Part shown: piece after piece, positions 1 to 64,000 of the stretch
How positions within the stretch are numbered: position 1 is the first letter of the stretch
Layout of the letters: each line of letters begins with the position of its first letter
DNA from: Stieleria maiorica
GTDB lineage: Bacteria > Planctomycetota > Planctomycetia > Pirellulales > Pirellulaceae
Length of the DNA: 64,000 nt
NCBI RefSeq assembly: GCF_008035925.1
Contig: NZ_CP036264.1
Coordinates: forward strand, 2,412,443 to 2,476,442
Direction: 5' to 3'
Notes under the pieces: generated by a model
Database searches by the model: none
Told to the model about the DNA's origin: nothing
What the model saw: the letters and a program-made list of their open reading frames with translations, nothing else
Program-made: the position numbers and the translations under genes

Positions 1-22
1 CCATCCGAGGAGATATCCCACC

Positions 23-1081
23 ATGCCTGCCCAGCGTCCCTGTTTCCTCCAGCCGGCAGCCCTCCAGCCCGCAACCCGCCGGCCCCAACGAAACGCCTTC
101 ACCCTGGTGGAACTGCTGGTCGTGATCGCCATCATCGGCATTTTGGTCGGGCTGTTGCTGCCGGCCGTCCAAGCGGCCCGTGAGGCGGCGCGGCGGATGA
201 GCTGCACCAATAACATGAAGCAGATCATTTTGGCGGTTCACAACTACGAATCGGCGACCAAGCGGCTGCCCCCGGCCTGGACGCGACCGGCGATGACCGG
301 TGACGGCTGGTCGACCCAAGCCAGGATCTTGCCGTATGTCGAGAACGTCTCGTTGGCGTCGGCGATCGATTTCGGAGCCGGCTATGGAGCGGCCCGGATC
401 ACGGTCGACGGCGAATCGATCAAGGTTTCCAGCTTCCGCGTGCCGGTCTACCTGTGCCCCAGCGATGTCAACGACTTTGAACGCCCCGATGACGACGGCA
501 ACCCCTATCACTACCCGCTCAGCTACGGATACAACGCCGGCCCTTGGTTTGTGTTCAACCCCAACACGAACGAAACCGGCCCCGGATCGTTTGCCACCGG
601 ACGCCCGTCGCGGTTCCGAGACGTGTTGGACGGATTGAGCAACACCTTGGGCTTCGGTGAAGTCAAAGCTCGGACGGCGTACTACCGCGACGTGGAGATC
701 GCCGGAGACATCGACATTCCGACCGAACCGGCAGACATCTGCGCCCTGGGCGGCAGCCTGAAGACCGACACCGGTCACACCGAATGGGTCGACGGACGCG
801 TTCACCAATCGGGGTTCACGACGACGTTTTCCCCGAACCGCAAGGTGCTGTGCACCGCCAGCGGCCGCGAATTCGATGTGGACTTCACCAACATCCGCGA
901 AGGCAAGGACACGACGGCACTGACCCAGGCCGCCGTCACCTCACGCAGCTATCACCAAGGCGGCGTGAACGTCACGATGATGGACGGTTCGGTCCGCTTC
1001 ATCACCGATTCGATCAACCTGGAACTGTGGCGAAACCTGTCCACACGGGCCGGCGGCGAAACCGTGACCGTGCCGGAGTAA
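23..1081 (+). CDS. DUF1559 family protein with prepilin-type N-terminal cleavage/methylation motif (planctomycete-specific)
   Basis: The N-terminus FTLVELLVVIAIIGILVGLLLPAVQAAREAARRMSCTNNMKQI matches a type IV pilin-like leader. The C-terminal MMDGSVRF motif is typical of DUF1559 (H-X9-DG) proteins that are abundant in Planctomycetes. The ORF is complete. Confidence 0.8.
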   Translation: MPAQRPCFLQPAALQPATRRPQRNAFTLVELLVVIAIIGILVGLLLPAVQAAREAARRMSCTNNMKQIILAVHNYESATKRLPPAWTRPAMTGDGWSTQARILPYVENVSLASAIDFGAGYGAARITVDGESIKVSSFRVPVYLCPSDVNDFERPDDDGNPYHYPLSYGYNAGPWFVFNPNTNETGPGSFATGRPSRFRDVLDGLSNTLGFGEVKARTAYYRDVEIAGDIDIPTEPADICALGGSLKTDTGHTEWVDGRVHQSGFTTTFSPNRKVLCTASGREFDVDFTNIREGKDTTALTQAAVTSRSYHQGGVNVTMMDGSVRFITDSINLELWRNLSTRAGGETVTVPE

Positions 1082-1112
1082 ACGGCAGGTGCGAGTTGGA
1101 TGGACCGATCTG

Positions 1113-1200
1113 GCGTAGCGGAACTCGCGGAGAGTTTCGATCGCCCTAAACGGAGTCGTGCTGTTGGCGAGCCGAAAGCCTTGGCGGCTTCCGCTACGCG
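1113..1200. repeat. REP-like hairpin element (module GCGTAGCGGAA...GCCGAAAGCCTTGGCGGCTTCCGCTACGC)
   Basis: An inverted repeat GCGTAGCGGAA/TTCCGCTACGC sits in the gap between the convergent DUF1559 and mtnA genes. The same module recurs at 33961-33989 and, reversed, at 43108-43140. Confidence 0.5.
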
Positions 1201-2225
1201 TTGGCGAAGTGCTCTGCGACGGCATCACGCGAGGGCTGCTTGATCACGCCGCGTTCAGTGATGATGGCCGTGACCAATTCGGCGGGGGTGACGTCGAAGG
1301 CGGGATTGAGCACGTCGGCGGCGTCGGGGACGATGCGGACGCCATGCGGCGCGGCGACTTCTTCGCGACCGCGCTGTTCGATCGGGATGTCGTCGCCGCA
1401 ATCAAGTTGTAAATCGAACGTGTTGGTCGGGGCGGCGACATAAAACGGCAACCCGTGATGTTTGGCCAACACCGCGACGGGATAGGTTCCGATTTTGTTG
1501 GCCACATCACCGCGTGCGGTGATCCGGTCGGCCCCGACGATCACGGCTTGGATCTTTCCCAGTCGCATCAACGATCCCGACATCGAATCGGTGATCACGG
1601 TGACATCGACGCCGGCTTGCGAGAGTTCCCATGCGGTCAAGCGTCCGCCTTGCAACAGCGGGCGGGTTTCGTCGGCGATGACTTTCGGCGCGTCGCCGGT
1701 CTGGTGCAGGTGATAGATCGGTGCGAGCGCGGTGCCCCAGGTCGACGTGGCCAACCCGCCGGCATTGCAATGCGTCAGCACGGTTTGGACATCGGCCAGC
1801 AAGGGTGCGCCATTGCGTCCGATCGCGTGACACATCTGGCGGTCTTCCTCGTGAATCCGCGTGGCCTCGGCGACCAATGCGTCTTTCAATTCAGCCTCCG
1901 GCGTGGAGTCAACGATCTGCCGCATGCGATCGAGCGCCCAGAACAAATTGACCGCGGTGGGGCGGCTGGTGGCCAGGGACTCGATCGCGTCGATGTATCG
2001 CGACCGGCCGGGGGTACCGGTCTCATCCGCCGGAACGGCCAGGCAAACGCCGTAGGCCGCCGCGATGCCGATCGCCGGTGCGCCGCGAACGACCAAGCGC
2101 CGGATCGCGTCATGCGTCTGTGCGACGGAGGTGCAAACCAGCTCGGTCAATTCCCCCGGCAGCTTGGTTTGGTCGATCAAAATCAAACGGTGGTTTTCGA
2201 AGCGGAGTGTTTCGGGGGCGGTCAT
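1194..2225 (-). CDS. mtnA: S-methyl-5-thioribose-1-phosphate isomerase (eIF-2B alpha/beta/delta family)
   Basis: The translation (RFENHRLILIDQTKLP...VRGAPAIGIAAAYGV...CNAGGLAT...GADRI...NKIGTY) matches the MtnA/e2B2 family over its full length. Confidence 0.85.
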   Translation of the reverse strand: MTAPETLRFENHRLILIDQTKLPGELTELVCTSVAQTHDAIRRLVVRGAPAIGIAAAYGVCLAVPADETGTPGRSRYIDAIESLATSRPTAVNLFWALDRMRQIVDSTPEAELKDALVAEATRIHEEDRQMCHAIGRNGAPLLADVQTVLTHCNAGGLATSTWGTALAPIYHLHQTGDAPKVIADETRPLLQGGRLTAWELSQAGVDVTVITDSMSGSLMRLGKIQAVIVGADRITARGDVANKIGTYPVAVLAKHHGLPFYVAAPTNTFDLQLDCGDDIPIEQRGREEVAAPHGVRIVPDAADVLNPAFDVTPAELVTAIITERGVIKQPSRDAVAEHFANA

Positions 2226-2389
2226 GAATCAGACGACGGAATGGGAGCGGTTACTGGGGTTCACCCGAAGGCGTCTACACTGAACAATGTAGACCATCCC
2301 TGCTCGGGGGCGAACATGCCTGCTCCGGGGGCGAAGAAGACGCCCGGCCATCGGGTTGATGGGCCGTCCTACATCATGAGACTGATTCG

Positions 2390-3661
2390 TTGATCGCTTT
2401 TTGGATAACGCTACCGATCGAACTGCGATTGGTGTTGCTGGCCGTGATCGGGGTCATGCTCGGCGCGCTGGCCAACTGGGCGATCTATCGATTGGCGTGG
2501 GACGCGAGATTGATCGGTCCCTGGTCCCCGGCGGACCCACAGGCACCGCCGCGAAAGACATCGGATCGAATTCCGATCCTCGGTTGGCTCGGGTTGCGTC
2601 GCGAAGTCCCCCTGCACGGCAAAGCGTTTTGGGTTCGCCCGATGCTGATCGAGTTGTCGATGGCGATCGGGATACCGCTGTATTACTGGTTCGTTACGCA
2701 GACGGGGATGTTGCTGCCGCCGGCCGATCGCGTTCCGGTGGCGATCGCCGGGTATCAACCCTGGATGACGGTGGTTTTCGCATCGCACCTGATCCTGATT
2801 TCGTTGATGGTGGCGGCGACGTTCATTGATTTCGACGAACAAACGATTCCCGACGAGATCACGATCCCGGGGACGTTGATCGCGTTGGTCGTGGCATGCC
2901 TGGCGCAGAAAGACTCCTTTCTACCGGCGTTGGATCTGAATGGCGTGCTGGTTCCTGTTGCGTTTTATCTGCCGGCGCCGGCTGAGGCTCCGAAGTGGAC
3001 AGGTCCGGCGGGCTGGTGGACCGGCGTGGGGATTTGGACGATGTGGTGTTTTGCCCTCTCCAATCGACGGCTGATTCTGCGGCGCGGTCCGCTGAAGGCG
3101 TTCGAATACTTCTTCGCCTCGCTGGTGCGCAACAAGCCGTACAACCCATGGAAGCGGTTGCTAGCGATGTGGTTGATCGGAGCGGTGATCATCCGAATCA
3201 TCTTCGGCGTCGGCGGCGCCACGTGGATCGGATTGCTGACGGCGTTGATCGGGCTGGGGGTCGGCGGTGGGGTGGTCTGGGCGATTCGGATCGTCGGCAG
3301 CGTCGCGATGCGGCGCGAAGCGATGGGGTTCGGCGACGTGACGTTGATGGCGATGATCGGCGCGTTTATCGGCTGGCAAGGCGCGGTGATGTCGTTTTTC
3401 CTGGCGCCGATCGCCGCAATCGCGATCGTGCTGGTGTATTTCATCATCACCCGAAATTCCGAGATCCCGTTCGGTCCGTATCTGTGTGCCGGCACGCTGT
3501 TGTCCGTTTTTGGGTGGGATCGGCTGGTCAACGGGTGGTTCTTGGGCAATCTGGCGATTCTGGGGCCATTTATGCTTTGGCTGTTTCTTGCCCTAACGGG
3601 TATCATGGGGGTGATGCTTTATTTTTGGCGGGTCACAAAGGAGACGCTGTTCGGTGAATGA
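2390..3661 (+). CDS. prepilin peptidase (peptidase A24, PilD-like) homolog, divergent
   Basis: It is a polytopic membrane protein. The motif FIDFDEQTIPDEIT resembles the PilD first catalytic Asp box (IDxDxxxLPD), and GFGDVTLMAMIGAFIGWQG resembles the second (GGGDxKLLAALGAWLGWQ). The N-terminal region RIPILGWLGLRR...RPMLIELSMA resembles the PilD N-domain but lacks the CxxC zinc-finger cysteines. A large insertion lies between the two Asp boxes. Confidence 0.6.
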   Translation: MIAFWITLPIELRLVLLAVIGVMLGALANWAIYRLAWDARLIGPWSPADPQAPPRKTSDRIPILGWLGLRREVPLHGKAFWVRPMLIELSMAIGIPLYYWFVTQTGMLLPPADRVPVAIAGYQPWMTVVFASHLILISLMVAATFIDFDEQTIPDEITIPGTLIALVVACLAQKDSFLPALDLNGVLVPVAFYLPAPAEAPKWTGPAGWWTGVGIWTMWCFALSNRRLILRRGPLKAFEYFFASLVRNKPYNPWKRLLAMWLIGAVIIRIIFGVGGATWIGLLTALIGLGVGGGVVWAIRIVGSVAMRREAMGFGDVTLMAMIGAFIGWQGAVMSFFLAPIAAIAIVLVYFIITRNSEIPFGPYLCAGTLLSVFGWDRLVNGWFLGNLAILGPFMLWLFLALTGIMGVMLYFWRVTKETLFGE

Positions 3662-4424
3662 GAACATGAACAATCACGATCGCGGGTACGGTTTCACGAA
3701 CCTGGTTTCGGCCGGCGCAAGGTGCCTGGTCGGCGCTGCGATCTTGGGACTGATGTGCGGGTGTGTTGACACACCGGTTGCATCCGAGCCAGTCGTCACC
3801 GAACCCTCCGAACCGGTGGTCTTGGTCGGCGATTCGTCATCGTCCGAAGTGAAACCCGAGCCCGCGAGCGAAACCGCAAACGCAACGAAGGGCGAAGAAG
3901 CATCCAGCGAAAAAGCCCCCGAATCGGAAGAGCAAACCGTGACAGAGTCGAACGAAAAGCCGGCGCCGAAACAAAAGTTGGATTTCGTCAAAGAGTACAA
4001 CGCACTGGATCGCAACGCCGCCTACGTGATCTTGAACAAGGGCACCGAACCGCCGGGGCCGGGCGGGTACACGATGACCAAGGACCCCGGCACCTACATC
4101 TGCCGTCAATGCAACGCACAGCTGTACCGCAGCGAAGATAAGTTCGAAAGCCATTGTGGCTGGCCGAGTTTTGACGATGAGATCAAGGGTGCGGTCCGGC
4201 GCCAAAGAGATGCCGATGGTTATCGAGTCGAGATCTTGTGCGCCAACTGTGACGGTCACCTGGGACATGTGTTTGAAGGTGAACGGTTCACCGAGAAGAA
4301 CACGCGGCACTGCGTCAATTCGATTTCGATGAAGTTCGTCCCCAAAGGCAAGGAACTGCCGCCCAAGCTGGTGATCGAAAAGGAAAAGGAACCGAAGGGG
4401 GATGCGGAGACGAAAGAGAATTAG
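3654..4424 (+). CDS. msrB: peptide-methionine (R)-S-oxide reductase MsrB with N-terminal lipoprotein/low-complexity extension
   Basis: The C-terminal half (GTEPPGPGGYTMTKDPGTYICRQCNAQLYRSEDKFESHCGWPSFDD...ILCANCDGHLGHVFEG...RHCVNS) is a canonical SelR/MsrB domain with two CxxC pairs. The N-terminal ~120 aa is Ser/Glu/Pro-rich after a signal sequence with a Cys. Confidence 0.85.
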   Translation: MNENMNNHDRGYGFTNLVSAGARCLVGAAILGLMCGCVDTPVASEPVVTEPSEPVVLVGDSSSSEVKPEPASETANATKGEEASSEKAPESEEQTVTESNEKPAPKQKLDFVKEYNALDRNAAYVILNKGTEPPGPGGYTMTKDPGTYICRQCNAQLYRSEDKFESHCGWPSFDDEIKGAVRRQRDADGYRVEILCANCDGHLGHVFEGERFTEKNTRHCVNSISMKFVPKGKELPPKLVIEKEKEPKGDAETKEN

Positions 4425-4530
4425 CGGGCCGAAGCGTTGGCGTGCAGGCTTGGGCCGACCATGGTCGCTGTGAACGCGGCGAGGGAATTCGCCTGAAGGC
4501 TAGACACCAACGGTTGCTTTAAATACCCCC

Positions 4531-4986
4531 GTGCCCTTTTTTGACAAGGCGTCTATTCCGATGCTCGTTTGGATCGATCGAATTTTGCTCCTGGCGCTGG
4601 TGATGGTGGTGGCGGTGCTCGTGTTCACTTCTTGGCCCGCCGCGATGGACGAGCAAACACTCGACGGCCAGGCGTTGCTGGTGCACATGATGGCCAGCGG
4701 AGTGCTGGTGATGGGGTTGCCGGTGTTCGCGTTGTTTTTTCTGCGATACCTGCCGGCCAAGCGGACGACGTCCTGGCTGCAAATCCTGGGCTACATCGCG
4801 ACCCTGGCTGCCGGACTGGTCACGATCGTCACGGTGTTCCTGTGCATGCTGCCGGTTGCGTCGACCCACCAGATGCATTCACTCATGTCGGTTCATGGCT
4901 GGGCGGGATTCATGATGATACCCGCGATCGTGTTGCTATTGATCGGAACGCGGGCTACACGATCAGCATCGCATCCCCATAGCTGA
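4531..4986 (+). CDS. small hypothetical integral membrane protein (about 4 TM helices)
   Basis: The ORF is hydrophobic throughout with no recognisable motif. It overlaps the 3' end of queA. Confidence 0.3.
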   Translation: MPFFDKASIPMLVWIDRILLLALVMVVAVLVFTSWPAAMDEQTLDGQALLVHMMASGVLVMGLPVFALFFLRYLPAKRTTSWLQILGYIATLAAGLVTIVTVFLCMLPVASTHQMHSLMSVHGWAGFMMIPAIVLLLIGTRATRSASHPHS

Positions 4987-6058
4987 AGAAGCGGTATTCG
5001 CTTTCGATCGCTTTGGCGTACGCCTCAAGAATCAGCTCGCGTGTGGCAAAGGCACTGACCAGCACCAGCAACGTGCTCTTGGGCAAGTGAAAATTGGTCA
5101 TCAACGCGTCGACGACCTGGAATCGGTAGGGCGGGCGGATGAACAGATCCGTGGTCGAGGTCCAGGCCCGCAGGTCACCCGAGAGGTCTGCGGCGGCGCT
5201 CTCGAGCACGCGGACGCTGGTCGTGCCGACGGCGACACAGCGGCCGCCGGAGGCCCTTCGCTGGACGATCAAGTCGGCGTTTTCCTCGGTGATCTGTCCC
5301 CACTCGGTGTGCATCTCGTGCTCCGACAGCGTCGCGGTGCTGATCGGACGGAACGTTCCCAGCCCGACGTGCAGCGTCACCGACGCGGTCTCGGTGCCTC
5401 CGTCGGCGATCTGACCGAGCAGACTGGGGGTGAAATGCAAACCGGCGGTCGGCGCGGCCACGCTGCCGGGCGTCTTGGCAAACACGGTTTGGTAATTGGA
5501 CACATCCGCATCGACCATGTGCCCGTCGCGAATGTACGGTGGCAGCGGCACGCGTCCGTAGCGACTGAGCCACTGATCGGCGCTGGCGGATTCTGACAAT
5601 TCGGCTTCATCGCCACCGAAGGCCAACCGATCGGCGGGGGGGCGAGGCAGCACGAGCATGTGCCCGTGTTCGGTCCGCGCGACTACTTCCAACCGCATGC
5701 CGGGCAACCCGTTGCGGTCTTCGATCGTGATGGTTTCGCCGGGAACCAGTTTTCCGCGGGTTTTGGTCAACACCTCCCAGATCCCTGTCTGGGCGTCTTC
5801 GCGCAAGAACAATCCCTGCCAGCGACCTTGGGTCCGAGTGCGGAACCCGACCATTCGCGCCGGGATGACGCGGCTGTCGTTCAGCACCAGTGTGTCTTCG
5901 CTTCGCAACAGGTCCGGCAGATCGCGCACATAGTGGTGTTCGATCTCGCCACTGCTGCGATGGACCAACATCAGCCGGGCGTCGCTGCGGGTCGCCAGCG
6001 GTTCCTGGGCGATTCGCTCACGGGGTAATTCGTAGTCATATAAATCGATTTCGCTCAT
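4955..6058 (-). CDS. queA: S-adenosylmethionine:tRNA ribosyltransferase-isomerase
   Basis: MSEIDLYDYELPRERIAQEPLATRSDARLMLV...GLHFT..LL...HVGLGTF.P...H.MH.E matches QueA throughout. I take the start at the internal Met, 45 nt downstream of the ORF-track start at 6103. Confidence 0.85.
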   Translation of the reverse strand: MSEIDLYDYELPRERIAQEPLATRSDARLMLVHRSSGEIEHHYVRDLPDLLRSEDTLVLNDSRVIPARMVGFRTRTQGRWQGLFLREDAQTGIWEVLTKTRGKLVPGETITIEDRNGLPGMRLEVVARTEHGHMLVLPRPPADRLAFGGDEAELSESASADQWLSRYGRVPLPPYIRDGHMVDADVSNYQTVFAKTPGSVAAPTAGLHFTPSLLGQIADGGTETASVTLHVGLGTFRPISTATLSEHEMHTEWGQITEENADLIVQRRASGGRCVAVGTTSVRVLESAAADLSGDLRAWTSTTDLFIRPPYRFQVVDALMTNFHLPKSTLLVLVSAFATRELILEAYAKAIESEYRFFSYGDAMLIV

Positions 6059-6170
6059 GGCCGAAGTGTAGCAGCCGGCCGTGCGATTGAAGATGGGAGG
6101 CAAGGCGGGCGACCGCTACGATCGGGGCCAAGTGAACGATCGGGAAGAGGCTGAAATCTGATTTGTTGGC

Positions 6171-7322
6171 GTGCCGAAACAGGGAGAGAATGCCGATCGA
6201 CAGGCCGGAAGCCTTTCCCATTTTTTCCCCGTTGTGATGCCGTATTACGACCTCAACGAACTTCGCCGAGCTGCGATGGGGCGGTGGGGCGAGATTTTGA
6301 TTTCCGCGGGCATCCCGGCAGCAGTCTTGGATGGTCGGAACCATCCCTGTCCCAAGTGTGGCGGGCGTGATCGATTCGCGGCATTTGGGGATCTGCAACA
6401 GCGTGGGGCGGTCCATTGCCGCCGTTGTTTTACCCGCGGCTGTGCGATCCGCCCGGGGGATGGGATCGCCACGCTGCGCTGGTGGCTGGGGTGTTCGTTT
6501 GCCGAATCGCTGGCTTTCCTGGCCGATGTGGTGGGCGTCCGGCCGGCCGTCGGCAGCCCCCGCAACCGACCGGCTGCGACTCCATCGTCCGGGTCAGCTT
6601 CATCGTCCTGCTCGGCGGCTGCGGTCCCCATCGACCAGTCTGCCGAAGCGATTGACAAGCACACCGCCTTCGCACGCGACGCCTATCACCGCATCGATGC
6701 TGCCACGCGTCGCCGGCTGGCCGAACAACTGACGGTCTCTCAGCACGCCTTACAGAGGCTCCGGGTCGGTGTGACCGCTGATGGCAACGGTTCCACATGG
6801 CCGATGCGAAATGAACACGAGCAAGTGATCGGCGTTCGCATCAGCGGTTTACCGTGGACGCAAAAACGAAACTGCAAATGGTCCCGCCGCGGCAGCCAAA
6901 GCGGGATCTTTATCGCCCGCCCAACCACCGGACCCGGCAGCACGAGAGGAATTCCGGAGACGCTGTATGTCACCGAAGGCGCCTCGGACACCGCAGCTGC
7001 GATCACGTTGGGCTGGTGGGCAATCGGAAGGGCCAGTTGCAGCGCGTCGACCTTTTTCGTCGACCGCTACATCCACCGACACCAGCCTCAACGACTTGCG
7101 ATCGTCGCCGACAATGATGAAGCCGGACGAAGCGGGGCCAAGCGATTGGCCAAGTCACTGTGCCAAACCCTGCCACGGTCCTTGAGCCACGTCGACGTGA
7201 TCGCTCCACCCGCACCGGCAAACGATCTCCGCGTCTGGGCGGCGATGTCTCCGATCAATCTGGCCGACGCCACAACGATCGCCACGATCCGATCGAAGAC
7301 GCAGAAGACGTTTCAGTTTTGA
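6171..7322 (+). CDS. phage/plasmid-type DNA primase: primase zinc-ribbon (CxxC-x17-CxxC with PCPxCGGxDRF) + Toprim domain
   Basis: [29 protein letters not shown] matches the Prim_Zn_Ribbon motif of P4-alpha/T7-gp4-type primases. The downstream [21 protein letters not shown]...[22 protein letters not shown] is a Toprim (E...DxD) fold. No helicase or D5_N domain follows. The true start may be Met23, near 6237. Confidence 0.6.
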
Positions 7323-7328
7323 GTTTCA

Positions 7329-7390
7329 GGAGTTGGGAGTTGGGAGTTGGGAGTTGGGAGTTGGGAGTTGGGAGTTGGGAGTTGGGAGTT
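7329..7390. repeat. heptanucleotide microsatellite (GGAGTTG)x~9
   Basis: A perfect tandem 7-mer array begins 7 nt after the primase stop codon. An inverted copy, (CTCCCAA)n, lies at 63526-63552. Confidence 0.95.
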
Positions 7391-7437
7391 TCATTTTTCC
7401 GCCCCCATTTTTCTGTCAAATCTCAGCTGCTACTCGC

Positions 7438-7473
7438 AAAAAAAAAGCGTCAGCGGATCCGCTGACGCTTTTT
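7438..7473. terminator. bidirectional intrinsic terminator
   Basis: An A9 run, the perfect 22-nt palindrome GCGTCAGCGGATCCGCTGACGC, and a T5 run sit between the convergent primase (+) and 7499-8968 (-) genes. Confidence 0.75.
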
Positions 7474-7498
7474 CGTGATGCGGTGGTTGCGATCGGCT

Positions 7499-8968
7499 TT
7501 AGAAGCACACGGCGCGGTCGCCGGTGTGGATCTTCGCCAAGCTGGCTGCGTCAGTGACGGTTGCGACTGACTGGTTGCCATTGACGCTGTTGATCAGCAG
7601 GTGTGCCACCAAGCGTTCTCCAGTCAGGTACTGATGGTAAACGGTCACCGAGGATCCGGGACGCATGGCTTGGCCGCTTCGCAGGATGACGCGGCCCGAT
7701 TTCTGATCGACTCCGACGACGGTCGCCACGACGTTCTTTCGTGCGGCCGGTTTGGGGGCGATGCGAGCTTGATCGGCTTGAGCAGCTTCTTTGATCGGGA
7801 GTGCGACCGGCATCGGCAGGGCTTGCGGTTTTTGTTCCGCCGCCGGGGCAGACGTCGCCGCGTCGTCACTGAGCGACAGCGAAACCGGCTTGCTGATCGA
7901 GCGGGTTGCGGGGGCATCGGAAGTCGCGGTGACCGGTGAAATGGTGACCGGTTGGATCGCCATGCCGCCGATCATTTTGACCTGACCGACTTCGACATCG
8001 GATCGCTGGACCTTGGCAGCTTGAAACAGTTTCAACCCTTCGGCGGTTGTGGTTGTGTCGGCACCCGCGGCACCGCTTGCGGCATCTGTGGCGTCTTCTC
8101 GAATCGGGGCTTCCAGCACTTCGGCCCCGGAGGCACCGGCACCTTCACCCTGAATCCCCTCGGCCTCCTCGGTGCCTTCACCGGAAATCGGATCCGGGAC
8201 GACCGGCGGCGGAACCAATTCTTCGGGCACGTCCTCTTCGATCGGTCCGGTCGCTCGATTCGGGCAGCACACGCACAGGGCTTTTGCCGCGGCGGCTCGC
8301 ACGTCCGCGTTGGGCTCCAAGTGGCAACCGCTGTCGTCGCGTTCGTAGGCGATTTCGCTCAACCGTTTGGTCACCTTCTCGCTGCAGCAGGACGTCGATC
8401 CGCACTTGCTGCACCCTTCGCCATTGGCAGCCGTTTCGATCGCATCGATTGCCGCCAATCGGACGTCCGGCGTGCAGTCGTCCATGGCCGCGAGCAGGGC
8501 ATCGGTGATCTTGCCTTCCTTGTCGTAGCATCCGCAGCCCATCTTGGCCAGGAACTTGATCGCCTTGATCTTCTGGGCCTTCAGGTCCTCGGCTTGCTTG
8601 ATCTCCGCAGCCGCTTTGATCGCCGGGTTGGGGGATTCCAGGTTGGCCGGATCGCCGATCCGCTTCAGCGGGGGCTTTCGTTCCAGGCCGGGAAAGTTAC
8701 CGCGGCGGTTGACCGTGACGTCGCGGATTTTTTGGATGCCCTGAGGGATTCCGATGAACCGCCAGATGGTCGGCACCGGCGCCTCGGTGGGCGTTTGGGC
8801 GTCAGACGGGGATGCGGTGGAAATGGCTAACGCTGCCACCGAAATCCAAATGAGATGATTCGTTTTCACCGTGGCATTCCATTGCGGTTTGTGTTTCGAT
8901 GGCGTTTCGCGAGGGTGATCGAATGGCTCCGCAGGGCGTCGATCCCATCGTTTCGCACACACACCCAT
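7499..8968 (-). CDS. secreted Cys-rich protein with HEAT/armadillo-like repeats (hypothetical)
   Basis: It has an N-terminal signal-like hydrophobic segment. Repeated LAA.DD..P.VRLAAIDAI / VRAAAAKAL segments are HEAT-like, with multiple CxC/CC pairs and a Pro/Glu-rich linker. No catalytic motif was recognised. Confidence 0.45.
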   Translation of the reverse strand: MGVCAKRWDRRPAEPFDHPRETPSKHKPQWNATVKTNHLIWISVAALAISTASPSDAQTPTEAPVPTIWRFIGIPQGIQKIRDVTVNRRGNFPGLERKPPLKRIGDPANLESPNPAIKAAAEIKQAEDLKAQKIKAIKFLAKMGCGCYDKEGKITDALLAAMDDCTPDVRLAAIDAIETAANGEGCSKCGSTSCCSEKVTKRLSEIAYERDDSGCHLEPNADVRAAAAKALCVCCPNRATGPIEEDVPEELVPPPVVPDPISGEGTEEAEGIQGEGAGASGAEVLEAPIREDATDAASGAAGADTTTTAEGLKLFQAAKVQRSDVEVGQVKMIGGMAIQPVTISPVTATSDAPATRSISKPVSLSLSDDAATSAPAAEQKPQALPMPVALPIKEAAQADQARIAPKPAARKNVVATVVGVDQKSGRVILRSGQAMRPGSSVTVYHQYLTGERLVAHLLINSVNGNQSVATVTDAASLAKIHTGDRAVCF

Positions 8969-9286
8969 GCATGTGTCCTTACTATGGTGATCGGCAAATC
9001 ACCCACGTCAGTTCATTTGCAAAATGCGACTGAAGACAATCACGCCCCGGTTTCTGGCGAATCCTGTGAAAGATTGCCGATTGCGCGGATTGCACGACGG
9101 GCGTGATTGAGAAAAACTGCCGTGTGCTGTGTCCGAAAGACGTCAGAGCGGCAGAGTCCGTGGTCGAACGATCGGCGATTGACAGTTTCACGCGCACTGT
9201 TTCATCGGTACGGTTCGGTTGGAAAACTCAACTGAGATCAACCGGTTTGCGCACTTGGTCCCATTTCTTAATGGCCTGCGGAAAAA

Positions 9287-9382
9287 GGGTAAGAAGATTT
9301 CGGGGGTAAGAAGATGATGAATCGCGCTCTCCATCCAGTTTCGCCAATTTTCCTACCTCCAAAATCTTCCTACCTCTCCATC
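9287..9382. repeat. dispersed ~80-nt repeat element (copy 1; partial internal duplication of GGTAAGAAGA)
   Basis: The 3' 42 nt (CCAATTTTCCTACCTCCAAAATCTTCCTACCTCTCCATCC) is near-identical to 24178-24217, and the whole element aligns ungapped with 24139-24217. It lies upstream (relative to the - strand) of gene 7499-8968. Confidence 0.8.
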
Positions 9383-9507
9383 CGACACGACGAGGAAACT
9401 GGAGAGGATGGCAGAATGATTCGCACTCAGAATGATTAAATGCCATGGGCGGACAGCTGATCTCAAGGGAGTACAGCGGAATCGAAACCGTCAAAATTCC
9501 ACGCCAA

Positions 9508-9630
9508 GAATGGCACGGGCCTAAGCCAATTTGCTGAGCCGTAGGCGCTAGCCTCGGGCCTTACCGCCGTGTTCAAGGCGTATCAAGGACCGCGGCTAGC
9601 GCCGTCGGCTCACCGAGCCCGTGCCATTCT
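9508..9630. repeat. nested inverted repeats forming a ~120-nt imperfect stem-loop, 3' of the giant gene
   Basis: The outer arms are GAATGGCACGGGC (9508-9520) and GCCCGTGCCATTC (9618-9630). The inner arms are GGCGCTAGCC (9544-9553) and GGCTAGCGCC (9594-9603). Confidence 0.5.
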
Positions 9631-9644
9631 CCCACCCCAAGTTT

Positions 9645-12600
9645 TCAGAGCACTTCCAGCTTCAGATTACGGAACCGAACTTCGGTTTTGCCGCCGCTGT
9701 GGAGCTGGAAGGCGATGATGCCGGTTTCGGCGCCGTCGGGATCGTGCAGGTCGACACAGGGCTGGCCGTTAAGAAAGGTCTGGATGTGGTGTCCGCGGGC
9801 GACGATTTCATACGTGTTCCACTCGCCCGGCTTGACGTGTGACTCGCCGGATTGATCCCACAGCAGCTTTCGTCCGTGTTCTTCGTACAGCTTGCCCCAC
9901 CAGCCGGCGCCGATGTCGGCTTGGTATCCGGAAACTTCGCCGTCGTGGGCGCGGCTGCGGAACTGGATCCCGCTGTTTCCGGCGTTCTCGACCAATTTGA
10001 CTTCGACGGTCAATCGAAAATCAGCGACCGAGAGATCACTGACGATCCAATCGTTGCGGCGCAGCCCGTCGGTCCGCCCGACCAATTCTCCGTCTTCCAC
10101 CGACCACAGGGATGGATCGCCATTCCAGTGTGACAGATCGGTCCCGTTGAAGAACGCCGCGGCATTCTCTTTGGTTGCCCGCATCGGTACTTGCTGTTTC
10201 CCGCGCAGGTAGGCGATCAACGAACGGACTTCGTGTGGCGAGAACTGTTTTAATTGGTCATCGGGCATCATCGACTTGTCGGCTGTTGCGCGCTGTTCGA
10301 TTTCATCTTTGGGAATCACAACGACCGCATCGGAGGTTTGGACGGTGAGCGAGAACTCGTCTTCGGCCTTGACCAGTCCGTTGACCACGCGACCGTCGTC
10401 GACCAAGACGACCGTCGGCACGTATTCCTTGGCCATCACGGCGCTGGGGTCGACGATATTCGACAACAGGTACTCCAAGTTCGCGCGGTTCGATCCGGTC
10501 AGATCCGGTCCGACTTTGAAGCCGACGCCGTACAAGACGTGGCACTTCATGCAGGTCTTGGCAAACACGGCGCGCCCGAGTTCCAGGTCCGCCGGCGGGT
10601 GATCCGTCGAGGCGACCAGTTGCTTGTACTCACCGATCATCGCCAATTTGTCGGCCGCCGATTCGCGGGCGACGCCCCAGACATTGTCCAGCATCGCATC
10701 GATTTTCTTGTTGCCCAAGAATTGCAACTGCCGGACCAGGTCGGCGGTCAAGTCGGTGCCGGGGATCTGTTCGGCTTCGATGGCCGTCAGCAGGGAGATA
10801 CCGGGATTGACCCGCGAGCACAGCGTCGCCAGCGCCGAACGCTTTTGGGCCGGATTGAGTTCTCCGTAGACCTTCAGCAAGGCCGGCGCGATGGCAGCGT
10901 CGTCGTACTGTGCCAGTCCCCGGATCGCGTCGTCCCGCAACGGTGAGTCGACTTTCAAAAGATCGATCAGGGTCGGGACCAAGCCGGGGTCGTCCATGTC
11001 CAGCAGTGACCGCAGGGCGACTCGCCGGGTCTCCAACGGCGCGGACGCATCGGCGACTTGCGTTCGCATCGCCGCGAGCGCTTGCTGGTCGCCGAACGTG
11101 ACCCCTAGGGCAACCGCTTGCAAGCGGACGTCGTGATCCGGGCTGGACAGCAGCTTCCGCGCGACCAACGTCCACTGCGTTGGCGGCTTCACTTGGCGTC
11201 GTCCTTCCAATGAAGATCGGATCGCGTTGAGGTAGGTCAGTTGCGTGGCCGCGTCGCTTGCGCGTCCGAGTGCCACCACCAGGACGGTCAGGGAGTCTTC
11301 GCCGCTCTGGCCGATTCGCCGCAACATGAATTCTCGCAGCAACGGGATTCGCTCGCCCGCCGACATCGCCAACGCGATCGCCCGCGAGGCATCCAGATCG
11401 GCGAGCGGTTCGGCCGCATACCAGTACATCAACGGCAAGTTGTGGTCGCGGGTGTCTTCGGCGTGCGAGGTCAATGCCTGCAGCAAGTCCCAACGCGAAT
11501 CCAAGGCCAGTTTTTGGGCCGCCGAGGCGAGGTACAAACGCACGATCGGCGAATCGTCCTCGCCGGCCATGTCGACGAATTGTTCTAAATACTCCGGAGT
11601 GACATTCCCCGCTGTCGATTCCATCACCATTTGGATCGACCAACCGCGAACGTAGGGGCTTTCGTCAGCCATCAGGGAGCGAGTAACGTTGGAATCGAAA
11701 TTCCCCGTCACGTGCAGTGCCCACGCGGCGCGCAGCCGGCGCGTGTCGTCGGTGTGTGTCGTGGCGATTTGGCGTAGCCACGTGACGGCTTCGGTTGCGA
11801 TCACCCGCTCCGCGGCTCGTTCCTGCAGCACCCGACGGCCGTGGCGGACGTACCAGTCGTTGGCGTGAAGCGTCAATTCGGCCAACTGCAGATCGCTGGC
11901 CGAGCCGAAGTCGATCTCCGGCGCGGCGGCGCCGACTTCGTCACCGTAGCTGATCTTGTAGATCCGGCCGTTGCTGCGGTCGTGCAGCGTGGATTCGCGG
12001 CGGTGACAAGCCTGCATGTCGTACCAATCGATCATCCACGCGTTGCCGTCGGGCCCGTAGCGGAGGTTCAAAATTTGCGAGGCCTGGTCGCCGGTTAACA
12101 GAAAATCGGGACCGTGGCGTCCGACGTATCCCGATCCGGCGGGTTCCAAGACGTCGACGTTCAAGCGTTGTCCGTGAATGTTGTTCATCATCAATTGGCC
12201 GCGGTACTTTTCGGGCCACGTGTCACCCAGATAAATCATCGCCCCGGCATGCGCGTGGCCTCCGCCGGCAGAATCCGATTTGCTGTTGCCCCCGTGCGGC
12301 GTGGCGCCCAGGTAGTGCAGGTGGTCGGCAATGGTGACGATGTCGCGGTAGGTGTGGTTGTTGAAATGCCGGCCGCCTTGGCGTTGATAGCGGGCGCCGT
12401 CGATGATGTGGTACAGGTGCGGGATCACACAGGCGGTGATGAAGGCTTGGCCGTGATCGTTGAAGTCCACGCCCCAGGGGTTGCTGGTGCCGTGGGCGAA
12501 GACTTCGAACTCGTGGCGTGTGGGATGGTATCGCCAAACGCCGCAATTGATCGGCGTCCGCTGGTCGTCCGGCGTTCCCGGTTTGCCGACGCGGGAGTGG

Positions 12601-15476
12601 GTGAACACGCCGTGGCAACCGTACAGCCATCCGTCGGGGCCCCAGATGAACGCGTTCAGGGTTTCGTGGGTGTCTTGATAGCCCCAGCCGTCGAGCAGGA
12701 TTTGGGGTTCGGAATCGGGAACATCGTCACCGTCCTTGTCGGGAATGAACATCAGGTACGGTGCCGCACCGACCCAAACGCCGCCGAACCCGACTTCCAA
12801 TCCGCTGACCAGGTTCAGCCCTTCGGCAAACACCTTGCTGTGATCCAGCGAACCGTCGTCGTCGGTGTCTTCAAAGATCAAGATCCGGTCGCGTCCGACG
12901 TCGCCTTCGGCACGCGTCGGATACTCATACGCCTCCGCAATCCAGACTCGTCCGCGATCATCCAGGGCCATCGCGATCGGTTGTTTCACATCCGGTTCGG
13001 CCGCGCCCACGGTGACTTGAAATCCCTCGGGGACTCGCATCGCCTCGGCAGCCTGCCGGGCTTCTAGCCCCGCGTGCGGGTACTCATCGGCGGTCAGGGC
13101 GATCATGGCCGGCGTCGGTCGCGCGGGAGGTTTGGCATGCAATCGGAAATCGTCAAAGTTGACGTGTCCCCAGCCGCCGTCGGACTCGTCGACCAGCCGC
13201 ACCATGACTTCTTTGCCGACGTGGGCACGCAGATCGACGATAACGCGTCGCATCGTTTCGCTGTTGGTCCCGTTGCTTTGATAGAACACGCGTTCGCTGT
13301 CCTTGCGCAGCAATTCGACACGCGTGGATTCGTGCTCGCCGCCGTTGGCCAGGTACGACGCATAGGGCTGGGAGACGATGAACGGAGCCGAGGTGAGTGT
13401 TCCGGTGGGCTCGTCGCCCAGTTTCTCAAAGCCGCCGATCCAAAACTGACCGTCATGGTTGCTGTGCATGTCAGCGCGCCGCGGTTTGACGGTGTCGCCC
13501 TTGACCGGTTGGCTGTCGAACGCGGTGCCGGTTGCCGTCCAGTCGTCCAGCGTGCCGGTTTCGAAATCCAGATTCAGCACTCGGCCATCAAGGTTTTTAG
13601 GACGGATCCCGGATGCATCGGCCGTGTTGTCGGCGGTCGCTTTTCCGGCCGCCGGGTCAGCGACATAGCTGCCGTCGGACTTTTTGATTCGCAAGTAATC
13701 CAACGCAAACATATATGCTTTCTTGGCGTTGGGATTGGCACCGACGATCGTCACTCCCAACGTGTGCTTGCTGCCTTTCAATGTCAATTTCGGAAACGAC
13801 AACACACCGGTCGTGACGACTTGGCGATCGAACAGATCGATCGGTTCTCCCAGCGGTTGATCGTCAATCGACAGCTGGACGATTCCGTAGTCCACCGCAC
13901 AGGTCAGGACCACGTCCAAGTCGATGGCTCCGGTGACCGGCGGCAACTGAATCGTCAGCGTGTCGCCGGGCTTGGCATCGGTCCACCACAGTTGCGACTT
14001 GCCGCTCCAGTTGTCGGCATTGAAGTTCGACATGTCCTGCGGACGCGCGTTGCCTCCGGTGGCGAGAAACTTCAACGATTCACCTTCGATGGCTCCGACG
14101 GCCCGAGTGGTTTGGGGATCGATTTTCGATTTCGGGCCACGTTTGGCGGTCGCACCTTCGGCGCTGGGTGGTTTGGATCCCTGGTACGGTTTCGGTTGGG
14201 CGGCCAGCCACTGTTCTTGGGAAACCGGCTGTTGCGTGTGTTTCAGCACATGGGCGCCTTTCATGCCGCCGACGATGATGTCGGGATGACCGTCGGCGTC
14301 CAGGTCATTGACGACGATCTGGCGTCCGATCCCCGCTTCGCCGTCGGCTTGATAGGGGACCCAGTCGATGCCGTCTTCCCCGCGAACCAGCCGGAACCAG
14401 TACACGACGGCGCCGGCGTCCCACATCGGACTTTGTCGATGGTGTGACCAATAGGTCTTTCCCGTCACGATGTCTTTCAAGCCGTCACCGTCGATGTCGG
14501 CCAGTTCGACCGAATGCGGCTCGCTGAACAGCACTCCGTATTGGTTGTCCGACGGGTGTGATCCCATGATTTGGTGTTGCTTGAACGTTCGCTCGTCGCC
14601 ATCAACGATTTGCTCGAACCACGACAACCCGAAGTTGTGCGCCGAGTCGCTGGTGATGATGTCGTTGTCGCCATCGCCGTCGACGTCATAGGCGTACATC
14701 TCCGCGCCGCCGCTGCCCCCGCAAAGACGCACGTCGTGATGCATCCAACGCGATGTCAGCGCGTCGTTTTCCGGCTGCTCGTACCAGCCCTTGGGGTGAA
14801 TGATGTCCAGTCGATCGTCGCCGTTGACGTCACCGATCCCCAGCCCGTGTCCGAATCGCGTCGCGGTCACCTGCGGCGAAATGGCATGAAACTGCCACGT
14901 TCCGAAAGGGTCTTCGGCGTCGATCGTTGCGAATCCAAAGAACCCATCCCGCGTGCACACCAACTCGGGACGATCATCGCCCAGCAGGTCGGTCAACTCG
15001 GGCGATTCATTGGACACCCAATCGAACACCTGGTGCTTTTTCCAATGCGCATCCAATCCGGCCTGTTTGGGATTCTCGTAGACGTAGGCGGGGGTCCCGG
15101 GGAATCCGACGACGAAGATGTCGTTCCAGCCGTCCTGATCGAAGTCGTAGATCCAGGAGAAAAAGTGGTCCGCATAGCGGTTCATGTCTTGCGGAACCGG
15201 CGGATAGATTTCGTGCTTCGTTTGGTAGTCAGGCCCGGCAAACCAATACGGCCCATACACCACGTCGTTGATGCCGTCGCCGTTGATGTCGCCGGCCGAG
15301 ACACCTTCGCTGAAATACGTTCCCGTCAGTTGCTGTCGCTGGAACTGGTGCAGCGTGGGGGCGTCGTCGGCGGCCGAGCCACGGCTGTCGATCACCGTGG
15401 CGATCGAGACGACGACGATCGAAGCGGCGATCCACAAAACGGGGCGAGAATGGTTCACAAGGCTGTTTTTTCGCAT
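9645..15476 (-). CDS. giant multidomain protein: FG-GAP/VCBS repeats + PVC-type membrane-bound dehydrogenase/heme-binding domain + HEAT repeats + cytochrome c (CxxCH) + DUF1080 (3-keto-disaccharide hydrolase-like)
   Basis: N-terminal DINGDGINDVV, DVNGDDRLDII, DVDGDGDNDII and DIDGDGLKDIV are FG-GAP repeats. The middle region GFQVTV...PIAMALDDRGRVWIAEAYEYP...LLDGWGYQDTHETLNAFIWGPDGWLYG...HGTSNPWGVDFNDHGQ matches the Pirellula/Verrucomicrobium-type dehydrogenase domain. HEAT-like repeats follow. CMKCHVLYGVGFKVGPDLTG is a c-type haem site. The C-terminal FNGTDLSHWNG...IQFRSRA...GYQADIG...WWGKLYEE is DUF1080. A signal peptide is present. Confidence 0.8.
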   Translation of the reverse strand: MRKNSLVNHSRPVLWIAASIVVVSIATVIDSRGSAADDAPTLHQFQRQQLTGTYFSEGVSAGDINGDGINDVVYGPYWFAGPDYQTKHEIYPPVPQDMNRYADHFFSWIYDFDQDGWNDIFVVGFPGTPAYVYENPKQAGLDAHWKKHQVFDWVSNESPELTDLLGDDRPELVCTRDGFFGFATIDAEDPFGTWQFHAISPQVTATRFGHGLGIGDVNGDDRLDIIHPKGWYEQPENDALTSRWMHHDVRLCGGSGGAEMYAYDVDGDGDNDIITSDSAHNFGLSWFEQIVDGDERTFKQHQIMGSHPSDNQYGVLFSEPHSVELADIDGDGLKDIVTGKTYWSHHRQSPMWDAGAVVYWFRLVRGEDGIDWVPYQADGEAGIGRQIVVNDLDADGHPDIIVGGMKGAHVLKHTQQPVSQEQWLAAQPKPYQGSKPPSAEGATAKRGPKSKIDPQTTRAVGAIEGESLKFLATGGNARPQDMSNFNADNWSGKSQLWWTDAKPGDTLTIQLPPVTGAIDLDVVLTCAVDYGIVQLSIDDQPLGEPIDLFDRQVVTTGVLSFPKLTLKGSKHTLGVTIVGANPNAKKAYMFALDYLRIKKSDGSYVADPAAGKATADNTADASGIRPKNLDGRVLNLDFETGTLDDWTATGTAFDSQPVKGDTVKPRRADMHSNHDGQFWIGGFEKLGDEPTGTLTSAPFIVSQPYASYLANGGEHESTRVELLRKDSERVFYQSNGTNSETMRRVIVDLRAHVGKEVMVRLVDESDGGWGHVNFDDFRLHAKPPARPTPAMIALTADEYPHAGLEARQAAEAMRVPEGFQVTVGAAEPDVKQPIAMALDDRGRVWIAEAYEYPTRAEGDVGRDRILIFEDTDDDGSLDHSKVFAEGLNLVSGLEVGFGGVWVGAAPYLMFIPDKDGDDVPDSEPQILLDGWGYQDTHETLNAFIWGPDGWLYGCHGVFTHSRVGKPGTPDDQRTPINCGVWRYHPTRHEFEVFAHGTSNPWGVDFNDHGQAFITACVIPHLYHIIDGARYQRQGGRHFNNHTYRDIVTIADHLHYLGATPHGGNSKSDSAGGGHAHAGAMIYLGDTWPEKYRGQLMMNNIHGQRLNVDVLEPAGSGYVGRHGPDFLLTGDQASQILNLRYGPDGNAWMIDWYDMQACHRRESTLHDRSNGRIYKISYGDEVGAAAPEIDFGSASDLQLAELTLHANDWYVRHGRRVLQERAAERVIATEAVTWLRQIATTHTDDTRRLRAAWALHVTGNFDSNVTRSLMADESPYVRGWSIQMVMESTAGNVTPEYLEQFVDMAGEDDSPIVRLYLASAAQKLALDSRWDLLQALTSHAEDTRDHNLPLMYWYAAEPLADLDASRAIALAMSAGERIPLLREFMLRRIGQSGEDSLTVLVVALGRASDAATQLTYLNAIRSSLEGRRQVKPPTQWTLVARKLLSSPDHDVRLQAVALGVTFGDQQALAAMRTQVADASAPLETRRVALRSLLDMDDPGLVPTLIDLLKVDSPLRDDAIRGLAQYDDAAIAPALLKVYGELNPAQKRSALATLCSRVNPGISLLTAIEAEQIPGTDLTADLVRQLQFLGNKKIDAMLDNVWGVARESAADKLAMIGEYKQLVASTDHPPADLELGRAVFAKTCMKCHVLYGVGFKVGPDLTGSNRANLEYLLSNIVDPSAVMAKEYVPTVVLVDDGRVVNGLVKAEDEFSLTVQTSDAVVVIPKDEIEQRATADKSMMPDDQLKQFSPHEVRSLIAYLRGKQQVPMRATKENAAAFFNGTDLSHWNGDPSLWSVEDGELVGRTDGLRRNDWIVSDLSVADFRLTVEVKLVENAGNSGIQFRSRAHDGEVSGYQADIGAGWWGKLYEEHGRKLLWDQSGESHVKPGEWNTYEIVARGHHIQTFLNGQPCVDLHDPDGAETGIIAFQLHSGGKTEVRFRNLKLEVL

Positions 15477-15601
15477 CGGACGCTTGCCGGAGGAGGTGGG
15501 GATGGGAAACGGCAGGGATCGTATTCTACAACGACGGCAGCGTGTATGTTGTGGAGACCTGCCCTTCTTTGTCCCGCCCCACCTGCCGGAATGAACCTGC
15601 G

Positions 15602-17113
15602 ATGAACCGTCTGCTTCAATTGTTCACAGCGATCTTGCTGCTGGGTTTGCCCCTTGGTCCAACCGTGGCCGCCACGGAAGTAAACGGGCCGACGGAAGCG
15701 AAACGGCCGATGAACGTGCTGTTCCTCATTTCCGATGACCTCACGTACACCGCACTGTCGTGCTACGGAAACACGGTCTGCCAAACGCCCAATATCGACG
15801 CGTTGGCTGCCAGCGGAACGCGATTCACCCGGGCCTACTGCCAGGGAACCTACTGCGGACCCTCGCGGGCATCGTTCATGTCCGGGTTCTATCCCCACGC
15901 GACGGGCGTGCTGGGATACAAGAACCCGCGGGCACAAATCGGCGACCGGGCGACGTGGTCCCAGCACTTCAAGAACAACGGCTACTACGCCGCGCGGGTC
16001 AGCAAAATCTTTCACATGGGCGTTCCCGGCGGGATCGAGGACCACGGCCCGGGCCGCGATTACAACGGAGCCGACGACGAACTGTCCTGGACCGAACGTT
16101 TCAACAGCCCCGGCCCGGAATGGCGCGCTCCGGGTGATGGCGAGACACTGGAAGGCAATCCCGACGGCAAGAAACCCGTGGTCGGCGGCAACACCTTTGT
16201 CGTCGTGGAGGCCGATGGGGACGACATGGTTCATAGCGATGGCAAAACGGCAAAGAAGGCGTGTGAACTGATTCGTCAGCAACGCGACCGACCGTTTTGG
16301 TTGGGTGTCGGATTCGTGCGGCCACACGTCCCCTTCGTCGCGCCGAAGTCCTACTTTCCACCGTACAAGCCCTACAGCAAACACGCCCTGCCGCCCAAGA
16401 TCGAAGGCGACTGGGACGACATCCCCAAGGCCGGTATCAATTACAAAACCAGCCCAAACATGAAGATGGATCTGCGACGACAAAAGAAAGCCGTCGGAGG
16501 CTACTATGCGTCGGTCGCGTACATGGATGCCCAGGTCGGCAAGGTGCTCGATGCGCTGAAGGCATCCGGACAGGAAGACAACACGATCGTGATCTTCACC
16601 AGCGACCACGGGTACCATTTGGGCGAGCATGATTTCTGGGCCAAGGTTTCCTTGCGTGACGAATCGGCGGGGGTGCCGCTGATCATTCGGGTTCCCGGAA
16701 AGCAGCCGGCGGTCTGCCACAGTTTCGTCGAATTATTGGACCTGTATCCGACCGTCGCGACGCTCTGCGGATTGGACGTTCCGAAGCATGTGCAAGGCAA
16801 AGACATCTCGGCGATGTTGGACGACCCCAATCACCAAGTGCGCGAGTTCGCATTCAGCGTCGCGCCGATGCGGAAAGGATTCTTGATCCGCGAGGATCGA
16901 TTCGCTTTCATCCAATACGAAGAAGACGCATCGGCAGGGACGGAGTTGTTTGACACGCACGCCGATCCGCAGGGCTACGACAATCTGGCCGGCGATGATC
17001 GCTATCAGGAAGTGCTGGCACGCATGCAATCCACTTTGACCCGAAAACTGGCCGAGGTTCGCGACAATGATCTGTCGCTGCAAAGCAGCGACCGGGAATC
17101 GCCTAAAGGCTAG
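15602..17113 (+). CDS. sulfatase (iduronate-2-sulfatase-like), secreted
   Basis: The signal peptide MNRLLQLFTAILLLGLPLG is followed by LFLISDDL and the sulfatase signature C-G-P-S-R (CxPxR) in YCGPSRASFMSG. FTSDHGYHLGEH is also present. The ORF track begins 60 nt upstream; I took Met21 as the start. Confidence 0.85.
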   Translation: MNRLLQLFTAILLLGLPLGPTVAATEVNGPTEAKRPMNVLFLISDDLTYTALSCYGNTVCQTPNIDALAASGTRFTRAYCQGTYCGPSRASFMSGFYPHATGVLGYKNPRAQIGDRATWSQHFKNNGYYAARVSKIFHMGVPGGIEDHGPGRDYNGADDELSWTERFNSPGPEWRAPGDGETLEGNPDGKKPVVGGNTFVVVEADGDDMVHSDGKTAKKACELIRQQRDRPFWLGVGFVRPHVPFVAPKSYFPPYKPYSKHALPPKIEGDWDDIPKAGINYKTSPNMKMDLRRQKKAVGGYYASVAYMDAQVGKVLDALKASGQEDNTIVIFTSDHGYHLGEHDFWAKVSLRDESAGVPLIIRVPGKQPAVCHSFVELLDLYPTVATLCGLDVPKHVQGKDISAMLDDPNHQVREFAFSVAPMRKGFLIREDRFAFIQYEEDASAGTELFDTHADPQGYDNLAGDDRYQEVLARMQSTLTRKLAEVRDNDLSLQSSDRESPKG

Positions 17114-17210
17114 ACACCAGCGGTTGCCGGATCCCTTTCGACTTGAGTCCGTGCCAGTTGCTTGATCGACACTAAGTGACCGGCGATAATCGGCTTGTCC
17201 CCCAGTCCCC

Positions 17211-17337
17211 TACCGGCCTGTTGATTTAATCCGATCCTACGTGGGATCAGCCGTTTCGCGCGAGCGTACGGGTATCGAAACAGCAAAAGATCGCACCGGT
17301 GCCCGTAGGCTCGCGCCATACGGCTGATTAAATCAAC
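17211..17337. repeat. ~125-nt palindromic structured repeat element (copy 1)
   Basis: TACCGGCCTGTTGATTTAATCCGATCCTACGTGGGATCAGCCGTTTCGCGCGAGCGTACGGG...CCCGTAGGCTCGCGCCATACGGCTGATTAAATCAAC has terminal arms GTTGATTTAATC/GATTAAATCAAC and internal arms CGAGCGTACGGG/CCCGTAGGCTCG. A second copy lies at 49935-50060. Confidence 0.85.
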
Positions 17338-17363
17338 TGTCCCCTACACCCCAGGCACTTCTC

Positions 17364-18713
17364 ATGGATCGCCGAAAGTTCATTGCCGCATCCACGCTCG
17401 CCGCATCTGCCGTTGCCAGTCGCCATGCCTATGCCGCCGCCGGCGACAAGAAACGCCGCGTCGGTTTGATCGGGTGTGGCTGGTACGGGAAGTGTGACCT
17501 GCTGCAGTTGATGAACATCGAACCGGTCGAAGTCGTCTCGCTGTGCGACGTCGATTCGAACATGTTGGGCGAATGTGCGGATTTGATAGCCTCCCGCCAG
17601 GTCTCCAAGAAACGGCCGCGGACCTATGGCCAATACACCGACATGCTTGCCGAGAAAGACTTGGACATCGTGCTTGTCGCAACGCCCGACCACTGGCATG
17701 CGCTACCGATGATTGCGGCGGTCAACTCCGGTGCCGACGTGTATGTGCAAAAACCGACCGGCGTCGATGTGCTAGAAAGCAAAGCGATGTTGGACGCGGC
17801 TCGCGAAACTGGACGCGTGGTCCAAGTGGGAACGCAACGCCGTAGTACGCCGCACTTGATCGAAGCGAAGCAACGTGTGGTCGATACAGGCTTGCTCGGT
17901 GACGTCGCGCACGCTGAAGTGTGTTGTTACTACCACATGCGAGCGAAGAAGAACCCGCCGGATACCGCGCCACCGGCGTATCTGGATTACGAGACCTGGA
18001 CGGGGCCGGCACCGATGCGACCGTACAACGAATTGGTCCACCCGAGATCCTGGCGAGCGTTCATGGAGTACGGCAACGGGATCGTCGGTGACATGTGTGT
18101 CCATATGCTGGACATGGTGCGATGGCAACTGGGCCTGGGATGGCCGCAGCGAATCAGCAGCAGCGGCGGCATCTACGTCGACCATGATTCCAAGGCGAAC
18201 ATTTCGGACACCCAGTCGGCTCGCTTCGAATTCGACGAACTGGACGTCAACTGGACACACCGCAGCTGGGGCAACGCGCCCGATCCCGATTGGCCGTGGG
18301 CGGGGATCATCTACGGCGACCGGGGCACGTTGAAACTGGATGTGCACAAGTACGAATTCACGCCCCGCGGGGGCGGCCAGAAACTGACCGGCGAAAAGCT
18401 GATCGAAACCGACAAGTACCCCACCGACGTCACCGATCAAAAGGATTGGCGGTTGGAACTGCACGTCGCGTCGGCGATACGCGGTCATATGCGAGACTTT
18501 CTTGATGCGATCGACAAGCGGTCCAAGCCGGTCGCCGACATCCTGCAGGGGCACATTTCCAGTGCATCCTGCATCATGGCGAATGTCTCGATGAAACTCG
18601 GACGGTCATTAGAATTTGATCCCGCCACCCACATCGTCGTTGGTGATGCCGAAGCGACCGACAAGCTGAAACGACCTTATCGAAAGCCTTACGCGCATCC
18701 CTCCGAAGCATAG
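17364..18713 (+). CDS. Gfo/Idh/MocA family oxidoreductase with Tat signal peptide
   Basis: MDRRKFIAASTLAASAVA is a twin-arginine signal. VGLIGCGWYGK is the Rossmann motif, and ATPDHWHA is the Gfo/Idh/MocA consensus. Confidence 0.85.
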   Translation: MDRRKFIAASTLAASAVASRHAYAAAGDKKRRVGLIGCGWYGKCDLLQLMNIEPVEVVSLCDVDSNMLGECADLIASRQVSKKRPRTYGQYTDMLAEKDLDIVLVATPDHWHALPMIAAVNSGADVYVQKPTGVDVLESKAMLDAARETGRVVQVGTQRRSTPHLIEAKQRVVDTGLLGDVAHAEVCCYYHMRAKKNPPDTAPPAYLDYETWTGPAPMRPYNELVHPRSWRAFMEYGNGIVGDMCVHMLDMVRWQLGLGWPQRISSSGGIYVDHDSKANISDTQSARFEFDELDVNWTHRSWGNAPDPDWPWAGIIYGDRGTLKLDVHKYEFTPRGGGQKLTGEKLIETDKYPTDVTDQKDWRLELHVASAIRGHMRDFLDAIDKRSKPVADILQGHISSASCIMANVSMKLGRSLEFDPATHIVVGDAEATDKLKRPYRKPYAHPSEA

Positions 18714-18943
18714 GGAAGTTCATCGCAGGGAACCAATGCGGCCTATTGGTAAACGATGGTCGATGGAGAGGGTACGACGTCCTTTCTAGGTCGTCGTGCA
18801 GAGCCCCACGGGCGACAGCCCGGAACGGCCATCATACGTTCGACAATAGCATCGCCCTCAGCTGGACGATCGCCTAGAGGCTAACATCCGCCTAGAGGCT
18901 AACATCAACGCGAATTCGTTTTGCAGCGATTATGGAACCGATG

Positions 18944-20578
18944 TCAACGCGTGGAATCTGGCAACGCAAACGTCGACTCGTACCGTGGCATCTGCTTTGC
19001 CTCCCACGAGGTTTCGGATTGCTCGTTGATGAACCAGCGAGGGTGCGTGTGCGTCGTGCTCCATCGTTTCGCTTCGTCAACCATGGAGCGGACGATTTCG
19101 GGGTGTTGTGAACTCAGGTCATGAACTTCACCGAGGTCGGTCTGTATGTCGAACAGTTGCCATGACGCTTTTGGGCCTCGCTTAAGCGCTTTCCATTGAT
19201 CCCGACGGATGCCCACATTGTGAAATCCGTTCCAATGACGCAACGCAAAAATCGATTCGCCCGCACGCGGCGTTTCGCCTGACGAAACAGCGTCCCAAAT
19301 GTCTTTGCCGTGAAATTCTTGTTCGGCCGGCAGCGTGGCTCCGGCAAGTCGCGCGAACGTGGGATAAAAATCGAGTGCCGAGACGGGGTGTTCAAAACGC
19401 GTTGCCGCCGCAAGCTGATCCGGCCAGTGAAAGAACATCGGGACGCGGAATCCGCCTTCGCAAACGCTGCCTTTCCCTTGTTGCAGCGGCGCGTTGTTGG
19501 CCCCGGCGCCGATCTTTCCGCCGTTGTCACTAAGAAACACGATCAGCGTGTTGTCGAGTGCACCGTTGGCCTTGAGCGCGTCGACCAATCGCCCGACGCC
19601 TCGATCAACCGCATACACCATCGCGGCGTAGGTTCTTCGTTTCTCGTCTTCGATGTGTTCAAACTTGGCGAGGTCGTCTTCCTTGGCCTCCAGCGGCGTG
19701 TGCGGGGCGTTGTAGGCGAGATACAAGAAGAACGGTTGTTGTTTCTGCTCGGCTTCGTTCACAAATCGAACCGCTTCGCGCGACAACGCATCGGTCATGT
19801 ACTCGCTCTCTTCAACGACCGTCCCATTGTGTTCCAGCGGCGTAATGTATTCGTTAAACCGCGTTTTTCCGGCGTTTTTCTGACGCTGGTAGATCGGCCC
19901 GTAACGCTCGGGAAAATACATGTGCCCGCCACCAAGGAAGCCGTAGAAATCGTCGAATCCACGCTCGTTGGGATGGAACTGGGGCGCGAATCCAAGATGC
20001 CATTTCCCGATCGCGCCGGTGTAGTAGCCGGCGCGTTGAAGCACCGCTGCGATCAATGTTTCCTCCACCGCTATGCCTTCGTCGTCGTACCGATCAAACT
20101 CGGTGCCGGATGGCGGAAGATTGAAGGGCGCGCCGAACACGTGGGGATACCGACCGGACAGCATCCCCATCCGGCTTGGGCCGCAAAACGGATGCGTCAC
20201 ATAGGCGGACGAAAAGATCGTGCCGTTTTTTGCCAACCGGTCGAGCGCCGGGGTGGTGATGTCTTGGGAACCGTTGAATCCAACATCGGCGTATCCCAGA
20301 TCGTCACAGAGGATCAGCACAATATTCGGACGCGGGGCCGCGGACTGGGCACCGCTAACGCACGTAGTGACACCGAGCAAAACAAGCAGGAAAAGCAATG
20401 AATCAGACGCGATTTTTTTGACCAACGGGAACTTCTCCACTCGAAGGAATTTCAAATTCAATCGCCCCGAATCGGGCGTAGAAACGGACCTCGCCGCACG
20501 GTCACCGACCGAGTCTCGCGGTCGTTTCCAAGCGAGGGCTTTCTCAGGTACCGCCAAGTCATGGCTTGTGGGCTGCAT
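18944..20578 (-). CDS. arylsulfatase family protein, secreted
   Basis: IVLILCDDLGYADVGFNG plus the sulfatase signature C-G-P-S-R in HPFCGPSRMGMLSGRYPH, and LSDNGG. The signal peptide SLLFLLVLLGVTTCVSGAQS lies ~60 aa into the ORF, so the true (possibly non-ATG) start is probably downstream of 20578. Confidence 0.8.
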   Translation of the reverse strand: MQPTSHDLAVPEKALAWKRPRDSVGDRAARSVSTPDSGRLNLKFLRVEKFPLVKKIASDSLLFLLVLLGVTTCVSGAQSAAPRPNIVLILCDDLGYADVGFNGSQDITTPALDRLAKNGTIFSSAYVTHPFCGPSRMGMLSGRYPHVFGAPFNLPPSGTEFDRYDDEGIAVEETLIAAVLQRAGYYTGAIGKWHLGFAPQFHPNERGFDDFYGFLGGGHMYFPERYGPIYQRQKNAGKTRFNEYITPLEHNGTVVEESEYMTDALSREAVRFVNEAEQKQQPFFLYLAYNAPHTPLEAKEDDLAKFEHIEDEKRRTYAAMVYAVDRGVGRLVDALKANGALDNTLIVFLSDNGGKIGAGANNAPLQQGKGSVCEGGFRVPMFFHWPDQLAAATRFEHPVSALDFYPTFARLAGATLPAEQEFHGKDIWDAVSSGETPRAGESIFALRHWNGFHNVGIRRDQWKALKRGPKASWQLFDIQTDLGEVHDLSSQHPEIVRSMVDEAKRWSTTHTHPRWFINEQSETSWEAKQMPRYESTFALPDSTR

Positions 20579-20873
20579 CGAGATTCCGTCGTCCCGCTGA
20601 TTTACCGCGTTTTTCCTGAGCTTTCTTTCCGATTTCGTCGGCGATCCGCGATCGGTTTTGGGGCAGAGCCCGGGCAGCGTTTAGCGCTTCAGCACTGTTC
20701 GTGTGCTCACCCGAACCGCCGTTCTTTTGGCCAACCGGGCGCAACATTGGTATCATTTGGGGCTATCTAGGAGCGAGCTCGAGTGGGGAAAGGCAGCGTC
20801 GACATCGAGTCGATTCAGGCGGTCCGATCCACGAACTCCGCGTCCGAACTCCGGAAAACTTGACCGGATCTTG

Positions 20874-22202
20874 ATGACAGAAAGAGCTTTCTTGCAGGAG
20901 CAACTGATGACGGCGACATCGGATCCGCGGGAGATGATCCCGGGGGGATTCACACCTACATTTCATTGGCGTGTTCTGGGCACTCCGGCTCCTGTGTTTC
21001 CGGGATTTGAAATCGATATTTGTGACCCGGTCGACAAGGAATGCGAACCGGATGCCGTTTGGCATCGCAACCGCGCCAAAGGCATTCTGCGAGATCATCC
21101 GGAGGTTCGACAACTCTTTGGTCCGGCACCGATAACGGCCCTTTTTTGCGTCGCCGCGGTTGCCCTGCAACTGGGGATCGCCATCAGCTTGGTCGGACGG
21201 GCGTGGTGGATCATTGTTTTGGTTGCCTGGGGTGTCGGGGCGATCATCAACATCGCCCTGTTCAATCTCGCGCACGAGTGCAATCACGGGTTGATCTTTC
21301 GAAACAAGGCCGCAAGCCGTTGGCTTTTCACCTTCACCTCCTTGCCGATGCTGTTTCCCGGCCACCATACGTGGTGGATCGAGCACCACGTTCATCACAA
21401 TCATTTGGGATCGAACAAGGACTTCGTCAAACGCCGACGCAGTATCCTGTTGGCGTTGAAAGACCGAATCTTCAATTACACGCCCGGCCCTCGCGTGCAA
21501 CGGATGACGACTTGGATCACGACTCCGCTTTTCTGGCCGTTGGCGGCGTTCATGCTTGTCACCCAAATCCTGCGAGCGGTCGTGGGCTTGGTCGTGTATG
21601 CGGTCACCGCACTGTATCACCGGCGACTCAAGCCCACCGATTTCACCTTGGCAGTTTTGGCGGATGAGCATCTGGTGTCAGGCTACAAACGCTACAAGAT
21701 TGAATCGTGGGCGGTGACGTATCCTTTGGTCGCCCTGGCGCTGATCTGCACCTTGTATTCGTTCTTCGGTTGGGTGCCGTTGCTCTACCTGTTTCTCAGT
21801 GCGCTATTCACGACCGGATTTCTCCATCCCTTGGCGTTCGGAATGATGCTTAGCAATTCGCATTTCCATGGGCATCAGTGCTACCAACCGAGTTCATCCA
21901 ACTACGGGCCGGTCAATTGGATCACCTTTAACTTTGGCATGCACACGGAACATCATGACTTTCATTACATCCCGTGGTTTCGTTTGGGACGTTTGCGTCG
22001 GATCGCACCCGAGTACTACAACAATCTCAAGCACACACGATCGTTCAGCGCGTTGGCGTTGCAATTTGCGTTCGGCACGCGCGATGCGTTCAACAACGAG
22101 GAGTACCGGAATTCCGAGCTTCTTCGCGACAAGGGATTGCAATCTGCGGAAAGCAACGTTTTAGCCGAGGGACCGGAGACAGCCGAGATCACGATTGAAT
22201 GA
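20874..22202 (+). CDS. membrane fatty-acid/sphingolipid desaturase family protein
   Basis: The three His boxes are HECNHG, HHTWWIEHHVHHNH and HTEHHDF, in a polytopic membrane protein. The ORF-track start (GTG at 20703) is probably too far upstream; I took the ATG at 20874. Confidence 0.75.
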   Translation: MTERAFLQEQLMTATSDPREMIPGGFTPTFHWRVLGTPAPVFPGFEIDICDPVDKECEPDAVWHRNRAKGILRDHPEVRQLFGPAPITALFCVAAVALQLGIAISLVGRAWWIIVLVAWGVGAIINIALFNLAHECNHGLIFRNKAASRWLFTFTSLPMLFPGHHTWWIEHHVHHNHLGSNKDFVKRRRSILLALKDRIFNYTPGPRVQRMTTWITTPLFWPLAAFMLVTQILRAVVGLVVYAVTALYHRRLKPTDFTLAVLADEHLVSGYKRYKIESWAVTYPLVALALICTLYSFFGWVPLLYLFLSALFTTGFLHPLAFGMMLSNSHFHGHQCYQPSSSNYGPVNWITFNFGMHTEHHDFHYIPWFRLGRLRRIAPEYYNNLKHTRSFSALALQFAFGTRDAFNNEEYRNSELLRDKGLQSAESNVLAEGPETAEITIE

Positions 22203-22280
22203 ACACGCTGCTATAGAACTGGCAAAACGATGGGGCAAAACGATGGGGCAAAACGATTTTGCTTCGTTCAGACGCCCCGT

Positions 22281-23942
22281 TCAGATGGTTCGCGACAGCG
22301 GCGGGTTCCACTGGATTTTCCAGCCGGCATCGATCATCGATGCGCCGTCGCCGTTCGGTGCGGGCAACGCGTCATCTTCCAGCTCGGGCCGGTTCAGTTC
22401 CACCGAATCGTCCTCGTCGACGGCGGGTTCGGCAGGCGTCGTCTCGATGCTTTTCAAACCCGTTTTCGGCGTGCCATCGAAGGTTTCGGCCGGCTTCAGA
22501 CTCATCTGAGAATTGGACGCCGGCTGGGCGATGGTCGACGACGAGTCGCTGGATTGGGCGAACGAGGAGAACCCGTGGGTGATCGCGCTGCCGAAGGGGT
22601 CGTAGTAGGTCATCGGCACGCGCATCACGGTTTGACGCGGCACGACGACGGTTTCGGTGTAGGGTTCGTAGACCGTGCGTGTGACCGGACGGCGGACCGT
22701 CTGAACGACCTCTTCGTACTCTGTGTACTGGACGGTCTGGGGAACCTTCTTGGTTTCGTAACGGATCTTGCTGGTTTGCACCGGCACCTTGCGAACTTGC
22801 TCTTCGGTGATCCAGCGCTGTTGGGTCACGGGCACCTTGCGGGTCATGGTTTTGGTGACCGGGCGTTGAACGACGTAGGGCACCTTGCGGACCATCGTCG
22901 TCGGCACCATCCGCGTTGACTGGACCGGGACGTTTTGGGTGACCACTTCGGTCTGCATCCGGGTCGTTTGGACGGGGACTTTTTGGGTGACGACCTCGCT
23001 TTGCATCCGTTGGACTTGGACGGGCACCTGGACCTGCTCGGTCACCGGCATGTACGACGTCTGGGCGACCTGTTGTTGGACGTAATTGGGGCGGTAGACG
23101 TACTGGGTCTGCGCCGTGGGCGGCGTGACGACCGGTTTGGCGACGTAACCGCCGCGGACACGGGCAAAGATCCCCAGCGGTCCCGGGGTCGCGTAAAGGC
23201 CGCGTTGGTACTGCAGGCCGTAGCCGACCGATCCCGGAGTGATCGTGGTTTGGGGGACGTAGCCGCCGGCGTCCACGGTCTGGTTGACCATCGTGGTTTG
23301 CGGGCGCAGCGTCGTGTACTGCTGCGTCTGCATTTGCGTCTCGACGACCGGTCGCTGGACGGTGTACTGCTGTTCGTAATAGCTGGTTTCGGTCACGGGC
23401 CGCTGGACCGTGTATTGCTGTTGGTACATCTGCGTTTCGGTCACCGGCCGATACGTCGTGTACTGTTCCTCGCGCTCGGAGGTTTCGGTGACGTACTCGG
23501 TTTCGGTGTACGTTTCGTCGCGATAGCTGGTCTCGGTGATCGGTTTCCAAACCGTGAATCGCTCTTCTTTGTAAGACGTTTCGACGGTGTTGACCGGGAC
23601 GGTGACTTCACGCATTTCGGTGCGGGTGCGGACAACCGGGCGGAACGATTTGACTTGCTCCTCGACCATTTCGGTCCGGTACACCGGACGCATCCGCTGC
23701 ACCGTCTGCTGTTCGTAACAGGTCGTCGGCTCCAGCCGGTAGGCCTGGGGATAGCAAAAATCCTGAGCGCTGGCCCCGCCGCCCGATAGACAAGCCCATC
23801 CGCCCAGAAAACAGGCAGCGGAACCGGTGAGAACCAGACTGCGAGGGAATCGTTTGCAGGAGAACTGGCGAAACATCGCGAGGAGACCTTCTGGAGCAAA
23901 TAAACGTGTAAACGCGATCGACCGAGCGCATCGGGGGCCCAT
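22281..23942 (-). CDS. secreted repetitive protein (Thr/Gln/Val/Tyr-rich tandem repeats), hypothetical
   Basis: A signal peptide is followed by many ~16-19-aa repeats (YTVQRPVTETSY..., VPVQ..RMQ.EVVTQ.). These are mirrored by ~48-bp nucleotide tandem repeats at 22921-23045. Confidence 0.5.
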   Translation of the reverse strand: MGPRCARSIAFTRLFAPEGLLAMFRQFSCKRFPRSLVLTGSAACFLGGWACLSGGGASAQDFCYPQAYRLEPTTCYEQQTVQRMRPVYRTEMVEEQVKSFRPVVRTRTEMREVTVPVNTVETSYKEERFTVWKPITETSYRDETYTETEYVTETSEREEQYTTYRPVTETQMYQQQYTVQRPVTETSYYEQQYTVQRPVVETQMQTQQYTTLRPQTTMVNQTVDAGGYVPQTTITPGSVGYGLQYQRGLYATPGPLGIFARVRGGYVAKPVVTPPTAQTQYVYRPNYVQQQVAQTSYMPVTEQVQVPVQVQRMQSEVVTQKVPVQTTRMQTEVVTQNVPVQSTRMVPTTMVRKVPYVVQRPVTKTMTRKVPVTQQRWITEEQVRKVPVQTSKIRYETKKVPQTVQYTEYEEVVQTVRRPVTRTVYEPYTETVVVPRQTVMRVPMTYYDPFGSAITHGFSSFAQSSDSSSTIAQPASNSQMSLKPAETFDGTPKTGLKSIETTPAEPAVDEDDSVELNRPELEDDALPAPNGDGASMIDAGWKIQWNPPLSRTI

Positions 23943-24137
23943 CTACAGGGGCACCGTGTAAGGTTACGCAGTTCATTAGCCAAATGCCAAAAAAAGAGTA
24001 CAAAAACCCCTGTTTTGACTCAAGAACGCCGCGCCAGATTCACCAAATTGCCTGACTGTTTGCCCACTTCACCAGGCGGAAACTGGGGCCCCAAGGGGAC
24101 AGTTTGCCGGTTGTCGCGGTCGTGCGGATTGGGGCGG

Positions 24138-24217
24138 TGGGTAAGAAGACTATGAATTGCACCACCATTCGATTCAGCCAATTTTCTTGCCTCCAAAATC
24201 TTCCTACCTCTCCACCC
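24138..24217. repeat. dispersed ~80-nt repeat element (copy 2)
   Basis: It aligns ungapped with 9305-9382. It lies upstream (relative to the - strand) of the repetitive secreted protein gene 22281-23942 and just downstream of the metallopeptidase gene. Confidence 0.8.
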
Positions 24218-24255
24218 ACCAACGACCGGCCGAGACGGAGGCTGACACGCGCGAT

Positions 24256-25320
24256 CTATTTGCCGATGTTGGTCATCCATTCGGACTTGGGCAATCGGGC
24301 CAACCAGGCCAGCCACGCGTAGTTGGAGGCCGAGATCATCGCTTCGCTGTGGTTCAGGCTGAGCGCGGCCAATCCGTAGGCGGCTTTCTTGCGACCGCCG
24401 TGCATGATCTTTTCCTTGCCGTTGGCAGGCCCGACCAAGTGTGCCATTTCGTGCACCATCGCATCGGTCATGAAGATGACATCTTTGCCCTTCATGTTTT
24501 TGACGCAGACCTTGACCCGTTTGTAGTCTTCGACCTCCATGTGAAACCCACCCGGAATGGCTTCGGCGAAAATGGCGTGCCCTTCATCATTGGTGCAACT
24601 GCCTCCGGTTCGCACGAACGGTCGGACGGCACGTCGAGCGCGGGGATAGCGATTGAAGATCTTGATGATCTTGTTGATCGCGAGCACCTGTTGCTTTTCG
24701 GTCGACAAACTCTTGATTTTGAAGCAGCGGTCGACCAGATCGTAGCTCGGTTTCTCAGCCTTCGTGCCTTCCAGGTATTTCAACGCGTTGAGCAGTTCGA
24801 CGACGGCGCCGAGCGCCCAGCGTTCGGCGCGATTGACCGCGGCGTTGACGCGCGTCATGACGTCCTTTTCCGAATCCGTCATCGGCACGAACGAACTCGT
24901 CCCCGGTCCGGCAGAGCCTCCGCCGCCTCCCGCCCCGCCGGCCGATCCGCCTCCGGACGCCCCCGCAGCCGGTTGCAATTCGTTCAACTTGGCCAGTGTG
25001 CGATGCCCGGGATCGACACGAGCATCGGCGCGGGCGGCCCCGAAGTGATGTTTCTGGAAGATGTAAATCGCCCGCTCGGTCTTGGGGCCGTTTAGCCCGT
25101 CGACGACCAGAATCGGGTTGGGACGCCCCTTGCCGACCGGGACTTGATTGAGGGCCTGCTGGATCGATTTGACATCGGCACGCAGGTTCTTCCCTTGCCG
25201 CCCGACCGAACCCGATATGTGAACTTGGGACGACGTCCCACCGGGTTCGTCCGAACCACTCGTCGGAGAGCAGCGACCGAACAGCCCATAACCCATGCAC
25301 TCTTGGCGGTGCGCAGACAT
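24256..25320 (-). CDS. putative zinc metallopeptidase (HExxH) with N-terminal peptidoglycan-binding domain
   Basis: DVKSIQQALNQVPV...VDGLNGPKTERAIYIFQ is PG_binding_1-like. A Gly/Ala/Ser linker follows. The C-terminal FMTDAMVHEMAHLVG contains HExxH. The Asp in ...TDAMVHEMAH suggests an aspzincin/M35-like or similar zincin fold. Confidence 0.55.
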   Translation of the reverse strand: MSAHRQECMGYGLFGRCSPTSGSDEPGGTSSQVHISGSVGRQGKNLRADVKSIQQALNQVPVGKGRPNPILVVDGLNGPKTERAIYIFQKHHFGAARADARVDPGHRTLAKLNELQPAAGASGGGSAGGAGGGGGSAGPGTSSFVPMTDSEKDVMTRVNAAVNRAERWALGAVVELLNALKYLEGTKAEKPSYDLVDRCFKIKSLSTEKQQVLAINKIIKIFNRYPRARRAVRPFVRTGGSCTNDEGHAIFAEAIPGGFHMEVEDYKRVKVCVKNMKGKDVIFMTDAMVHEMAHLVGPANGKEKIMHGGRKKAAYGLAALSLNHSEAMISASNYAWLAWLARLPKSEWMTNIGK

Positions 25321-25480
25321 GATTCGTCCCTTGCGTTAACGGTGGCGATGAACCCAGGTTATCGTGGCGAAGGGGGGATTGTTTCGTGCTTTTTCGAAAA
25401 TCTTTCACATCAGTCGCCCGGCCGGCCGGGACGCTTGCCGGTCAGACCGATCGAAAACCCCATCCACCAGAAAACGCCGA

Positions 25481-28400
25481 TCAGGCCGGTTCGTCGCCCG
25501 AAGCGGCGTCGAAGGTGGATTCGATCTCTCGGTAGTTCGCCCGCATCGCGTCAAGTTGCTCTTTTAACCGTTCTAAATCGCGGCCGTTGTCGATCGATTC
25601 GCTCAGGATCGGCCGCAACCATTCTTGCATCAGGTGGAATTGTCCTTTGATCAAATCCGCCAACACGCGAGGGACCTTGTGTTGCACAAAGACCTTTTGA
25701 TCGGGCGGTTGGGCGTTTGCTTGATGTTCGCTGATGCGTTGCAGCTGCTCCCCGGTTGTTTTGAGCGTCGCGGCGAGTTGATCGGCCGAAGCGGTCAGGC
25801 TGTGACGCAGTGAATCGATTCTCGCATCCATGCGTTCTTCGCTGCCGTCCCCGCTGGCCGCGATCGCTCGGGAGATGACCTGGCGAATGGATTCCAATCC
25901 GTCCCGCATCGACGCCAATTGACGCATCAATTGTCCCGCCTGGTCCTCGCTGTCCAGACCCTGCATGCGGATGCTTTCGACGAACGAATACTTGATGCTA
26001 TCCCAGCGTTCTTTCTCTTCCGGTGTCAGGATGCCCATCAGTTCCTTGAACTTCAGCACGTTCGCTTCGTTGTCGGTCGTCAACGTCTGGGCGTCTTGTT
26101 CGTAGCTGCTGACGATCAGCGATTGCAGTTCCTTGGCGTTCATCACGCTGGCGACCTTTTCCGCCATGCGATTCATGTTCCGATAGCTGCCCTGCAATTT
26201 GAACGGCGGCTCGGTGCGATAGGCGTCGGCCTGGGCGGCGCTGCGGATGTAGGCCCGATTGACCCGCAACACGACATCGCGGACTTGAAGCAGTTTCCGC
26301 ATCACTTCGTACATGTCGCGGACCTGGTCGGGCGAGAAGTTGCCTTGCAGTTCGATGCCTTCCATCGTGTCGCGTTCGGCGGCGCGGATGATGGCGCGGG
26401 CATCGTCGGGTGAAGCGGAGGAAAGCGGGGCCAGCGTGGTGTTGCTGGTCAAGCAATTTTCCAGGTAGCTCATCTCGAACGCGTCGGCAGAATCCCCGAT
26501 GATCTCGCCCAGGTTGTAGACGTCGGCGCGGTTGGACAACATGTCCGGAATCTGAAACCGCTCGCCGCTTTCGGTGTAGGGATTGCCGGCCATCACGACC
26601 GACACCCTGCGGCCCCGCAGGTCATAGGTTCTTGTTTTGCCGTTGCTGACGCCCTCGATCTTTCGTGTCGCGTCACACAACGAGATGAACTTTTGCAGGA
26701 ACTCGGGATGGGTGTGTTGGATGTCATCCAAGTACAACATCACGTTGTCGCCCATCTCGAGCGCCAGATTCAATCGTTCGACTTCTTCCTTGGCCGCGGC
26801 GTTGGGTGCTTCGGCGGGGTCGAGGGACGTGACCTGATGCCCGATCGCCGGGCCGTTGATTTTCATGAACACCAACCCGAGTCGATTGGCGATGTATTCC
26901 ATCAATGTCGTTTTGCCGTAACCGGGCGGTGAAATTAGCAGCAGCAACCCCATTCGGTCGGTGCGTTTGTTTTCGCCGGCGGCGCCCATTTGTTTGGCCA
27001 GGTTGTCGCCGATCAACGGCAGGTAGACTTCGTCCAGCAAACGGTTGCGGACAAAGCTGGTCAACACGCGTGGCTTGAATTCGTCCAGCCGCATGTCGTC
27101 GCGGGCGGCGTCGACGAGCCTGGATTTGGTTTCGTTCAGTTTTCGATACCGCGGTACGATGTCCAACATGTAACGCCCGACGCGACGAAGCAGTTCGTGA
27201 TAGTGGACGACCATCTTGCCGCCTTGGATCCGATCGTGGTTGCCCACCAATCCGCCCAGCGAGGTCGCGATTTCGACCTCGGCGATTCGCTGCCGTGAGA
27301 GGTCGCCGGACAAAATGATCCACGCCAGTTCGTCCAGGTAGTAGTGAGCCGGATCGACTTGGTTGTCGCCGTCGTGATTGGCCAAGAACGCTTTCGCCCA
27401 GTTGCGTGCCAAGACAAAGGATCGAACCGGATCGCTTTCATTGCTTTTCATCGCGGCTTCGAGCAGCGTTTGACGATCGACTTCGGGCACCGAGTCTGTG
27501 AACGCTTTGTACAATCCGGCGGCACGGGCGCTGCACACGACCTCGGGTTCGTTGTGCACCAATTGGTCGAACAGATAGTTGGCGATTCCCTCGGAGGTGA
27601 CGTTGTGATCGAACAGCGGCCCCCACAGTGGATGGTCTTGCTGGGCCAATTCGGCCAGCCGCTGACGAAATTCCACCGCCGGTTCGGCCTGCGGGTAGGC
27701 TTTGGCCAATTTCGCAAAACCGCCGATCCAATCGGTCATCGCGTCGCGTGTTTTCGAATCCAGCAGTTTCTCAAACCACAGCAAGCCGGCCGCACGAACG
27801 CTGGGGGGATGCCCCAGCAGGTCGATCCGGGCGTCGATCTGCAGCAGCGCAGCGAGGATCATCGCGGCGTCGTGGTCGTGCACCCCTTTGGCGTAACCCT
27901 GGTCGAATCGCCCACCGATCTTCGATTGAATCCAGCCGGCGTCGACGGCTTCGGCGGTCAACGCCGGGCCGTGTGAGTTTCGGTTGTTGAACAGGTCCAC
28001 GGCCAGGAATTCCGCGCGGTAGACGTCGCGGTTTTCGCTGATCAACTCTTGGTTCCACAGATCCTTGGCGTCCGACAGCGCCGGATCCTCCAGCGGTGCA
28101 AAAAACTGGGTGCCGGTCAGGTGCAGGCACATTGCGTCGTTGCGCAGTACCGTGGTCAGATCAAGCGGCTGGGTGTTGACGGCGAACTTCTGTTTTCCCA
28201 AACGGATGATGTGGCCGCCGTCTTCGTACAGGTCTTGCCGATCCTTCAGCTGACGCACCGAATCCTCGCGGATGGTTTTCATCCGGCTTTGCAGATCGCC
28301 GACCCGCACGGCGTCATCGAGTTCCTGCAGTTGGTCGATGATGTCGCGGACCTTTTCGACCATCAAATCGCCGGCAAAGTAGGCCGCGATGTCGTCGGCC

Positions 28401-30733
28401 GACTCCATCGAACGCACGCGGTTGTCGATGCCTTTGAGGATCCGATCGGCCGCCGAGGCCAGCGACTCGGCGCGGCGGTTGCGTTTCTCGACCAGTTGCA
28501 CCTTGCGTGATTCGAACGCCGCGTAAACCTCTTCGCGGCGGACGGCCAGTTGTTCGATAAAGTCATCGAACTCGGCGAACTTGCCTTCCAGCTCCTCCAG
28601 CTGCACCATCACCTTGGTCAGGTATTCGTCGCAGCGATCGGGGCTGTCGCAGACGTCCAGATAGCCCGACGTGGTTTGTTCCAACAATTTCAATTGGGAC
28701 GCAAACTCGGCGCGGCCTTCCACACCGACCAACTCGGACGTGCGAGCTTTGAGCGCGCTGCGAACACGGTTGACCGAGGCAAACACGTCGCCGATCGCGT
28801 CGATGATTTCGGTGCGTTTGGTCGCGTCGTCGATGCGCAGGTTGCTGACCGTTTCGGTCAACAATTCCAACTGCGATGCGGCGGCGTCGATTTCTTCGCC
28901 CAGCGACTTCGATTCGGCTACCGTCGCGACTTCCGCCACGCGATCCTTGGCCGCGGCGATGCGATTGATGTAGGGATCCAGGGCGCCGGGGGTGAGCAGA
29001 AAGTCGACACAGCGACGGCTCAACCGTTCGCTGCGCTCGGCCGTGGCGGTTTCGAGCTGGTCGACAAGTTCCAAATCGACGTAGCGGAGTTCCTTCAGCC
29101 CCAAAGCGTGCCCGCGCTGAGTTCGCAGTTCGGCCAGCGAGGTCACGAAATCATCGATCGATTCGAAACGGCTGCGTTCGATCTTCTTGATCAGCGCCTC
29201 GATCGCCGCGGAGACCTCTTTGGTTCGCGAATCCGTCTCGCGCCGGGCCCGGACGACCTTGTCGAATTCTTCGACCGCCGCATTGGACGCTTCGCGAATC
29301 TTTTGCAGCGGTTCGGCCAGCTTTTCCGTTTCCGGCTTGTCGATCCAAAAGTAGCTGTCCAGGACGTCGGACGATTTCTTGTTCAGATCGACGTACAGGC
29401 CCTCGTAGCTGTCGTCTTTGTCGATCAGCTGCAGCAGTTCGCTGCACTCGGCCATCCCCCGGACGATCTCCTTGTTGCCGATTTTGAACAGCAGCGAATC
29501 GGTTTGGTTTTCGGGGACGAAATTGGGGCCGGTGAAGGGCGTCTGCCAGATCTGCACGGCGTGGTGTTTTTGGGCTTCTTCTTGGCCGCGGAAACAGACC
29601 ATCTCGCCGCGTTCGAAGAAGGTTTGTCCGTGACAGATCAGCGGCGTGTCGACGGTTTGTTTGATCAGGTTGTAGCGCAGTTGGACGTAGGTCCCGGAGG
29701 TCGGCGCGTAGAACAGGTACAGGTAGTCTTCACCGTTGGAGGCGGCGACGGTGCGTTGATAACGCATGTCGCTGAGTCCGGTTTCGAACCGTTTGAATTC
29801 GCCGGTTTGCAGGTAGTAGCCGCCGGGGAAGATCAGCCCTTGGTCGCCCGGCAGCATGACGCAGGCCTCGGCGATTTCGTCCAATCGGATCGCCTGCTGG
29901 ATCTTGCTGTTGAAAACCAGGTACCGGAAGCGGTCTTCCTGGTAAGGTTTCATTTTCAGCAACACCAGGTTGCCCAAGACCGCGTAGTAGATTTCCGCGT
30001 CATCGAGCGTTTGGTCGGGGTTATCGACCGGTTCGGCATAGATGCCTTCGCCGCTGCTGGTGTTGTTTTCGACCTTGATGGTCAGGTCACCGCCGACGGT
30101 TTCCACAAACACGATGTCTTCGATCGAGATGTGGGGGTGTTCACCGTAGTGATGTTGATCGCGGGTCGTGCGCGTCCAGCGAAACTCGTGCTGGGCGGGC
30201 TCTTTGACTTCGTGTTCGCTGCGGTTGTCGATATACTCGATCGCATCGGACGTGACCCGCCATTTAAACGACTTGATGTCGCGGTTCGTCTTGCCGACCT
30301 GAAACACCATGTGCAGGATCGGGCCGGAGCGATAGAACCGTGAAAACCGCGTGTCTTTGTAGAACCGATACAGCTCGCTGAAATCGTTGTGGAAACGCGA
30401 ATCACCGATCAGATCCAACGTCGCCTCGTGGAACTGGTTGTCTTCGAACCGGTAGGCCGAAAAAACATCCGAGAGTTCGATTTCCGTCTTCAATCCGAAC
30501 TGGACGTTGTATCCGAACAGGAACTGATCGCCGACGGAAACCAGGTCGCGCGGGACGCAGTTGTGTTCGGTGGTGACACGTTCGGTCGAGATCAACTTGG
30601 TCTCGATATTGCCAAAGACTTCCGCCCGCGACTCGTTCAGTTTGGCAAGCCGGGAACGCAGGTCGTCGGCGGCATCACGCAAACGATTGCGGAGAACTTC
30701 GTAGGTGCCGGCGGCGAGTTGGGAGTCGGGCAT
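25481..30733 (-). CDS. 1750-aa coiled-coil protein with one AAA+ ATPase domain (AAA_5/MoxR-dynein-like) near residues ~1255-1420
   Basis: Walker A is LLLISPPGYGKTTLMEYIANRLG (coding ~26905-26928). Walker B is NVMLYLDDIQ (~26717-26746). The sensor/Arg-finger-like region is SVVMAGNPYTESGERFQIPDMLSNRADVYNLGE. About 1200 aa of predicted helical/coiled-coil sequence lie N-terminal and ~330 aa C-terminal. There is no TM segment. Confidence 0.75.
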   Translation of the reverse strand: MPDSQLAAGTYEVLRNRLRDAADDLRSRLAKLNESRAEVFGNIETKLISTERVTTEHNCVPRDLVSVGDQFLFGYNVQFGLKTEIELSDVFSAYRFEDNQFHEATLDLIGDSRFHNDFSELYRFYKDTRFSRFYRSGPILHMVFQVGKTNRDIKSFKWRVTSDAIEYIDNRSEHEVKEPAQHEFRWTRTTRDQHHYGEHPHISIEDIVFVETVGGDLTIKVENNTSSGEGIYAEPVDNPDQTLDDAEIYYAVLGNLVLLKMKPYQEDRFRYLVFNSKIQQAIRLDEIAEACVMLPGDQGLIFPGGYYLQTGEFKRFETGLSDMRYQRTVAASNGEDYLYLFYAPTSGTYVQLRYNLIKQTVDTPLICHGQTFFERGEMVCFRGQEEAQKHHAVQIWQTPFTGPNFVPENQTDSLLFKIGNKEIVRGMAECSELLQLIDKDDSYEGLYVDLNKKSSDVLDSYFWIDKPETEKLAEPLQKIREASNAAVEEFDKVVRARRETDSRTKEVSAAIEALIKKIERSRFESIDDFVTSLAELRTQRGHALGLKELRYVDLELVDQLETATAERSERLSRRCVDFLLTPGALDPYINRIAAAKDRVAEVATVAESKSLGEEIDAAASQLELLTETVSNLRIDDATKRTEIIDAIGDVFASVNRVRSALKARTSELVGVEGRAEFASQLKLLEQTTSGYLDVCDSPDRCDEYLTKVMVQLEELEGKFAEFDDFIEQLAVRREEVYAAFESRKVQLVEKRNRRAESLASAADRILKGIDNRVRSMESADDIAAYFAGDLMVEKVRDIIDQLQELDDAVRVGDLQSRMKTIREDSVRQLKDRQDLYEDGGHIIRLGKQKFAVNTQPLDLTTVLRNDAMCLHLTGTQFFAPLEDPALSDAKDLWNQELISENRDVYRAEFLAVDLFNNRNSHGPALTAEAVDAGWIQSKIGGRFDQGYAKGVHDHDAAMILAALLQIDARIDLLGHPPSVRAAGLLWFEKLLDSKTRDAMTDWIGGFAKLAKAYPQAEPAVEFRQRLAELAQQDHPLWGPLFDHNVTSEGIANYLFDQLVHNEPEVVCSARAAGLYKAFTDSVPEVDRQTLLEAAMKSNESDPVRSFVLARNWAKAFLANHDGDNQVDPAHYYLDELAWIILSGDLSRQRIAEVEIATSLGGLVGNHDRIQGGKMVVHYHELLRRVGRYMLDIVPRYRKLNETKSRLVDAARDDMRLDEFKPRVLTSFVRNRLLDEVYLPLIGDNLAKQMGAAGENKRTDRMGLLLLISPPGYGKTTLMEYIANRLGLVFMKINGPAIGHQVTSLDPAEAPNAAAKEEVERLNLALEMGDNVMLYLDDIQHTHPEFLQKFISLCDATRKIEGVSNGKTRTYDLRGRRVSVVMAGNPYTESGERFQIPDMLSNRADVYNLGEIIGDSADAFEMSYLENCLTSNTTLAPLSSASPDDARAIIRAAERDTMEGIELQGNFSPDQVRDMYEVMRKLLQVRDVVLRVNRAYIRSAAQADAYRTEPPFKLQGSYRNMNRMAEKVASVMNAKELQSLIVSSYEQDAQTLTTDNEANVLKFKELMGILTPEEKERWDSIKYSFVESIRMQGLDSEDQAGQLMRQLASMRDGLESIRQVISRAIAASGDGSEERMDARIDSLRHSLTASADQLAATLKTTGEQLQRISEHQANAQPPDQKVFVQHKVPRVLADLIKGQFHLMQEWLRPILSESIDNGRDLERLKEQLDAMRANYREIESTFDAASGDEPA

Positions 30734-30926
30734 GGATTGGCTCCCGGAGGGTGATGGGGGAAGCAGGCGGCGAATTCAGCTGACGGAATCAAGGGGGCAT
30801 CGGGGCTGAGTCCCGGGCCGCCGGTGGCGGCACAGGAAGGCTTCGCCGGACTCGTTTCACAGAGCGGAGGGCAAAGCGAGAGCACGGCCCCTCGCGGTCG
30901 ATCGCGAGGGGCCGCGACGCCGCCGA

Positions 30927-33077
30927 TTACGCTAAACCGCCTTTCAGTTTTTTACCATTGTCGGAACTGCCGCCCAGCAGTCGGCTGGTTTTTTGGTCGG
31001 CGATGTTGGCCGATCCGGCCATCCCGAGCAGACTGGTCAATTGCGATCGCATGTCGTCGGTGTCGGCCATGCCCATCATCTTGGCGATCAACGCCGCGAT
31101 GGACAGGTCTTTGACGCCGTCGGTGTCCAAGTTGAACTGTCCGATCATTTTCGTCAGCTGATCACGAAAGTACTCCGCGTTGCCATCGAAGAACGTGTCC
31201 TTGATGTCGGTCGCGACGCGGCTGTTGTAGACGAATCGGTCGATCGCTTTTCCGCCCTTGACGGCCGAAGTGATCTGGTCGAAGAACTCGCCGTCGCCGC
31301 CGACGATGTCGATGCGAGCGGCCTTGAGTGCTTCGCCGACCACACCGGCTTGGCTTTCGGCGATGCCACGCTGGGCATCGATCGCCGCGATCTCGACTTC
31401 CTTTTCCTTGTTCAGCTTCAGCTTGAACTCTTCGTGTTCCTTTCCGACGCTGTCGAAGATCTTCATCGCTTCGGCCTTTTCGGTGATACCGGTCGCCTCG
31501 CTGCGATACTTTTCCAGTTCGACGCTGGCTTCGGCCATGCCTTGTTTTTCGACCGCGGCCGCTTTGGCTTCGATGCCCTTGGCTTCGGCAACCGCTTTCT
31601 TTTCCAGGACGGTCGCTTGGGCCGACCCTTCTTTTTCCAGGCTGACCGCTTTGGCTTCTTGCACGCGTGCTTCGGCCAATCCGGCCGCAGCGGCCTTGGC
31701 GGCGTCGGCTTCGGCCAGCATCTTGGCGGCCGCCGTTTCTTTCTCCGCCGCATCGCGTTTGGCTTCCGCCTCGATGCGGATCTTTTCGGCCAACAGCTCG
31801 CTGGATTCCTTTTCCGCTTGGGCCAACTTGGTTTGGCGAATCAGCTCTTCTTCGGCCTTCATTTCCGCCGCAGTGATTTGAACCTTTTTTGCTCGCTCGG
31901 CCTTGGCGATTTCTTCGGTGTCCTTGATGCGTTCTTGCTCTTCGACGACCGCTCGTTCGACGGCGACGCGTTCGCGAATCACCTCTTGGATGTTTCGCTT
32001 TTCGGTTTCGATCGCCTTTTCCTTTTCGACTTCGGCGACGCCGACCACCCGCAGGCGTTCGGTGGCTTCCAGGTCACGGTCTCGATTGACGCGTTCGAGT
32101 TCGACGGCGTCGGTTTTTTCCTTGTTCCGCTGGGCGACCAGGATTTGACGGTCTCGGTTCTCCGAGGCGATGCCGAGTTCTTCTTCGGTCGCGATCCGGG
32201 CCCGTTCGGCTTCCAGTCGCTGTTCCTCTTCGACCTTTCGGGCCGAGGCCTGTTCGCGGGCGGTGATTTCGGCGATTTCGCGTTTCTGTTTCTCAACCGC
32301 TTCGACGCGTTGGCGCTCCAACGCGAGGATGGTCTCTTCGGCTTCGACGTCCTGCTTCTTGAGCGTCTTTTCCTTGTCGCGGGTGAACTGGTTTTCCTTG
32401 ACCTTTTCGGCACTGGTCAGTTCGGTGATCTTCTTGATCCCCTCGGCGTCCAGGATGTTGTTGGGCGAGAGCAGTTCCAGGGGAGTTTGTTCCAGATAAT
32501 CGATCGCCGCGTCGTCGAGCCGGTATCCGTTCAAGTCGGTGCCGATGACCTTCAGGATTTCGTCCTTGAACTTGTCGCGTTCGTCGTACAGTTCGACAAA
32601 GTCAAATTGCTTGCCGACCGTCTTTAATGCTTCGGAGAATTTGGCGTCGAACAGTTCACGAAGTGTTTCAAGTTCCGAACAGCGACGGGCGCCGATCGAT
32701 GCGGCGACCTCCTTCATCTCTTCTTCGCTGCTGTCGACGCGGATGAAGAAGGCGACTTTGATGTCCGCGCGGATGTTGTCTTTACAGATCAAACCTTCGC
32801 TGCCCTGGCGGCTGATTTCAAAACTTTTCAGCGACAGGTCCATCAGTTCGTAACGATGGATCACCGGGACGATCAACATGCCGTTGCCGGTGACGACATC
32901 CATCTTGCCCATCCCGGTTTTGACGATCGCTTGGTCCGGGCCGACCACCATGTAACACTTCTTGATGGTCGCGACGATGCCTAGAAGCACCACAAAGAGA
33001 ATCCCGACGCCGATCAGGACACTCGTCAGCAGGCCTTCGGCCAGCAGCGGGGTCGCAAGAGTACTCCAAGTCATCAC
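30927..33077 (-). CDS. flotillin-like SPFH/Band-7 family protein (YqiK/FloT-type)
   Basis: An N-terminal TM anchor is followed by an SPFH domain (MVVGPDQAIVKTGMGK...VPVIHRYELMDLSLKSFEI...) and then a long Glu/Ala/Lys/Arg-rich flotillin-type coiled coil (EA repeats). The C-terminal is Gly-rich. It overlaps the upstream NfeD-like gene by 4 nt (ATGA). Confidence 0.85.
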   Translation of the reverse strand: MMTWSTLATPLLAEGLLTSVLIGVGILFVVLLGIVATIKKCYMVVGPDQAIVKTGMGKMDVVTGNGMLIVPVIHRYELMDLSLKSFEISRQGSEGLICKDNIRADIKVAFFIRVDSSEEEMKEVAASIGARRCSELETLRELFDAKFSEALKTVGKQFDFVELYDERDKFKDEILKVIGTDLNGYRLDDAAIDYLEQTPLELLSPNNILDAEGIKKITELTSAEKVKENQFTRDKEKTLKKQDVEAEETILALERQRVEAVEKQKREIAEITAREQASARKVEEEQRLEAERARIATEEELGIASENRDRQILVAQRNKEKTDAVELERVNRDRDLEATERLRVVGVAEVEKEKAIETEKRNIQEVIRERVAVERAVVEEQERIKDTEEIAKAERAKKVQITAAEMKAEEELIRQTKLAQAEKESSELLAEKIRIEAEAKRDAAEKETAAAKMLAEADAAKAAAAGLAEARVQEAKAVSLEKEGSAQATVLEKKAVAEAKGIEAKAAAVEKQGMAEASVELEKYRSEATGITEKAEAMKIFDSVGKEHEEFKLKLNKEKEVEIAAIDAQRGIAESQAGVVGEALKAARIDIVGGDGEFFDQITSAVKGGKAIDRFVYNSRVATDIKDTFFDGNAEYFRDQLTKMIGQFNLDTDGVKDLSIAALIAKMMGMADTDDMRSQLTSLLGMAGSANIADQKTSRLLGGSSDNGKKLKGGLA

Positions 33078-33820
33078 GATTGGTTCTCCGGTTCAAGTTC
33101 AGTAACGGTGTAGATCCGTTTGGTTGGGTCAAACTCTGTAATCCGCACTTCCGTCCCTTTCGGAATCACTGCCCCCGTTGTGCGGACATTTAACAAAAGC
33201 GGAGCGGCATTCGTCCGAAACTTAGCTTGCCCAAAGCTGGGGGATGCCTCGATCGACGAAATTTCGCATGTCGCCCCGAGCAACCGGTCTTTGTCGTAAC
33301 CGGGCTCGGGCGAAAACTTTCCGACCACCGGCTGGGTGACGAACTTGGTCGCCACCACGGCGATGACAAAGTTGCGCGCCGCCAGCAGGACCGAAGGCAG
33401 CCAGATCGGTTGATACCGTGAGGCGTCGAATCCGTGCCAGAGGCCGTAGGAGACCATCCAGAACAGGACGGTGAACGCCCCGAACCAGATCACCAACGGC
33501 ACGCGTCCGAAGTTGGACCAGCGGACCGTCGTGGCCGCAAACCCGCCCAGGAAATCGAGGCCGACCGGATGTCCGACTTCGGCATCGCCGCCGGCGACAT
33601 CGAAATCGACCGCGTCCAAATCCGGCGTGCCGAGGTCCACGTCCATGTCCAAGTCGGCGTCCAGATCGATGTCAGGCGCCCCCAAATCCAATTCGATCAA
33701 CCCGACCAAGGCCACCAGGGTGTACATCACCATCAGGCAAACCAGAATCGACGCCGGCCAGACGGGACCGACGAACATTCGATTGGCGAGATCTGTCAGC
33801 ACTTCTTCCACAGCGGTCAT
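33074..33820 (-). CDS. NfeD/YqiJ-like membrane protein (flotillin-partner, C-terminal OB-fold-like)
   Basis: Several TM helices are followed by a C-terminal soluble beta-rich segment (GATCEISSIEASPSFGQAKFRTNAAPLLLNVRTTGAVIPKGTEVRITEFDPTKRIYTV), typical of the NfeD short homologs found immediately upstream of flotillin (yqiJ-yqiK, yuaF-floT arrangement). An acidic DLD-rich loop is present. Confidence 0.6.
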   Translation of the reverse strand: MTAVEEVLTDLANRMFVGPVWPASILVCLMVMYTLVALVGLIELDLGAPDIDLDADLDMDVDLGTPDLDAVDFDVAGGDAEVGHPVGLDFLGGFAATTVRWSNFGRVPLVIWFGAFTVLFWMVSYGLWHGFDASRYQPIWLPSVLLAARNFVIAVVATKFVTQPVVGKFSPEPGYDKDRLLGATCEISSIEASPSFGQAKFRTNAAPLLLNVRTTGAVIPKGTEVRITEFDPTKRIYTVTELEPENQS

Positions 33821-33960
33821 GCCCAGGCAAGAGTCATGCGATTCCTAAACCGACTCGTTAGCGTAGGGCATTTTCAGGCCGCCGGCGGGGCGCAGCGTTC
33901 CCCAGAAAGACGAAAACTTTGAAGACGTCGGCTGTCCGGCGCGGCGACGCCACACGGGGC

Positions 33961-33989
33961 GCCGAAAGCCTTGGCGGCTTCCGCTACGA
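33961..33989. repeat. REP-like module (GCCGAAAGCCTTGGCGGCTTCCGCTACG) copy
   Basis: It is identical to the module at 1172-1200 and, in reverse complement, at 43112-43140. It lies upstream of the NfeD-flotillin module. Confidence 0.6.
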
Positions 33990-34021
33990 CACGCACCCGC
34001 AACTTGCACCGCAGTCGACGA

Positions 34022-35143
34022 CTAGCCGACCAGGCCCGAGCGGACGCGGAGCGTGTCCAGATCCAGCAACCCGACCAGGCGACCGCGATCGTCGGCGACG
34101 GCGAATTGCCGACAACCGTCCAACGGCCGCGTGACGACGGATTCCAGCGATTCCTCCGGGGACAGGATTGGCGCGTCGTGACGCGCCAGTTGGCCGACCG
34201 TGGTCGTCGGATCGGCGCCCTCGCGCAGCGCCGCCGATACATCTTCCAGGGCCAGGATGCCGACGACAAAATCGTCCAGACCGACGACGGGCACGGCGGT
34301 CGTCGGGCACGATCGCAGCGTCGGCAGCAATTCCCCGAGTTCGGTTTCCATCGTCAGGAAAGGCGGCTGGTGCAGCATCGCATCGCGGATCGTCAGATCC
34401 CGTAGCGGTTCGATCGCATCGACCTGTCGCGCTTCGGACAGCCCCGCGTAACAGATAAACACGGCGATCAATCCGGCCGTGACCACGCCGTTGTACAACG
34501 CCAACGAACCCATCACGACCGCGCACACCACGCCGATGTAGGACGCGATCCGCGTCGCCCGGCGGTATTCAATTCCCATCGCCAAAATGCTGCGCAGCAC
34601 CCGCCCTCCGTCCATCGGAAACGCGGGGATCATGTTGAACAGAATCAGTGCCGTGTTGACCAACATCATGCTCATCAAATAGCCCAGCGGCGTCGGCGAA
34701 TTGAGCGTTTCGATGTAACGATCGATGGCGTCCGGTTGCGTCACTAATTCGCCCAGCGATGGCAACCCGAACCCGGAAAAGACGAACAAGACGGCTGCCA
34801 AGAACAACACGATGACGACATTGACCGCCGGGCCGGCGACCGCCACCAAGAATTCTTGCCAGGGGATCCGCGGAATCTTCATCAAACGAGCGACACCGCC
34901 GATGGGAAACAGCGTGATGTCCATCGTTTCAATGCCGAACCGCCGGGCCATCAAGGCGTGGCCGTATTCATGCAGCGTCACGCACAGAAACATGCCCAAC
35001 AAAAGCGTGACGCCGAAGACCGTCCCGACGACGCCGTCCTGGTATCCTGCATAGGCCACGTAGGCGACCAAAAGGGCGAACGACCAGTGGACGTAGACGC
35101 CGATTCGAAAGTAAGTTCCCAGTTTAAGTCGTCGTCGCCACAC
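34022..35143 (-). CDS. site-2 protease family (M50) zinc metallopeptidase with C-terminal CBS domain pair
   Basis: HEYGHALMAR is the HExxH motif within TM helices. A second motif region is FPMDGGRV. The C-terminal ~120 aa is CBS-like. Confidence 0.8.
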   Translation of the reverse strand: MWRRRLKLGTYFRIGVYVHWSFALLVAYVAYAGYQDGVVGTVFGVTLLLGMFLCVTLHEYGHALMARRFGIETMDITLFPIGGVARLMKIPRIPWQEFLVAVAGPAVNVVIVLFLAAVLFVFSGFGLPSLGELVTQPDAIDRYIETLNSPTPLGYLMSMMLVNTALILFNMIPAFPMDGGRVLRSILAMGIEYRRATRIASYIGVVCAVVMGSLALYNGVVTAGLIAVFICYAGLSEARQVDAIEPLRDLTIRDAMLHQPPFLTMETELGELLPTLRSCPTTAVPVVGLDDFVVGILALEDVSAALREGADPTTTVGQLARHDAPILSPEESLESVVTRPLDGCRQFAVADDRGRLVGLLDLDTLRVRSGLVG

Positions 35144-35204
35144 GTTGGGTCGGCCCGTTTGTAAAGTCCGTTGGTTTCCGTCTGTTCTCCAAACGCATCA
35201 CACT

Positions 35205-35648
35205 ATGTTACGCCACAAACTGATTCACCCCCAGATCTCCTCCATCCTGGCAGCCTCGGGGCACCATAGCACCATTTTGATCGCCGACGGAAACTACCCC
35301 GCAGCGAGTAAACGCGGCCCCCGAGCCGAGCTGGTCAGTTTGAATCTAATGCCCGGCGTCCCGACCTGCAATCAGGTCCTCGAAGCGGTCTTGTCGGCCA
35401 TCCCGGTCGAAGCGATCCAAACGATGAAGACCGAAACCGAGGGCCCCTACGCTTTGGACGGCGATCCGCCGGTGTGGGACGACTACCGCGCGACGATCAA
35501 AGCCGAGGGCTTGGATCTGGAACTGGAGCCGATCGAGAAGTGGGATTTCTACAAAGCGGTCAGCACCGAAGACCACGTGCTGACCATTCAAACGGCCGAC
35601 CAGCAACGTTACGCCAACATCCTGCTCAGCGTCGGGGTGCGGATGTAG
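35205..35648 (+). CDS. RbsD/FucU family sugar mutarotase/pyranase
   Basis: MLRHKLIHPQISSILAASGHHSTILIADGNYP matches the RbsD/FucU N-terminal consensus. I took the start at the internal Met, not at the upstream ORF-track start. Confidence 0.7.
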   Translation: MLRHKLIHPQISSILAASGHHSTILIADGNYPAASKRGPRAELVSLNLMPGVPTCNQVLEAVLSAIPVEAIQTMKTETEGPYALDGDPPVWDDYRATIKAEGLDLELEPIEKWDFYKAVSTEDHVLTIQTADQQRYANILLSVGVRM

Positions 35649-35778
35649 GGGCAGATTTCAGTGGGATAGGCTGCCGGGGGGATAGGCTGCCGGGATTCTG
35701 TTAAATCGTCGGGTGAACAGTCGTGGGCGACGCGAGGAGTTCTCGCGGCTGCGCAACACGCATGGACTCGTCGCCTCG

Positions 35779-36441
35779 TCAGCGCCACAGCCATTCGCGG
35801 AACCCTTCGACGACCTGCTGGCGTTCCGCGACGGCTCGCCAAACGACAAGGGTCCCGATCGCGAGCGCGACGGCGATCATCGTGCCGCCGCGGCGTGGGG
35901 CGGGAGCCGTGGTCGCCGCGGCTTTGTCGCGGAGATGCCCAAGTAGTTTTCCCCAAAATGCTGCGGCTGCAATCGGTTCGAACGATTCAATCGACGTGGT
36001 GTCGATCGCTTGGTGACCTGACGCTCTCAGGTGAACGCGCAGGTTTGGCAGATACACCTGCAGCGTTTCCCGGTCACAGCTCGCCTCTGAATCGAGCTCC
36101 AAGGCGGCTTCCAGCAGCGGCGTCAACATCTGTTCGGGCGTCCGACCATACACGACCAGTCGAGGCCGCGCCGTCAACGCCAACAACGAAACGATCAACC
36201 CGTAAAACGTCGCCAGCGCCAGCCAGACCCAGCCGCCGAAGACCCCGGCAGCAGCCTTTGGAAAAAACAATTCGCCAGGGCCGATCGCGACCCACCCGGC
36301 GACCGAAAACCCGAGCGCAGCGATGTCGCGGCCGCCCGTCGTGACCAAGACGCGACCGCTGATGCGAATCACCCCCAGCAACAGCAAATACGCGATCAGC
36401 GGCAACAGTGCGATCAGCAAGTAGATCGGTTCAATAGTCAT
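35779..36441 (-). CDS. hypothetical membrane protein
   Basis: The ORF has an N-terminal TM helix and additional hydrophobic segments, with no recognisable motif. Confidence 0.3.
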   Translation of the reverse strand: MTIEPIYLLIALLPLIAYLLLLGVIRISGRVLVTTGGRDIAALGFSVAGWVAIGPGELFFPKAAAGVFGGWVWLALATFYGLIVSLLALTARPRLVVYGRTPEQMLTPLLEAALELDSEASCDRETLQVYLPNLRVHLRASGHQAIDTTSIESFEPIAAAAFWGKLLGHLRDKAAATTAPAPRRGGTMIAVALAIGTLVVWRAVAERQQVVEGFREWLWR

Positions 36442-36680
36442 GCGCGCAGGGCAATTTCGTAAGTCGTATCAGGATCTTGCGGGGAGCTGTAAAGCGTACC
36501 ACTTCGAAGCGATCGACGCGACGACGGGATCGCCGGCCCGATGACCCCGTCAATCGGACCAACCGGCAGATTGACGGCAAGCCATCACCACCGTTGGGCC
36601 GGTCCATCGGGCGTGCCACCGGATCGCGTCGCAACCTTGGGAAGTGAGGCCCGAACTGATGAGACACCCGACGTAGCTAC

Positions 36681-37613
36681 ATGAGTGAACAATCCAATCC
36701 AACCGAAACACGATCGAGCACCGCAGGAATCGCCGATGGATTTCAACCTGCCCTACTCGAGAAAGGACCAACGGACGTGATCGATCGAGTCGAAACAACG
36801 CTGCGCGAAGTCGAACAGGCGTGTCGCCGGATCGAGCAGGACGGCAAGTGTGCGTTTGATCTAAGCGTGATCGTTCCGGTCTACAACGAACGCGAGACGT
36901 TGCCGAAAATCCTGGAGCGTATCGACGAAGTGTTTTCGGAGCGGACGCAGACGATCGTGATTGATGATGCCAGCACCGACGGCACGACGCAGTGGTTGGC
37001 ATCACTTGCCCCACGTGCCAATCGCACGATCTTGTTGCGCGGACGAAACCACGGCAAAGGGTCCGCGGTCCGAATGGGGATACGACACAGTCGCGGAACG
37101 ATCGTTGCGATCCAAGATGCGGATACCGAGTACGACCCGATCGACTTGCTGCAGGTCATCAAGCCGATTCAATCCGGCCAGGCCGATGCCGTCTACGGAT
37201 CGCGGTATCTGGACGGCAGCGATGACCCGTCACTCGTTCATCGGCTGGGCAATTGGGCCCTGACGGCGATCAGCAACTGCATGACCGGCCAACAATTGAC
37301 GGACATGGAGACTTGCCACAAAGCGTTCCGCGGCGACCTGGTGCGATCGATTCGAATCCGCGAATGTCGGTTCGGATTCGAGCCCGAAATCACCGGCAAG
37401 ATCGCCGACCGCGGGGTCACGATCGCCGAAGTTCCCACGGGGTACCAGTACCGCAGCTACGACGAAGGCAAGAAAATCACCTGGAAGGACGGCGTCGCGG
37501 CCTTGGCGTGCATGTGGCGTTACCGCAACCCCGGTTGGTTGTCGCGGGCGTTTGCCGGCGGCGGCAGAGTGCTGGTTCGATTGCCGCGGTTGATGCTGCC
37601 TGATCGCAGATAA
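36681..37613 (+). CDS. family 2 glycosyltransferase (dolichol-phosphate mannosyltransferase-like)
   Basis: LSVIVPVYNERETLPKILERI...IVIDDASTDGT...QDADTEYDP...GSRY is the canonical GT2 (DxD) fold. Confidence 0.8.
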   Translation: MSEQSNPTETRSSTAGIADGFQPALLEKGPTDVIDRVETTLREVEQACRRIEQDGKCAFDLSVIVPVYNERETLPKILERIDEVFSERTQTIVIDDASTDGTTQWLASLAPRANRTILLRGRNHGKGSAVRMGIRHSRGTIVAIQDADTEYDPIDLLQVIKPIQSGQADAVYGSRYLDGSDDPSLVHRLGNWALTAISNCMTGQQLTDMETCHKAFRGDLVRSIRIRECRFGFEPEITGKIADRGVTIAEVPTGYQYRSYDEGKKITWKDGVAALACMWRYRNPGWLSRAFAGGGRVLVRLPRLMLPDRR

Positions 37614-37620
37614 GATATGT

Positions 37621-37685
37621 GTCGTAGCTACCTTCGCCAGAAGGTGGTTCCCCGGCCTCTCCACGCTCTGGCGAGCGTAGCTACG
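37621..37685. terminator. stem-loop between convergent genes (putative terminator)
   Basis: CGTAGCTACCTTCGCCAGA...TCTGGCGAGCGTAGCTACG is a ~19-bp imperfect stem (17 of 19 pairs) between the GT2 gene (+) and 37706-38263 (-). Confidence 0.4.
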
Positions 37686-37705
37686 TCAGCCTAGCCAAGT
37701 CCTGA

Positions 37706-38263
37706 CTAATTGCCGGGCAGCTTGCGACGGTGCTTGGGGGTTTCCGAAGGCGGCAACTCGCAATCGTATTCTTCTTGATAGCGGCGTCGTTCGACCGGGC
37801 TGGCGTAATACCGCAGCCACGTCTCGGTGTCCTCGACGCACATCCATTCGAGTGCCTTGCCTGGGACATCGACCTTCTTTTCGCAACAGGGCAAGATGTC
37901 GCGATAGATGATCGTGTACAGTTCCCGGTCACAGAGGTGATCGGTGCACCGCAACACGATGTTCATGCTGTACAGTTTTTGAATCGTCTTTTTCAGCCGA
38001 TGTGCCAGTTGTGAATCTCCCAGCGCGTCGGGCGGCAGCAAGTGCAGCGGCGGGGAGAACCAATCGGAAATCGGCAGTGCCGGGGCACGCTCCCAAGCCA
38101 GCATCGACGCCAGGTATTCGTTCTCGGCCTGCAGCGACATCCGGTTGATCGACGATTCGATCGACTCATCGCGATACGGCTCCAACTCGTCCCGAAGCCT
38201 GGCATTGGCCAACATCAACTCGACTTCGTCGATCGCTTGTCGGCGGGTTTCTCGCATGTCCAT
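37706..38263 (-). CDS. hypothetical protein
   Basis: The ORF fills a gap consistent with the surrounding coding density. No motif was recognised. Confidence 0.3.
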   Translation of the reverse strand: MDMRETRRQAIDEVELMLANARLRDELEPYRDESIESSINRMSLQAENEYLASMLAWERAPALPISDWFSPPLHLLPPDALGDSQLAHRLKKTIQKLYSMNIVLRCTDHLCDRELYTIIYRDILPCCEKKVDVPGKALEWMCVEDTETWLRYYASPVERRRYQEEYDCELPPSETPKHRRKLPGN

Positions 38264-38325
38264 CTAAACCGGTTGGCTGGGGGGGGAGGCAGCTCGTACT
38301 TCGTCAACTATTAAACTTGGGGTGC

Positions 38326-38404
38326 CGCGGAAAAGGGGTCAGGTACCAAAAATGCGAAGCACCCTTCGGGCCATTTGGTTTTTGGTACCTGACCCCTTTT
38401 CCGC
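38326..38404. repeat. perfect 70-nt hairpin element (copy 1)
   Basis: GCGGAAAAGGGGTCAGGTACCAAAAATGCGAAGCACCCTTCGGGCCATTTGGTTTTTGGTACCTGACCCCTTTTCCGC has perfect ~26-bp arms. Confidence 0.9.
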
Positions 38405-38721
38405 TCGACTTACGCAAACCAAGGATTTGACGCTGACAGAGCACTAGGCTGGGGCAAAGGATCGGTTGACCGGTCGGCAAAGAGCCCGTCGGGGGCCCAG
38501 GCGGGCCGACCAAGTCGTCCAACGATGCCCTGATGGTATCTGTCGTTTGCCGCCGCTCAACTTGCAACTGAAGCAAAACCGAGGTTTCAAATCATTTTCG
38601 TCGCTCCGGCCTTGCCTTGATCGTTACGAACGGAATGCCTTATCAGGATTTGCCGTCAATTCGCCAGTCCGTGGACTTCTTCGCCCAAAGATTGACTACC
38701 ACGCTGTTCCAATTGGCCGAG

Positions 38722-38833
38722 CTAAAAGGGGTCAGGTACCAAAAATGCGCGAGCGAAAAGGGGTCAGGTACCAAAAATGCGAAGCACCCTTCGGGCCATT
38801 TGGTTTTTGGTACCTGACCCCTTTTCGCGCTCC
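38722..38833. repeat. hairpin element copy 2 plus an adjacent half-copy
   Basis: The half element AAAAGGGGTCAGGTACCAAAAATGCG (38724-38749) is immediately followed by a full hairpin (38753-38828) identical to copy 1. Confidence 0.9.
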
Positions 38834-38869
38834 CACCCGTGAACCCGTCCATCGAATTGGAACGCAGCA

Positions 38870-39985
38870 CTACCGCGCCTCGAATTGCGATCGCAGCTGG
38901 CGATAGAGTTGGGCGTGCCGCTGAACCATTTTTTCGACCGAAAACGCCTCTTCGATCCGTCGCCGGGCGGCGTTTCCCAGTCGCTCGGCCGTTTCGGGAT
39001 GGTCCAGCAAATCCAACGATTCCCGGGCGAAAGCGGCGCGATCGCCGACCGGGACCAGCCGCCCGGTTTCGTCGTGGCGGATCAAATCGCGGTTGCCGGG
39101 AATCTCCGATGCGATCACCGGCCGTCCGGCTTGCATCGCTTCGATCACCGCATTGCTCTGGCCCTCGTATTCGCTGCCGATCCAAAACAGGTCCGCGTGC
39201 GGCAGCAATTCGGGCACATCGTCACGTTGGCCGACGAAGCAAACATGTTCGGGGATCGTGACGGCATCGCGAAAACGCAGCAGTTCCGCTTTTTGCGGGC
39301 CGTCGCCGATCACGACCAGCGTGGTGTCGCCGCGGGTGCAGGCGATCAATTCGGCGGCCCAGATCAAGTCGCGATACCGTTTTTGCGGCCAAAGTCGACC
39401 GACGGCCATGATGAGCTTTCGATCGGCGGACACTCCCAGGCGCTCGAGTGCCTGCCCGCGAGTGATCGACGTCGCCGATCGCTCTGGGATTCCATTGGGG
39501 ATCACATGAAACAGATTCGGTGAGATCCCATGGTCGGCGTAAAATTCCACCACGCCTGAACTGTTGGTCGTGATCGCGGTGGAGCGGCGTGCCAAGACAC
39601 GATCGATCCAGAAGTGCCACCAGGATTTCCAGGGATCGACGCAGCGTTCACTGGCGATGATCACCGGCACCTTGGCCATCACAGCGGCGGTGCGTCCAAA
39701 ACTGTTCGCGGCGAACAACCAGGTGTGGACCACGTCCGGTGACCATTCCTTCAACAGACGACGCAAGCGAAACAGGGCGGTCGGATCGGCTTTGAACCGT
39801 TTGCCGATCACCGTGACCGGGATACCACTGTCACGCAGCGATCGGCTGCGTGGGCCGTCACGCGTCAGCAAGTAGACGTGCACCTCGAACTCGTCGTGAG
39901 GCAAGTTTTCGGCCAATAATGCGAGCTGCTTTTCGGCGCCCCCCTGATCCATCGTCGGGATGATCAGTGCGATTCGAAGTTTCAT
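38870..39985 (-). CDS. family 4 glycosyltransferase
   Basis: The N-terminal MKLRIALIIPTMDQGGAEKQL is the GT4 N-domain. The C-terminal EYEGQSNAVIEAMQAGRPVIASEIPGNRDLI is the GT4 EX7E region. Confidence 0.8.
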   Translation of the reverse strand: MKLRIALIIPTMDQGGAEKQLALLAENLPHDEFEVHVYLLTRDGPRSRSLRDSGIPVTVIGKRFKADPTALFRLRRLLKEWSPDVVHTWLFAANSFGRTAAVMAKVPVIIASERCVDPWKSWWHFWIDRVLARRSTAITTNSSGVVEFYADHGISPNLFHVIPNGIPERSATSITRGQALERLGVSADRKLIMAVGRLWPQKRYRDLIWAAELIACTRGDTTLVVIGDGPQKAELLRFRDAVTIPEHVCFVGQRDDVPELLPHADLFWIGSEYEGQSNAVIEAMQAGRPVIASEIPGNRDLIRHDETGRLVPVGDRAAFARESLDLLDHPETAERLGNAARRRIEEAFSVEKMVQRHAQLYRQLRSQFEAR

Positions 39986-41349
39986 TGAGCGTTTTCCATC
40001 GACGTCGGATCGGAGTGACGGCGGGGCTGGCCGCTGGCGAGTTGTCGAAACAGCGTCACAAAACGCTCGATGGATTCGGATCGCGACCGTGTCCGTTGCA
40101 TGACGCGTCGCGCTTGCTGAGCCCTCCGCCGTGCCTGTTGGAGGTTATCGACGATCTGTTCGATGGCAAAACGCAGGGTCTTGGGTTGCTTGGGATCGAA
40201 CCACCACACGCAGCGACCGGCGTTGTCGACCGCCGGGGGATCGTCGGGATGAGACGCATCAGCATCGGCCCGCTCCGCGTCGCCAGCATCGATCGTGACA
40301 GCGCGGCGACGCAGGATCCACGTTTGGACGTCGGAGTCGGTCACGCCGAAAAACTCGCGGGCCGTTTCGGTGTTGGCCAGGATCAACGGCAATCCGGCGG
40401 CGATGGCGGTCGGAATTTGATGTTCAAACCCTTCGTCACCGGCATGGACCATCAAGTCGGCGGCGGAGAAAACGTCGTCGGCCGAAGAGAACGATCCCGG
40501 CATCGCCATCGATTGCCGCAGCCCGTCGCTGCGGAGCTGTGCATAGATGGTTTCGCGCAGCGGACCGTCGCCGACGATCCAAAACTGCAGCCCTTGGATT
40601 TTTTGCGCCAGCGAGTAGGCCGATTTGACCAGCGTCATGACACCGGAGCTGCGATCGAGTCGTTCGACGGACAGGACGACCGAACAGGAATCGGGGACAA
40701 ACAGATCGCCGTTGATCCGTGCCATCGCCCGCCGCAACCGTTTGGGGCTGGACCAGCCTCGGTCGGGTGCCGGGCCGATGCCGACCGGAATCCGATGCAC
40801 CCGCTCTCGGTCGCCGCCGTCGGCCAACCAGCGGCGATGAGCCGACGCGCTGTCGACCACCACCGCAGTGGCTTCCATCACGGCCGCGCGACAGCGACGA
40901 CCGGTCCGGCTGTGTAGGTGATACTCCAGATCGCTGCAACTGCCGTGACCGGCCAGACGCACGACCGAGGGTACCTTGATCGCCCGGGCGGCTTCCACCG
41001 CCGCAATCGCTTCTTCACGACCGGAGTCACAATAGACCATGTCGCACGCCACCGGATTCGACTCGATCCAATCGCGCAGGTAGCGGATGTAGCGTGACGA
41101 TGTGCGATCGCCGCGCGCCGTCCAACCGGTTCGGAACATCCGAATCGGCCGATACACCTGGCACTCGCGAAACGAAAAACGCTCGGCCCACGACGCCGCG
41201 TGCTTGGGTGTGACCACCGAAACGTGAACGCCAGCCAGCTTGAACCCCGTGGCGAGTTCCATCAGATGGCCGGCCGAATCGAGCGAACCGTGCGGCCAAA
41301 AGTGTCGACCGATCATCAGAACACGGACGGGGCGTTCCAAACCATTCAC
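39982..41349 (-). CDS. glycosyltransferase (GT4-like, two Rossmann domains)
   Basis: VRVLMIGRHFWPHGSLDSAGHLMELATGF...VYCDS are N-domain motifs. The C-terminal FEHQIPTAIAAGLPLILANTETAREF is present. It overlaps the downstream GT4 gene by 4 nt and the upstream hpt gene by 4 nt, so the genes form an operon. Confidence 0.7.
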   Translation of the reverse strand: MNGLERPVRVLMIGRHFWPHGSLDSAGHLMELATGFKLAGVHVSVVTPKHAASWAERFSFRECQVYRPIRMFRTGWTARGDRTSSRYIRYLRDWIESNPVACDMVYCDSGREEAIAAVEAARAIKVPSVVRLAGHGSCSDLEYHLHSRTGRRCRAAVMEATAVVVDSASAHRRWLADGGDRERVHRIPVGIGPAPDRGWSSPKRLRRAMARINGDLFVPDSCSVVLSVERLDRSSGVMTLVKSAYSLAQKIQGLQFWIVGDGPLRETIYAQLRSDGLRQSMAMPGSFSSADDVFSAADLMVHAGDEGFEHQIPTAIAAGLPLILANTETAREFFGVTDSDVQTWILRRRAVTIDAGDAERADADASHPDDPPAVDNAGRCVWWFDPKQPKTLRFAIEQIVDNLQQARRRAQQARRVMQRTRSRSESIERFVTLFRQLASGQPRRHSDPTSMENAQ

Positions 41350-41906
41350 TGTTTCGATTTGTGCTCGGTCGCTTCGATCTCGTGCGTTTCCAAGACAGCC
41401 AGGTAGGGCAGGTTGCGATACATGTCCATGTAATCCAATCCATAGCCGACGACAAACTCATCGGGGATTTCAAAGGCGACGAAATCCGGGCGGAGCGAGA
41501 CGGCATGTTCGCGATGTTTGTGCAACAGCACCGCCGTCTTGGTCGACTTGGCCCCCAAATCCTTGATCATGCCGGACAGCCGATCCAGCGTCCGGCCGGT
41601 GTCAAAAATGTCATCGACCAGCAGAACGTCGCGGTCTTTGACATCGATCAGCATGTTGGCGTTGACCTCCAGGCTACCCGATTCGGTCCCCCCACGATAA
41701 CTCGACGCCTGGATCACGCCAACTCGTTGCGGCATCGACAGGCGTCGGATCAGGTCGGCAAACAGGACCAAGCTGCCGGTCATCACGGCGATCACCGTCA
41801 GCGGGCGTTTTTCCCCATAAAAACGATCGATCTCGGTCGCGAGCCGTTCGACGCCGGCCTGCAACTGGTTTTCATCAAGCAAAATACGCATCCGTTTCGC
41901 GTCCAA
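41346..41906 (-). CDS. hpt: hypoxanthine phosphoribosyltransferase
   Basis: LVLFADLIRRL...VLLVDDIFDTGRTL is the PRPP-binding motif. The length and order match Hpt. Confidence 0.85.
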   Translation of the reverse strand: MDAKRMRILLDENQLQAGVERLATEIDRFYGEKRPLTVIAVMTGSLVLFADLIRRLSMPQRVGVIQASSYRGGTESGSLEVNANMLIDVKDRDVLLVDDIFDTGRTLDRLSGMIKDLGAKSTKTAVLLHKHREHAVSLRPDFVAFEIPDEFVVGYGLDYMDMYRNLPYLAVLETHEIEATEHKSKQ

Positions 41907-42166
41907 ACCAGACGCGCTCCCTGCGGCAAACTCTCAATTAACTGGCAAAATGGGCGATTTGGGGTTTCGGTGCGATTCGGTCCAGCAATTTGCGGATCAA
42001 ACGCGGCCAAACGCCGATGAACGATACACCGGCGGCCGACAAATTCCCACGGGACATGCCCCCAGGACGAGAACCCCGGGAACGAACCCTGGGCATCAAC
42101 CCGGGGCACCGCGACCGCCGGCGGGAACCTTGCTCCACCCACGCGTTTTATCGACAGACCCGACGA

Positions 42167-42673
42167 ATGACCAATTCCCAACGCTTGGCAACCGTGCGAG
42201 CCCACCTGCAACGTTGGTTGGCCGCCACCGTGACGCCCTCTCGCCGTGAAACGGTGAGTGAGGGAAAGCCCGAAGGAATGGATCAAGCCTCGTCAGACGA
42301 CGCCCAAGGTGATGCAAACGAAGCGGGAATCGTCTCCGAATCGATTCTAATTCGCGACGGGTTCTACGCCGGGCGGACATTCCACGCCACCACCGCTGGC
42401 GACACCTATCGGGCGACCTGGTTCATGGAGCCGGACGAACTGAAAATCCACGGCGCCGGCGGAACGTTGGTGGCGTCGTTCCAAGGCGATGAAATCGGCG
42501 CGGAAATCCCAGTCGTCGAAATCGCAGTCGTCGAGACTCCGGTCTTGGACGAACAGGACGCTCAAGAGACACCCGATTCCGAACCGGTCAGCATCCCGAT
42601 GCCGGCGGCCGAAGAGGAATCCGCGACCGATCTGGATTCCGACCACGAAGGTCAACTGCCTCGAGCGGCGTAG
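42167..42673 (+). CDS. hypothetical acidic protein
   Basis: The ORF has an acidic C-terminus and no recognisable motif. The start was chosen at the internal Met. Confidence 0.25.
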   Translation: MTNSQRLATVRAHLQRWLAATVTPSRRETVSEGKPEGMDQASSDDAQGDANEAGIVSESILIRDGFYAGRTFHATTAGDTYRATWFMEPDELKIHGAGGTLVASFQGDEIGAEIPVVEIAVVETPVLDEQDAQETPDSEPVSIPMPAAEEESATDLDSDHEGQLPRAA

Positions 42674-42901
42674 TTGAATGAATCCCAGCACGGAGTCACT
42701 GCACGGGGTCACTGCACGCAGAGGCAGAATGATTCGGGGCAGAATGATGGGCAGGCAAATGCGAGGCGTTTGTGATGATTTCCGTGGCCGTTGGCTGGAC
42801 TTCACGCGTGGTCGATGACGATGTAGACTGCTCGCCGACGTCCCCGTTTGCCTTGAGCGAGCCGGTGGCGGTGATTCCGCGGTGAATCAAATCATCACGC
42901 C

Positions 42902-42986
42902 GGATGGGTGGCCGAGTGGTCGAAGGCACTGGTCTTGAAAACCAGCGTAGGGCAACCTACCGTGGGTTCGAATCCCACCCCATCCG
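42902..42986 (+). tRNA. tRNA-Ser (anticodon UGA)
   Basis: The acceptor stem is GGATGGG/CCCATCC. The D-arm is GCCGAGTGGTCGAAGGC. The anticodon stem-loop is CTGGT-CTTGAAA-ACCAG, giving TGA. A long variable arm (CGTAGGGCAACCTACCG) is present. The T-arm is GTGGG-TTCGAAT-CCCAC and the discriminator is G. CCA is not encoded. Confidence 0.85.
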
Positions 42987-43015
42987 CTGCTTCTTCTTTC
43001 GGCGGCCCCTGGATA

Positions 43016-43140
43016 GTCGCCGTCCTCTCCGAGGTCGGCGTCAGGGAAGAGCTTCGCTTTTCGAGGGCGCCGAGTTCGGAGAACACGGCGACATTCGGCC
43101 GCAATGCGTAGCGGAAGCCGCCAAGGCTTTCGGCTCCCCG
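43016..43140. repeat. composite REP-like element downstream of tRNA-Ser
   Basis: The inverted pair GTCGCCGTCCTCTCCGAGGTCGGCG / CGCCGAGTTCGGAGAACACGGCGAC is followed by the module GCGTAGCGGAAGCCGCCAAGGCTTTCGGC. Confidence 0.7.
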
Positions 43141-43316
43141 GTGTGGTGCCGACGCGCCGGTACGAATACTCGTGGGGAGTTCCGCTACTTGAAGGCCCGA
43201 CGGCGGCAGATTCGTCTTCCGGGCGGCCCGCCAGATGGTTTTTCGAGCTAGGTTCCTTGTGACCCCAAGCCTTGATCGATCTGCCCGTCTGGTTCCGCTG
43301 CCGGTGAACGCCTCCG

Positions 43317-44921
43317 ATGAGCTACAACCCCTACAATTCGTCCACGCCGCCCCGTCCCTTCCGGATCGTTTTCGGCTTTGTGATCGCTGCCGCCGGACTG
43401 ATTGCCGGAATGACCGGTGCCGTCCATGAATTTCATAAGGCGTCCGTTATGCAGGGCGAGCCGGTCGAAATGGACTGGCAGACCCTGGTCGCCGAAGGTT
43501 ATGGCGACAATCCGCACATCCGACTGGTCAACGTCACCGTCATCGATCCCTACGTCGACATGGACGAACTGTTCGAGGACGAAGACCTGGATGCGTTGAT
43601 GGACGACCCGCTGGTTCGCAGCCACATGCACACCGGTCTCGGCCCGGCCAAGGTCGTCCCGATCGGAACCGATGAATCGGACGTCGAATCGCGTGTCTTC
43701 ATTGCCCAGGGCGAGCATTTCTTGGACGAAGCGTTTCGCCAAGTCGACGAGACCAATTCGGTGACCGGGATGGTCAGCACCTATGGCGTAGGGCAGATGA
43801 TCGCTGACTTCGTCTCCTTCTGCACCGGGAACGAGGTCCAAGGGCCTCCGGAGGACGATGACGTCTACTACACGATCGTTCCGATCGACGGGACACCCGA
43901 CCTGGGATTCGCCCGCAATCTGTTCTTGACCGCCGGGTTTGCCTTGGCGCTCGGATTGATCTTCTGCGGCAGCGGCGGTCCCGGCATCTGGTGTTGTTGG
44001 TACGCACCGTTGCCGTCGGTGCTCAGCCTGATCGGATACCCGATGCGATACGGGCGCGGATCCTGGTCGACGCGTCTCACGTACATCGCCGGCGGAGCGA
44101 TACTGATGGGGTACGGATTCTACCTGCTGGTCCCGATGGGCAACTTCGGCTCGACCGACGGCAACCCGATCTTCCATGCCTTCGGATTCGCAACGCTCTT
44201 TGTCGGACTGGGAGGCATCCTTGCGGTGCCGCTCCAAATCACCACGCGAGCACTTTGCGCGAGCGTCGAAGTTCAGCCGAAAAAGAAGCCGGTGCGGATG
44301 TCCTGGAACCAAGCCTGTTCGATGGAACCGGTGATCCAGGAAGTGGAGTACACCGACCCGCCACTGGTTCCCTCGGGGACGTTGCCGCTGAGTGGCGAGT
44401 TGAAACAGAAAGCCGCAGCATTGGCCGAAGCCGGCTTCAACGAGGCCGATCCGTTGCAATGGCAGCGTGAGGCGGGGATTGCGGCGGCGGCGATTCAGCT
44501 TGGTTGTCAAAGCATGGTGGTGACGGATCTGGAATACAACAACGACGCGGACATCGTTGAGTGCGGATTGATCAGCGTGCTCGGAACGGGGCTTCCGATC
44601 ATCACCGTTTCGGCAAACTCCAGTGTCAAGCAAAACCGCCCATCGGCGAAATGTTTGTTCCAGCGTGCATCGTCGAGTGATCCAACGGAGATGTTGGCCG
44701 AACACTTGGAAGTCACCGTGCGAGAGGCGGAACAGCGTGACACGATCGTCGTCGAATTTGACGAAAGTGAAACGCACGATGTGGTCCGCTTGGCCCGACG
44801 CGTCCTCGCCGAGATTCAAGGCACGATGGACGGCCAGATCGTCAACGTCGGCCCCAAGCGTTACGGGCGTTTCCACTACCCGCCCGCCCCGGTGCCGGAA
44901 TTCGTGCCGTCGTCGGTCTGA
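43317..44921 (+). CDS. hypothetical integral membrane protein
   Basis: Multiple TM helices flank a soluble domain. No motif was recognised. Confidence 0.4.
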   Translation: MSYNPYNSSTPPRPFRIVFGFVIAAAGLIAGMTGAVHEFHKASVMQGEPVEMDWQTLVAEGYGDNPHIRLVNVTVIDPYVDMDELFEDEDLDALMDDPLVRSHMHTGLGPAKVVPIGTDESDVESRVFIAQGEHFLDEAFRQVDETNSVTGMVSTYGVGQMIADFVSFCTGNEVQGPPEDDDVYYTIVPIDGTPDLGFARNLFLTAGFALALGLIFCGSGGPGIWCCWYAPLPSVLSLIGYPMRYGRGSWSTRLTYIAGGAILMGYGFYLLVPMGNFGSTDGNPIFHAFGFATLFVGLGGILAVPLQITTRALCASVEVQPKKKPVRMSWNQACSMEPVIQEVEYTDPPLVPSGTLPLSGELKQKAAALAEAGFNEADPLQWQREAGIAAAAIQLGCQSMVVTDLEYNNDADIVECGLISVLGTGLPIITVSANSSVKQNRPSAKCLFQRASSSDPTEMLAEHLEVTVREAEQRDTIVVEFDESETHDVVRLARRVLAEIQGTMDGQIVNVGPKRYGRFHYPPAPVPEFVPSSV

Positions 44922-44979
44922 TGCCAGCCCGAAGCGTCAGCGAGGGGCGCCGCGTGTCCCTTCGCTGACGCGTCGGACA

Positions 44980-45054
44980 GTCGCCGTGTTCTCCGAACTC
45001 GGCGCCCCGAAGGCGAAGCCTTTGCTCCGCGCCGACCTCGGAGAGGACGGCGAC
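44980..45054. repeat. REP-like hairpin element (GTCGCCGTGTTCTCCGAACTCGGCG...CGCCGACCTCGGAGAGGACGGCGAC)
   Basis: It is a 25-nt imperfect inverted repeat with a ~25-nt loop. It lies between the convergent 43317-44921 (+) and O-methyltransferase (-) genes. Confidence 0.8.
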
Positions 45055-45091
45055 TGTCTAGCTCCGCCGAAAACGAAGCTGCGGTCGATGC

Positions 45092-46132
45092 CTAGCGTTT
45101 GATCGCGGTGATGAAACCGCGGTCGGCGATCGTGTCGTGATACGGACCGACCTCGAATCCGTGATCCGCGAGGATCACGCCGTACTCGGCCGGCGAATAA
45201 CATTTGCCTTGGGTGATGTTGACCAACAGCACCGAGTACTCGGCGACCGCCAGCGGGCCTGTTTTGTCGTCGTCTAAGAATGCCTCGTGGATGATCACGC
45301 GACCGCCGGCCGGCAACACCTGGCACGTCTTTTGAATCAGCGTCCGGATCTCGGGAAAGTCCCAGTCGTGCAGCACATTGGACAGCAACACGCAATCCGC
45401 TCCGCCGGGCCAGGGATCGGTAAACATGTTGCCTTGAGCGACCGTGATCCGATCTTGCAGCCCGTGTCGCAGCACTTCCTCGCGTGCCAACCGATCGACC
45501 GGTGCCTGTTCCAGCACAGTCGCGCGCAAGTGATCGTGTTTGGCGACCAGCGTGGACGAGTAGATTCCCGATCCGCCGCCGACATCCAACACATGATTGC
45601 AATCGGCGATGAAGCCGCCCAGCTTGTCGGCGAGCACCTGGCCCATGGCGATGCCGCGACAGTTCATCAACGCGGTAAAGCCTTGGGCAAAGTCCTCGTC
45701 CATCATCGACGTGTGCCAGTCGCTGCCGTCTTCGCTGGCCTGCCAATTGGCCGGACGATCGTGCCGTAACACCTGCAAGCATCCCTGGGCGATCGGTGAA
45801 TCGACGATCGGCGCGTAGTAGGGACCGAGAAACCAGGGCGAGGTGTCCACCAGATGTTCGCGTCCCAGGTCCGTCAGCCTGTGCGTATCGCCAGCGCTTT
45901 CGATCAGCCCGCTGGCGCGACACAGTGTCAACAACACATCCAAGGGGCGCGATGCGAGCGAAAAGTGGTTGGCGATCGCCTCCGTGTCGGCGTCGCCCCG
46001 CTGGTGAATCCAGCTGAACAGATTCAGTTTGCCGACCGCCACGGCAAGCATGTCCGGTGCGTATTGCCGATCGCGAAAACGCAACAAGAGGGCAGGATTG
46101 GTCGCGGGGTTTTGTTTCAGGTCGATCGTCAT
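45092..46132 (-). CDS. class I SAM-dependent O-methyltransferase (family 2 OMT, with N-terminal dimerisation/winged-helix domain)
   Basis: VLDVGGGSGIYS is SAM-binding motif I. The overall length and layout resemble CrtF/plant-type OMTs. Confidence 0.75.
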   Translation of the reverse strand: MTIDLKQNPATNPALLLRFRDRQYAPDMLAVAVGKLNLFSWIHQRGDADTEAIANHFSLASRPLDVLLTLCRASGLIESAGDTHRLTDLGREHLVDTSPWFLGPYYAPIVDSPIAQGCLQVLRHDRPANWQASEDGSDWHTSMMDEDFAQGFTALMNCRGIAMGQVLADKLGGFIADCNHVLDVGGGSGIYSSTLVAKHDHLRATVLEQAPVDRLAREEVLRHGLQDRITVAQGNMFTDPWPGGADCVLLSNVLHDWDFPEIRTLIQKTCQVLPAGGRVIIHEAFLDDDKTGPLAVAEYSVLLVNITQGKCYSPAEYGVILADHGFEVGPYHDTIADRGFITAIKR

Positions 46133-46222
46133 CGCGGTGCTTTGGGCTTTGCCTACTGTAGATGGAAAGGTTTGTGTCGTCGCGTAACTGTCAGTTGCGT
46201 ACTCGACGATGCATTGCCAGTG

Positions 46223-46297
46223 TCGCCGTGTTCTCCGAACTCGGCGAGCGCGAAAAAGCGAAGCTTTGCCCCGCGCCGACCTCGGAGAGGACGGCGA
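46223..46297. repeat. REP-like hairpin element, second copy flanking the O-methyltransferase gene
   Basis: The arms are the same as at 44980-45054 and in the same orientation. Confidence 0.8.
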
Positions 46298-46305
46298 CTG
46301 TCCAG

Positions 46306-48108
46306 CTAGTTTTCCGAATCGATCAACGATTCAACAACCGATTCGAGTTGCAGCCCGGTAAAGTCCAACGCTTCGACCTTGCCCTGTTGGTTGAAGATCG
46401 CGACGAATGGCAACGACACCAAACCGAACTTGGACGCGATCGGGTTGCCCTGGTCCGACGTCGCCGAGGAAACGCTGCGATAGCTGGGGAATCCCAGGTC
46501 ATTCTTCGCCAGAAACTCTCCCAACGGGGCCTGCTCGCCGTCCAAGTTCATCCCGACGATCGCGATTTTATCGGGGTGCCGGGATTGGATCTCCTGGAGC
46601 ATCGGGATGATTTGCAGCGAGGGCGGGATCATCACCGCCCAAAACGGCATCAGCACAACTTTGCCCTTGGTGTGGCTGGACGAGATGCTGTTACCGTCCA
46701 GGGTGGGCAGGTGTGCCAACGCGTCCAATGAGGTCCCGATGACGTCGCGGCGGGCTTCCATCGCCGCTTTGGCTGTTGCGATTTCGCCGGCGGTCGCCGA
46801 GTCGGCGTCGGCGAACCGTTCGCTCAAGATGCGGAACGTTTCCTGGACAAACGCGTCACGACCGGCGGCTTCAAATTGCAGTGCCGACGTGCCCAAGAAT
46901 TCGACGGTGTTCATATCGGGAGCTTCGCCGGTCAAGGTCGTCACGGCTTCGGTCCAACGCTCCAGGGCCACGTTCTCGTTTTCCAATATCTCTCCGATCA
47001 ACCGTGTGGCGGAATCATACTTGGCCGTCCCGGCGGCGTCGGCGGCCACTTGTGCGATCATCTTGTCGGGGGAGTTGCCGTACAGTTCCAGGATTTTTTC
47101 ACGCACCTTGGCCGATTGGTCCACCAATCCGTAATCGGCCAGCACTTGCCTGGCTTCCGCCATCATCAACACGGCCGGGATATCCGGTGTCGCACTTGCC
47201 GTCATGCCTTGGATCAGCGAGACGATTTCTTGGGCGGCTGATTCCCGGCCGGCACGCAGACCGTCGATGGCGAATCCGATCAACACGATTCGGCTGTCAC
47301 TGGCGATCGTCGATTCTGGCGACGATAGGTTCTGCTTGGCCAAGGCTTCGAGCGCCTTGGCCGACTGGATGTCGCCCATCGCCGACAGATGTGACAGCGC
47401 CTGCAACTGACCACGCAATCCCGCGGTGCGTTGTGCATCGGTGGCGTTGGGATGCTCCAGAAGCCGGACGGCAGCTTGCAGTTTTCCCTTGACCAACTGC
47501 TGCATCATTTCATTGGCTTGGTCGGCGTCTTGCAGTTGGTTGCGCTGGCGGGCCAACATTTCCATGTCGCGATCGGACTCCTCCAGAAACGTCATCAATT
47601 CGTCCGCCGTCAGATCGCCGCGCAGCTCACGCTCGGCTGCGACAGCGTTTGCGCCGCCGGTCCCGATCATCTCGGGGATGCCCGCCGGAATGGTGTTCGA
47701 CTCGGCCAATTCGAAACTCGGCGGAGTGGTGTTGGGGGCGCCGGCATTAGAACCTGGACCGGTTGCCGCCATCGCAGGGTCGGCTGAGTCGGCGGCCGCG
47801 ATCCGCGGGCCGGCCAATTCCTCTCGCTCTGCCGTGGTCGGCGGCGCTGTTCTCTGCGCGGAAGTCGCGTCGACGCCATTTGCTGACGGGTCGGAGACGC
47901 TGCGATCCGAATCGCCACTCTCCGTCACGGCACCCCCGGCCGGAGGGTTTGACGCCGCGTCAGGATCGCCCTGCGAGCAGCCCGGGACGCACAAACAGCC
48001 CAGAACACAGAGGGAAATGGTCAAACAGGCAACAGCGGACAGGTTGCCCCGTTGAACGGAAAGCGGACGAATTCGCATGGCGGTAAGAGGGTTCGGCGAC
48101 GGGATCAA
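46306..48108 (-). CDS. lipoprotein with C-terminal TlpA/ResA-like thioredoxin fold lacking the CxxC active site
   Basis: A lipobox-like sequence and low-complexity region are followed by helical repeats. The C-terminal GKVVLMPFWAVMIPPSLQ...FPSYRS...VSLPFVAIFNQQGKV matches the TlpA fold, but the WCxxC motif is replaced by WAVMIPPS. Confidence 0.5.
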   Translation of the reverse strand: MIPSPNPLTAMRIRPLSVQRGNLSAVACLTISLCVLGCLCVPGCSQGDPDAASNPPAGGAVTESGDSDRSVSDPSANGVDATSAQRTAPPTTAEREELAGPRIAAADSADPAMAATGPGSNAGAPNTTPPSFELAESNTIPAGIPEMIGTGGANAVAAERELRGDLTADELMTFLEESDRDMEMLARQRNQLQDADQANEMMQQLVKGKLQAAVRLLEHPNATDAQRTAGLRGQLQALSHLSAMGDIQSAKALEALAKQNLSSPESTIASDSRIVLIGFAIDGLRAGRESAAQEIVSLIQGMTASATPDIPAVLMMAEARQVLADYGLVDQSAKVREKILELYGNSPDKMIAQVAADAAGTAKYDSATRLIGEILENENVALERWTEAVTTLTGEAPDMNTVEFLGTSALQFEAAGRDAFVQETFRILSERFADADSATAGEIATAKAAMEARRDVIGTSLDALAHLPTLDGNSISSSHTKGKVVLMPFWAVMIPPSLQIIPMLQEIQSRHPDKIAIVGMNLDGEQAPLGEFLAKNDLGFPSYRSVSSATSDQGNPIASKFGLVSLPFVAIFNQQGKVEALDFTGLQLESVVESLIDSEN

Positions 48109-48519
48109 TTCTGAATCGCCAAACTATATCGCAACGCTCGGTTTTCCACTGCGCCTGAATTCCATTCCCTCAGGGACGGACGCTGGTCGATCGGGGCATC
48201 CGCTTCAGGGAAAGACTTGATGCGAACGAAACAATTGAAGTCACCTCCCTCTGGGCATTGGTGCCCGCACAAGTCGGCTCGTAGATATGGGCATGGCTCC
48301 CCTCGCCCTAAAACAGATCGAGCGAAAGACTTGGATCGCGGATTGACGATGACCGCGATCTTTTTTTGGGGTGAGGGGCTGGTGGTGAGGGGCTGTCCCC
48401 CCCGAAACGTCTGCGCCTCATCTCGCTCGCATCAGGCAAGCTGCTGGCCCCCTCATCCCCAGCCTGGCCTGATGAAAAGTACGTGGCGTCGAAAACTGGT
48501 GAACCGACAACGATTGAAA

Positions 48520-48614
48520 ATTGCAAAATGAACAGTGCAAATTGCGAAATGAATTGAGCGACGATTCCCGGCAAATCAGAATTTTGCAATGAACAGTTTG
48601 CAATTTGCAATCGA
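48520..48614. promoter_or_regulatory. AT-rich region with two ~32-bp imperfect direct repeats (TTGCAA-rich) upstream of the sugar-phosphate isomerase gene
   Basis: TTGCAAAATGAACAGTGCAAATTGCGAAATGAA and TTGCAATGAACAGTTTGCAATTTGCAATCGAG lie in an AT-rich island ~180 nt upstream of the 48795 start. Confidence 0.4.
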
Positions 48615-48794
48615 GGGATCCAGCAGAATCGCTGAACGTCCCCGAACCTATCCAACGTTCCAAGTTCCATTGATTTTCGCCAGCCCAGCCTCGGCCCCCT
48701 TCCGCCGAATCTGTCGCCGCCGCGCGTCCGCCGGATCGATGTTAAACTGGACGCCGATCGCATTTCCCCCCCCACCATACACACAAACTCCTTT

Positions 48795-49745
48795 ATGAAA
48801 TTCACTCGACGCGACGTCCTGGCGGCTTCGGCCGGACTTTTCTCGATGGCGACCTGTTCGTCTGCGTTCGCTTCGACCGAGGCGAAACGCAAATTCACCG
48901 TTGACCTCCGCTGGGGCAGTATCGGTGTCAAGGCGAACCAGAACGAAGCGATCGAATTGGCGGCCAAGCACGGATTCGAATCGGTCGCAGCGTCACCACA
49001 GGAACTGGAAAAACTGTCCGATGCCCAAAGCGAGGCGTTGGTCGGGACCCTGAAAGAAAAAGGCTTGGTCTGGGGCTCCTCGGGCCTGCCCGTCGATTTC
49101 CGCAAGGACGACGCAACCTTCAAACGCGACTTGGGGGCATTGCCCGCCCAAGCGGCCGCGTTGCGTCGCGCCGGTGTGGACCGAATGGGGACTTGGATCC
49201 GCCCCTGTCACGACGACCTGACTTACGTCGCCAACTTCAAGCAACACGCCGACCGGCTCCGCCAATGTGCCAAAATCTTGAAGGACCATGGCCTGCGTTT
49301 GGGGCTGGAATACGTCGGCACGGCGACCCTGCGCAATTCGAAACGATTCCCGTTCATTCACACGATGCGCGAGACGGCCGAACTGCATTCGGCGATCGGC
49401 GTGGACAACATGGGCTTCGTGCTCGACTCCTGGCACTGGTACACCGCCGGCGAAACCGCCGACGACATCCGCTCATTGAATGCAAACCAAATCGTCGGCT
49501 GTGATTTGAACGACGCCCCCAAGGACGTGCCGGTCGACCAGCAGATCGACAACCGACGCGAACTTCCCGCGGCAACGGGCGTGATCGACGTGAAATCCTT
49601 CCTGCAGGCACTGATCGATGTCGGCTATGACGGTCCGGTCCGCGCCGAACCGTTCAACCAAGCACTCAACCAGATGGACAACGACGACGCCTGCGAGGCG
49701 ACGTCCAAAGCGATCCGAAAAGCGATCGCGCTGGTCGAGGGATAG
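48795..49745 (+). CDS. sugar phosphate isomerase/epimerase (xylose-isomerase-like TIM barrel), Tat-secreted
   Basis: MKFTRRDVLAASAGLFSMA is the Tat signal. The length and HxxE...D.WH motifs match the family. Confidence 0.75.
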   Translation: MKFTRRDVLAASAGLFSMATCSSAFASTEAKRKFTVDLRWGSIGVKANQNEAIELAAKHGFESVAASPQELEKLSDAQSEALVGTLKEKGLVWGSSGLPVDFRKDDATFKRDLGALPAQAAALRRAGVDRMGTWIRPCHDDLTYVANFKQHADRLRQCAKILKDHGLRLGLEYVGTATLRNSKRFPFIHTMRETAELHSAIGVDNMGFVLDSWHWYTAGETADDIRSLNANQIVGCDLNDAPKDVPVDQQIDNRRELPAATGVIDVKSFLQALIDVGYDGPVRAEPFNQALNQMDNDDACEATSKAIRKAIALVEG

Positions 49746-49764
49746 GGTTTCCAGCCTGTCACGA

Positions 49765-50235
49765 GTCGCCGTGTTCTCCGAACTCGGCGTGTTCGACCTC
49801 GTTCCAAGGCTCCGCCTTGGAACGCGATCCTGATGTGGCTCGGCCACATGGTATCTGGCGACGCGAGGCGGAGCCTCGGGGGCTGTGTGTTCCCAGGCGG
49901 GAGCCCGGAACAAGGGGGACGTGGGCCGCTCGCTTACCGGCCTGTTGATTTAATCCGATCACACGTGGGATCAGCCGTTTCGCGCGAGCGTACGGGCTTC
50001 CAATACCAAGAAAACGAACTGGCGCCCGTAGGCTCGCGCCAAACGGCTGATTAAATCAACAGGACGTTACGCGTCCCGCTGGCATGCGCCTCTGCGCCTC
50101 GTTCCAAGGCTCCGCCTTGGAACGCGATGCCGATGTGGCTCCGCCACATGCCCTCTGGTGACGCGAGGCGGGAGCCTCGGGGACCGTGTGTTCCCAGGCA
50201 GGAGCCCGGGAACAAGGGAACAGCGTGTCGCGGAG
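49765..50235. repeat. cluster of nested REP-like hairpins surrounding the second copy of the 125-nt palindromic element
   Basis: Two copies of [TTCCAAGGCTCCGCCTTGGAA hairpin + ATGTGGCTC(C/G)GCCACAT hairpin + GGTGACGCGAGGCGG..GTGTGTTCCCAGGC.GGAGCCCGG..AACAAGGG] lie at 49795-49925 and 50098-50230. They flank the 49935-50060 palindromic element. A half REP (GTCGCCGTGTTCTCCGAACTCGGCG) sits at 49765. Confidence 0.8.
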
Positions 50236-50238
50236 CTG

Positions 50239-51324
50239 TTATGCGGCCTTGCGTAGACGACGGGGTGCTTCGATGCGTCGGCGGACGCTGGCCAACGGCC
50301 CGATTTCCGACGGGGCCGCCTCGGCGTACCAAGCCCTCTGGGCGATCGAATCAAGAATCCGCTCGGCGATCGTGACCGCTCGGGCACCGGCCAATCCGCT
50401 GACCGTCGGCGAAATCCCGGATTGGATGCTGATCACGAAGTCGTGAAGTTCATCCAGGATGGCGTTCCGCGACTCGAGTTGTTTAGTTTCCAGTTGCAGA
50501 TGGTCGGCGAACAATTCGTCGGCATATCCGAGCGGATTGTCGGTGGCTTGGTCCAGGTCGAACGCGCGGTCGACCAACGATTCGCTGGGACGAACGGCGT
50601 GCAGGGCGGGGCCGGAAAAATCGATTTCGGCAAAACCGCCGCATCCATACACTTGCATCTGTCGCGCCGGAGCGGGGCTGACCCGCGACGCTTTGAGATT
50701 CGCGACCAGACCGCAGGCGAATTCCAGCCGGGCTTCGGCCAAATCTTCGTGGTCGCTGACGACCGCCAGTCCGCTGGCCGAGACGTCGGCGACGGCGGCA
50801 TCGGTCATCGAACAAACCAGGTCGATGTCGTGGATCATCAGGTCCATCACCACGCCGACGTCCAGGCAACGACCGGGAAAGCGTGAGGCGCGGACGGCTT
50901 CGACGTACTTCACATCGACACCGATATCGCCCAGCGCGGTGAAGGCCGGGTTGAACCGTTCCACATGTCCGACTTGCAGCGTCAATCGTCGCGAGGCGGC
51001 CAGCATCGCCAGTTTGTCGGCATCGGCCGCGGTCGTCGCCAGCGGTTTTTCGACTAGCAAGTGCTTGCCCGCTTTCAACAGCGTCGTCGCGATCTCGGCA
51101 TGAGCGTCGGTCGGCGCGGCGATCACGGCGGCATCGATCTGGTCGATGCAGTCGCGGTAATCGGCAAAGGTGGGGACGTCGAACAGTTTGGCCGCGTTTT
51201 CTCGGGCGGCTTCGATCGGATCGCTGATCGCGACCAATTGAGCGCCATCAACGCTGCCGAGAAGTTTGGAATGAATTCGGCCCAGATGGCCGGCACCGAT
51301 GACGGCGACGCGCAAACGACTCAT
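50239..51324 (-). CDS. Gfo/Idh/MocA family NAD(P)-dependent oxidoreductase, translationally coupled to lpxA (GnnA-like candidate)
   Basis: MSRLRVAVIGAGHLGRIH is the Rossmann motif and EKPLA is the family consensus. The start ATG overlaps the lpxA stop by 4 nt (ATGA). Confidence 0.8.
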   Translation of the reverse strand: MSRLRVAVIGAGHLGRIHSKLLGSVDGAQLVAISDPIEAARENAAKLFDVPTFADYRDCIDQIDAAVIAAPTDAHAEIATTLLKAGKHLLVEKPLATTAADADKLAMLAASRRLTLQVGHVERFNPAFTALGDIGVDVKYVEAVRASRFPGRCLDVGVVMDLMIHDIDLVCSMTDAAVADVSASGLAVVSDHEDLAEARLEFACGLVANLKASRVSPAPARQMQVYGCGGFAEIDFSGPALHAVRPSESLVDRAFDLDQATDNPLGYADELFADHLQLETKQLESRNAILDELHDFVISIQSGISPTVSGLAGARAVTIAERILDSIAQRAWYAEAAPSEIGPLASVRRRIEAPRRLRKAA

Positions 51325-52133
51325 GCTGCTTTCTTTCTCCGTTGGTCTTGACCGCGTCCGTGACGTCCGCTGCACGAACGATCGACACAATCAAAAAGGT
51401 GTTTGATGACGGGACGAATCGGGCCTTGGGAGTAGACGATTTCGCGAGCCTTGTCGACACCGACGCGGGCTCGGTACAACAACTTGAACGCTTGCGTCAG
51501 CACCGCGATGTCTTCGGCGGTGTACCCGTGACGTTTCAGACCGATCGTGTTGACGGCGCGTGGTTTGGTCGGCTGGCCGTCGACGATCGTGTAGGGCGGC
51601 ACGTCGTGCAGCACCCGGCTCATCGCGCTGACAAAGCTCAACTGTCCGACGCTGGCGAAGTGCGACACGCCGACGCCACCGGCGATCGTGACGTCGTTTC
51701 CGACCCGGACGTGTCCGCCCAGCATGCCGTTGTTGGCGATCACGATGCGGTCGCCGACCTTACAATCGTGCGCGACGTGTGTGCCGGCCATGAAGTAGTT
51801 GTCGTGCCCGATCTCGGTCACGCCGTCTTCCTTTTCGGTCGCCCGATTGACGGTGCAGTGTTCGCGGAAAACGTTGTTGTCGCCGATGACCACTTTCGTC
51901 GGCGTGTCCTTGTAGCTTGTGTCCTGCGGGTGGCCGCCGATCACCGTGCCTTGAAAAATGTGGTTGTCATCACCGATCGTCGAGTGGCCGGTGATGACGA
52001 CGTGCTCTTCGATGAGCGTGCCGTCACCGATTTTTGCATCCGGCCCGATCACAGAAAAATGGCCGATTCGAACGCCGTTTCCAAGTTGAGCCCGCGGATC
52101 AACAACGGCTGTTTGAGCGATGACAACACTCAT
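51321..52133 (-). CDS. lpxA: acyl-ACP--UDP-N-acetylglucosamine O-acyltransferase
   Basis: Left-handed beta-helix hexapeptide repeats are present. The N-terminus IAQTAVVDPRAQLGNGVRIGHFSVIG matches LpxA, as does the C-terminal alpha-helical domain. Confidence 0.9.
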   Translation of the reverse strand: MSVVIAQTAVVDPRAQLGNGVRIGHFSVIGPDAKIGDGTLIEEHVVITGHSTIGDDNHIFQGTVIGGHPQDTSYKDTPTKVVIGDNNVFREHCTVNRATEKEDGVTEIGHDNYFMAGTHVAHDCKVGDRIVIANNGMLGGHVRVGNDVTIAGGVGVSHFASVGQLSFVSAMSRVLHDVPPYTIVDGQPTKPRAVNTIGLKRHGYTAEDIAVLTQAFKLLYRARVGVDKAREIVYSQGPIRPVIKHLFDCVDRSCSGRHGRGQDQRRKKAA

Positions 52134-52286
52134 GGCAAACCAATCTGAATAATTGACAGAGGAAGTTGCGATCTGAAAGCGAAATCAAATCGCGGATGAT
52201 TTGGAACGTAGCAATTCGATGTCTTTTGAATCGAGAGGAATCGGGCTGTTTTTTCGTCCACCAGGGGAAACTTTTTTCGGACCGAT

Positions 52287-53189
52287 TCAGGCCGCGCGGC
52301 GACGATCGCAAAACGAACTCACCTGATCCCGCGATCGCGACAACGTGGCCAACTCGTGGAGCGCTTTGGCCATCCGACCGTTCAACCGATGACCGCCGCG
52401 ATAGGAGATGAATTTTCCGACCAGTTCGACACCGACCAACGCCAGATCCCCGACAAGATCCAACGCCTTGTGACGAGCGCATTCGTTTTTGAAACGGACT
52501 TCATTTTCGATCGGGCCGTCATCGCCAAAGACCAACAGGTCCTGGTAAGAAACATGCTTTGCGACACCGCGGGCATGCAGCGATTTGGCTTGGCTTTCGG
52601 TCACGAACGTCCGCGCCGGAGCGACGTCCCGGCTGAACCGTGTCGGTGTGCAGGGGAATCCGTAACATTGATTGCTGATCTCGCCTTCTTGATCGAACAC
52701 CAACTGGTAGCCGAAGTGACTGACGCCCGTCGGGACCGGCGACGCGGAAATCCAAGACGATCCTTCGTGCAGCGTGATCACTTGGTCGATCACCAATCGG
52801 CGTCGTTCGCCCGCTTGGATCACCAACCCCGCCCCGGCCAACGCGTCGATGTAGGGCTTGCTGCTGCCGTCGAGCCCCGGCAGTTCCTTGCCGCTGATTT
52901 CCACGACGCAGTTGTCGATTTCCATCGCGTAGAGCGCCGCCATCAGATGTTCAATCATCTCGAACTCGGCGCTGCCACAGGCGACGTTGGTCCGCAGCTG
53001 GGCGTCGGTGCGTTGACTGACGTGAGCCGGACAGGACGGCTGGCCAGGCAAATCCGAACGCACAAGCGTGATGCCCGTGTTCACGGGGGCTGGATGCATG
53101 ACGACGTCGACTTCTTTTGCCGTCCAATAGCCTCGGCCACTCAGCCGACAAGAAGAAGCGATGGAATGCTGGTTGCGTGATAGCTTCAC
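52287..53189 (-). CDS. lpxC: UDP-3-O-acyl-N-acetylglucosamine deacetylase
   Basis: GITLVRSD...EH.MAAL....DN....I.G.E.P..DGSS match the LpxC consensus. The C-terminal HKALDLVGDLAL is also present. Confidence 0.85.
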   Translation of the reverse strand: MKLSRNQHSIASSCRLSGRGYWTAKEVDVVMHPAPVNTGITLVRSDLPGQPSCPAHVSQRTDAQLRTNVACGSAEFEMIEHLMAALYAMEIDNCVVEISGKELPGLDGSSKPYIDALAGAGLVIQAGERRRLVIDQVITLHEGSSWISASPVPTGVSHFGYQLVFDQEGEISNQCYGFPCTPTRFSRDVAPARTFVTESQAKSLHARGVAKHVSYQDLLVFGDDGPIENEVRFKNECARHKALDLVGDLALVGVELVGKFISYRGGHRLNGRMAKALHELATLSRSRDQVSSFCDRRRAA

Positions 53190-53398
53190 GGCGTGCCTCC
53201 CTGCCTGATCAAGCCACTTTTCGAATCCGGAAAATAAAAACGACGGACATCGCTGTCCGCCGCTTTGTGTCTGGTGTCAGCCGACGCCCTTGCCCACTGA
53301 CGTCGACCGTCGCCTGCTGACGCGGCCCTTTGCCGTTTTGGTGCGACCCCTCGCCAGTTGGCGACGGGAGTTGCACCGCATGCAGGGCTGCGTCGTCT

Positions 53399-54088
53399 CT
53401 ACTGACGCTGAGTGCTGTTACGTCCCGCGATCGCCGGATCCGTCTTGATGACCTTGTCCAGGTATTGCATCACACCCGGGGTCATGTCCAACGCGGCATC
53501 GTGATAAACGATGTTCTTCATCACGCCACGGATGACCGATTCGCCTTGCTCCTGATTCATTTCTTCGCTGTTGTAGCGAAGCACCAGGTTGATCTTGTAG
53601 TGGTTGGCCAAGAACTTCACGCCCGCGGCGATTTGCTGGTAGTTGTCGTAGTAGATTTTGGCTTCCGCGTCGGCCAATTCCTTGCGTTTGCGAGCCATGT
53701 CCAAGCGGAGCTTGGAATCCATGCTGGCCAGTTGCTCTTCCAGTTGAGCGTATTCGGGCGATCCCGGCGACAGCGTTTTCAGCTTGGCGGCGGTGTTCTG
53801 AAGCTGCTCTCGCTTTTGCTTCAGTTCGGCGTCGTAGGCCTTCAAATCGCCTTCGACTTTCGCCACCTGGACCTTGATCCCGGGATGATTCTTAAAGATG
53901 TAAGCGACGTCCACGACCGCGACGCGGTGAGGAGCCGATTCCTGTGCAGAAGCCGTCCCGCTGATCAGGCACGGAGCTAACACAGTTGCCAATCCGATGG
54001 CAATTCCACAGACGTGATGGCGAACGGTTCGCACTTTCGCTCTCCTTGCGTATTGAGTCGCAGTCCATTTGTCACAGCGATGAAACAA
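53399..54088 (-). CDS. skp: OmpH/Skp family periplasmic chaperone
   Basis: A signal peptide is followed by a long coiled-coil-rich ~160 aa (VAVVDVAYIFKNHPG...). Its position 5' of the lpx genes matches the conserved skp-lpx cluster. The N-terminal start is uncertain. Confidence 0.6.
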   Translation of the reverse strand: MFHRCDKWTATQYARRAKVRTVRHHVCGIAIGLATVLAPCLISGTASAQESAPHRVAVVDVAYIFKNHPGIKVQVAKVEGDLKAYDAELKQKREQLQNTAAKLKTLSPGSPEYAQLEEQLASMDSKLRLDMARKRKELADAEAKIYYDNYQQIAAGVKFLANHYKINLVLRYNSEEMNQEQGESVIRGVMKNIVYHDAALDMTPGVMQYLDKVIKTDPAIAGRNSTQRQ

Positions 54089-54254
54089 ACCGAGTTACCG
54101 CCTCAATTTGCTCGCAATGGCCCGATGCAGACATTCGTTGTCTGGTCCGAACCACCCAGTCGCTGTCGTGCCGAAATCGCTCCGGCGTTTGTTCACTAAT
54201 TACCGATTGTGGCAATCGTCCCCGGCCACGTAAAGATTGATCATGCGCTTTTTT

Positions 54255-56357
54255 CTAGGAGCGTTTCTCAAGCTTTCCACGCAGCATCACGGTGTTCGCC
54301 TCGCGACGCACCTCGATCTCGAAGGTGTCGCCGGGCTCGTGCGCCCGCACCCACGACAAGACGTCGCTTGTGGTGCGAATCACCTGCCGGCCGATCCGTT
54401 GAATCTGGTCGTCGATTTGCAATCCCGCTTTCGATGCCGGGCCCCCCTCGGTCACGTCGGTGACGCTGACCACGCCGCCTCGTTCCGTAATCCGCACGCC
54501 CAAAAATGCCGTCATCTGACGACGGATCTGGACCCTCGGATCGGTCTCGGCATACGCGGGCCGTTGGGGGAGCACCGCCAGTTGAAATGCCACTTCAGAA
54601 ACCATATCGGTTACACGGGTTAGGTTCCCAAAATCGATTTTGTCGAAATCGTCAGAAGGTCGATGATAATCGTTGTGCAGCCCCGTGAAGAAAAACAACA
54701 CCGGCACACCGACCCGGTAAAACGACTGGTGATCGCTGGGACCATAACCACTGGCGACCTTAAAAAGGTCAAAGCCGAAGCGGTCGTTGGCCGCGTCCAC
54801 GACGGGTTCTAATCCGCTGGCCGATCCCGTCCCGTAAACCGTCAATTCGTTGTCGCGAAGCCGGCCGACCATGTCCAAATTGATCATCGCCGCCGTGGTT
54901 TCGATCGGCCGCACCGGGTTTTCGACATAATGCTGGCTGCCCAACAACCCACGCTCTTCGCCGGTGAACCCGATGAACAACACGGTGCGGTGCGAAGCCG
55001 TCGATTCCAACCGACGCATCAATTCCGATCCGCAAGCCAACATCGCCGCCGTCCCGCTGGCGTTGTCATCGGCTCCGTTGTGCACCGCGATCGTTCCCGG
55101 GGCCAAGGAGCCGAAGCCGCCCATGCCGACGTGGTCGTAATGGGCGCCCACCACGATCGTTTCGTTCGCTAGCAAACCCTTGCCGGGCAATCGCCCGATC
55201 ACGTTGTCGCTGGCCGCGACCGCCGGTTTCAAATCGACCGATAATTCGGCGGTCACGCCCTCGAGCGTCCGGCTGTCCGGCCGAAACGTCCGGTCGATTT
55301 CCGCCTCGACCTCTTCCAGCCCCACCCCGCCGCCGGCGCGCAGCATTTGATCGGCCAGATCGCGGGCGATCGAAGCAACCGGGATCTTCTCGGTCTGCTT
55401 GGTTTTCGTTCCTGCATCGGCGATCCCCAGAACGCCGCGTCGGGCAGCGGAAAGCTGGGATTGCATCGCCACAATCATCCGCTCGGTCGCCGCGATCTTC
55501 TCCGCCGTCGCCGCGCGGTTCTTGACCGCTTGCTGGGGAAGATTTTTCAGCACCTCGGCCAAGCGTTCCTTGCGGCGCACTTCCTGGTCGATGCGATTCT
55601 GTTCCTCCTGGACTGCGTCGCGAACGCTCCGCGGATCATTGACGATCAACACGCCGGCCGCCCCCTGCTTGATCGCCTCCGCGACCTTGGTGGCAAAGTA
55701 GGCGTGCCGCGTATTTTTGACACCGTCGAAGGGGCTGTCCGGGTCGCCGGCCCCGGGCTCTTTTCGCAGGATCAACACGATCGCACCGCGGGCATCGACC
55801 GAGGCGTAGTCGTCGTAGTGGTGCGATTCGGAACGGATCCCGTAGCCGGCAAAAACCACCCGCGCCGACACGGATTGTTTGTCGCTGCCGATGCCCAGCG
55901 GCCCGAACCCACCGTTCAAGTCCGCTTCGATGACGCTTTGGCCGGGGAGCTGAATGCGACAGACGTTGCCTTCTTCATTGCGAACCTCACTGCCAACCGT
56001 GATCGCGACGCTTTGAAAGGGGCTGCCGGCGACCGAGTCCAGTTGCAGCCCGATCGATTCCATTCGCTCGCGCAAATAGTTTCGCGCGACATCAATCGTC
56101 TCGTCGGTCACACTCCGCCCGCGCAGCTCCTCCGACGCCAGGTATTCAACGTCCTGACGCAGCGTCGCCATCAGTGACGCTGACTCGTCGTCAACAGACC
56201 CTTGTGCCGGGCAACTAGCTGCATCGATCGATAACAACACAAGTTGCAAAAGTGCCAGATGCATCGCGACCGCAACAGCCGTCCTCACGATGCAGGACGA
56301 CTTGGGAAGCGGCGAGTTTGTTCGGGTGGTCATGTGCCGGATATCGGATCGATTCAA
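54255..56357 (-). CDS. M28 family zinc aminopeptidase with PA domain and C-terminal PDZ domain, secreted
   Basis: GAHYDHVG, NGADDNASG, GFTGEERGLLGSQHY and GPSDHQSF are the M28 zinc-ligand motifs. The C-terminal GVRITERGGVVSVTDVTEGGPASKAGLQIDDQI is PDZ. Confidence 0.8.
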   Translation of the reverse strand: MNRSDIRHMTTRTNSPLPKSSCIVRTAVAVAMHLALLQLVLLSIDAASCPAQGSVDDESASLMATLRQDVEYLASEELRGRSVTDETIDVARNYLRERMESIGLQLDSVAGSPFQSVAITVGSEVRNEEGNVCRIQLPGQSVIEADLNGGFGPLGIGSDKQSVSARVVFAGYGIRSESHHYDDYASVDARGAIVLILRKEPGAGDPDSPFDGVKNTRHAYFATKVAEAIKQGAAGVLIVNDPRSVRDAVQEEQNRIDQEVRRKERLAEVLKNLPQQAVKNRAATAEKIAATERMIVAMQSQLSAARRGVLGIADAGTKTKQTEKIPVASIARDLADQMLRAGGGVGLEEVEAEIDRTFRPDSRTLEGVTAELSVDLKPAVAASDNVIGRLPGKGLLANETIVVGAHYDHVGMGGFGSLAPGTIAVHNGADDNASGTAAMLACGSELMRRLESTASHRTVLFIGFTGEERGLLGSQHYVENPVRPIETTAAMINLDMVGRLRDNELTVYGTGSASGLEPVVDAANDRFGFDLFKVASGYGPSDHQSFYRVGVPVLFFFTGLHNDYHRPSDDFDKIDFGNLTRVTDMVSEVAFQLAVLPQRPAYAETDPRVQIRRQMTAFLGVRITERGGVVSVTDVTEGGPASKAGLQIDDQIQRIGRQVIRTTSDVLSWVRAHEPGDTFEIEVRREANTVMLRGKLEKRS

Positions 56358-56568
56358 TGATGGATGTCACACACGGGCCGATCCGTTTGATCGAGTCGCA
56401 GGCCGGCAATTGACGAGGCACACCGCGTCATCAGGACCGCATTTGAATCAGCCCGCGGATGGCAGGGCGTACCCACGGATGTCTGGCAGTCCGGGATCCG
56501 TGGGGACGCTCTGCCATCTGTGGGTTTTATTTGTTGGAGTGTTCCAGCACCCGTACGCCCGACTGGGC

Positions 56569-59500
56569 TTACGCCGCTTCGGGCGTCTTCTCACCCCGTT
56601 GGACCAACATCAACAGGATCGGGCTGGCCACGAAGATCGAACTGTAGGTTCCGACCAGGACACCGACGACCAGACAGAACGCAAACGCGTGGATCCCTTC
56701 GCCGCCGAACAGGTACAGCAGCACGACCACAATCAACGTGGTGATCGAAGTCAACAAGGTCCGGCTGAGCGTTTGATTGATGCTGGTGTTGATCATTTCG
56801 CCGGTCAACCGCGGTGCCTTGCCTTTGGTTTCCCGGATCCGGTCAAACACGACGATCGTGTCGTTCAGCGAATAACCGATGATCGTCAGCAATGCCGCGA
56901 CCACGGTCAGACTGATCTTGAAGGGGTCGATCAACAGGAATCCGAGTGCATCGGCGACGTAGTAGCTGATCGCGATCGCACCGAGCGTGATCAAAACGTC
57001 GTGGACCAACGCCGCGACGGCCGCAAAGCCATAGATGACGCGCTGGAATCGGAACCAGATGTACAAGATGATCACCATCAAGCTGGCGAACAGGGCGACC
57101 GAGGCGCGTCCGACCATTTGACCGGCGACCCGTGCACCGACGCTGCTGCTGCTGACCCAAACCGGTTCGTTGCCCAATGATCGCTCGACGACCTGCATCA
57201 CCTTGTCGGCCGCGTCGTTGCCCATCGGCAACGTCACTTTCCACTCGGAAAACGGCACGCTCGATCCGCTCTTCCAATCCTCGGCGCCTTCGCCGCTGGG
57301 CAGCAAATCGACGGCACGTTCATTCAGCGGGATGTTTAATTCGTCGGCGGCCTCTTTCATCCGGTTGATCAACGTCGGGCCGCTGATCGAGGCACTCGTG
57401 TCGCCGCCGCCGATCCCCAAGCTGATGCGGCGAACGGCCGATTCGCCCGCGGTCAGTGACGGCTCGGCGCTGGTTGACTCGGAGGTTGCTTCACTGTCGG
57501 CAGCTTCACTGTCGGCCTGCATCGCGACCAGCATCACGCCGTTGGAATCGCGGCCGATCGAGGAGGTTTCCGATCCGCCGGCGGAGATCGTGACGTCGTA
57601 GGTGACCAGATCGGTATCGGTGGACGCTTCAAACGCCTCGACGATTCGCGCTTGCAGATCATCGACCGAAACCAGCGACGAATCGACTTTAAACACCGTC
57701 CCGTCATCGGCGCCGTCCATCGTCACGCCGTTGACGGTGAATTGGACGGGCGAGCCGTCTTGGTCACCGATCCCTGCACCGACGATCTCGCGAATGGTCT
57801 CCGTCGTCGTCGTCTCATTGACGCGGAATTGGACCGACGATCCGCCGGCAAAGTCGATGTCCAGGATGTTCTTGCCGCGTGCGAACAGCGATCCGAGACC
57901 GATCAGGATCAGGATCGCAGAAACGGCCAGGGCCGGTTTTCCTTTGCCGATGAAGTCCATCATGCCGCCGCCGGACACGGAATTCTTGATCGCGTTGACC
58001 ATATCCGACATCCCCAGCGACACCTTGTTGTGACGCTCGGCGATATCGAACAGCGTTCGCGACATGTAGATCGCGGTGAACATCGAGTACAGGATCCCCA
58101 AGATCAACGTGACGGCAAAGCCACGGATCTGGTCGGTTCCGATCGCGTACAACACGATCGCCGTGAACAGCGTCGTCAAGTTGGCATCGATAATGGTGAC
58201 CGTCGCCTTGGCAAATCCGTTTCGAATCGCCATCCGGTCCTTGGCACCCTTGCTGATCTCCTCGCGGATCCGTTCAAAAATCAACACGTTCGCGTCGACC
58301 GACATACCGACGGTCAAAACCAGACCGGCCAGTCCCGGCAGCGTCAGCGGTTGGTGAATCAGCACCATCGTCGCCAGAATCATGCCCAGGTTCAGCACCA
58401 GGGCCAAGCACGCGATTGCACCGGCAAACCGGTAATAGAACAGGATAAAGATCAGCACCAGCGACAGCGAAACGCCGATCGCCATCACGCCTTTGCGGAT
58501 CGTGTCGGCACCCAACGTCGCGTCGATCTGGTTCTTCGCGATCGGTTGTTTCGTCAGAGCCGCAGGCAATTGGCCGGCTTTCAAAATATCGACCAACGCT
58601 TTGACTTCTTCGGTCGTGAAATTACCGGTGATTCGACCTTGCTTGCTGATCGGTTGCAGGATGTTCGGTGCCGACAACAGTCGGTCGTCCATCACGATCC
58701 CGAGTTGACGTTGGCGGGTTCCCTGCGGCGCGTTTTCGGTCGTCAAGACACGGAACTTGCCGCTGCCGGAATCGGTCAGGTTGAACGCGACCGCCGGGGC
58801 GCCTTGCTCGTCAAAGGTGGTCGATGCGAACGCCAGGTCTTCACCTTTGACGTCGATATCGGGATCGATGATCATCAGCACCTCCAATCCCGACAGCCCT
58901 TGCTGGTCGACCCAGCTGGCTTGCAAGGCTTGGTCGCCGCGGACGGTGCTCGGCAATTCGATGAATTCGCCGGTGTCCGGGTTGCGAACGATCGCGTTCC
59001 CGACGTTGACGCGGAACGGCCCGTTGTCGCCCGTCCGAGTCGTCTCGCGGTCGACGATGGCCCAACGGCCGACCGTGCGACCATCGACGTCCGAAATCAC
59101 TTCGCTCATGCGGATCGCACGTTCTTTCGACGCCGCCTGTTCGGCCGCCAAGTTGATGATCCGCTGGTGGTCGGTTCGGTTGGCGAGGATTGCGAAACGC
59201 AGGATCCCGGCCTGCTTGAGCGTCTCTTCGATCTGGGCGACTTCGCGTTGATCGACTTCCGGGATGATGATTTCGATTTGCGAATCACCGTACGGACGGA
59301 TCACGATCTCACGCGTGCCGCTGGGGTTGATCCGCTTCGTTAGCGGGCCGACCAAATCCTTGGACTTGACCCCGTTGCCTTGCTGTTCGGCGTCCGGGTT
59401 GCTTTTGCTGGGGTCGATCTCATAGACCAGAATCGTTCCGCCGCGAAGGTCCACGCCCCGGTCGGGCAGTCGGTTCAACAGCACCGTGACGCTGGCGGTG

Positions 59501-59751
59501 ATCGCCAACAGGATGAACCCGATTCGCGTGCTGTGATTGGGCATCTTCAGCCGTTTGGCGAAGAACCCGCCCACCATGAACGGCAGGATCATCACCGCCA
59601 ATGCAATGGCCAGCATTCCGTACTGCTGCCATGAAATACCTTGTTCGGCGTCAGCTTGAGCGATCAGGCCGGCCAGCAGACTCGGGGCGGCCAATGTGAG
59701 ATCGGCCAGAGTGACGTCGGCTGGGGGCTGAACGAGAGAAAAGCAGTCCAT
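56569..59751 (-). CDS. secDF: protein translocase subunit SecDF (fused SecD-SecF)
   Basis: At 1060 aa it covers both subunits. It has two 6-TM bundles and periplasmic domains. The motifs VDANVLIFERIREE (SecD) and YSLNDTIVVFDRIRE (SecF) are present. It sits downstream of yajC. Confidence 0.9.
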   Translation of the reverse strand: MDCFSLVQPPADVTLADLTLAAPSLLAGLIAQADAEQGISWQQYGMLAIALAVMILPFMVGGFFAKRLKMPNHSTRIGFILLAITASVTVLLNRLPDRGVDLRGGTILVYEIDPSKSNPDAEQQGNGVKSKDLVGPLTKRINPSGTREIVIRPYGDSQIEIIIPEVDQREVAQIEETLKQAGILRFAILANRTDHQRIINLAAEQAASKERAIRMSEVISDVDGRTVGRWAIVDRETTRTGDNGPFRVNVGNAIVRNPDTGEFIELPSTVRGDQALQASWVDQQGLSGLEVLMIIDPDIDVKGEDLAFASTTFDEQGAPAVAFNLTDSGSGKFRVLTTENAPQGTRQRQLGIVMDDRLLSAPNILQPISKQGRITGNFTTEEVKALVDILKAGQLPAALTKQPIAKNQIDATLGADTIRKGVMAIGVSLSLVLIFILFYYRFAGAIACLALVLNLGMILATMVLIHQPLTLPGLAGLVLTVGMSVDANVLIFERIREEISKGAKDRMAIRNGFAKATVTIIDANLTTLFTAIVLYAIGTDQIRGFAVTLILGILYSMFTAIYMSRTLFDIAERHNKVSLGMSDMVNAIKNSVSGGGMMDFIGKGKPALAVSAILILIGLGSLFARGKNILDIDFAGGSSVQFRVNETTTTETIREIVGAGIGDQDGSPVQFTVNGVTMDGADDGTVFKVDSSLVSVDDLQARIVEAFEASTDTDLVTYDVTISAGGSETSSIGRDSNGVMLVAMQADSEAADSEATSESTSAEPSLTAGESAVRRISLGIGGGDTSASISGPTLINRMKEAADELNIPLNERAVDLLPSGEGAEDWKSGSSVPFSEWKVTLPMGNDAADKVMQVVERSLGNEPVWVSSSSVGARVAGQMVGRASVALFASLMVIILYIWFRFQRVIYGFAAVAALVHDVLITLGAIAISYYVADALGFLLIDPFKISLTVVAALLTIIGYSLNDTIVVFDRIRETKGKAPRLTGEMINTSINQTLSRTLLTSITTLIVVVLLYLFGGEGIHAFAFCLVVGVLVGTYSSIFVASPILLMLVQRGEKTPEAA

Positions 59752-59967
59752 CGTTGGTTGTTTCGTTGTCGAAAGGAATGCAAACGTTGCGGTTGCAGTG
59801 ATCGGGGGAAGCGGATTTGGCCGGTCCCTTCGGGGCCGGCGTCACCACCGTCGGTGTGTTTGGGCTGCCTTGGTAACAACCAAGGTCGCTGGTTGAGTCG
59901 TGGGGGGCGAACGATTCGAAAGGCTCGGATTCGATTGGTGGGGAATTCGAATTCGATTCGACGTTCT

Positions 59968-60258
59968 TTAGTCCTTGGCGTCGTCCTTGGGCTTTTTTTC
60001 TTCGATGACCGTCAGCGCCCACCGGCTGACCTTCACCCGTATCGTGCCGCTTTCGTCCAGCCGAATCGTCACCACATCGCTGTCGCTCGGGGCACTGACG
60101 ACCGTTCCGTGTAATCCGCCGTTGGTGATCACGCGATCATTCTTTTTGATCGCCGCGATCCGTTTTGCCTCTTCCGCCTTGCGTCGACGCTCCGGAGCAA
60201 TCAACGTCAGATAGAAGATCAAAATGATTCCCGCGATCGGGAACAGCGGATTCTCCAT
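59968..60258 (-). CDS. yajC: preprotein translocase subunit YajC
   Basis: MENPLFPIAGIILIFYLTLIAPERRRKAEEAKRIAAIKKNDRVITNGGLHGTVV matches YajC. I took the start at the internal Met; the ORF track begins at 60420. Confidence 0.8.
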   Translation of the reverse strand: MENPLFPIAGIILIFYLTLIAPERRRKAEEAKRIAAIKKNDRVITNGGLHGTVVSAPSDSDVVTIRLDESGTIRVKVSRWALTVIEEKKPKDDAKD

Positions 60259-60422
60259 CAACTGCAATAGAAACGGTTTGGGCTCGGCGACCTCCGCCGG
60301 GACATCTTCGGCCAGGAATAGCCAAGGTGCGAATTGAAGCAGGGGGTGGATCACAATCCGGACCGATTGGGTTCTCATCTGGTTGGCAAAATACAAGTGC
60401 GGCATGATATGGAAGCCCAAAA

Positions 60423-61643
60423 TTGGTCACAAGCCCAGCCAGCGCCGAACTTTCATTGCTTTTGCCAGTCTCACGTGGCTGCAGACCGCTCCCGATGACC
60501 CACCACACCCCTCCCAAACCCGCGTCAACGCCAGCAAATGCCGGTCCGGTGCCCCCTCCGGATCACTCCGGCGGCCCCCAACCCAACGCCGATTCCCATT
60601 TTTTTCCTACCTGGCCTCCCCAGTGGCCCGAGATTACCGAGTCCATTCTGCAGGTCCTCCGCAGTGGCCACTGGGGCCGCTATCGGGGGGAAGCAACGGA
60701 AAGGCTTCGAGAAAAGATTGTCGAATTGATCGGCTGTGGGCACGTGCGTTTGGTCAGCAGCGGATCACTGGGCGTCGAATCGGCCCTCCGCGCCGCCGGA
60801 ATCTCGCCCGGCAACCAGGTCGCCCTGTGCGGCTATGACTACCCGGGAAACTTTCGCGCGATCGAAATCTTGGGAGCCCGGCCGCTTTTGGTCGACGCTG
60901 ATCCGGCCGGATTCTCGGTCGATCCCGAATCGCTGCGGCAAGTCAGCCCTGAATCGGTGAAAGCTGTCGTCGTCTCACACCTGTATGGCGTCCCCGCGAA
61001 AATCCGCCAGCTGCGCGAAATCTGTGACCAGAAGGACTGGGCGCTGATCGAAGACGCCTGCCAGACGCCGGGCATGGCGATCGACGGCCGGCCGGCCGGG
61101 GCCTGGGGCGACGTCGCCGTGCTCAGCTTCGGCGGCAGCAAACCGTTGACCGCCGGAAACGGGGGCGCCGTGCTGACCAACAACGACAGGATTGCGAGCA
61201 AACTGAACGCCTACCTCGACCGCCCCAGTGATTCGACCCCGATGAGTGAATTGCAGGCCGCGGCGTTACTGCCCCAGTTGGACCGGTTGGACGAGTGCAA
61301 TCGGATTCGCTGGGAAACCTATTCGGCAATCGTCGCCGGCGTCGATTGGACCGGCCGGGCGACGTCCAGTTGCCGCGTGACCGAGCCCTCGACGATTTAC
61401 AAAGCGGCATTCTTAACACCGCGACGCGACGCACTGATCGAGCGGCTGCGGCGATCGGGGCTTCCCGTCGGTCCGGGCTATCGGTCGATGCACCGCAGCA
61501 GCGATCGGCGCTGCGATAAATCTGGGCCACTGGATCGCTGCCGCCAGCTCGGCGAACAGCTTTGCCTGCTCGACCACGCGGCGCTGCTGGCCACCGGATC
61601 ACTTCGAAGCGAGCTGATCGATTTGCTAACAGCTGCGGGATAG
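60423..61643 (+). CDS. DegT/DnrJ/EryC1/StrS family PLP-dependent aminotransferase
   Basis: ILQVLRSGHW is the N-terminal motif. VSSGSLGVESALRA and DACQTPG are present, and SFGGSKPLTAGNGGAV carries the PLP lysine. The N-terminal ~25-60 aa is Pro-rich, so the start may be at 60495. Confidence 0.8.
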   Translation: MVTSPASAELSLLLPVSRGCRPLPMTHHTPPKPASTPANAGPVPPPDHSGGPQPNADSHFFPTWPPQWPEITESILQVLRSGHWGRYRGEATERLREKIVELIGCGHVRLVSSGSLGVESALRAAGISPGNQVALCGYDYPGNFRAIEILGARPLLVDADPAGFSVDPESLRQVSPESVKAVVVSHLYGVPAKIRQLREICDQKDWALIEDACQTPGMAIDGRPAGAWGDVAVLSFGGSKPLTAGNGGAVLTNNDRIASKLNAYLDRPSDSTPMSELQAAALLPQLDRLDECNRIRWETYSAIVAGVDWTGRATSSCRVTEPSTIYKAAFLTPRRDALIERLRRSGLPVGPGYRSMHRSSDRRCDKSGPLDRCRQLGEQLCLLDHAALLATGSLRSELIDLLTAAG

Positions 61644-61664
61644 GCTTCCAAGGTTGTTACTCCT

Positions 61665-61740
61665 TGCTCCTCGTTCCAAGGCTCCGCCTTGGAACGCACT
61701 GTCGGTGTGGCTCCCGCCACACGCGGCCGGGCTGCCAGCG
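61665..61740. repeat. REP-like hairpin pair (TTCCAAGGCTCCGCCTTGGAA + GTGTGGCTCCCGCCACAC)
   Basis: It belongs to the same family as the 49795 and 50098 copies. It lies between the convergent DegT (+) and SGNH hydrolase (-) genes. Confidence 0.7.
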
Positions 61741-61886
61741 GCGGACACGTACGATGGCCCTTCCGGGCCGTCGCTGGCCAGACATGTACGATGGCCCTTC
61801 CGGGCCGTCGTTGGCGGGACCATCCGCTTACCACCACTTTTCGCACCTGATCATTCTGCCCCGTATCATTCTGCCATCCTTCCCCA

Positions 61887-63143
61887 CTATGACGCGACAA
61901 ACTCCAAGACCCGCACGGCGTTTCCCTGGCTCGCTTCGTTTTTCTTTTTCGATACCCGTAGCTTCAAGCGGTGAGGGCCGTCGTCCAGCGCCGACTTCAA
62001 CACCACCGTCCTCGGATAGTGCAGCCCTTTGCTGAAGCCGTGGAACAGCTCGGCGGCCTGCCAGTCTCCGTCGTCGATCGAAAACTCGACTACACCGGCG
62101 TCGGGGCCGGCCAACACGAACAAACCGATCGCGGTGCCGGAAAACGCGACCTCTAGCTCTGCGCCGGGGACCGTCGCAACGGTCAGCGGCCGACCGGCAA
62201 ATCGCTCGCGGAACGACCCGGCGATGTCTTTCCAGGACGGTTCGACGTATGACCATCCCGGCCCCATCGTGATCGCATCACGAGCGAGAAAACGTCCGCG
62301 ATCGAAGCTGGACGGATCGATCGGGGGCGGCAGCCGACGCGAGAGATCGCGTCGGCGGTTGCCGGATTTCGCGTCAGCAGAAGAAAACTTGGTTTGCCGG
62401 AACACATCTTCGATCAAGTCCGCAGCGATCCGGTTACCTGCCGGCTTCGGGTGCGTCCCCCCATAAATCGCCCAAGTGGTTTTTCCCGCTGCGATCCGCT
62501 GGGCCAGTTCCATGGCCACGTTACAGGTTGAAATGTCATAGTGTTCGGCCACCGTTTCGTGAGCCCGAATGCTGGTCGGTAATTCACCCTCTTGAACCGT
62601 TTGCAACATTGACGGATTGACGAAGTGGGTGATCACGATGTCCACGTCCGGTAGGCTGGTCCGGGCCGCTCGGATGATGCCCTCCATCCCCCGCACCGCA
62701 TCGTCATGGCTGTGCCCTGCGTCTTGATCATCGTTGACGGCGAATTCGACGAACAACAGATTCGGTTTGGCCGACAGCACATCGGTGGGCAACCGAAACG
62801 CCCCAGTGTGCGAGCAAGTGGACGAGATTCCCGCGTTGGTGAACTCGAACTCGGTCTCGGGGAATCGAGCCGCTAGGCTTTCCATCACCATGGGCCGATA
62901 GCCGTCCATTTCGGTGATCGAGCCGCCGATGAACGCGACACGCCCCGTTCCGGTCGCGGAGAACGCTTGGCGGCTGCGGTACAGGTCGCCACGCACAGTA
63001 ACGGCAGGTGCCTTGGCAACTGCTGGGGGCAACGTGTCCGAGTCGCCAGATGCCGGTTGCGTGTCCTCACAACGGCACGTCACGGCGGACCACACAAGGG
63101 CAGCCAAACAGCAGGCGATCCGACCGGAACGTGAAAGATTCAT
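61887..63143 (-). CDS. SGNH/GDSL family hydrolase, secreted
   Basis: A signal peptide is followed by FIGGSITE (block I, catalytic Ser). FVEFAVNDD is also present. The C-terminal ~150 aa is an extra beta-rich domain. Confidence 0.65.
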   Translation of the reverse strand: MNLSRSGRIACCLAALVWSAVTCRCEDTQPASGDSDTLPPAVAKAPAVTVRGDLYRSRQAFSATGTGRVAFIGGSITEMDGYRPMVMESLAARFPETEFEFTNAGISSTCSHTGAFRLPTDVLSAKPNLLFVEFAVNDDQDAGHSHDDAVRGMEGIIRAARTSLPDVDIVITHFVNPSMLQTVQEGELPTSIRAHETVAEHYDISTCNVAMELAQRIAAGKTTWAIYGGTHPKPAGNRIAADLIEDVFRQTKFSSADAKSGNRRRDLSRRLPPPIDPSSFDRGRFLARDAITMGPGWSYVEPSWKDIAGSFRERFAGRPLTVATVPGAELEVAFSGTAIGLFVLAGPDAGVVEFSIDDGDWQAAELFHGFSKGLHYPRTVVLKSALDDGPHRLKLRVSKKKNEASQGNAVRVLEFVAS

Positions 63144-63272
63144 GATTTCTCTATGGTTTTGACGACTTCGGTACTGACGAACCTGGAAACTTAAAGGATT
63201 GTCCTGATCTTAATTTCTGAGAACATAGGGTGCCAAACCGGCTTCTTTTGTTTTCCTAACACCCCCATTTTC

Positions 63273-63521
63273 ATGGCAGGTCGCATGGATTCACCCTTGA
63301 TCCTGATTGACGACAAGCACGTCCCACTTTATCGCATCGTCTGGGTCGCCGACCTACCCCATTGGTGCGGCGACAAGGATTGCGAGCGCGAAGGCGAATA
63401 CGAAATCCGACTGGATGTCGAAGAGTCCGTTTGGACCAGCCTGCGCGGCCGTGACCAGGTTTTGGAAAGCCTGAAGAAATGGTGCGGGGACCCCGAAGAC
63501 GACCACGACCCGTTGTTCTAG
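63273..63521 (+). CDS. small hypothetical protein (82 aa) with two WCGD motifs
   Basis: The ORF is complete and ends 4 nt before the inverted heptamer repeat. No family was recognised. Confidence 0.3.
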   Translation: MAGRMDSPLILIDDKHVPLYRIVWVADLPHWCGDKDCEREGEYEIRLDVEESVWTSLRGRDQVLESLKKWCGDPEDDHDPLF

Positions 63522-63525
63522 TGAC

Positions 63526-63552
63526 TCCCAACTCCCAACTCCCAACTCCCCC
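63526..63552. repeat. heptanucleotide microsatellite (CTCCCAA)x~3.5, an inverted copy of 7329-7390
   Basis: CTCCCAACTCCCAACTCCCAACTCCCCC lies directly after a stop codon. Confidence 0.9.
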
Positions 63553-63558
63553 GTCTCC

Positions 63559-64000
63559 ATGCCTGCTGATCGAATCCTTTTCGAATCCCATTCACACACG
63601 CCGCTCTGCAAACACGCCGACGGAATGCCGACCGAATACGCGGCGGTCGCCGAAGCGCGTGGTCTGCTGGGCATGCATGTGACCTGCCACAACCCGATGC
63701 CCGACGGCTTCTCCTCCGGCGTCCGGATGGCGGAATCGGAATTCGACCAGTACGTCGACCTGGTGGCCGAAACGACGGACCAATGGCGTGGCCGCGTCGA
63801 TGTGCGTTTGGGATTGGAAGCCGATTACTTCGAAGGCCACGAAGCGTATTTGGAGAAACAACTTTCCAGCGCGGACTTTCATTTCGTGCTCGGGTCGGTG
63901 CACCCGCAAATCGGCGAGTTCCGCGAAACGTATTGGCAAGATGACTTGGTCGAAGTCCAACGCATTTACTTCAACCTGTTGGCCAAGTCGGCCGAGACGG
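63559..64000 (+). CDS. PHP-domain histidinol-phosphatase-like protein (HisJ/HisK family), 3'-truncated by the window edge
   Basis: MPADRILFESHSHTPLC carries the HxH motif of the PHP domain. The frame stays open to the window end and is not in the ORF track because no stop is reached. Confidence 0.55.
   Translation, partial: MPADRILFESHSHTPLCKHADGMPTEYAAVAEARGLLGMHVTCHNPMPDGFSSGVRMAESEFDQYVDLVAETTDQWRGRVDVRLGLEADYFEGHEAYLEKQLSSADFHFVLGSVHPQIGEFRETYWQDDLVEVQRIYFNLLAKSAET

Follow-up and report, generated by a model that had tools for sequence, protein, structure and literature searches.

How does a primase of the phage and plasmid type come to stand among the housekeeping genes of a planctomycete, and is it likely to be at work there? 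The gene lies in a window of 64,000 nt of the Stieleria maiorica genome (GCF_008035925.1, NZ_CP036264.1, positions 2,412,443-2,476,442, forward strand; positions below are those of the window), where a first-pass annotation had suggested that it could be either a remnant of a degraded integrative element or a domesticated, primase-polymerase-like repair factor. The explanation that we consider best as a whole, and hold with moderate confidence, is a domesticated stand-alone primase with a putative tether to the beta sliding clamp.

The open reading frame 6171..7322 (+) is present as called, with its stop codon at 7320-7322; its extent of 383 aa from a GTG at 6171, however, needs revision. The start is almost certainly ATG 6237 and not the GTG, because the N-terminus MP(F/Y)Y.., which is kept among orthologues, begins there and the resulting length of 361 aa matches both the S. 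maiorica database entry and the orthologues. We therefore place the coding sequence at 6237..7322 (+; 361 aa plus stop, 100% identity to the 361-aa database protein P0001) and count residues from the M at 6237, while 6171-6236 is probably a 5′ leader. Upstream lies the divergent queA (4955..6103, −; PF02547, E 9e-123) and downstream a convergent gene for a HEAT-repeat protein (7499..8968, −; from the Pfam scan and synteny comparison), both given as context only. The primase gene and its convergent neighbour share a bidirectional intrinsic terminator, a perfect 16+16 nt palindrome with an A-run and a T-run at its flanks (7442..7473, no strand), which folds at −24.1 kcal/mol (z = −4.6) and is kept in loci L001, L002 and L004. 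It was the repeat search and folding that detected this palindrome; the automated terminator scan did not report it. A sigma-70 promoter scan of 5900-7600 gave no sites, and the sole match of an Rfam scan for structured RNA at the locus was a distant tRNA. The 3′ untranslated spacer also holds, outside the functional unit, the heptamer microsatellite that had been noticed 7 nt past the stop codon and that TRF places at 7329..7390 (+), as (GGAGTTG)x8.9 with period 7, 8.9 copies and 100% matches. The array was found in none of the 160 loci searched, and orthologous spacers hold other sequence in its place; on these grounds a functional link to the primase was rejected, and the array is a species-specific intergenic microsatellite with no evident tie to the gene.

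The protein opens with a zinc ribbon of the phage/plasmid primase-helicase type, as the first-pass annotation had recognised (aa 33-76; 6333..6464, +). This segment, C38-P-K-C41-GGRDRF...H60-C61-R-R-C64, matches Pfam PF08273 (Zn_Ribbon_Prim) with 26.4 bits at a cut-off of 23, and none of its ligands C38, C41, C61 and C64 varies among 65 homologues. Over the N-terminal about 90-100 aa the protein is 38.5% identical to phage P4 alpha, and conjugative-plasmid Toprim proteins are also similar. A low-complexity flexible linker (aa 110-131; 6564..6629, +; pLDDT <50), which varies in length and sequence across the alignments, leads from the zinc ribbon to the catalytic core. The core begins with the N-terminal subdomain of the RNA-polymerase domain (aa 136-240; 6642..6956, +), delimited by profile alignment to 1EQN, Foldseek and conserved columns and containing the equivalents of DnaG motifs II and III, TWPMR..G.VIGVR and KWS..GS..G(I/L)F. 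It continues with a Toprim subdomain (aa 241-340; 6957..7256, +), recognised through Pfam, conservation, profile and Foldseek, with the motifs E247-G-A-S-D251 and D292-N-D294-E-A-G297 plus D330; all 65 homologues have E247, D251, D294 and D330, and at least 90% of them have D292. Pfam Toprim_2 on its own scores 19.2 bits, slightly under its cut-off of 22.1. The family profile aligns to the catalytic core of E. coli DnaG (1EQN) from motif II through Toprim (motif VI) at E 7.8e-6, as well as to 1DD9 and the T7 gp4 primase. The best PDB matches that Foldseek returned for the AlphaFold (AF2) model (pLDDT 88.6) are 1EQN (E 1.5e-8), 1DDE, 2AU3, 1NUI and T4 gp61, with E near 1e-8 for the DnaG cores and the T7 gp4 primase fragment, and the PHROG matches are 510 and 849.

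The protein has the zinc-binding site, the RNA-polymerase domain and the acidic residues of DnaG-superfamily (Toprim) primases, and template-directed primer synthesis is predicted for it. It is not of the bacterial replicative DnaG type, in line with the first-pass annotation, since it scores 14.2 bits against the bacterial DnaG model TIGR01391 (cut-off 283.6) and has no C-terminal DnaB-binding domain. The chain terminates at aa 361, about 30 aa beyond Toprim motif VI, and a Pfam scan of the 361-aa protein found no helicase, D5_N or helicase-binding domain and nothing beyond Toprim. The suggestion of a primase-polymerase-like factor named the wrong family, for the profile and structure matches identify a DnaG/Toprim primase, not an AEP PrimPol.

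Relatives of this primase in the Pirellulaceae form two sets, one element-borne and one lone. Downstream of the primase, 31 related loci carry a DUF3631 or DUF3987 ATPase, a small Cys-rich ORF and/or a tyrosine integrase; locus L029 has an AAA_25 ATPase instead, with its integrase upstream. The integrase adjoins a tRNA gene in 13 of the 17 loci checked, att repeats bound elements of 13.4 kb and 7.6 kb, and up to 3-4 copies of related primases are found per genome. Such tRNA-integrating primase elements are still common in the family, and sister genera have element-borne copies only.

The S. maiorica gene is homologous to the element primases but lies outside any element. Searches by tblastn with the integrase, ATPase (DUF3631 and DUF3987) and small-ORF families of the element-borne relatives gave no match over the whole 64 kb, in agreement with the earlier remark that no integrase or phage genes are nearby. 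The repeat search found no flanking direct repeats (att) around the gene, the sole tRNA in the window is 35 kb away, and the Pfam-scanned neighbours within ~15 kb are all housekeeping or metabolic genes. In the comparison with the flanks that the first-pass annotation had proposed, GC, GC3 and codon usage match those of the neighbours and are host-like. For lack of a near tRNA, direct repeats, element genes and any compositional anomaly, a concealed integrative element around the gene was rejected. A functional tie to queA was rejected too, as synteny is confined to the six closest species (core Stieleria), and in S. varia and S. marina queA is placed after ruvB with no primase close by. The first-pass annotation had itself named the pattern that would speak against a mobile origin, a gene syntenic with queA throughout and lacking phage-like relatives; we found synteny in six species and an abundance of mobile relatives. 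The comparisons support the view that the primase gene stems from the replication module of an integrative element and now stands alone.

The lone clade to which the S. maiorica copy belongs spans Stieleria, Roseiconus and related MAGs, and 175 of 200 NJ bootstraps recover it as monophyletic when the tail columns are left out. All 19 lone-clade loci examined are in housekeeping contexts; no operon partner is conserved across the clade, the neighbours differing by subclade, and our search for a conserved partner gene or regulatory signal indicating a specific pathway found none. What the proteins of this clade do have in common is a C-terminal signature, Q-x-x-(F/L/M)-x-F, present by strict pattern in 26 of 27 (the 27th, from S. 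varia, reads QLLLGF), with Q356 in 27/27, F361 in at least 90% and the rest of the tail variable. The S. maiorica form is the hexapeptide QKTFQF (aa 356-361; 7302..7319, +), a candidate beta-clamp-binding motif judged by conservation and the published motif definition (PMC11139829). It makes up the last six residues, past the final strand E346-352, where the pLDDT of the AlphaFold model drops to 78 and then 66; in the lone clade generally the motif sits at or near the C-terminus, past the last beta-strand. None of about 50 element-borne primases in which it was sought has the motif, and in a shuffling control it arises in 3.6% of shuffled tails. Among the compared proteins the tail is strictly associated with lone status, an association that, as the deep nodes of the NJ tree are weakly supported, may go back to no more than 1-3 events in evolution. 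Beyond the main clade, other lone copies terminate in QRLLF, QRRLF, RRWLF or PMLFE; one of them, P0087, stands for a possibly independent second lone lineage, its best matches include main-clade members, and no close orthologues of it were found in the database.

The tail resembles the bacterial beta-clamp-binding motif, and by the model it lies in an exposed terminal segment. This motif is defined as Q-aliphatic-x-[L/M]-(x)-[F/L], with QLxLxF/QLxLF reported as the high-affinity form (PMC11139829). Deeper members of the lone clade carry QLTFDF, QLTLQF, QLLLDF, QLTMDF or QLTFF, among which QLTLQF, QLLLDF and QLTMDF match the definition in full. With the clamp ligands Pol II, Pol IV, Pol III alpha and Hda the S. 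maiorica protein shares a short Q-x-x-hydrophobic-(x)-F/L peptide in a poorly ordered terminal tail, but it deviates in having K at position 2 and F at position 4, and its clamp binding is putative. The use of the host clamp by mobile-element proteins has a precedent in clamp-binding IS transposases (PMC4549789). A 2024 review of the beta clamp mentions primase solely where it introduces the replisome and lists none as a clamp ligand (PMC11139829); the C-terminal motif is a new finding, and a primase as clamp ligand is without precedent in that review.

We propose that the gene descends from the primase of a small replicative element integrating at tRNA genes, in which primase, DUF3631/DUF3987/AAA_25 ATPase and tyrosine integrase would have followed one another. 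In an ancestor of Stieleria and Roseiconus the primase gene would have parted from the ATPase and integrase, to become a resident chromosomal gene inherited vertically under purifying selection. Its P4-alpha/T7-gp4-type zinc ribbon would read the template and, joined to it by the flexible linker, the Toprim RNA-polymerase core would synthesise short RNA primers. That the gene is a domesticated functional primase, with activity predicted from its conserved residues, we regard as highly probable. More tentatively, the lone-copy peptide Q-x-x-(F/L/M)-x-F would dock the primase onto the beta sliding clamp (DnaN) in place of a dedicated helicase, and clamps at forks or gaps, not a cognate helicase, would bring it to DNA. 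The cellular role of such a clamp-tethered primase would be, for example, re-priming or support of replication restart. The broadest form of the proposal, in which primases of the lone Stieleria type would be the first of the DnaG family to be recruited by the beta clamp and not by a helicase, as helicase-independent, clamp-tethered re-priming or restart enzymes that arose through domestication of an integrative-element primase, is doubtful.

The alternative that survives best, although we think it rather unlikely, keeps the domesticated active primase and assigns the peptide to recruitment by a non-clamp partner (host DnaB, SSB-binding surfaces or a restart protein) or to stabilisation of the fold. 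The evidence for domestication fits this equally, and the S. maiorica motif is off the canonical clamp motif at two positions; the spacing that defines the clamp motif is nevertheless kept, with an invariant Q, a hydrophobic residue at +3 and F five residues on, and deep clade members fit QLxLxF exactly. Replisome proteins often make other contacts through short F-ending tails, and one report (PMC3632105) describes such a tail, the SSB C-terminus, as binding DnaG. An F-rich, mildly acidic tail could suit SSB-interacting surfaces, DnaB or others, but SSB-type tails, which end in PF and have a strongly acidic character, are unlike those of the lone clade.

It is improbable that the domesticated protein has been re-purposed from priming, as a Toprim nuclease, an RNA-processing factor or an anti-mobile-element decoy that would compete with the primases of incoming related elements for the element ATPase or the clamp. 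Lone and element-borne copies do occur together in one genome (L002 with L020/L025, and L009 with L016), and Toprim is also found in nucleases, RNase M5 being among the weaker structural matches. The zinc ribbon and DnaG motifs II/III are, however, conserved as well as the Toprim residues, which is expected for template-directed primer synthesis and not for a nuclease. A weak PADLOC match to a DRT-associated DnaG-like model could be read in favour of re-purposing, but it is limited to a generic Toprim segment, and PADLOC found nothing among the neighbours; no defence-gene neighbourhood is present, and a defence system was rejected.

The domesticated primase also shows none of the decay that the idea of a degraded remnant implied. 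All 27 lone-clade proteins, from many species, have an intact frame and retain every catalytic residue and zinc ligand, and comparisons of lone copies give dN/dS of 0.12-0.29, unsaturated pairs included. Compared with S. mannarensis, the primase has a dS of 0.42, queA one of 0.32 and the HEAT gene one of 0.41, and the rank order of species by primase identity is the same as by queA identity. The lone primase is vertically inherited under purifying selection in a genus-level clade. Descent from an element module stands, whereas a decaying remnant is the wrong reading, given purifying selection, full catalytic residues, native composition and conservation over that clade. An inert leftover awaiting deletion, with no host function, has become very improbable and is already largely refuted: its nearest relatives are element-borne and it changes more quickly than the genes beside it (84% protein identity to S. 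mannarensis vs 97% for queA; omega 0.18 vs 0.04), but the intact proteins and dN/dS values, the fully ameliorated composition, the failure to find att repeats, a near tRNA or an integrase, and the gain of a conserved new motif all oppose it. Least probable is that this gene is the replicative primase of Stieleria and has displaced canonical DnaG, for which there is nothing direct, only that a search with E. coli protein sequences found no dnaG or dnaN in the 64-kb window (of a 9.9 Mb genome) or in the planctomycete loci; the lone clade is confined to Stieleria and a few related lineages, beside sister genera with element-borne copies only, evolution is fast for an essential replisome component, and DnaG is a near-universal, single-copy gene in bacteria.

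Among known systems, phage P4 alpha and the plasmid/ICE Toprim primases share with the Stieleria primase the order of PF08273 zinc ribbon and Toprim core as well as a mobile-element origin. P4 alpha, however, carries D5_N and an SF3 helicase in the same polypeptide, whereas the Stieleria protein lacks a helicase both in cis and in its neighbourhood, is encoded by a vertically inherited chromosomal gene, and bears the clamp-motif-like tail. The T7 gp4 primase fragment and Twinkle likewise join a zinc ribbon through a flexible linker to a Toprim RNA-polymerase domain (Foldseek matches to 1NUI, 6N9X and 7T8B), and mitochondrial Twinkle is the classic example of a cellular lineage taking over a primase-helicase from phage (PMC8987985). 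In both of these the DnaB-like helicase is still fused, while Stieleria kept the primase half only; of the features of a T7 gp4/P4 alpha-type primase-helicase the protein has PF08273 and Toprim but no fused DnaB-like or SF3 helicase. T4 gp61 (structural match 8DVF) is also stand-alone, with ~340 aa, zinc ribbon, Toprim and no helicase-binding domain, but it partners the gp41 helicase encoded by a separate gene of the same genome, whereas the Stieleria gene lost its adjacent ATPase. In catalytic fold and acidic metal ligands the Stieleria protein agrees with bacterial DnaG, and E. coli DnaG cores are its best structural matches, but the zinc finger of DnaG is of another family and the C-terminal DnaB-binding domain of DnaG is missing from the Stieleria protein. 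To our knowledge, the bacterial and phage primases of this family reach DNA via a helicase that is fused, adjacent or domain-bound.

One primase family can here be followed in a natural experiment, helicase-partnered in mobile elements and partnerless as a host gene with a clamp-motif-like tail, in the Planctomycetota, a phylum in which replication has received little study. Should the tail bind DnaN, it would represent a new mode of primase recruitment and a concrete case of a selfish replication gene turned into a chromosomal maintenance factor, and the clamp-tethered primase would be a bacterial functional counterpart of PrimPol-style re-priming. If its partner is a different one, the lone primases would still provide a well-documented domestication of a mobile-element gene in the Planctomycetota.

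The S. maiorica database entry, a protein of 361 aa, is 100% identical to the primase predicted from the window (6237-7322, forward strand). The first-pass annotation had correctly described its zinc ribbon, its Toprim motifs and the lack of a helicase, and only the start codon needs revision: the mechanical ORF opens at GTG 6171 (6171-7322, forward strand), and the MP(F/Y)Y.. N-terminus kept in all orthologues begins at ATG 6237. The zinc ribbon (C38, C41, C61 and C64; PF08273, 26.4 bits vs. the Pfam cut-off of 23) is followed by a disordered, low-complexity linker (aa 110-131, pLDDT < 50 in the AlphaFold model) and a DnaG-type RNA-polymerase domain; no helicase or helicase-binding domain was found in the protein. 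When a profile of 65 homologues was aligned with the E. coli DnaG core, the alignment spanned motif II (tWPmRD..G.viGvR in the family, FPIRDKRGRVIGFGGR in E. coli DnaG) through the Toprim motifs EGxxD, DxD and D, with E247, D251, D294 and D330 invariant and D292 nearly so among the homologues. The AlphaFold model (mean pLDDT 88.6, pTM 0.69) finds E. coli DnaG cores as its top PDB matches (E ~1e-8), its other best matches being an Aquifex zinc-ribbon-plus-core structure, a T7 gp4 primase fragment, Twinkle and T4 gp61, and the protein also hits PHROG primase families. Every sequence and fold criterion places it within the DnaG/Toprim primase superfamily.

A homologue scan with one genome per species gave 80 loci, nearly all in Pirellulaceae, and flanking-ORF clustering, Pfam domains and the tree divide the family into two sets. 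Downstream of element-borne primases, which are carried within tRNA-integrating elements, a same-strand gene encodes a P-loop ATPase with DUF3631, DUF3987 or AAA_25, the first being the family of the RepAM initiators known from integrative elements in actinomycetes (PMC3218068). These loci usually also have a ~450-aa tyrosine integrase (upstream of the primase in locus L029) and a small Cys-rich ORF. At 13 of the 17 loci checked, a tRNA gene adjoins or overlaps the integrase end. Element sizes judged by att repeats are 13.4 kb (L030) and 7.6 kb (L036), and up to three or four element-borne copies occur per genome. Such Pirellulaceae elements (L030:1651-15081, L036:6920-14535, and L011-L048 generally) are integrated into many different tRNA genes, at the 3′ end, the overlap being with the 3′ end of the integrase gene. 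Outside Planctomycetota the similarity is mostly limited to the N-terminal 100 aa, with matches to P4 alpha (38.5%), conjugative-plasmid Toprim proteins and IMG/VR contigs. Because profile searching across 1.84 billion cluster representatives returned 10,496 relatives, we regard the superfamily as a large mobile-element primase family, of which the lone type, found in housekeeping neighbourhoods, is a tiny fraction. Many relatives of ~280-300 aa (P0124-P0215) match the catalytic core only (profile positions ~117-340) without the zinc ribbon, and look like ribbon-less Toprim primase-like proteins.

No ATPase, integrase or tRNA lies near the lone copies, the window gene included. They form a clade in 175 of 200 neighbour-joining bootstraps, computed with the C-terminal tail left out, and comprise S. 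mannarensis, S. magnilauensis, S. sedimenti, strains SM50 and RhM, S. tagensis, S. varia, S. marina, several MAGs and Roseiconus nitratireducens, whose inclusion in Stieleria has been proposed (PMC12254169). Their neighbourhoods are of housekeeping type, stable within a subclade and different between subclades. In S. maiorica the primase is adjoined upstream by the divergent queA (4955-6103), with msrB and genes for a prepilin peptidase, an IF-2B-family protein and a DUF1559 protein farther out, and downstream by a convergent HEAT-repeat gene, past which lie genes for a 1943-aa DUF7133 protein, sulfatases, an oxidoreductase and a desaturase. The ruvB-queA linkage is widespread and kept in S. 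varia and S. marina (L163, L165); the S. maiorica group has lost it and has queA divergent from the primase instead. As the first-pass annotation had noted, integrase and phage genes are missing here: none of the genes that accompany related primases (integrase, ATPase, small ORF) has a homologue in the 64-kb window. Its sole tRNA is at 42902, and no direct repeats were found on either side of the primase gene. Four more housekeeping-context proteins fall outside the main clade in the neighbour-joining tree, ending in QRLLF (P0046, locus L062), QRRLF (P0087, whose best hits include main-clade members), RRWLF (P0050) and PMLFE (P0067). The second lone group, with the tails RRWLF and PMLFE (L166:5512-9618, L168:851-2534), adjoins a CxxCxxCC (PF03692) gene, and in L166 the primase lies directly 3′ of a co-directional gene for a UvrD-family helicase, which hints at a repair-related neighbourhood.

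The flanks of the gene carry several short repeats. After the stop codon lies a (GGAGTTG)x8.9 array (7329-7390, forward strand), and 3′ of it a perfect 32-nt palindrome with A and T runs at its sides, a bidirectional terminator kept in three orthologous loci (L001, L002, L004). The array is species-specific and absent from the orthologous loci: S. mannarensis carries 2-3 GAGTCTT units there and other species REP-like palindromes. REP-like units with AAAGGGGTCAGG(C/T) fill the primase-HEAT spacer of S. magnilauensis and strain RhM (L002:11110-11230, L004:11110-11230), and a tandem pair lies at 38718-38781 of the window. A second heptamer array in the window (x3.9, 63524-63550, reverse strand) makes two per 64 kb, both starting directly 3′ of a stop codon; the GGGAGTT repeats (G3N4) of the G-rich strand could form a G-quadruplex. 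Upstream, 20-40 nt before the primase start, an imperfect palindrome GATCGACAGGCCGGAAGCCTTTCC (ACAGGCy-GGA-AGCCTrT, 6195-6218) may be an operator or a 5′-leader hairpin. It also precedes the orthologue in four other Stieleria genomes (L002-L005, ~40-75 nt upstream of the start codon, ATG, at position 10001 of the locus), twice in L005, and was not found upstream of the orthologue in L001 or L026.

The 27 lone-clade proteins share a Q-x-x-(F/L/M)-x-F motif ~34 residues past the PP..D Toprim motif, at the C-terminus or a few residues from it. The strict search pattern retrieves 26 of the 27, the S. varia protein reading QLLLGF in the tail alignment. The Q is invariant and the last F at least 90% conserved, with surrounding columns at 10-40%. 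S. maiorica ends in QKTFQF (nt 7302-7319), and deeper members carry QLTFDF, QLTLQF, QLLLDF, QLTMDF, QLSFAF, QLLLGF or QLTFF. None of the ~50 element-borne proteins has the motif, their C-termini being a strand such as ALMLAIRR or RSLSLGK and then a basic tail; among loci with enough flanking sequence, it occurs in all lone contexts vs. 0 of 31 element contexts. Shuffled lone tails give it in 3.6% of cases, and ~2% of unrelated long ORFs of the loci contain it, the primases themselves being counted in that figure.

This pattern matches the bacterial beta-clamp-binding motif, whose natural forms are Q-aliphatic-x-[L/M]-[F/L] and Q-aliphatic-x-[L/M]-x-[F/L], with QLxLF and QLxLxF the tightest binders, a frequent C-terminal position and tolerance at position 2 (PMC11139829), and makes the tail a candidate clamp ligand. 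Clamp use is known for mobile-element transposases (PMC4549789). We propose that the zinc ribbon and core would share the mode of action of T7 gp4 or T4 gp61, with the template site chosen by the ribbon and NTPs joined into a short primer by the Toprim centre. For element-borne relatives, the neighbouring ATPase presumably gives helicase or initiator function, and hence access to DNA; in the lone lineage, where this partner is gone, the tail may dock in the cleft of DnaN, the beta sliding clamp, and would direct the enzyme to clamps located at a fork, a gap or a stalled site. Docking, read from a short motif, is put forward tentatively. The S. maiorica tail, with K at position 2 and F at position 4, departs from the textbook motif, and the 2024 review mentions primase only in its introduction and none among clamp ligands (PMC11139829); that the tail binds some other partner is a less probable reading, set beside the Q and last F that fit the clamp pattern. 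It is improbable that the protein was re-purposed as a nuclease or anti-element decoy.

The first-pass annotation had offered the remnant of a degraded element as one of two possibilities, and an inert remnant is now very improbable. Pairwise dN/dS values range from 0.12 to 0.29 among the queA-linked copies, none of the 27 lone-clade proteins has lost its reading frame, a zinc ligand or a catalytic residue, and the composition is native: the proposed check for an anomaly found GC, GC3 and synonymous codon usage indistinguishable from those of neighbouring genes. Between S. maiorica and S. mannarensis the primase (dN 0.075, dS 0.417, omega 0.18) has, judged against queA (omega 0.04, dS 0.32) and the HEAT gene (omega 0.135, dS 0.41), its neighbours' synonymous divergence under looser constraint. 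Primase identity to S. maiorica falls by species from 84 through ~69, 56, 47 and 46 to 42%, and queA identity, in the same species order, from 97 (S. mannarensis) and ~91 (S. magnilauensis group) through 83, 81 and 73 to 68%. The differing positions of lone copies are general rearrangement: in S. varia and S. marina queA, too, lies elsewhere, behind ruvB. We read the gene as resident, functional and vertically inherited, which fits the general picture of mobile-element gene exaptation (PMC8987985), and a domesticated primase with predicted activity is very probable.

Replacement of DnaG by the lone primase is the least credible reading; neither dnaG nor dnaN is in the 64-kb window of the 9.9-Mb contig. 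The protein scores 14 bits against the bacterial DnaG equivalog cut-off of 283.6. Because their defining features were tested and not found, it is neither a bacterial DnaG nor a bifunctional primase-helicase; it would work like the primase half of P4 alpha and T7 gp4, as a stand-alone primase like T4 gp61. Among precedents for a cellular lineage retaining a phage-type primase, Twinkle comes closest, although Twinkle kept its helicase whereas the Stieleria protein has none. The feature noticed at this locus is real, and more orderly than an orphan remnant: a domesticated primase shared across the genus, with a clamp-motif-like tail specific to the lineage.

Follow-up and report, generated by a model that had tools for sequence, protein, structure and literature searches.

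The window analysed here is a 64,000-nucleotide stretch of Stieleria maiorica DNA (contig NZ_CP036264.1, positions 2,412,443 to 2,476,442), and it contains two short tandem arrays of one 7-nt unit, each lying at a gene boundary. Array 1 occupies positions 7329–7390 on the + strand. Tandem Repeats Finder resolves it as 8.9 copies of a period-7 unit, GGAGTTG, with 100% matches, which bears out the perfect array of about nine units reported in the preliminary description. It can also be read as (GGGAGTT)n, a register in which it contains eight GGG tracts, and its G-rich strand is the sense strand for the gene upstream. That gene (6237–7322, + strand) encodes a 361-aa primase-like protein with a Zn-ribbon domain (PF08273, E=8.7e-6) and a weak Toprim match (PF13155, E=0.0016) in Pfam, and its TGA stop codon (7320–7322) ends 6 nt ahead of the array. 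The array had been placed directly past this stop, which is correct, although the spacing had been given as 7 nt. The sequence TGAGTTT at the stop codon looks like a degenerate first unit of the repeat. The label "primase" itself does not hold: with its Zn-ribbon and weak Toprim match, the 361-aa protein is the product of a conserved chromosomal gene of the Pirellulaceae and is not DnaG. The gene does not lie within a mobile element, and the gene order is the same in S. mannarensis, S. magnilauensis and S. neptunia.

Downstream of array 1 is a convergent neighbour, a gene for a 489-aa HEAT-repeat protein (7499–8968, − strand) that is syntenic in loci L121–L123. Between the two convergent genes, 47 nt downstream of the array, lies a bidirectional terminator-like hairpin (7438–7473) composed of an A-run, the palindrome GCGTCAGCGGATCCGCTGACGC and a T-run. 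This hairpin is kept in S. maiorica, S. mannarensis, S. magnilauensis and S. neptunia, whereas the spacer preceding it is not. A simple terminator scan left it unflagged, and we retained it on the basis of its sequence and conservation; we suspect that the near-perfect palindrome leaves a loop too short for the scan. Array 1 is thus not itself the terminator at this locus, a part that falls to the separate, conserved hairpin. A C-rich motif beside array 1, CCCCCATTTTTCTG, is not dispersed in the window (7 matches versus 5.2 expected).

Array 2 lies at 63524–63550, close to the other end of the window. It is 27 nt long and consists, by Tandem Repeats Finder, of 3.9 copies of a period-7 unit, ACTCCCA, again with 100% matches. 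This unit is the reverse complement of the array 1 unit; on the − strand, array 2 reads GGGGAGTTGGGAGTTGGGAGTTGGGAGT and contains exactly four G tracts. A reverse-complement copy had been described at 63526–63552 with 3.5 units; the copy is indeed present, but its position and length are those given here. Upstream of it is a small conserved ORF of 82 aa (63273–63521, + strand), which has 89 homologues in Pirellulaceae and other planctomycetes and is syntenic, in loci L124 and L125, with the PHP-domain gene. The TAG stop codon of this ORF (63519–63521) ends 2 nt ahead of the array; here too the adjacency had been recognised, and the earlier spacing of 4 nt had not been exact. The following gene (63559–64000, + strand, cut by the end of the window) encodes a PHP-domain, histidinol-phosphatase-like protein (PF02811, E=7.5e-11), and its ATG at 63559 is 8 nt beyond the end of the array. 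The spacer between the two genes measures 37 nt, of which the array makes up 27. Array 2 therefore takes up the stretch where the PHP gene would have its ribosome-binding region, no GGAGG-like site is found between the end of the array and the ATG, and the C-rich, G-free strand of the array is the sense strand for both flanking genes.

These arrays are real and well beyond chance. A two-unit 14-mer, with up to two mismatches allowed, has 12 matches in the window, compared with 0.45 ± 0.67 in 100 dinucleotide-preserving shuffles of the window, not one of which reached 12. Arrays 1 and 2 are the sole period-7 arrays with at least 2.5 copies in the 64 kb. A search of the window against Rfam at gathering thresholds returned only a tRNA-Ser, and GC skew across the window is too weak for a leading- or lagging-strand assignment.

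Both loci can be compared with those of relatives. The primase-like protein is 100% identical to one from S. maiorica, and its gene has orthologues in five other Stieleria species, with identities of 84% in S. mannarensis, 69% in S. magnilauensis and 68% in S. neptunia, and the order queA, primase-like gene, HEAT-repeat gene and a gene for a protein of ∼1940 aa is kept in these three. The window remains collinear onward, its 523-aa and 449-aa ORFs matching the sulfatase and GFO/IDH genes of S. mannarensis in size and strand. Array 1 has no counterpart in the orthologous spacer of any of the three species. In S. mannarensis a different heptamer, TGAGTCT, begins at the same stop codon instead, present in two perfect copies followed by a degenerate one (TAGTTCT); TGAGTCT also forms a 59-bp array elsewhere in that genome (L092). 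In S. magnilauensis the spacer holds a REP-like hairpin built on AAAGGGGTCAGG, and in S. neptunia it holds other GC-rich inverted repeats. At the second locus, the order DegT, GDSL hydrolase, small ORF and PHP gene is kept in two relatives (94% and 77% protein identity), and the orthologous spacers of both (111 nt and 105 nt) lack array 2 and contain no heptamer array. A scan of metagenomes with the terminator hairpin for further orthologous spacers found nothing, and exact-protein look-ups with the primase-like ORF (under two start choices) and with the 82-aa ORF matched no contig. Missing at the orthologous sites of every relative examined, the arrays are thus recent, lineage-specific features of fast-evolving spacers.

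The unit itself is found far beyond S. maiorica. A scan for three consecutive units (21 nt), which took one genome from each species and for which the chance expectation is estimated at ∼0.3 matches per 596 Gb, gave at least 120 loci. Cyanobacteria (Nostoc, Rivularia, Calothrix, Chamaesiphon and Trichodesmium) contribute over a third among the matches listed, which also include Acidobacteria (Vicinamibacterales), Planctomycetes (S. magnilauensis, S. mannarensis, Roseimaritima, Pirellula and Thermoguttaceae), Bacteroidetes and other groups. Within Stieleria, copies of GGGAGTT occur in S. mannarensis (L092 and L115), whose arrays in the scan measure 110 bp and at least 63 bp, and in S. magnilauensis (L021); when we speak of a dispersed family in this genus, it is on the basis of these loci and of the two copies in 64 kb. 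All-versus-all BLAST of the 400-nt flanks of the arrays at the at least 120 loci gave matches only via neighbouring heptamer arrays, and the two loci in the window share the 27-bp repeat with no flanking homology. A carrier element, such as a miniature transposon or a REP-like unit, was rejected on these grounds. A literature search for the repeat sequence itself yielded nothing relevant.

What is special about these arrays is the 7-nt period. In 863 kb around the matches listed, there are 268 perfect period-7 arrays of at least 3 copies, including 128 whose unit is a different one; the same DNA yields 1, 6, 7 and 2 arrays for periods 5, 6, 8 and 9, respectively. By comparison, 204 kb of unrelated planctomycete-like metagenome DNA contains no heptamer array; this background consists of contigs from a profile search with the primase-like gene, whose relatives there have at most 39% identity and are useless for orthology. 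Globally, the unit has no special status. Viral contigs contain the target heptamer at 6 loci and four heptamers of the same composition, one of them lacking a G3 tract, at 4, 11, 9 and 18; as such composition-matched heptamers are equally common there, we rejected the notion that GGGAGTT is favoured universally. On a local scale the picture differs: 71 kb of sister-species Stieleria loci hold a single heptamer array, with an unrelated unit, versus two that share their unit in the 64 kb of S. maiorica, which means that something favours this unit in this genome. The earlier statement that perfect microsatellites are rare in bacteria needs qualification in light of this period-7 excess and of the over-representation of heptamer arrays in some bacterial lineages (PMC4692102).

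The positions of the arrays relative to genes follow a simple rule. Rehm et al. found their heptamer repeats in intergenic DNA, with a preference for four units, either on the sense strand within 50 bp after a stop codon or on the antisense strand within 50 bp before an ORF, and invariably closer to the 5′-side ORF, as seen from the G strand, than to the other, in either orientation of that ORF (PMC4692102). Both arrays in the window match this geometry exactly: array 1 begins 6 nt past a stop codon with its G strand sense, and array 2, its G strand antisense, is separated by 8 nt from the ATG that follows. The opposite orientations of the two arrays arise because this gene-boundary rule applies to both and the neighbouring genes are both on the + strand. 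Among the matches listed and in the window together there are 12 planctomycete arrays, and 11 follow one of the two gene-end geometries. Five are stop-proximal with the G strand sense, at 0–57 nt (L036, L048, L058, L109 and array 1), and six are start-proximal with the C-rich strand sense, also at 0–57 nt (L021, L034, L038, L081, L115 and array 2); L092 has no clear geometry. The arrays at L115, L034, L021 and L038 lie 0–18 nt from the start codon, and the first two of these stop 0–2 nt from the ATG.

The same tendency can be seen across phyla in the at least 120 loci, where genes were called with a crude longest-ORF caller after masking of the arrays, so that the positional statistics are approximate. 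For 52 of 77 intergenic arrays, the nearer of the two neighbours is the one on the G strand's 5′ side (binomial p=0.003). The median distance to the neighbour is 57 nt on that side versus 138 nt on the other, and a neighbour lies within 50 nt for 45 of 98 arrays on the 5′ side versus 20 of 89 on the other. About 30 arrays at these loci fall inside long ORFs according to the crude caller; visual inspection suggests that, at L036 and L038 at least, such calls are spurious, since the repeat has no stop codon in any of its six frames. After correction for register, four G tracts form the commonest class (59 arrays), followed by three (43) and five (14), in a count to which arrays shorter than 21 nt are invisible given the search pattern. 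The preliminary description had also proposed a genome-specific terminator-associated motif. The association with gene ends is strong and extends to starts as well as stops, but at least 120 loci in many phyla are incompatible with a genome-specific motif. The 5′-side bias, which appears regardless of ORF orientation, has no accepted mechanism, nor does it follow in any obvious way from a model purely of neutral origin plus a filter.

As a quadruplex motif, GGGAGTT is of the G3N4 type; array 1 provides eight G tracts, array 2 four. With G-quadruplex folding switched on in ViennaRNA, array 1 is predicted to form two tandem three-layer quadruplexes (−16.7 kcal/mol), and the G strand of array 2 one three-layer quadruplex (−8.4 kcal/mol). 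Taken alone, the arrays have essentially no canonical fold (0.0 for array 1). In the context of the 3′ UTR, the lowest-energy fold is canonical even with G-quadruplex folding on (−63.7 kcal/mol): the G-rich tract is predicted to pair with downstream C/U-rich sequence and the terminator hairpin forms, and standard prediction gives the same fold (z=−4.3). An RNA quadruplex at array 1 is thus possible but not assured, because the lowest-energy fold in context is canonical. The window as a whole holds four canonical quadruplex motifs, two of which are the arrays, and shows no enrichment over shuffles (6.6 ± 2.5).

We consider it likely that the two tracts are independent members of a dispersed intergenic heptamer family with the unit GGGAGTT, present in Stieleria and other planctomycetes. 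The best-supported class assignment places them with the G-rich, quadruplex-capable heptamer repeats of Xanthomonas and Nostoc, to which they would add a new unit and a new phylum. Describing the tracts as an inverted pair was the main error of the earlier account; they look like two members of a dispersed family. From the geometry of the arrays we infer a neutral origin followed by a filter. Arrays would arise and change length in place by replication slippage, which may be especially productive for 7-nt units in some lineages, and would be tolerated only where their position and orientation spare the adjacent genes. Under such selection, arrays would persist at gene boundaries where the 5′ end of the G strand abuts the end of an ORF. 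Slippage alone, it should be said, leaves the preference of this genome for GGGAGTT unexplained.

Two kinds of site would be allowed by such a filter. At the first, just past a stop codon with the G strand sense, the array would probably belong to the 3′ UTR and may there fold into a quadruplex, as RNA or as DNA, or base-pair with C/U-rich RNA close by. At the second, just before a start codon with the C-rich strand sense, it would yield a G-free, unstructured CUCCCAA leader that lacks a Shine-Dalgarno sequence. Such a leader would be compatible with Shine-Dalgarno-independent initiation in these phyla. The reverse orientation before a start codon would place repeated GGGAG, which resembles a Shine-Dalgarno sequence, together with a potential quadruplex over the initiation region. 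In E. coli, the effects of quadruplexes depend strongly on strand and position, according to the authors' own earlier work as cited in PMC4692102. If the arrays influence how the primase-like gene or the PHP gene is expressed, the influence is probably slight and not conserved.

The first alternative is that the arrays are selected cis-regulatory elements. A stop-proximal array would then act through an RNA or non-template DNA quadruplex that pauses RNA polymerase or protects the 3′ end of the mRNA, and a start-proximal array would offer the ribosome (protein S1), or another RNA-binding protein, a G-free site for standby or binding, the C-rich copy replacing the Shine-Dalgarno sequence as has been proposed for the TAACTGA repeats of Beggiatoaceae. 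The tight gene-end geometry recurs across phyla, as this explanation would have it. Four G tracts form the commonest class, with a sharp drop from four to five (59 to 14) that parallels the reported four-unit preference (PMC4692102). Array 2 occupies the entire ribosome-binding region of the PHP gene, the arrays at L115 and L034 run to within 2 nt of the ATG, TAACTGA repeats take the same site in Beggiatoaceae, Cyanobacteria and Bacteroidetes (PMC4679880), and the arrays supply half of the canonical quadruplex motifs in the window. Against this, the arrays are missing from the orthologous spacers in every relative examined, so that a function would not be conserved at these genes. There is no overall excess of quadruplex motifs in the window, viral contigs carry composition-matched heptamers, including the one without a G3 tract, just as frequently, and locus 1 has its own separate conserved terminator hairpin. 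Rehm et al., moreover, found no regulatory role for their own repeats (PMC4692102). On balance, we regard selected cis-regulatory elements as unlikely.

A bolder version of this idea deserves mention, although we think it decidedly improbable. The repeats could represent a cross-phylum cis-regulatory device of bacteria that rarely use Shine-Dalgarno sequences (Planctomycetes, Cyanobacteria, Bacteroidetes and some Acidobacteria), coupled to directional generation or targeting of the arrays. If this were true, a start-proximal array would be a G-free leader recruiting the ribosome or an RNA-binding protein, a stop-proximal array would be a 3′-UTR quadruplex setting mRNA 3′ ends or stability, and the anchoring of arrays at the 5′ end of the G strand would reflect a dedicated directional process instead of passive slippage and selection.

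Another possibility raised in the preliminary description was that of slippage-prone, phase-variable tracts: contingency loci whose copy number reversibly switches or tunes the adjacent genes, as at hmw1A/hmw2A in Haemophilus influenzae. One part of this suggestion stands, in that the arrays are absent or different at orthologous sites and instability of their length is very likely. Perfect arrays of nine and four units are the type of tract prone to slippage, both array length and array presence vary between species, and heptamers placed upstream of genes have an accepted role in mediating the phase variation of H. influenzae (PMC2651432). Array 2, in addition, lies so close to a start codon that its length fixes the spacing between the two ORFs. 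Classical phase variation is nevertheless unlikely. Neither array is within a reading frame, and consensus scans, which covered promoters of the sigma-70-like type only, found no such promoter at either. In the convergent pair, array 1 is enclosed by stop codon and terminator, a position from which its copy number can gate neither transcription nor frame, and array 2 lies in a 37-nt spacer of co-oriented genes. The neighbours are of housekeeping type (a primase-like gene and a PHP phosphatase gene) and not surface or restriction-modification genes, and the findings of Rehm et al. were likewise negative for their own class of repeat (PMC4692102). We therefore give little credence to contingency loci as an account of these arrays.

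The least supported rival, which we judge extremely improbable, holds that the arrays serve as inverted repeats for homologous recombination flipping the 56-kb segment between them. The tracts do lie in inverted orientation with 27 bp of perfect identity, a length close to the lower limit for RecA-dependent exchange in E. coli, but the homology ends there, the flanks are without similarity, their orientation is fully accounted for by the gene-boundary rule, and the unit occurs at so many other sites in related genomes that any pair could recombine and this one is not special. Both junctions (queA to sulfatase and DegT to PHP) have the gene order and orientation of array-free relatives, which makes the assembled arrangement the ancestral one, with no inversion fixed.

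By itself, the assignment of the two tracts to a dispersed heptamer family changes little: it removes a tempting inversion-switch reading and places the tracts in a known class of repeats. Its value is modest and lies in the unit and phylum gained by that class, in which the odd 5′-end positional rule is reproduced. A culturable planctomycete with a complete genome, along with sister species that have or lack the arrays, would offer a usable natural comparison, one that could address transcript ends, mRNA stability and Shine-Dalgarno-independent translation.

Among known systems, the heptamers that have been linked to phase variation are the TGAAAGA repeats of H. influenzae, which lie upstream of hmw1A and hmw2A in the promoters of these surface adhesin genes and control transcription through their copy number (PMC2651432). 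The Stieleria arrays resemble them in consisting of perfect tandem units near gene starts, with length changes by slippage to be expected. In contrast to the hmw repeats, which are placed ∼100 bp upstream within promoters, the Stieleria arrays are found past a stop codon in one case and, in the other, in a short spacer that separates co-oriented genes of housekeeping type.

The TAACTGA direct repeats of marine Beggiatoaceae, Cyanobacteria and Bacteroidetes are found in 2–6 copies (up to 43), a few nucleotides before start codons and in one orientation, and a translational or regulatory role has been proposed for them (MacGregor 2015, PMC4679880). Like the arrays described here, they occupy the ribosome-binding region of genes without a Shine-Dalgarno sequence, are patchily distributed across phyla and have no carrier element. 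Array 2 shares with them both the start-proximal place and an AACT core (its sense unit being CAACTCC), whereas array 1 does not fit such a placement. TAACTGA, unlike GGGAGTT, is not G/C-asymmetric and cannot form a quadruplex, and no stop-proximal class has been described for it.

A further comparison can be made with the STRR (short tandemly repeated repetitive) heptamers, whose classical units are CCCCAGT, TTGGTCA and CAACAGT. The likeness is that of dispersed, mostly intergenic tandem heptanucleotide arrays; GGGAGTT is not a classical STRR unit, and Stieleria is not a cyanobacterium. STRR sequences are attributed to heterocystous cyanobacteria, with Calothrix PCC 7601 as the example, in the work cited as ref. 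39 in PMC4692102.

The closest match is to the repeats of Rehm et al. (2015), which have the unit GGGAATC in Xanthomonas and GGGGA(C/T)T in Nostoc PCC 7120 (PMC4692102). Like these, the Stieleria arrays are intergenic and have a 7-nt unit composed of a tract of three or four G residues and a loop of 3–4 nt, with four G tracts preferred and the same sense or antisense placement within 50 bp of gene ends. Length and sequence vary between close relatives in both cases, and neither shows a link to mobile elements or to particular gene classes. The two differ in their units, which are of the GGGNATC or GGGGA(C/T)T type in the earlier work and GGGAGTT here, in the planctomycete host, and in the quadruplex, which for Stieleria is a prediction from sequence. 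They differ as well in persistence: a comparison of two Xanthomonas species places most repeats between the same genes in both, whereas the two Stieleria arrays are absent at orthologous sites.

The gene upstream of the perfect GGAGTTG array encodes a stand-alone "primase-helicase zinc-binding" protein of ~360 aa (window 6237–7322; orthologues P0002–P0083), which combines a Zn-ribbon with a Toprim domain and from which the helicase domain is absent. Homologues of this protein are widely carried by Pirellulaceae, and in the Stieleria relatives examined (3/3) queA adjoins the primase-like gene in conserved gene order. Between this gene and the convergent HEAT-repeat gene we found a bidirectional terminator-like hairpin, consisting of an A-run, GCGTCAGCGGATCCGCTGACGC and a T-run, at window 7438–7473 and at the orthologous loci of S. 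mannarensis (L121, ~11218–11250), S. magnilauensis (L122, ~11216–11248) and S. neptunia (L123, ~11376–11410). The hairpin is near-identical base for base across the four species, while the remainder of the spacer could not be aligned. An exact-pattern scan of metagenome contigs returned no more copies of it.

The spacer that carries the heptamer array in S. maiorica holds other repeats in its relatives. In S. magnilauensis it is occupied by the core AAAGGGGTCAGG of an inverted-repeat element of REP-like type, based on AAAAGGGGTCAGGTACCAAAAATG (L122 11112–11215). The element is also present at window 38332–38399 and 38718–38830. With up to one mismatch permitted, the core was matched five times, each time exactly, against 0.2 matches expected by chance. 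Within the element, a 32-nt tandem duplication is followed by its own reverse complement, an arrangement that would form a long hairpin. In S. mannarensis the same spacer bears a short proto-array of TGAGTCT, the second heptamer family of that species, with two perfect copies and a degenerate third (L121 11105–11127), and this proto-array begins exactly where the primase-like gene has its stop codon. Elsewhere in S. mannarensis, a 59-bp TGAGTCT array (L092 6086–6144) and a 110-bp GGGAGTT array lie ~100 nt apart. These observations suggest that arrays are seeded by sequence near stop codons and that their units turn over between species.

Further tandem repeats lie in the window. A 37-nt unit is present in 1.9 copies (94% matches) at 61744–61815, in the spacer between a DegT-type aminotransferase gene and a GDSL hydrolase gene. 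At 22914–23465, Tandem Repeats Finder reported three overlapping repeats of 48-nt period (72–82% matches), which probably represent a 16-residue motif repeated within a coding region.

A metagenome-assembled genome assigned to Klebsiella pneumoniae also includes two contigs with GGGAGTT arrays of 112 bp (L074 6924–7035 and L114 24–135). These share a 110-bp flank with 99% identity and may be a single locus broken at the repeat, possibly on a mis-binned contig.

Several genomes carry a G-rich array with its C-rich complement no more than ~100 nt away (L021 4361–4470 in S. magnilauensis; also L004, L020, L029, L045, L046 and L084). Such neighbors would fold jointly into a long hairpin of heptamer units. 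Closely spaced G-rich arrays and C-rich complements were also observed in Xanthomonas by Rehm et al. (PMC4692102).

Follow-up and report, generated by a model that had tools for sequence, protein, structure and literature searches.

Two short, strongly hairpin-forming elements, here called copy A and copy B, lie in the 64-kb window, that is, the whole stretch of Stieleria maiorica DNA that was analysed. Both, at about 130 bp, are very probably non-autonomous miniature inverted-repeat transposable elements (MITEs), and their 18-bp ends are those of IS1182-family insertion sequences (IS) belonging to a clade with a wide distribution in Planctomycetota and Lentisphaeria. They are ordinary mobile DNA and not a structured RNA gene. 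The ends are defined, 4-bp target-site duplications flank both copies, the orthologous site of copy A is empty in a close relative, related elements are dispersed in multiple copies, and the same ends delimit transposase-encoding elements. These observations bear out the first of two readings that had been offered from the sequence alone, a MITE or a stable structured RNA, and suggest mobilisation in trans by an IS1182-family transposase.

The two copies are 88-91% identical and, as had been noticed, differ chiefly in the apical loop of the hairpin (Table 1). Each contains the 12-nt arms GTTGATTTAATC / GATTAAATCAAC, located at 17220-17231 / 17326-17337 in copy A and at 49944-49955 / 50049-50060 in copy B, as well as the inner arms GCGAGCGTACGGG / CCCGTAGGCTCGC claimed for both, and the self-complementary insert reported in the left half is a side hairpin found in each copy. 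The sequence-only reading had placed the loci correctly, but the left end of copy A is at 17214 and not at 17211, and the right end is 6 nt further out. Its suggestion of TA/TAC flanks also came close: the real duplications are 4 bp long, CTAC and TTAC, and TAC belongs to the duplicated target outside the element. A setting between convergent or divergent genes holds for copy B, which occupies a repeat-filled spacer between convergent genes, but not for copy A, whose neighbours are co-directional (both +). At 130 and 129 bp, both copies stay below the roughly 300-500 bp that bounds the size of MITEs. Neither copy has any coding capacity, and the overlapping open reading frames are spurious in this genome of 60% GC. 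At the right outer end of copy A, TGTCCC stands in place of AGGCCG, leaving 15/18 matches with the left end.

Table 1. Coordinates in the window of the two elements, their parts and their neighbours, followed by two further sequences
Feature	Position	Strand	Remark
Sulfatase gene, upstream neighbour of copy A	15542-17113	+	
Copy A, left target-site duplication CTAC	17210-17213		identical 4-mer at 17344-17347
Copy A, complete MITE, 130 bp	17214-17343	.	
Copy A, left 18-bp terminal inverted repeat (TIR) CGGCCTGTTGATTTAATC	17214-17231	+	fits the family consensus from 110 ends and the ends of IS1182-family elements
Copy A, side hairpin GATCC-TACGTG-GGATC	17233-17248		conserved in the 12-copy Stieleria subfamily
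Copy A, main internal hairpin, REP-like core	17249-17325		variable apical loop at about 17273-17299
Copy A, right TIR	17326-17343	-	12-nt core perfect; outer 6 nt degenerate
Copy A, right target-site duplication CTAC	17344-17347		
Gfo/Idh/MocA oxidoreductase gene, downstream neighbour of copy A	17364-18713	+	
Xylose-isomerase-like TIM-barrel protein gene, left of copy B	48795-49745	+	
Copy B, REP-like target, left half GCCGCTCGC	49925-49933		
Copy B, left target-site duplication TTAC	49934-49937		identical 4-mer at 50067-50070
Copy B, complete MITE, 129 bp	49938-50066	.	
Copy B, left TIR CGGCCTGTTGATTTAATC	49938-49955	+	
Copy B, side hairpin GATC-ACACGTGG-GATC	49957-49972		
Copy B, main internal hairpin, REP-like core	49973-50048		
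Copy B, right TIR, reverse complement CGTCCTGTTGATTTAATC	50049-50066	-	17/18 against the left end
Copy B, right target-site duplication TTAC	50067-50070		
Copy B, REP-like target, right half GCGTCCCGCTGG	50071-50082		
Second Gfo/Idh/MocA protein gene, right of copy B	50239-51390	-	
Family end motif: CGGCNTGTTGATTTAATC			
Empty spacer of S. mannarensis: ...ATCGGCTTGTCCCCCAGTCCCCTACACCCCAGGCACTTCTCATG			

The presence/absence comparison that had been proposed as a check finds the orthologous site without copy A in four further genomes of Stieleria. The order of the sulfatase and oxidoreductase genes is kept in these relatives (S. mannarensis, S. neptunia, S. magnilauensis and the RhM MAG), and the oxidoreductase of the window shares 96% identity with its S. 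mannarensis JC639 counterpart and 92% with those of the other three. The TIM-barrel protein encoded beside copy B is 100% identical to an entry under the name Stieleria maiorica. The S. mannarensis JC639 spacer, ...CCCCCAGTCCCCTACACCCCAGGCACTTCTCATG, holds a single CTAC and is 134 bp shorter than its counterpart in the window, which corresponds to the 130-bp MITE plus one CTAC. In S. neptunia, S. magnilauensis and the RhM MAG, a different REP-like hairpin occupies the spacer and the MITE is absent. An origin of the empty site by deletion from an occupied ancestor is contradicted by these three genomes, since they are unoccupied as well, and the comparison indicates that copy A was inserted in the S. 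maiorica lineage after its split from S. mannarensis. The opposite picture, just two copies conserved at orthologous positions, which the sequence-only reading had held up against mobility, is contradicted by the same absences. Copy A can be parsed in a second way, because a 9-bp direct repeat, GTCCCCTAC, is present at its flanks and coincides with the degenerate right outer end: an element of 130 bp with a 4-bp duplication and one of 125 bp with a 9-bp duplication each restore the S. mannarensis site. For copy B, an intact paralogous target with a single TTA(C) occurs at positions 724-742 of locus L041, and the nearest of the contigs retrieved stops 9 nt past the flanking gene; a scan of the window for an uninterrupted copy of this target found none.

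Target-site duplications, a further check that had been asked of the mobile reading, are found at both copies and throughout the family. From 110 ends, an 18-bp TIR consensus, CGGC[C/G/T]T-GTTGATTTAATC, was derived, in which conservation runs 6 nt past the 12-nt core at either end. Identical 4-mers at a distance of exactly 6 nt from the cores are present in 31 of the 56 copies that have both exact 12-nt cores, against about 0.2 expected (56/256). Repeat lengths of 2, 3, 4, 5, 6, 8 and 9 bp were tried at every offset from 0 to 11. With a 4-bp repeat, the next best offset reaches 4/56, and lengths of 3, 5, 6, 8 or 9 bp nowhere exceed 3/56, while 2-bp repeats score high at several offsets, short words matching by chance. 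A 2-bp TA duplication of the IS630-like kind was rejected, since many duplications are without TA (TGAC, GTGA, CTTG). The 4-bp repeat at offset 6 alone stands out among repeats of at least 3 bp; chance matches are too frequent for 2-bp repeats to be decisive. When metagenome copies are included, the 4-mers are identical in 41/78 and one base off in 16 more. Because the 4-mers vary among copies (TGAC, TTAC, GTGA, CTTG, TGAA), they represent duplicated target and not element sequence. About a quarter of the family copies have no recognisable duplication. Reverse-complement flanks, with inverted sequence extending past the 4-mers, occur in four full-length IS copies and three MITEs and could be due to insertion without duplication, IS-mediated inversion or assembly artefact. 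An integron attC site, considered because of the GTT...AAC ends, was discarded: the core sites are wrong in order and sequence, and nothing integron-like lies nearby.

The same ends also delimit larger elements. A metagenome scan with a single 18-nt end yielded at least 120 loci, and many of the matches are found some 30-120 nt away from the end of a contig, where a repeat that breaks assemblies should fall. In about ten of these loci, two inverted ends identical in kind to those of the MITEs are 1.76-1.9 kb apart and enclose one open reading frame of 527-545 aa with the Pfam domains DUF772, DDE_Tnp_1_6 and DDE_Tnp_1. The product matches the NCBIfam equivalog model NF033551 'IS1182 family transposase' with 361.9 and 367.3 bits (cut-off 270) and the IS5 model NF033581 weakly. 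These full-length elements are flanked by 4-bp duplications of their own, namely GTAA (L151), CTTG (L167), TCCA (L084) and CTAA (L190). Searches by tblastn with the L151 protein located the gene in 17 among the at least 120 metagenome loci, at 25-70% identity (43-70% for full-length copies), and no IS1182-family transposase gene in the 64-kb window or in the 54 MITE-bearing genome loci described below.

The association holds when the search starts from the protein. A protein-similarity search with a threshold of E ≤ 1e-30 gave over 2,000 clusters; of the best 120, the majority come from contigs 1.7-2.0 kb in length, and one bears the name 'IS1182 family transposase [Planctomycetota bacterium]'. 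The DNA of two clusters was examined, and the IS copies retrieved in this way by protein similarity alone (L196 and L198-L200) carry CGGC[T/G]TGTTGATTTAA at both ends. The copy in a Planctomycetota MAG measures 1794 bp and those on three other contigs 1816 bp, and L199 has a GTGA duplication within GGTGGC-GTGA-GCCACC. Annotated plasmid-borne IS1182-family transposases are about 30% identical to the proteins of the PVC clade, and alphaproteobacterial ends (..GAGGCTGTGTAAAAAC and ..GAGCCTGTGTGGAAAC) have the GCYTGT motif alone in common with CGGCCTGTTGATTTAATC. Given this low protein identity and the little end sequence in common, the PVC elements form a distinct clade of the IS1182 family. Within the clade, 12-15 nt of the ends are invariant across four classes and across transposases of just 43-70% identity, a degree of conservation that the exact-core search patterns overstate. 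Such invariance of ends across diverged transposases is unusual.

To map the distribution of the short elements, one genome per bacterial and archaeal species was scanned with the pattern GTTGATTTAATC-N(80-110)-GATTAAATCAAC. Of the resulting 54 loci, 52 belong to Planctomycetota or Lentisphaeria, the former represented by Pirellulaceae, Planctomycetaceae, Schlesneria, a 'Phycisphaera' MAG, Scalindua and Kuenenia; the remaining two are low-GC and chance-like. Several genomes contain 3-8 copies each. A BLAST search of a plasmid collection with the MITE gave no relevant match, and a one-end scan of viral contigs gave 15 single-end matches, mostly low-GC and consistent with chance; the one candidate pair inspected, L062, is not an IS. 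Grouped by interior sequence, the 81 short elements that were compared make up 19 clusters, of which 11 are multi-copy, and the ends alone are common to all. The subfamily of the window consists of 12 copies at unrelated loci, found in Stieleria only (two in the window, five in S. magnilauensis, two in S. mannarensis and three in the RhM MAG) and 81-88% identical to copy B.

This subfamily bears on whether the short form has itself been mobile. Each copy could instead be the in-situ remnant of a separate full-length IS whose interior was deleted, the short form never having transposed; ends and duplications would then look alike, and elements of intermediate size, with 232-689 bp between the ends, do exist among the metagenome loci. 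We regard this as very improbable. All 12 copies, in four Stieleria genomes, have the same 94-nt interior, side hairpin and junctions, which independent deletions would not reproduce, and the subfamily copies L015 and L016, which differ at just 2-3 positions, indicate recent copying of the short form. Moreover, the interior shows no similarity to IS sequences; it matches host REP-like hairpins, and such palindromes are abundant in the genome. The core of the window subfamily is about 74% similar to a free-standing hairpin of S. magnilauensis (L015 4614-4692) that has no end within 160 bp, and the hairpin that occupies the sulfatase-oxidoreductase spacer in S. neptunia, S. magnilauensis and the RhM MAG recurs as the core of another subfamily (L030, L035). 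On the evidence of its interiors, the short element is best described as two ends around foreign DNA and not as a deletion derivative of an IS. The whole element folds as one long hairpin because its interior is a host REP-like hairpin set between two IS ends.

The abundance of REP-like palindromes and the likeness of the MITE interior to free-standing ones could also be taken to mean that the elements are of the REP/REPIN type, spread by a RAYT (an IS200/IS605-like tyrosine/HUH transposase) and not by a DDE transposase. REPINs likewise consist of two inverted arms forming a hairpin (PMC3733652). The ends argue strongly the other way, being those of DDE-encoding IS1182-family elements and beginning with CGGC..., without the GTAG or CGTC tag of REP families. 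HUH/Y1 transposases (IS200/IS605) are not known to leave target-site duplications, whereas 4-bp duplications are the rule here. No RAYT gene was noticed in passing. Spread by a RAYT is thus extremely improbable, and the elements are better read as MITEs with IS1182-family ends.

A structured RNA, the second of the readings made from sequence alone, deserves the same scrutiny. The elements might be a non-coding RNA or a cis-regulatory hairpin whose fold is under selection, copy A as an element of the oxidoreductase 5'-UTR and copy B as a terminator or RNA stabiliser, functions that a hairpin can have between convergent genes. The predicted hairpins are indeed very stable on either strand (-64 to -78 kcal/mol; z-scores between -5.6 and -8.5 relative to dinucleotide-shuffled sequences). 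Furthermore, a promoter-like match at 17162-17190 lies upstream of copy A and the start codon of the oxidoreductase gene 20 nt downstream of it, so copy A is probably transcribed into the 5' UTR. The evidence from the family nevertheless makes this reading most unlikely. At gathering thresholds, Rfam reports nothing but one tRNA in the 64 kb, and at E ≤ 1 over 17150-17400 it returns noise matches to eukaryotic families. In the 12-copy alignment, 1/39 pairs covaries (TIR position 5) and the covariation term is unfavourable (+0.97), although most of the 39 pairs are invariant and thus uninformative, and interiors cannot be aligned between subfamilies. Family members are alike in their ends alone, their interiors being unrelated; they occur in both orientations, even within the same target (L005 versus L012, L015 versus L016), and beside unrelated genes. 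The orthologous oxidoreductase gene does without the element in four relatives, and on the + strand the main hairpin lacks the trailing U-run of a terminator. Copy A may affect the oxidoreductase gene, but such an effect would follow from the insertion and would not explain why the element exists. As a lesser variant, copy A may have been co-opted as a 5'-UTR hairpin controlling that gene; secondary co-option of individual copies is documented in other bacterial MITEs (PMC3733652).

As mobile elements, the MITEs show a marked preference in their targets. Reconstructed empty sites have the symmetric consensus gC-NTAN-Gc, and the six bases to either side of the duplication form on average 2.96 of 6 complementary pairs, against 1.52 +/- 0.15 at random sites in these loci (never above 2.0 in 1000 trials). 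Five or six of the pairs form at 11/53 sites, against 0.33 expected. The random-site control replaced one with shuffled partners, which was weak because many flanks are the same repeat families. Copy B interrupts CGC-TTAC-GCG within the REP-like unit GCCGCTCGC-TTAC-GCGTCCCGCTGG, and most subfamily copies in S. magnilauensis, S. mannarensis and the RhM MAG split the target GCCGCTCGC-TNAC-GCGTCCCGCTGG in both orientations, the central 4-mer being TGAC, TCAC or TTAC. The target of copy A is non-palindromic. Some IS1182-family members are reported to target palindromes, and the model proposed for IS1272 includes a pathway that duplicates the hairpin loop alone (PMC5678879). We raise, as a speculation that we think clearly less probable than not, that this IS1182 clade picks its targets by DNA structure, namely the 4-nt loop of extruded hairpins or cruciforms, that MITEs have repeatedly been made by enclosing host hairpins, and that REP-like arrays and this transposon family feed each other across the PVC superphylum. 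If this were true, natural insertions with clean loop duplications and empty sites would make structure-dependent targeting of the IS1272 type directly testable.

The following route would account for these features. A MITE may arise when two IS ends come to enclose a host REP-like hairpin. The DDE transposase, encoded elsewhere by a full-length IS of the clade, would bind the two ends and move the MITE in trans to a new site by cut-and-paste chemistry, with cuts staggered by 4 bp, and repair of the gaps would generate the 4-bp duplication. The transposase would prefer short GC-rich palindromes, in many cases REP-like repeats between genes, and insert at their central 4 nt, possibly recognising the target by its structure. 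Copy B would have entered a REP-like unit in the spacer between convergent genes in this manner.

These elements matter for annotation, mobile-DNA biology and Stieleria itself. A false structured-RNA candidate is removed, and hairpin repeats of 105-130 bp that break planctomycete metagenome assemblies find an explanation. For mobile-DNA biology, the family has well-defined ends of 18 bp, a duplication of 4 bp and an empty site on record, and its natural palindrome-centre insertions can be used to study target choice of the poorly characterised IS1182 transposases. In Stieleria, a sulfatase-rich locus contains a species-specific insertion that begins the 20-nt approach to an oxidoreductase gene and may alter the expression of that gene. 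Conservation of the ends across four PVC classes and the apparent targeting of hairpin loops are the points of most note. A full-text literature search for the 12-mers had an unrelated E. coli paper as its sole match, and we found no paper linking IS1182, MITEs and planctomycetes or describing this MITE family. In every sequence feature by which bacterial MITEs are recognised, the elements belong among them; IS1182-derived MITEs were already known, and the family itself appears to be new.

Several known systems resemble these elements in part. With the IS1182 family (NF033551; e.g. IS1272 of staphylococci), they have in common a partner with DUF772 and DDE_Tnp_1_6 domains and the use of palindromic targets, but the elements of the window are gene-less. 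IS1272 is reported to insert without duplication, replacing the target stem-loop (PMC5678879), whereas a 4-bp duplication is the rule here. A precedent by description is provided by the ISMac2-derived MITEs of Methanosarcina acetivorans, which are non-coding, 160-169 bp long, bounded by 25-26-bp TIRs and present in 7-14 copies, one class having 4-bp direct repeats (PMC3852290). In kind and in IS family they agree with the elements of the window; their host is an archaeon, whereas the present family has 18-bp ends, host REP-like hairpins as interiors and a range of Planctomycetota and Lentisphaeria. Bacterial MITEs in general are 70-300 bp long, with 15-30-bp TIRs, non-coding, gene-adjacent, capable of forming robust hairpins and mobilised in trans (PMC3733652). 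Correia/NEMIS, ERIC, RUP and Nezha elements have these general features, as do the elements described here, but are unrelated in sequence and depend on another transposase family; interchangeable hairpin interiors and palindrome-centre insertion set the present family apart.

Outside the MITEs, IS903 (IS5 family, IS903 group) has an 18-bp TIR, GGCTTTGTTGAATAAATC, that matches the MITE end CGGCTTGTTGATTTAATC at 13/18 positions in the same register from the tip. According to its ISfinder description, IS903 makes 9-bp duplications, against 4 bp here, and the MITE is not a member of that group. As a candidate partner, IS903 was rejected despite its similar terminal repeat, tblastn with its transposase finding nothing in the window or the loci. 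IS1182 and IS5 transposases are related, as the weak NF033581 match shows, and the resemblance of the ends hints at shared ancestry within the IS5/IS1182 group. IS1397 and ISKpn1 (IS3 family) insert at the centre of intergenic palindromic repeats, in the REP loop, with a duplication of 3-4 bp. This palindrome-centre insertion with a short duplication is the habit seen here, but these elements are autonomous, with an IS3 transposase, TG...CA ends and enterobacterial hosts. Finally, REPINs and REP sequences with their RAYTs are likewise hairpin-forming, intergenic and multi-copy, and both the interior and the targets of the MITE resemble REP-type palindromes. REPINs differ in having Y1/HUH transposases and no known target duplication, whereas the present family combines 4-bp duplications with DDE-type ends.

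The spacer that holds copy A, the MITE between the sulfatase and oxidoreductase genes, is occupied differently in relatives. In S. neptunia, S. magnilauensis and the RhM MAG, a Stieleria genome, the orthologous spacer carries a different hairpin repeat, GTGGGATGGCTTCCAGCCTGTC...GACAGGCTGGAAGCCTCTCCCAC (loci L192-L194, about 2860-2920), and the elements of another MITE subfamily (L030, L035) have this same hairpin as their interior. Because of this identity, MITE cores and host hairpins appear to be interchangeable. Copy A itself is bracketed by a direct repeat that exceeds the 4-bp duplication of the family by 5 bp (see table), and with which its degenerate right outer end coincides.

Duplication is not the only type of flank in the family. 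In four full-length IS copies (L196, L159, L188 and L200) and three MITEs (L156, L172 and L019) the flanking 4-mers are reverse complements rather than direct repeats, and the flanking sequence beyond them is inverted too. Such flanks may have arisen by insertion at the centre of a palindrome without duplication, by inversion between IS copies or as an assembly artefact.

Copy B, the second MITE of the window, is bracketed on either side by a composite palindromic repeat, whose two copies are 300 bp apart, and the 493-nt spacer of the convergent genes around it is almost entirely taken up by stacked repeats. The window holds other repeats as well. Each member of the 72-nt pair has perfect inverted arms of 26 nt, GAAAAGGGGTCAGGTACCAAAAA...TTTTTGGTACCTGACCCCTTTTC, and 56 kb separate the GGGAGTT array from its reverse complement. 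The GGCGAGCCGAAAGCCTTGGCGGCTTCCGCTACG repeat, with the same sequence, also adjoins a MITE in S. mannarensis (flank of L037), which makes it a family common to different Stieleria species. Searches of the window with Rfam and ARAGORN gave no match besides a tRNA-Ser gene, directly after which lies one copy of the REP-like hairpin family.

Repeats and tRNA gene in the window
Feature	Position	Remarks
9-bp direct repeat GTCCCCTAC	17205-17213 and 17339-17347	brackets copy A
Composite palindromic repeat, ~125 nt, CCTCGTTCCAAGGCTCCGCCTTGGAACGCG...GGAGCCTCGGGG...	49797-49920 and 50097-50221	a third, incomplete copy at 61669-61743
REP-like hairpin family, GTCGCCGTGTTCTCCGAACTCGGCG and its complement	43009-43101, 44970-45063, 46221-46307, 49765-49796	four intergenic spacers
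72-nt repeat pair	38330-38401 and 38755-38826	identical, 425 bp apart
Repeat GGCGAGCCGAAAGCCTTGGCGGCTTCCGCTACG (n=3)	1166-1203, 33955-33988, 43102-43140 (-)	
Heptamer GGGAGTT, tandem array	7315-7398	about 10 units; reverse complement at 63524-63565
tRNA-Ser, anticodon UGA	42902-42987	Rfam / ARAGORN

Nested or tandem arrangements were observed at two retrieved loci: in L006 (181-310) a complete MITE is directly abutted by a solo end, and L017 (4352-4479) contains an internal duplication that takes in part of a third end. Members of the family apparently insert inside or beside each other. Finally, the MITE interior of L027, from a MAG labelled Candidatus Kuenenia, is nearly the same as those of L007, L034 and L053, from the Planctomycetaceae MAG STL-PLA44. 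These MAGs are assigned to different classes, and the near-identity of the interiors could be the result of horizontal transfer or of mis-binning.

Follow-up and report, generated by a model that had tools for sequence, protein, structure and literature searches.

The reading that we favour for the giant ATPase gene of Stieleria maiorica, with a probability of roughly 0.55, is that it encodes a soluble DUF3686 AAA+ ATPase, expected to form a ring, which is the product of the third gene of a YqiJ-like/flotillin/ATPase cassette and which remodels a membrane scaffold. The role that we infer as most likely is the ATP-driven remodelling of the flotillin scaffold, and of PspA where that protein is present, probably in cells under envelope or membrane stress. 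The protein is typical of a widespread and already catalogued single-ring AAA+ family, and the locus is an ordinary chromosomal copy of an already known cassette.

The gene lies at 25481..30733 on the minus strand of the window (the whole 64-kb stretch of DNA that was analysed) and is, as the initial annotation had it, a single open reading frame of 1750 aa. Its product, a DUF3686/DUF7902/AAA+ ATPase of the BacE/PA3728 family, is 100% identical to a Stieleria maiorica protein (P0001) annotated as 'ATPase involved in DNA repair'. Pfam gave a full-length profile match to PF12458 (DUF3686; positions 1-448 of 448, residues 24-462, E 2.5e-193) and a match to DUF7902 in the helical region (E 1.3e-26), and the motif series GYGKT...DDIQH...GNPY...NRAD...QGSYRNM is present and, in 71 family representatives, invariant or nearly so. 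Collinear relatives, sharing 37-50% identity across 90% or more of the query, were found in 13 plasmid or chromosome records, family representatives align end to end with residues 1-1200, and within the Pirellulaceae the gene occurs in many genera at 66-89% identity. The family as a whole extends to at least 594 species genomes and ~1,400 clusters at 50% identity. Homology leads to the flotillin-linked BacE family, and not to a well-characterised family unrelated to flotillin, the outcome that had been named in advance as refuting the initial reading. The literature searched for DUF3686 (PF12458), DUF7902 and the 'DNA repair ATPase'-flotillin association yielded no functional study. The local GC content of the gene is that of its surroundings.

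The nucleotide-binding motifs described initially are present, at positions that had been right to within a few bases: Walker A (PPGYGKTT) occupies residues 1269-1276 (26906-26929, minus strand) and Walker B (MLYLDDIQ) residues 1332-1339 (26717-26740, minus strand). Conservation was judged over 71 family representatives, clustered at 50% identity, which with the Stieleria maiorica ATPase make 72 sequences. In this set GYGKT, the Walker B DD and the sensor-1 residue N1384 (26582-26584, minus strand) are each conserved in 71/72, and both R1402 (26528-26530, minus strand) and R1518, a candidate sensor-2 arginine (26180-26182, minus strand), in 72/72. The stretch RFQIPDMLSNRADV, earlier likened to an arginine finger, does exist at residues 1392-1405 (26519-26560), but the arginine of its 'RFQ' (R1392) is not conserved, the position being R in 23, K in 17 and A in 13 of the 72 sequences; R1402 is the arginine of the stretch that does not vary. 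The invariance or near-invariance of the Walker A lysine, the Walker B DD, N1384, R1402 and R1518 agrees with the earlier expectation of a working enzyme, and on these sequence grounds the ATPase is probably active. The AAA+ core (residues 1231-1430; 26444..27043, minus strand), delimited from Pfam, AlphaFold2 (AF2), Foldseek and family conservation, is the most conserved part of the protein, at 69% identity across representatives, and has a nearly invariant KINGPxxGH loop after strand 2 and, in the AF2 model, a beta-hairpin preceding strand 4.

The core was matched by the Pfam families AAA, AAA_5 and RuvB_N, PF00004 covering just 67 of its 131 profile positions (E 1.6e-7), and Foldseek returned NorQ, CbbQ and RuvB for the AAA+ module (E ~1e-6). 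The best structural matches are to the MoxR class (NorQ, CbbQ, RavA) and to RuvB, with a TM-score to target of ~0.55 for NorQ and a partial match to AAA_5, and a MoxR-like pattern, NPxxxxGxxxxIPDxLxNR, can be recognised by reading of the sequence. Whilst NorQ and CbbQ are the top Foldseek matches, RuvB scores equally in structure; its sequence score is far below the family cut-off (23 bits vs 282). Between strand 2 and helix 2 the monomer model of the ATPase has a loop and no helix-2 insert hairpin of the MoxR kind, and the VWA partner typical of MoxR was found neither in the neighbourhood within the window nor in the annotated related loci. From the MoxR class and RuvB alike the protein differs in its ~1230 residues of N-terminal domains and in a Walker B that reads DDIQH and not DE.

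Those N-terminal domains had been described as 1200 aa of coiled coil, a description that has to be abandoned: DUF3686 covers residues 24-462, and AF2 gives long helices in residues 414-833 only. The AF2 monomer models (pLDDT 83 for residues 1-1200 and 81.5 for the AAA+ part) show a predicted layout of an N-terminal helix, a propeller-like domain, a rod of helical bundles, a beta/alpha region, one AAA+ module with its lid and a variable tail, all coordinates being on the minus strand. The N-terminal helix (residues 10-40; 30614..30706) is heptad-like in the model and the heptad scan, and in alignment A1 its Y11, E12, L14 and R17 do not vary. It is followed in the model by a beta-propeller-like domain of ~28 strands (residues 46-397; 29543..30598), which forms the core of DUF3686 and matched propeller folds in Foldseek, and then by the long-helix region (residues 414-833; 28235..29494), made of antiparallel helical bundles that matched antiparallel 3-4-helix bundles and spectrin-like repeats in structure comparison and that contain the Pfam domain DUF7902 (residues 584-666; 28736-28984). 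The middle region (residues 842-1214; 27092..28210), delimited from the AF2 models, conservation and Pfam, consists of a small beta unit (842-880), a helical globular domain (884-1142) that is the least conserved part at 22% identity, strands at 1148-1177 and a helix at 1178-1214. When segments 400-840, 836-1235, 1425-1600 and 1595-1750 were searched in isolation against Pfam, only DUF7902 and sub-threshold noise of coiled-coil type appeared, segment 836-1235, which spans the middle region, matching no family. A heptad scan, a crude home-made score that is uncalibrated, found coiled-coil-like character in only ~290 residues (12-49, 603-669, 742-838, 1629-1675 and 1711-1748).

What had been called a 330-aa tail is a real region but falls into two parts. 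The lid with its conserved helical extension (residues 1431-1594; 25952..26443), recognised from AF2 and conservation, carries R1518 and the invariant motif QGSYRNM (related loci were found with two family-wide peptide patterns, LQGSYRNM among them), and the C-terminal helical tail (residues 1595-1750; 25484..25951), modelled as low-confidence long helices, is variable, with 9% identity and 51% gaps across family representatives. Many lineages lack this tail or have one that cannot be aligned, and in Bacteroidota and Verrucomicrobiota the matches stop near residue 1620-1650. Two further points of the initial annotation hold. No transmembrane helix is predicted, the top Kyte-Doolittle 19-residue mean being 1.47 against a threshold of 1.6, and a single AAA+ module was found by Pfam and in the AF2 models, with none of the six concatenated modules of midasin and dynein, so that a chain of that kind is ruled out. 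The proposed resemblance to SMC and dynamin-like mechanochemical proteins did not survive. Pfam, NCBIfam and PDB sequence searches revealed no SMC, dynamin or DNA-repair domain; SMC/Rad50/RecN membership was rejected in view of the lack of SMC_N, Rad50 and AAA_23 matches and of ABC-type heads, the one contiguous AAA+ module, of MoxR-type (NorQ, CbbQ)/RuvB fold, lying near the C-terminus, and a dynamin-like assignment in view of the lack of any dynamin/GTPase family match, the sole P-loop lying in the AAA+ module. Nor do the helices, which form short antiparallel bundles, match the two-stranded coiled-coil arm of the SMC type. An apparent NfeD-ATPase fusion among the relatives (P0387) was rejected as a gene-calling artefact and offers no evidence of fusion, since its residues ~216-497 are rich in Arg, Pro and Gly, like an out-of-frame translation of GC-rich DNA; no extra domains were seen in the other over-long family representatives.

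The partner genes anticipated in the initial annotation, a flotillin and a YqiJ/NfeD-like membrane protein, do lie directly upstream. The flotillin is long (716 aa; 30927..33077, minus strand), and its N-terminal 234 aa match Band_7 (E 4e-14). A single membrane segment at the N-terminus is followed by an SPFH domain and a long, charged helical region, and the C-terminal 254 aa are specific to the family. The protein shares 43% identity with the flotillin encoded at the PA3729 position, 52% with that of Hymenobacter, and 31% with E. coli YqiK over residues 15-462 only. Flotillins linked to the ATPase have conserved the C-terminal 254 aa in five phyla (E 1e-20 to 1e-61), and no counterpart is detectable in E. 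coli YqiK, whose gene has no ATPase neighbour. As this extension is peculiar to flotillins linked to the ATPase, it can be argued that flotillin is at least a docking partner, and the extension is a candidate docking site for the ATPase. The gene preceding the flotillin encodes a YqiJ/DUF1449 (short NfeD-like) three-TM protein (248 aa; 33074..33820, minus strand), with weak matches to YqiJ_N (E 0.004) and NfeD (E 0.024) and three hydrophobic segments; it also aligns, weakly and collinearly, with E. coli YqiJ and with the protein encoded at the PA3730 position, and its stop codon overlaps the flotillin start (GTGATGA). Right after the flotillin stop codon, within the 193-nt spacer ahead of the ATPase gene, there is a perfect 14-bp GC-rich hairpin (30883..30916, minus strand; RNA fold -40.3 kcal/mol, z -4.2), and comparable stem-loops occur in the flotillin-ATPase spacer of many related loci. 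The window contains no PspA, CesT/Tir or PLD gene, and any link to PspA in this organism would therefore act in trans.

The linkage of flotillin and ATPase was published in 2024 from comparative genomics (Ravi et al., mSystems, PMC11237479), with a one-line architecture drawn from sequence, to which the domain order and the invariant residues are added here. That study also found abbreviated operons lacking PspA to be widespread, and the Stieleria maiorica locus is such an operon (PMC11237479). Of 55 genome loci from several phyla with enough upstream DNA, 50 have the flotillin gene immediately upstream in the same orientation and 2 more have it nearby or more loosely placed; 43 contain a YqiJ-like gene, 9 PspA, 6 CesT/Tir and 3 PLD. 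The same cassette was found in Hymenobacter, Pseudomonas pQBR103, Streptomyces and Deinococcus plasmids. Neither the M50/CBS protease gene nor the downstream gene for an HExxH protein is a conserved neighbour in the related loci.

The homologue in Pseudomonas aeruginosa (P0123) shares 42% identity over 1649 aligned positions and lies in the order DUF2170, PspA, a 213-aa gene, a 688-aa gene, the ATPase, PLD, YaeQ, RecJ and an M4 peptidase. From this gene order, and not from locus tags, we take the locus to be PA3732-PA3724 and the homologue to be PA3728/PA14_16190 (BacE). The two proteins have the same Pfam architecture, and BacE too is preceded by a flotillin (PaFlo3/BacD) and a short NfeD/YqiJ-like protein, BacC (PMC13086221, PMC10948618). 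The genes bacABCDEF ('biofilm-associated cluster') form one transcript, and BacB-F rise jointly in a bacA mutant (PMC10948618); phage infection induces PA3728-PA3732 (PMC12041424). The P. aeruginosa operon differs in adding a CesT/Tir-like BacA, a PspA-like BacB, a PLD-like BacF and a proposed sigma-54 promoter, the planctomycete locus being an abbreviated form with three genes (YqiJ-like, flotillin and ATPase).

A mechanism can be proposed in which the flotillin would build an SPFH cage or cap at the cytoplasmic side of the membrane and the YqiJ-like protein would serve as its membrane partner. Having no anchor of its own, the ATPase would be recruited by way of its propeller and rod, the probable site being the C-terminal extension of the ATPase-linked flotillins, and ATP hydrolysis by the ring would remodel the scaffold, and also PspA/IM30 polymers where these are encoded; remodelling may here mean assembly, disassembly or the extraction of subunits or clients. 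Vps4 with ESCRT-III and FtsH with HflK-HflC may serve as functional analogies. HflK/C-FtsH, prohibitin with the m-AAA protease and ESCRT-III/PspA-Vps4 each combine a membrane scaffold oligomer with a dedicated AAA+ ring, and PspA and SPFH genes co-occur in loci of the present family, but this ATPase has no protease domain, membrane anchor or MIT domain and is not of the classical AAA clade; the comparison with Vps4 gave no MIT match in Pfam, and the structural neighbours were MoxR and RuvB. Five observations count against a scaffold remodeller: the DD in place of DE in Walker B, the presence of RuvB, a DNA motor, among the closest AAA+ folds, which makes a nucleic-acid substrate conceivable, the 3 of the 55 loci without an upstream flotillin, the lack of PspA, CesT/Tir and PLD genes in the window, and the mild phenotypes, and no others, of a P. 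aeruginosa flotillin mutant (paFlo3; PMC13086221).

The alternative with most in its favour, though rather unlikely, is a client-directed unfoldase or chaperone, with the flotillin cage only confining or presenting damaged membrane or membrane-proximal proteins and the AAA+ ring acting on these clients and not on the flotillin itself, like FtsH inside HflK/C. The operon linkage fits this equally well, the nearest AAA+ folds are chaperone-like ATPases of the MoxR class, the KINGPxxGH loop would suit a substrate-contacting loop, and it is established that AAA+ proteases and unfolded proteins are enclosed by SPFH cages (PMC13220708, PMC11222466). Yet the cassette conserves neither a protease domain nor a protease gene, the M50 neighbour included, the VWA partner of MoxR systems was not found, and the flotillin-specific extension points to flotillin as at least the docking partner. 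A role in phage defence or abortive infection, in which flotillin and the YqiJ-like protein would sense membrane damage and the ATPase, with a PLD nuclease or phospholipase in some loci, would be the effector, is unlikely. It draws on the induction of PA3728-PA3732 by phage in all infected samples (PMC12041424), on copies carried by megaplasmids (13 records in all) and on the PLD-family gene that follows the ATPase in P. aeruginosa and in 3/55 loci. Phage induction is, however, also typical of the general Psp membrane-stress response; PADLOC-DB 2.0 gave no significant match to the ATPase, the best being LmuB (E 2.5e-4, no stretch passing alone), nor to the flotillin, to the YqiJ-like protein or to any flanking gene, no homologue occurred in 50,697 phage records, and the gene is shared by many Pirellulaceae genera and does not depart in GC from its surroundings.

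Slightly less probable still is a structural coat or tether whose propeller and helical rod, in a clathrin-like layout, would shape or bridge membranes, the AAA+ module merely regulating self-assembly. Planctomycetes are a group with complex endomembranes, and the clathrin heavy chain was the top Foldseek match for residues 1-1200 (E 4.5e-6), followed by several clathrin terminal-domain matches; the TM-scores were nevertheless ~0.1, a propeller and helices of generic kind being what produces the match, the helices look like short antiparallel bundles and not like an alpha-solenoid, the family is widespread in phyla without endomembranes, and it is the AAA+ core and not the rod that is best conserved. 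The DNA repair function of the database name is very improbable. It has behind it the inherited names 'ATPase involved in DNA repair' and 'DNA repair ATPase' and the weak P-loop similarity to RuvB, which at the score given above reflects the generic AAA+ fold only. The protein has no SMC, Rad50, RecN or other DNA-binding or nuclease domain, its conserved neighbours encode membrane proteins and not repair functions, the RecJ gene near the P. aeruginosa copy is outside the bacA-F transcript, and no paper in the literature searched ties the family to repair.

Most genome annotations give the family a misleading 'DNA repair' name. With the corrected domain map, the invariant residues and the flotillin extension, the question of function becomes directly testable; K1274, D1336/D1337, N1384, R1402 and R1518 are invariant targets for mutagenesis, and P. 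aeruginosa (bacCDE) is the most tractable system. Reviews describe bacteria as being without a known Vps4-like ATPase for PspA (PMC7619361), and the family is the obvious candidate for the Vps4-like ATPase of the much-studied flotillin and PspA/IM30 assemblies. More speculatively, it may supply the dedicated motor that has been missing for bacterial flotillin (and PspA/ESCRT-III-like) assemblies, a 1-MDa ring that would dock through its propellers onto or within a cytoplasmic cage and use ATP to open, recycle or load it. If this were true, the family would be the bacterial functional counterpart of Vps4 and the turnover of flotillin microdomains would be explained.

The giant open reading frame on the minus strand at 25481..30733 is real and encodes a protein of 1750 aa, 100% identical to a Stieleria maiorica protein named "ATPase involved in DNA repair". 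Its start codon is credible, since residues 9-17 are conserved family-wide and GGGAG lies just upstream. The observations of the initial annotation were confirmed in part, and its interpretation was partly supported. The Walker A (PPGYGKTT, 26906-26929) and Walker B (MLYLDDIQ, 26717-26740) motifs and the stretch RFQIPDMLSNRADV (26519-26560) were all located, and the proposed lack of transmembrane helices agrees with a maximum of 1.47 over 19-residue hydrophobicity windows, which is below the transmembrane level. Pfam searches gave a full-length match to DUF3686 at residues 24-462 (E 2.5e-193), DUF7902 at residues 584-666 (E 1.3e-26) and a partial AAA / AAA_5 / RuvB_N match at residues 1264-1388. 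The protein was modelled as two overlapping pieces, residues 1-1200 (pLDDT 83.3) and 1100-1750 (pLDDT 81.5), from alignments of 82 sequences with relatives from planctomycetes, gammaproteobacteria and Streptomyces. The first model runs from a helix (residues 10-40) through ~28 beta strands (46-397), helices of 20-58 residues each (414-833), a small unit of beta structure (842-880) and a globular part made of helices (884-1142) to strands (1148-1177) that lead to a long helix. The second predicts a Rossmann-like AAA+ core with a beta-hairpin preceding strand 4 (residues ~1231-1430), a helical lid and extension up to residue ~1594 and, at low confidence, 3-4 long helices from there to the C-terminus. 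Fold searches likened the AAA+ module to NorQ and CbbQ, both of the MoxR class, and to RuvB (E ~1e-6), and the domain maps predicted from models and fold searches are in agreement. A crude heptad scan flagged only ~290 residues. Models, fold searches and heptad scan thus leave no room for the 1200 aa of coiled coil that had been claimed, strands, bundles and globular parts being modelled in its place, and they divide the supposed 330-aa tail, half of which is AAA+ lid and conserved extension and only the other half a variable tail.

An alignment of the window ATPase with 71 full-length representatives, clustered at 50% identity, contained GYGKT, the Walker B DD (always as DDIQH) and N1384 in 71 of the 72 sequences, and R1402 and R1518 in all 72. 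R1392, from the "RFQ" stretch previously described as Arg-finger-like, varies across the family. Mean identity to the window protein was 69% in the AAA+ core, 42% in the propeller, 34% in the helical rod, 22% in the middle helical domain and 9% in the C-terminal tail, where half of the positions were gapped, a pattern that fits an active ATPase in which the motor is most constrained. Related clusters at 50% identity numbered 1392 at E ≤ 1e-3 and 446 at E ≤ 1e-30, and relatives occur in at least 594 species genomes. The family has members in the Planctomycetota, Verrucomicrobiota, Bacteroidota, Desulfobacterota, Kiritimatiellota, Omnitrophota, Actinomycetota, Deinococcota and Pseudomonadota; a search of phage genomes found none, and no NCBIfam model scored above its cut-off. 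One metagenomic representative (P0387) has a ClpP-like long-NfeD N-terminal domain apparently fused to the ATPase. Its connector of ~280 residues reads like GC-rich DNA translated out of frame, which makes the fusion a probable gene-calling artefact; in that case, the upstream gene would in some loci be a long NfeD and not one of the short YqiJ type.

The flotillin/NfeD partners of the initial annotation are indeed present, a YqiJ/DUF1449-like gene (33074-33820, minus strand; 248 aa, three TM) and a flotillin gene (30927-33077, minus strand; 716 aa, 43-52% identity to Pseudomonas and Hymenobacter flotillins) lying upstream of the ATPase on the same strand. The YqiJ-like stop codon overlaps the flotillin start (33072-33078; TCGTGATGACT, start GTG or ATG), which suggests translational coupling. 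The same trio was found in annotated loci of Hymenobacter, P. fluorescens pQBR103, Streptomyces and Deinococcus, two of which have PspA/IM30 just upstream, and the Hymenobacter locus also has a CesT/Tir-like gene. Among 55 genome loci with sufficient upstream DNA, flotillin was directly upstream on the same strand in 50 and nearby in 2 more, a YqiJ-like gene was detectable in 43, and PspA, CesT/Tir and PLD occurred in 9, 6 and 3 respectively. None of the last three was found in the window, and its remaining neighbours are not conserved, so the unit is the three-gene form; PspA-less abbreviated operons are widespread (Ravi et al., PMC11237479). The cassette is preceded at 200 nt, on its own strand, by a gene of the M50 (site-2 protease) family that also encodes a CBS domain (34022-35143) and that is not conserved adjoining the cassette elsewhere. 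Downstream, a 354-aa ORF (24256-25320, minus strand) carries the zinc-protease-like motif HEMAH (HExxH) and a linker rich in Gly and Ser, matches a peptidoglycan-binding domain weakly (E 1.7e-4), and was not a conserved neighbour among 80 related loci. A second giant ORF (9645-15476, minus strand; 1943 aa) combines FG-GAP repeats, DUF7133 and HEAT repeats with a C-terminal 3-keto-disaccharide hydrolase domain, and near it are sulfatase genes (15542-17113 and 18944-20578) and a YTV-repeat protein (22281-23942), both types being typical of planctomycetes.

Searched at full length, the flotillin has no Pfam match even at E 10. Residues 1-234 by themselves match Band_7 at E 4e-14, the SPFH domain lying on this N-terminal part, and it is apparently the long, charged Ala/Glu/Lys-rich helical region that triggers the HMMER bias filter. 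Flotillins of this kind could escape automated annotation, and the Hymenobacter and Deinococcus records label the gene 'hypothetical protein'. In five phyla, flotillins linked to the ATPase conserve the C-terminal 254 aa (residues 463-716; 30927-31688; E 1e-20 to 1e-61), and this stretch was undetectable in YqiK of E. coli, where the yqiJ-yqiK locus has no ATPase; this hints at an ATPase-specific part and makes the region a candidate docking module. A perfect 14-bp, GC-rich hairpin (30883-30916, minus strand) directly follows the flotillin stop codon, within the 193-nt spacer at 30734-30926 (-40.3 kcal/mol, z -4.2), and has no U tract. Spacers at this position have a median of ~144 nt (52 related loci). 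In 49 loci they were compared with randomly drawn segments of equal length from the locus itself and folded more stably (39% beat every one of the 12 controls; sign test p 0.009), a weak test as the controls were mostly coding DNA. The hairpin may act as an attenuator or as a processing site, setting the ratio of flotillin to ATPase high.

The Pseudomonas aeruginosa homologue (42% identity, 1649 positions) lies in the gene order DUF2170, PspA, a 213-aa gene, a 688-aa gene, ATPase, PLD, YaeQ, RecJ and M4 peptidase. Counting from lasB and recJ, which we take to be PA3724 and PA3725 in PAO1 numbering, the homologue would be PA3728 (PA14_16190 in PA14), named BacE. The operon bacABCDEF is one transcript by RT-PCR, and BacB-F were up 6- to 13-fold in a bacA mutant (PMC10948618). 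Phage infection induces PA3728-PA3732 (PMC12041424), an osmotic shock response was seen for PA3731 (PMC2587700) and a mutant of the flotillin paFlo3 had mild phenotypes (PMC13086221). A literature search for a biochemical or structural study of the ATPase found none.

Architecture, conserved catalytic residues, genetic linkage and, in one species, co-expression are shown. What they may describe is a soluble AAA+ ring that would be recruited, via propeller and rod, to a flotillin/YqiJ membrane scaffold and would, under membrane stress, use ATP to remodel that scaffold, polymers of PspA or confined clients. Analogues for such an action would be FtsH inside HflK/C cages and Vps4 on ESCRT-III. Since bacteria are reviewed as being without a known Vps4-like ATPase for PspA (PMC7619361), the family is a natural candidate for that role. 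Rival readings would make the protein an unfoldase of clients, a defence module, a structural coat or a DNA repair enzyme. The last has in its favour the name "DNA repair ATPase" or "ATPase involved in DNA repair" borne by nearly all database copies, including the identical one, but neither sequence, fold nor gene context supports that name.

The window ATPase belongs to a family already known and catalogued, though uncharacterised. The present analysis corrects the domain map, defines the invariant residues, puts numbers on the linkage to flotillin and proposes where on the flotillin the ATPase may dock.
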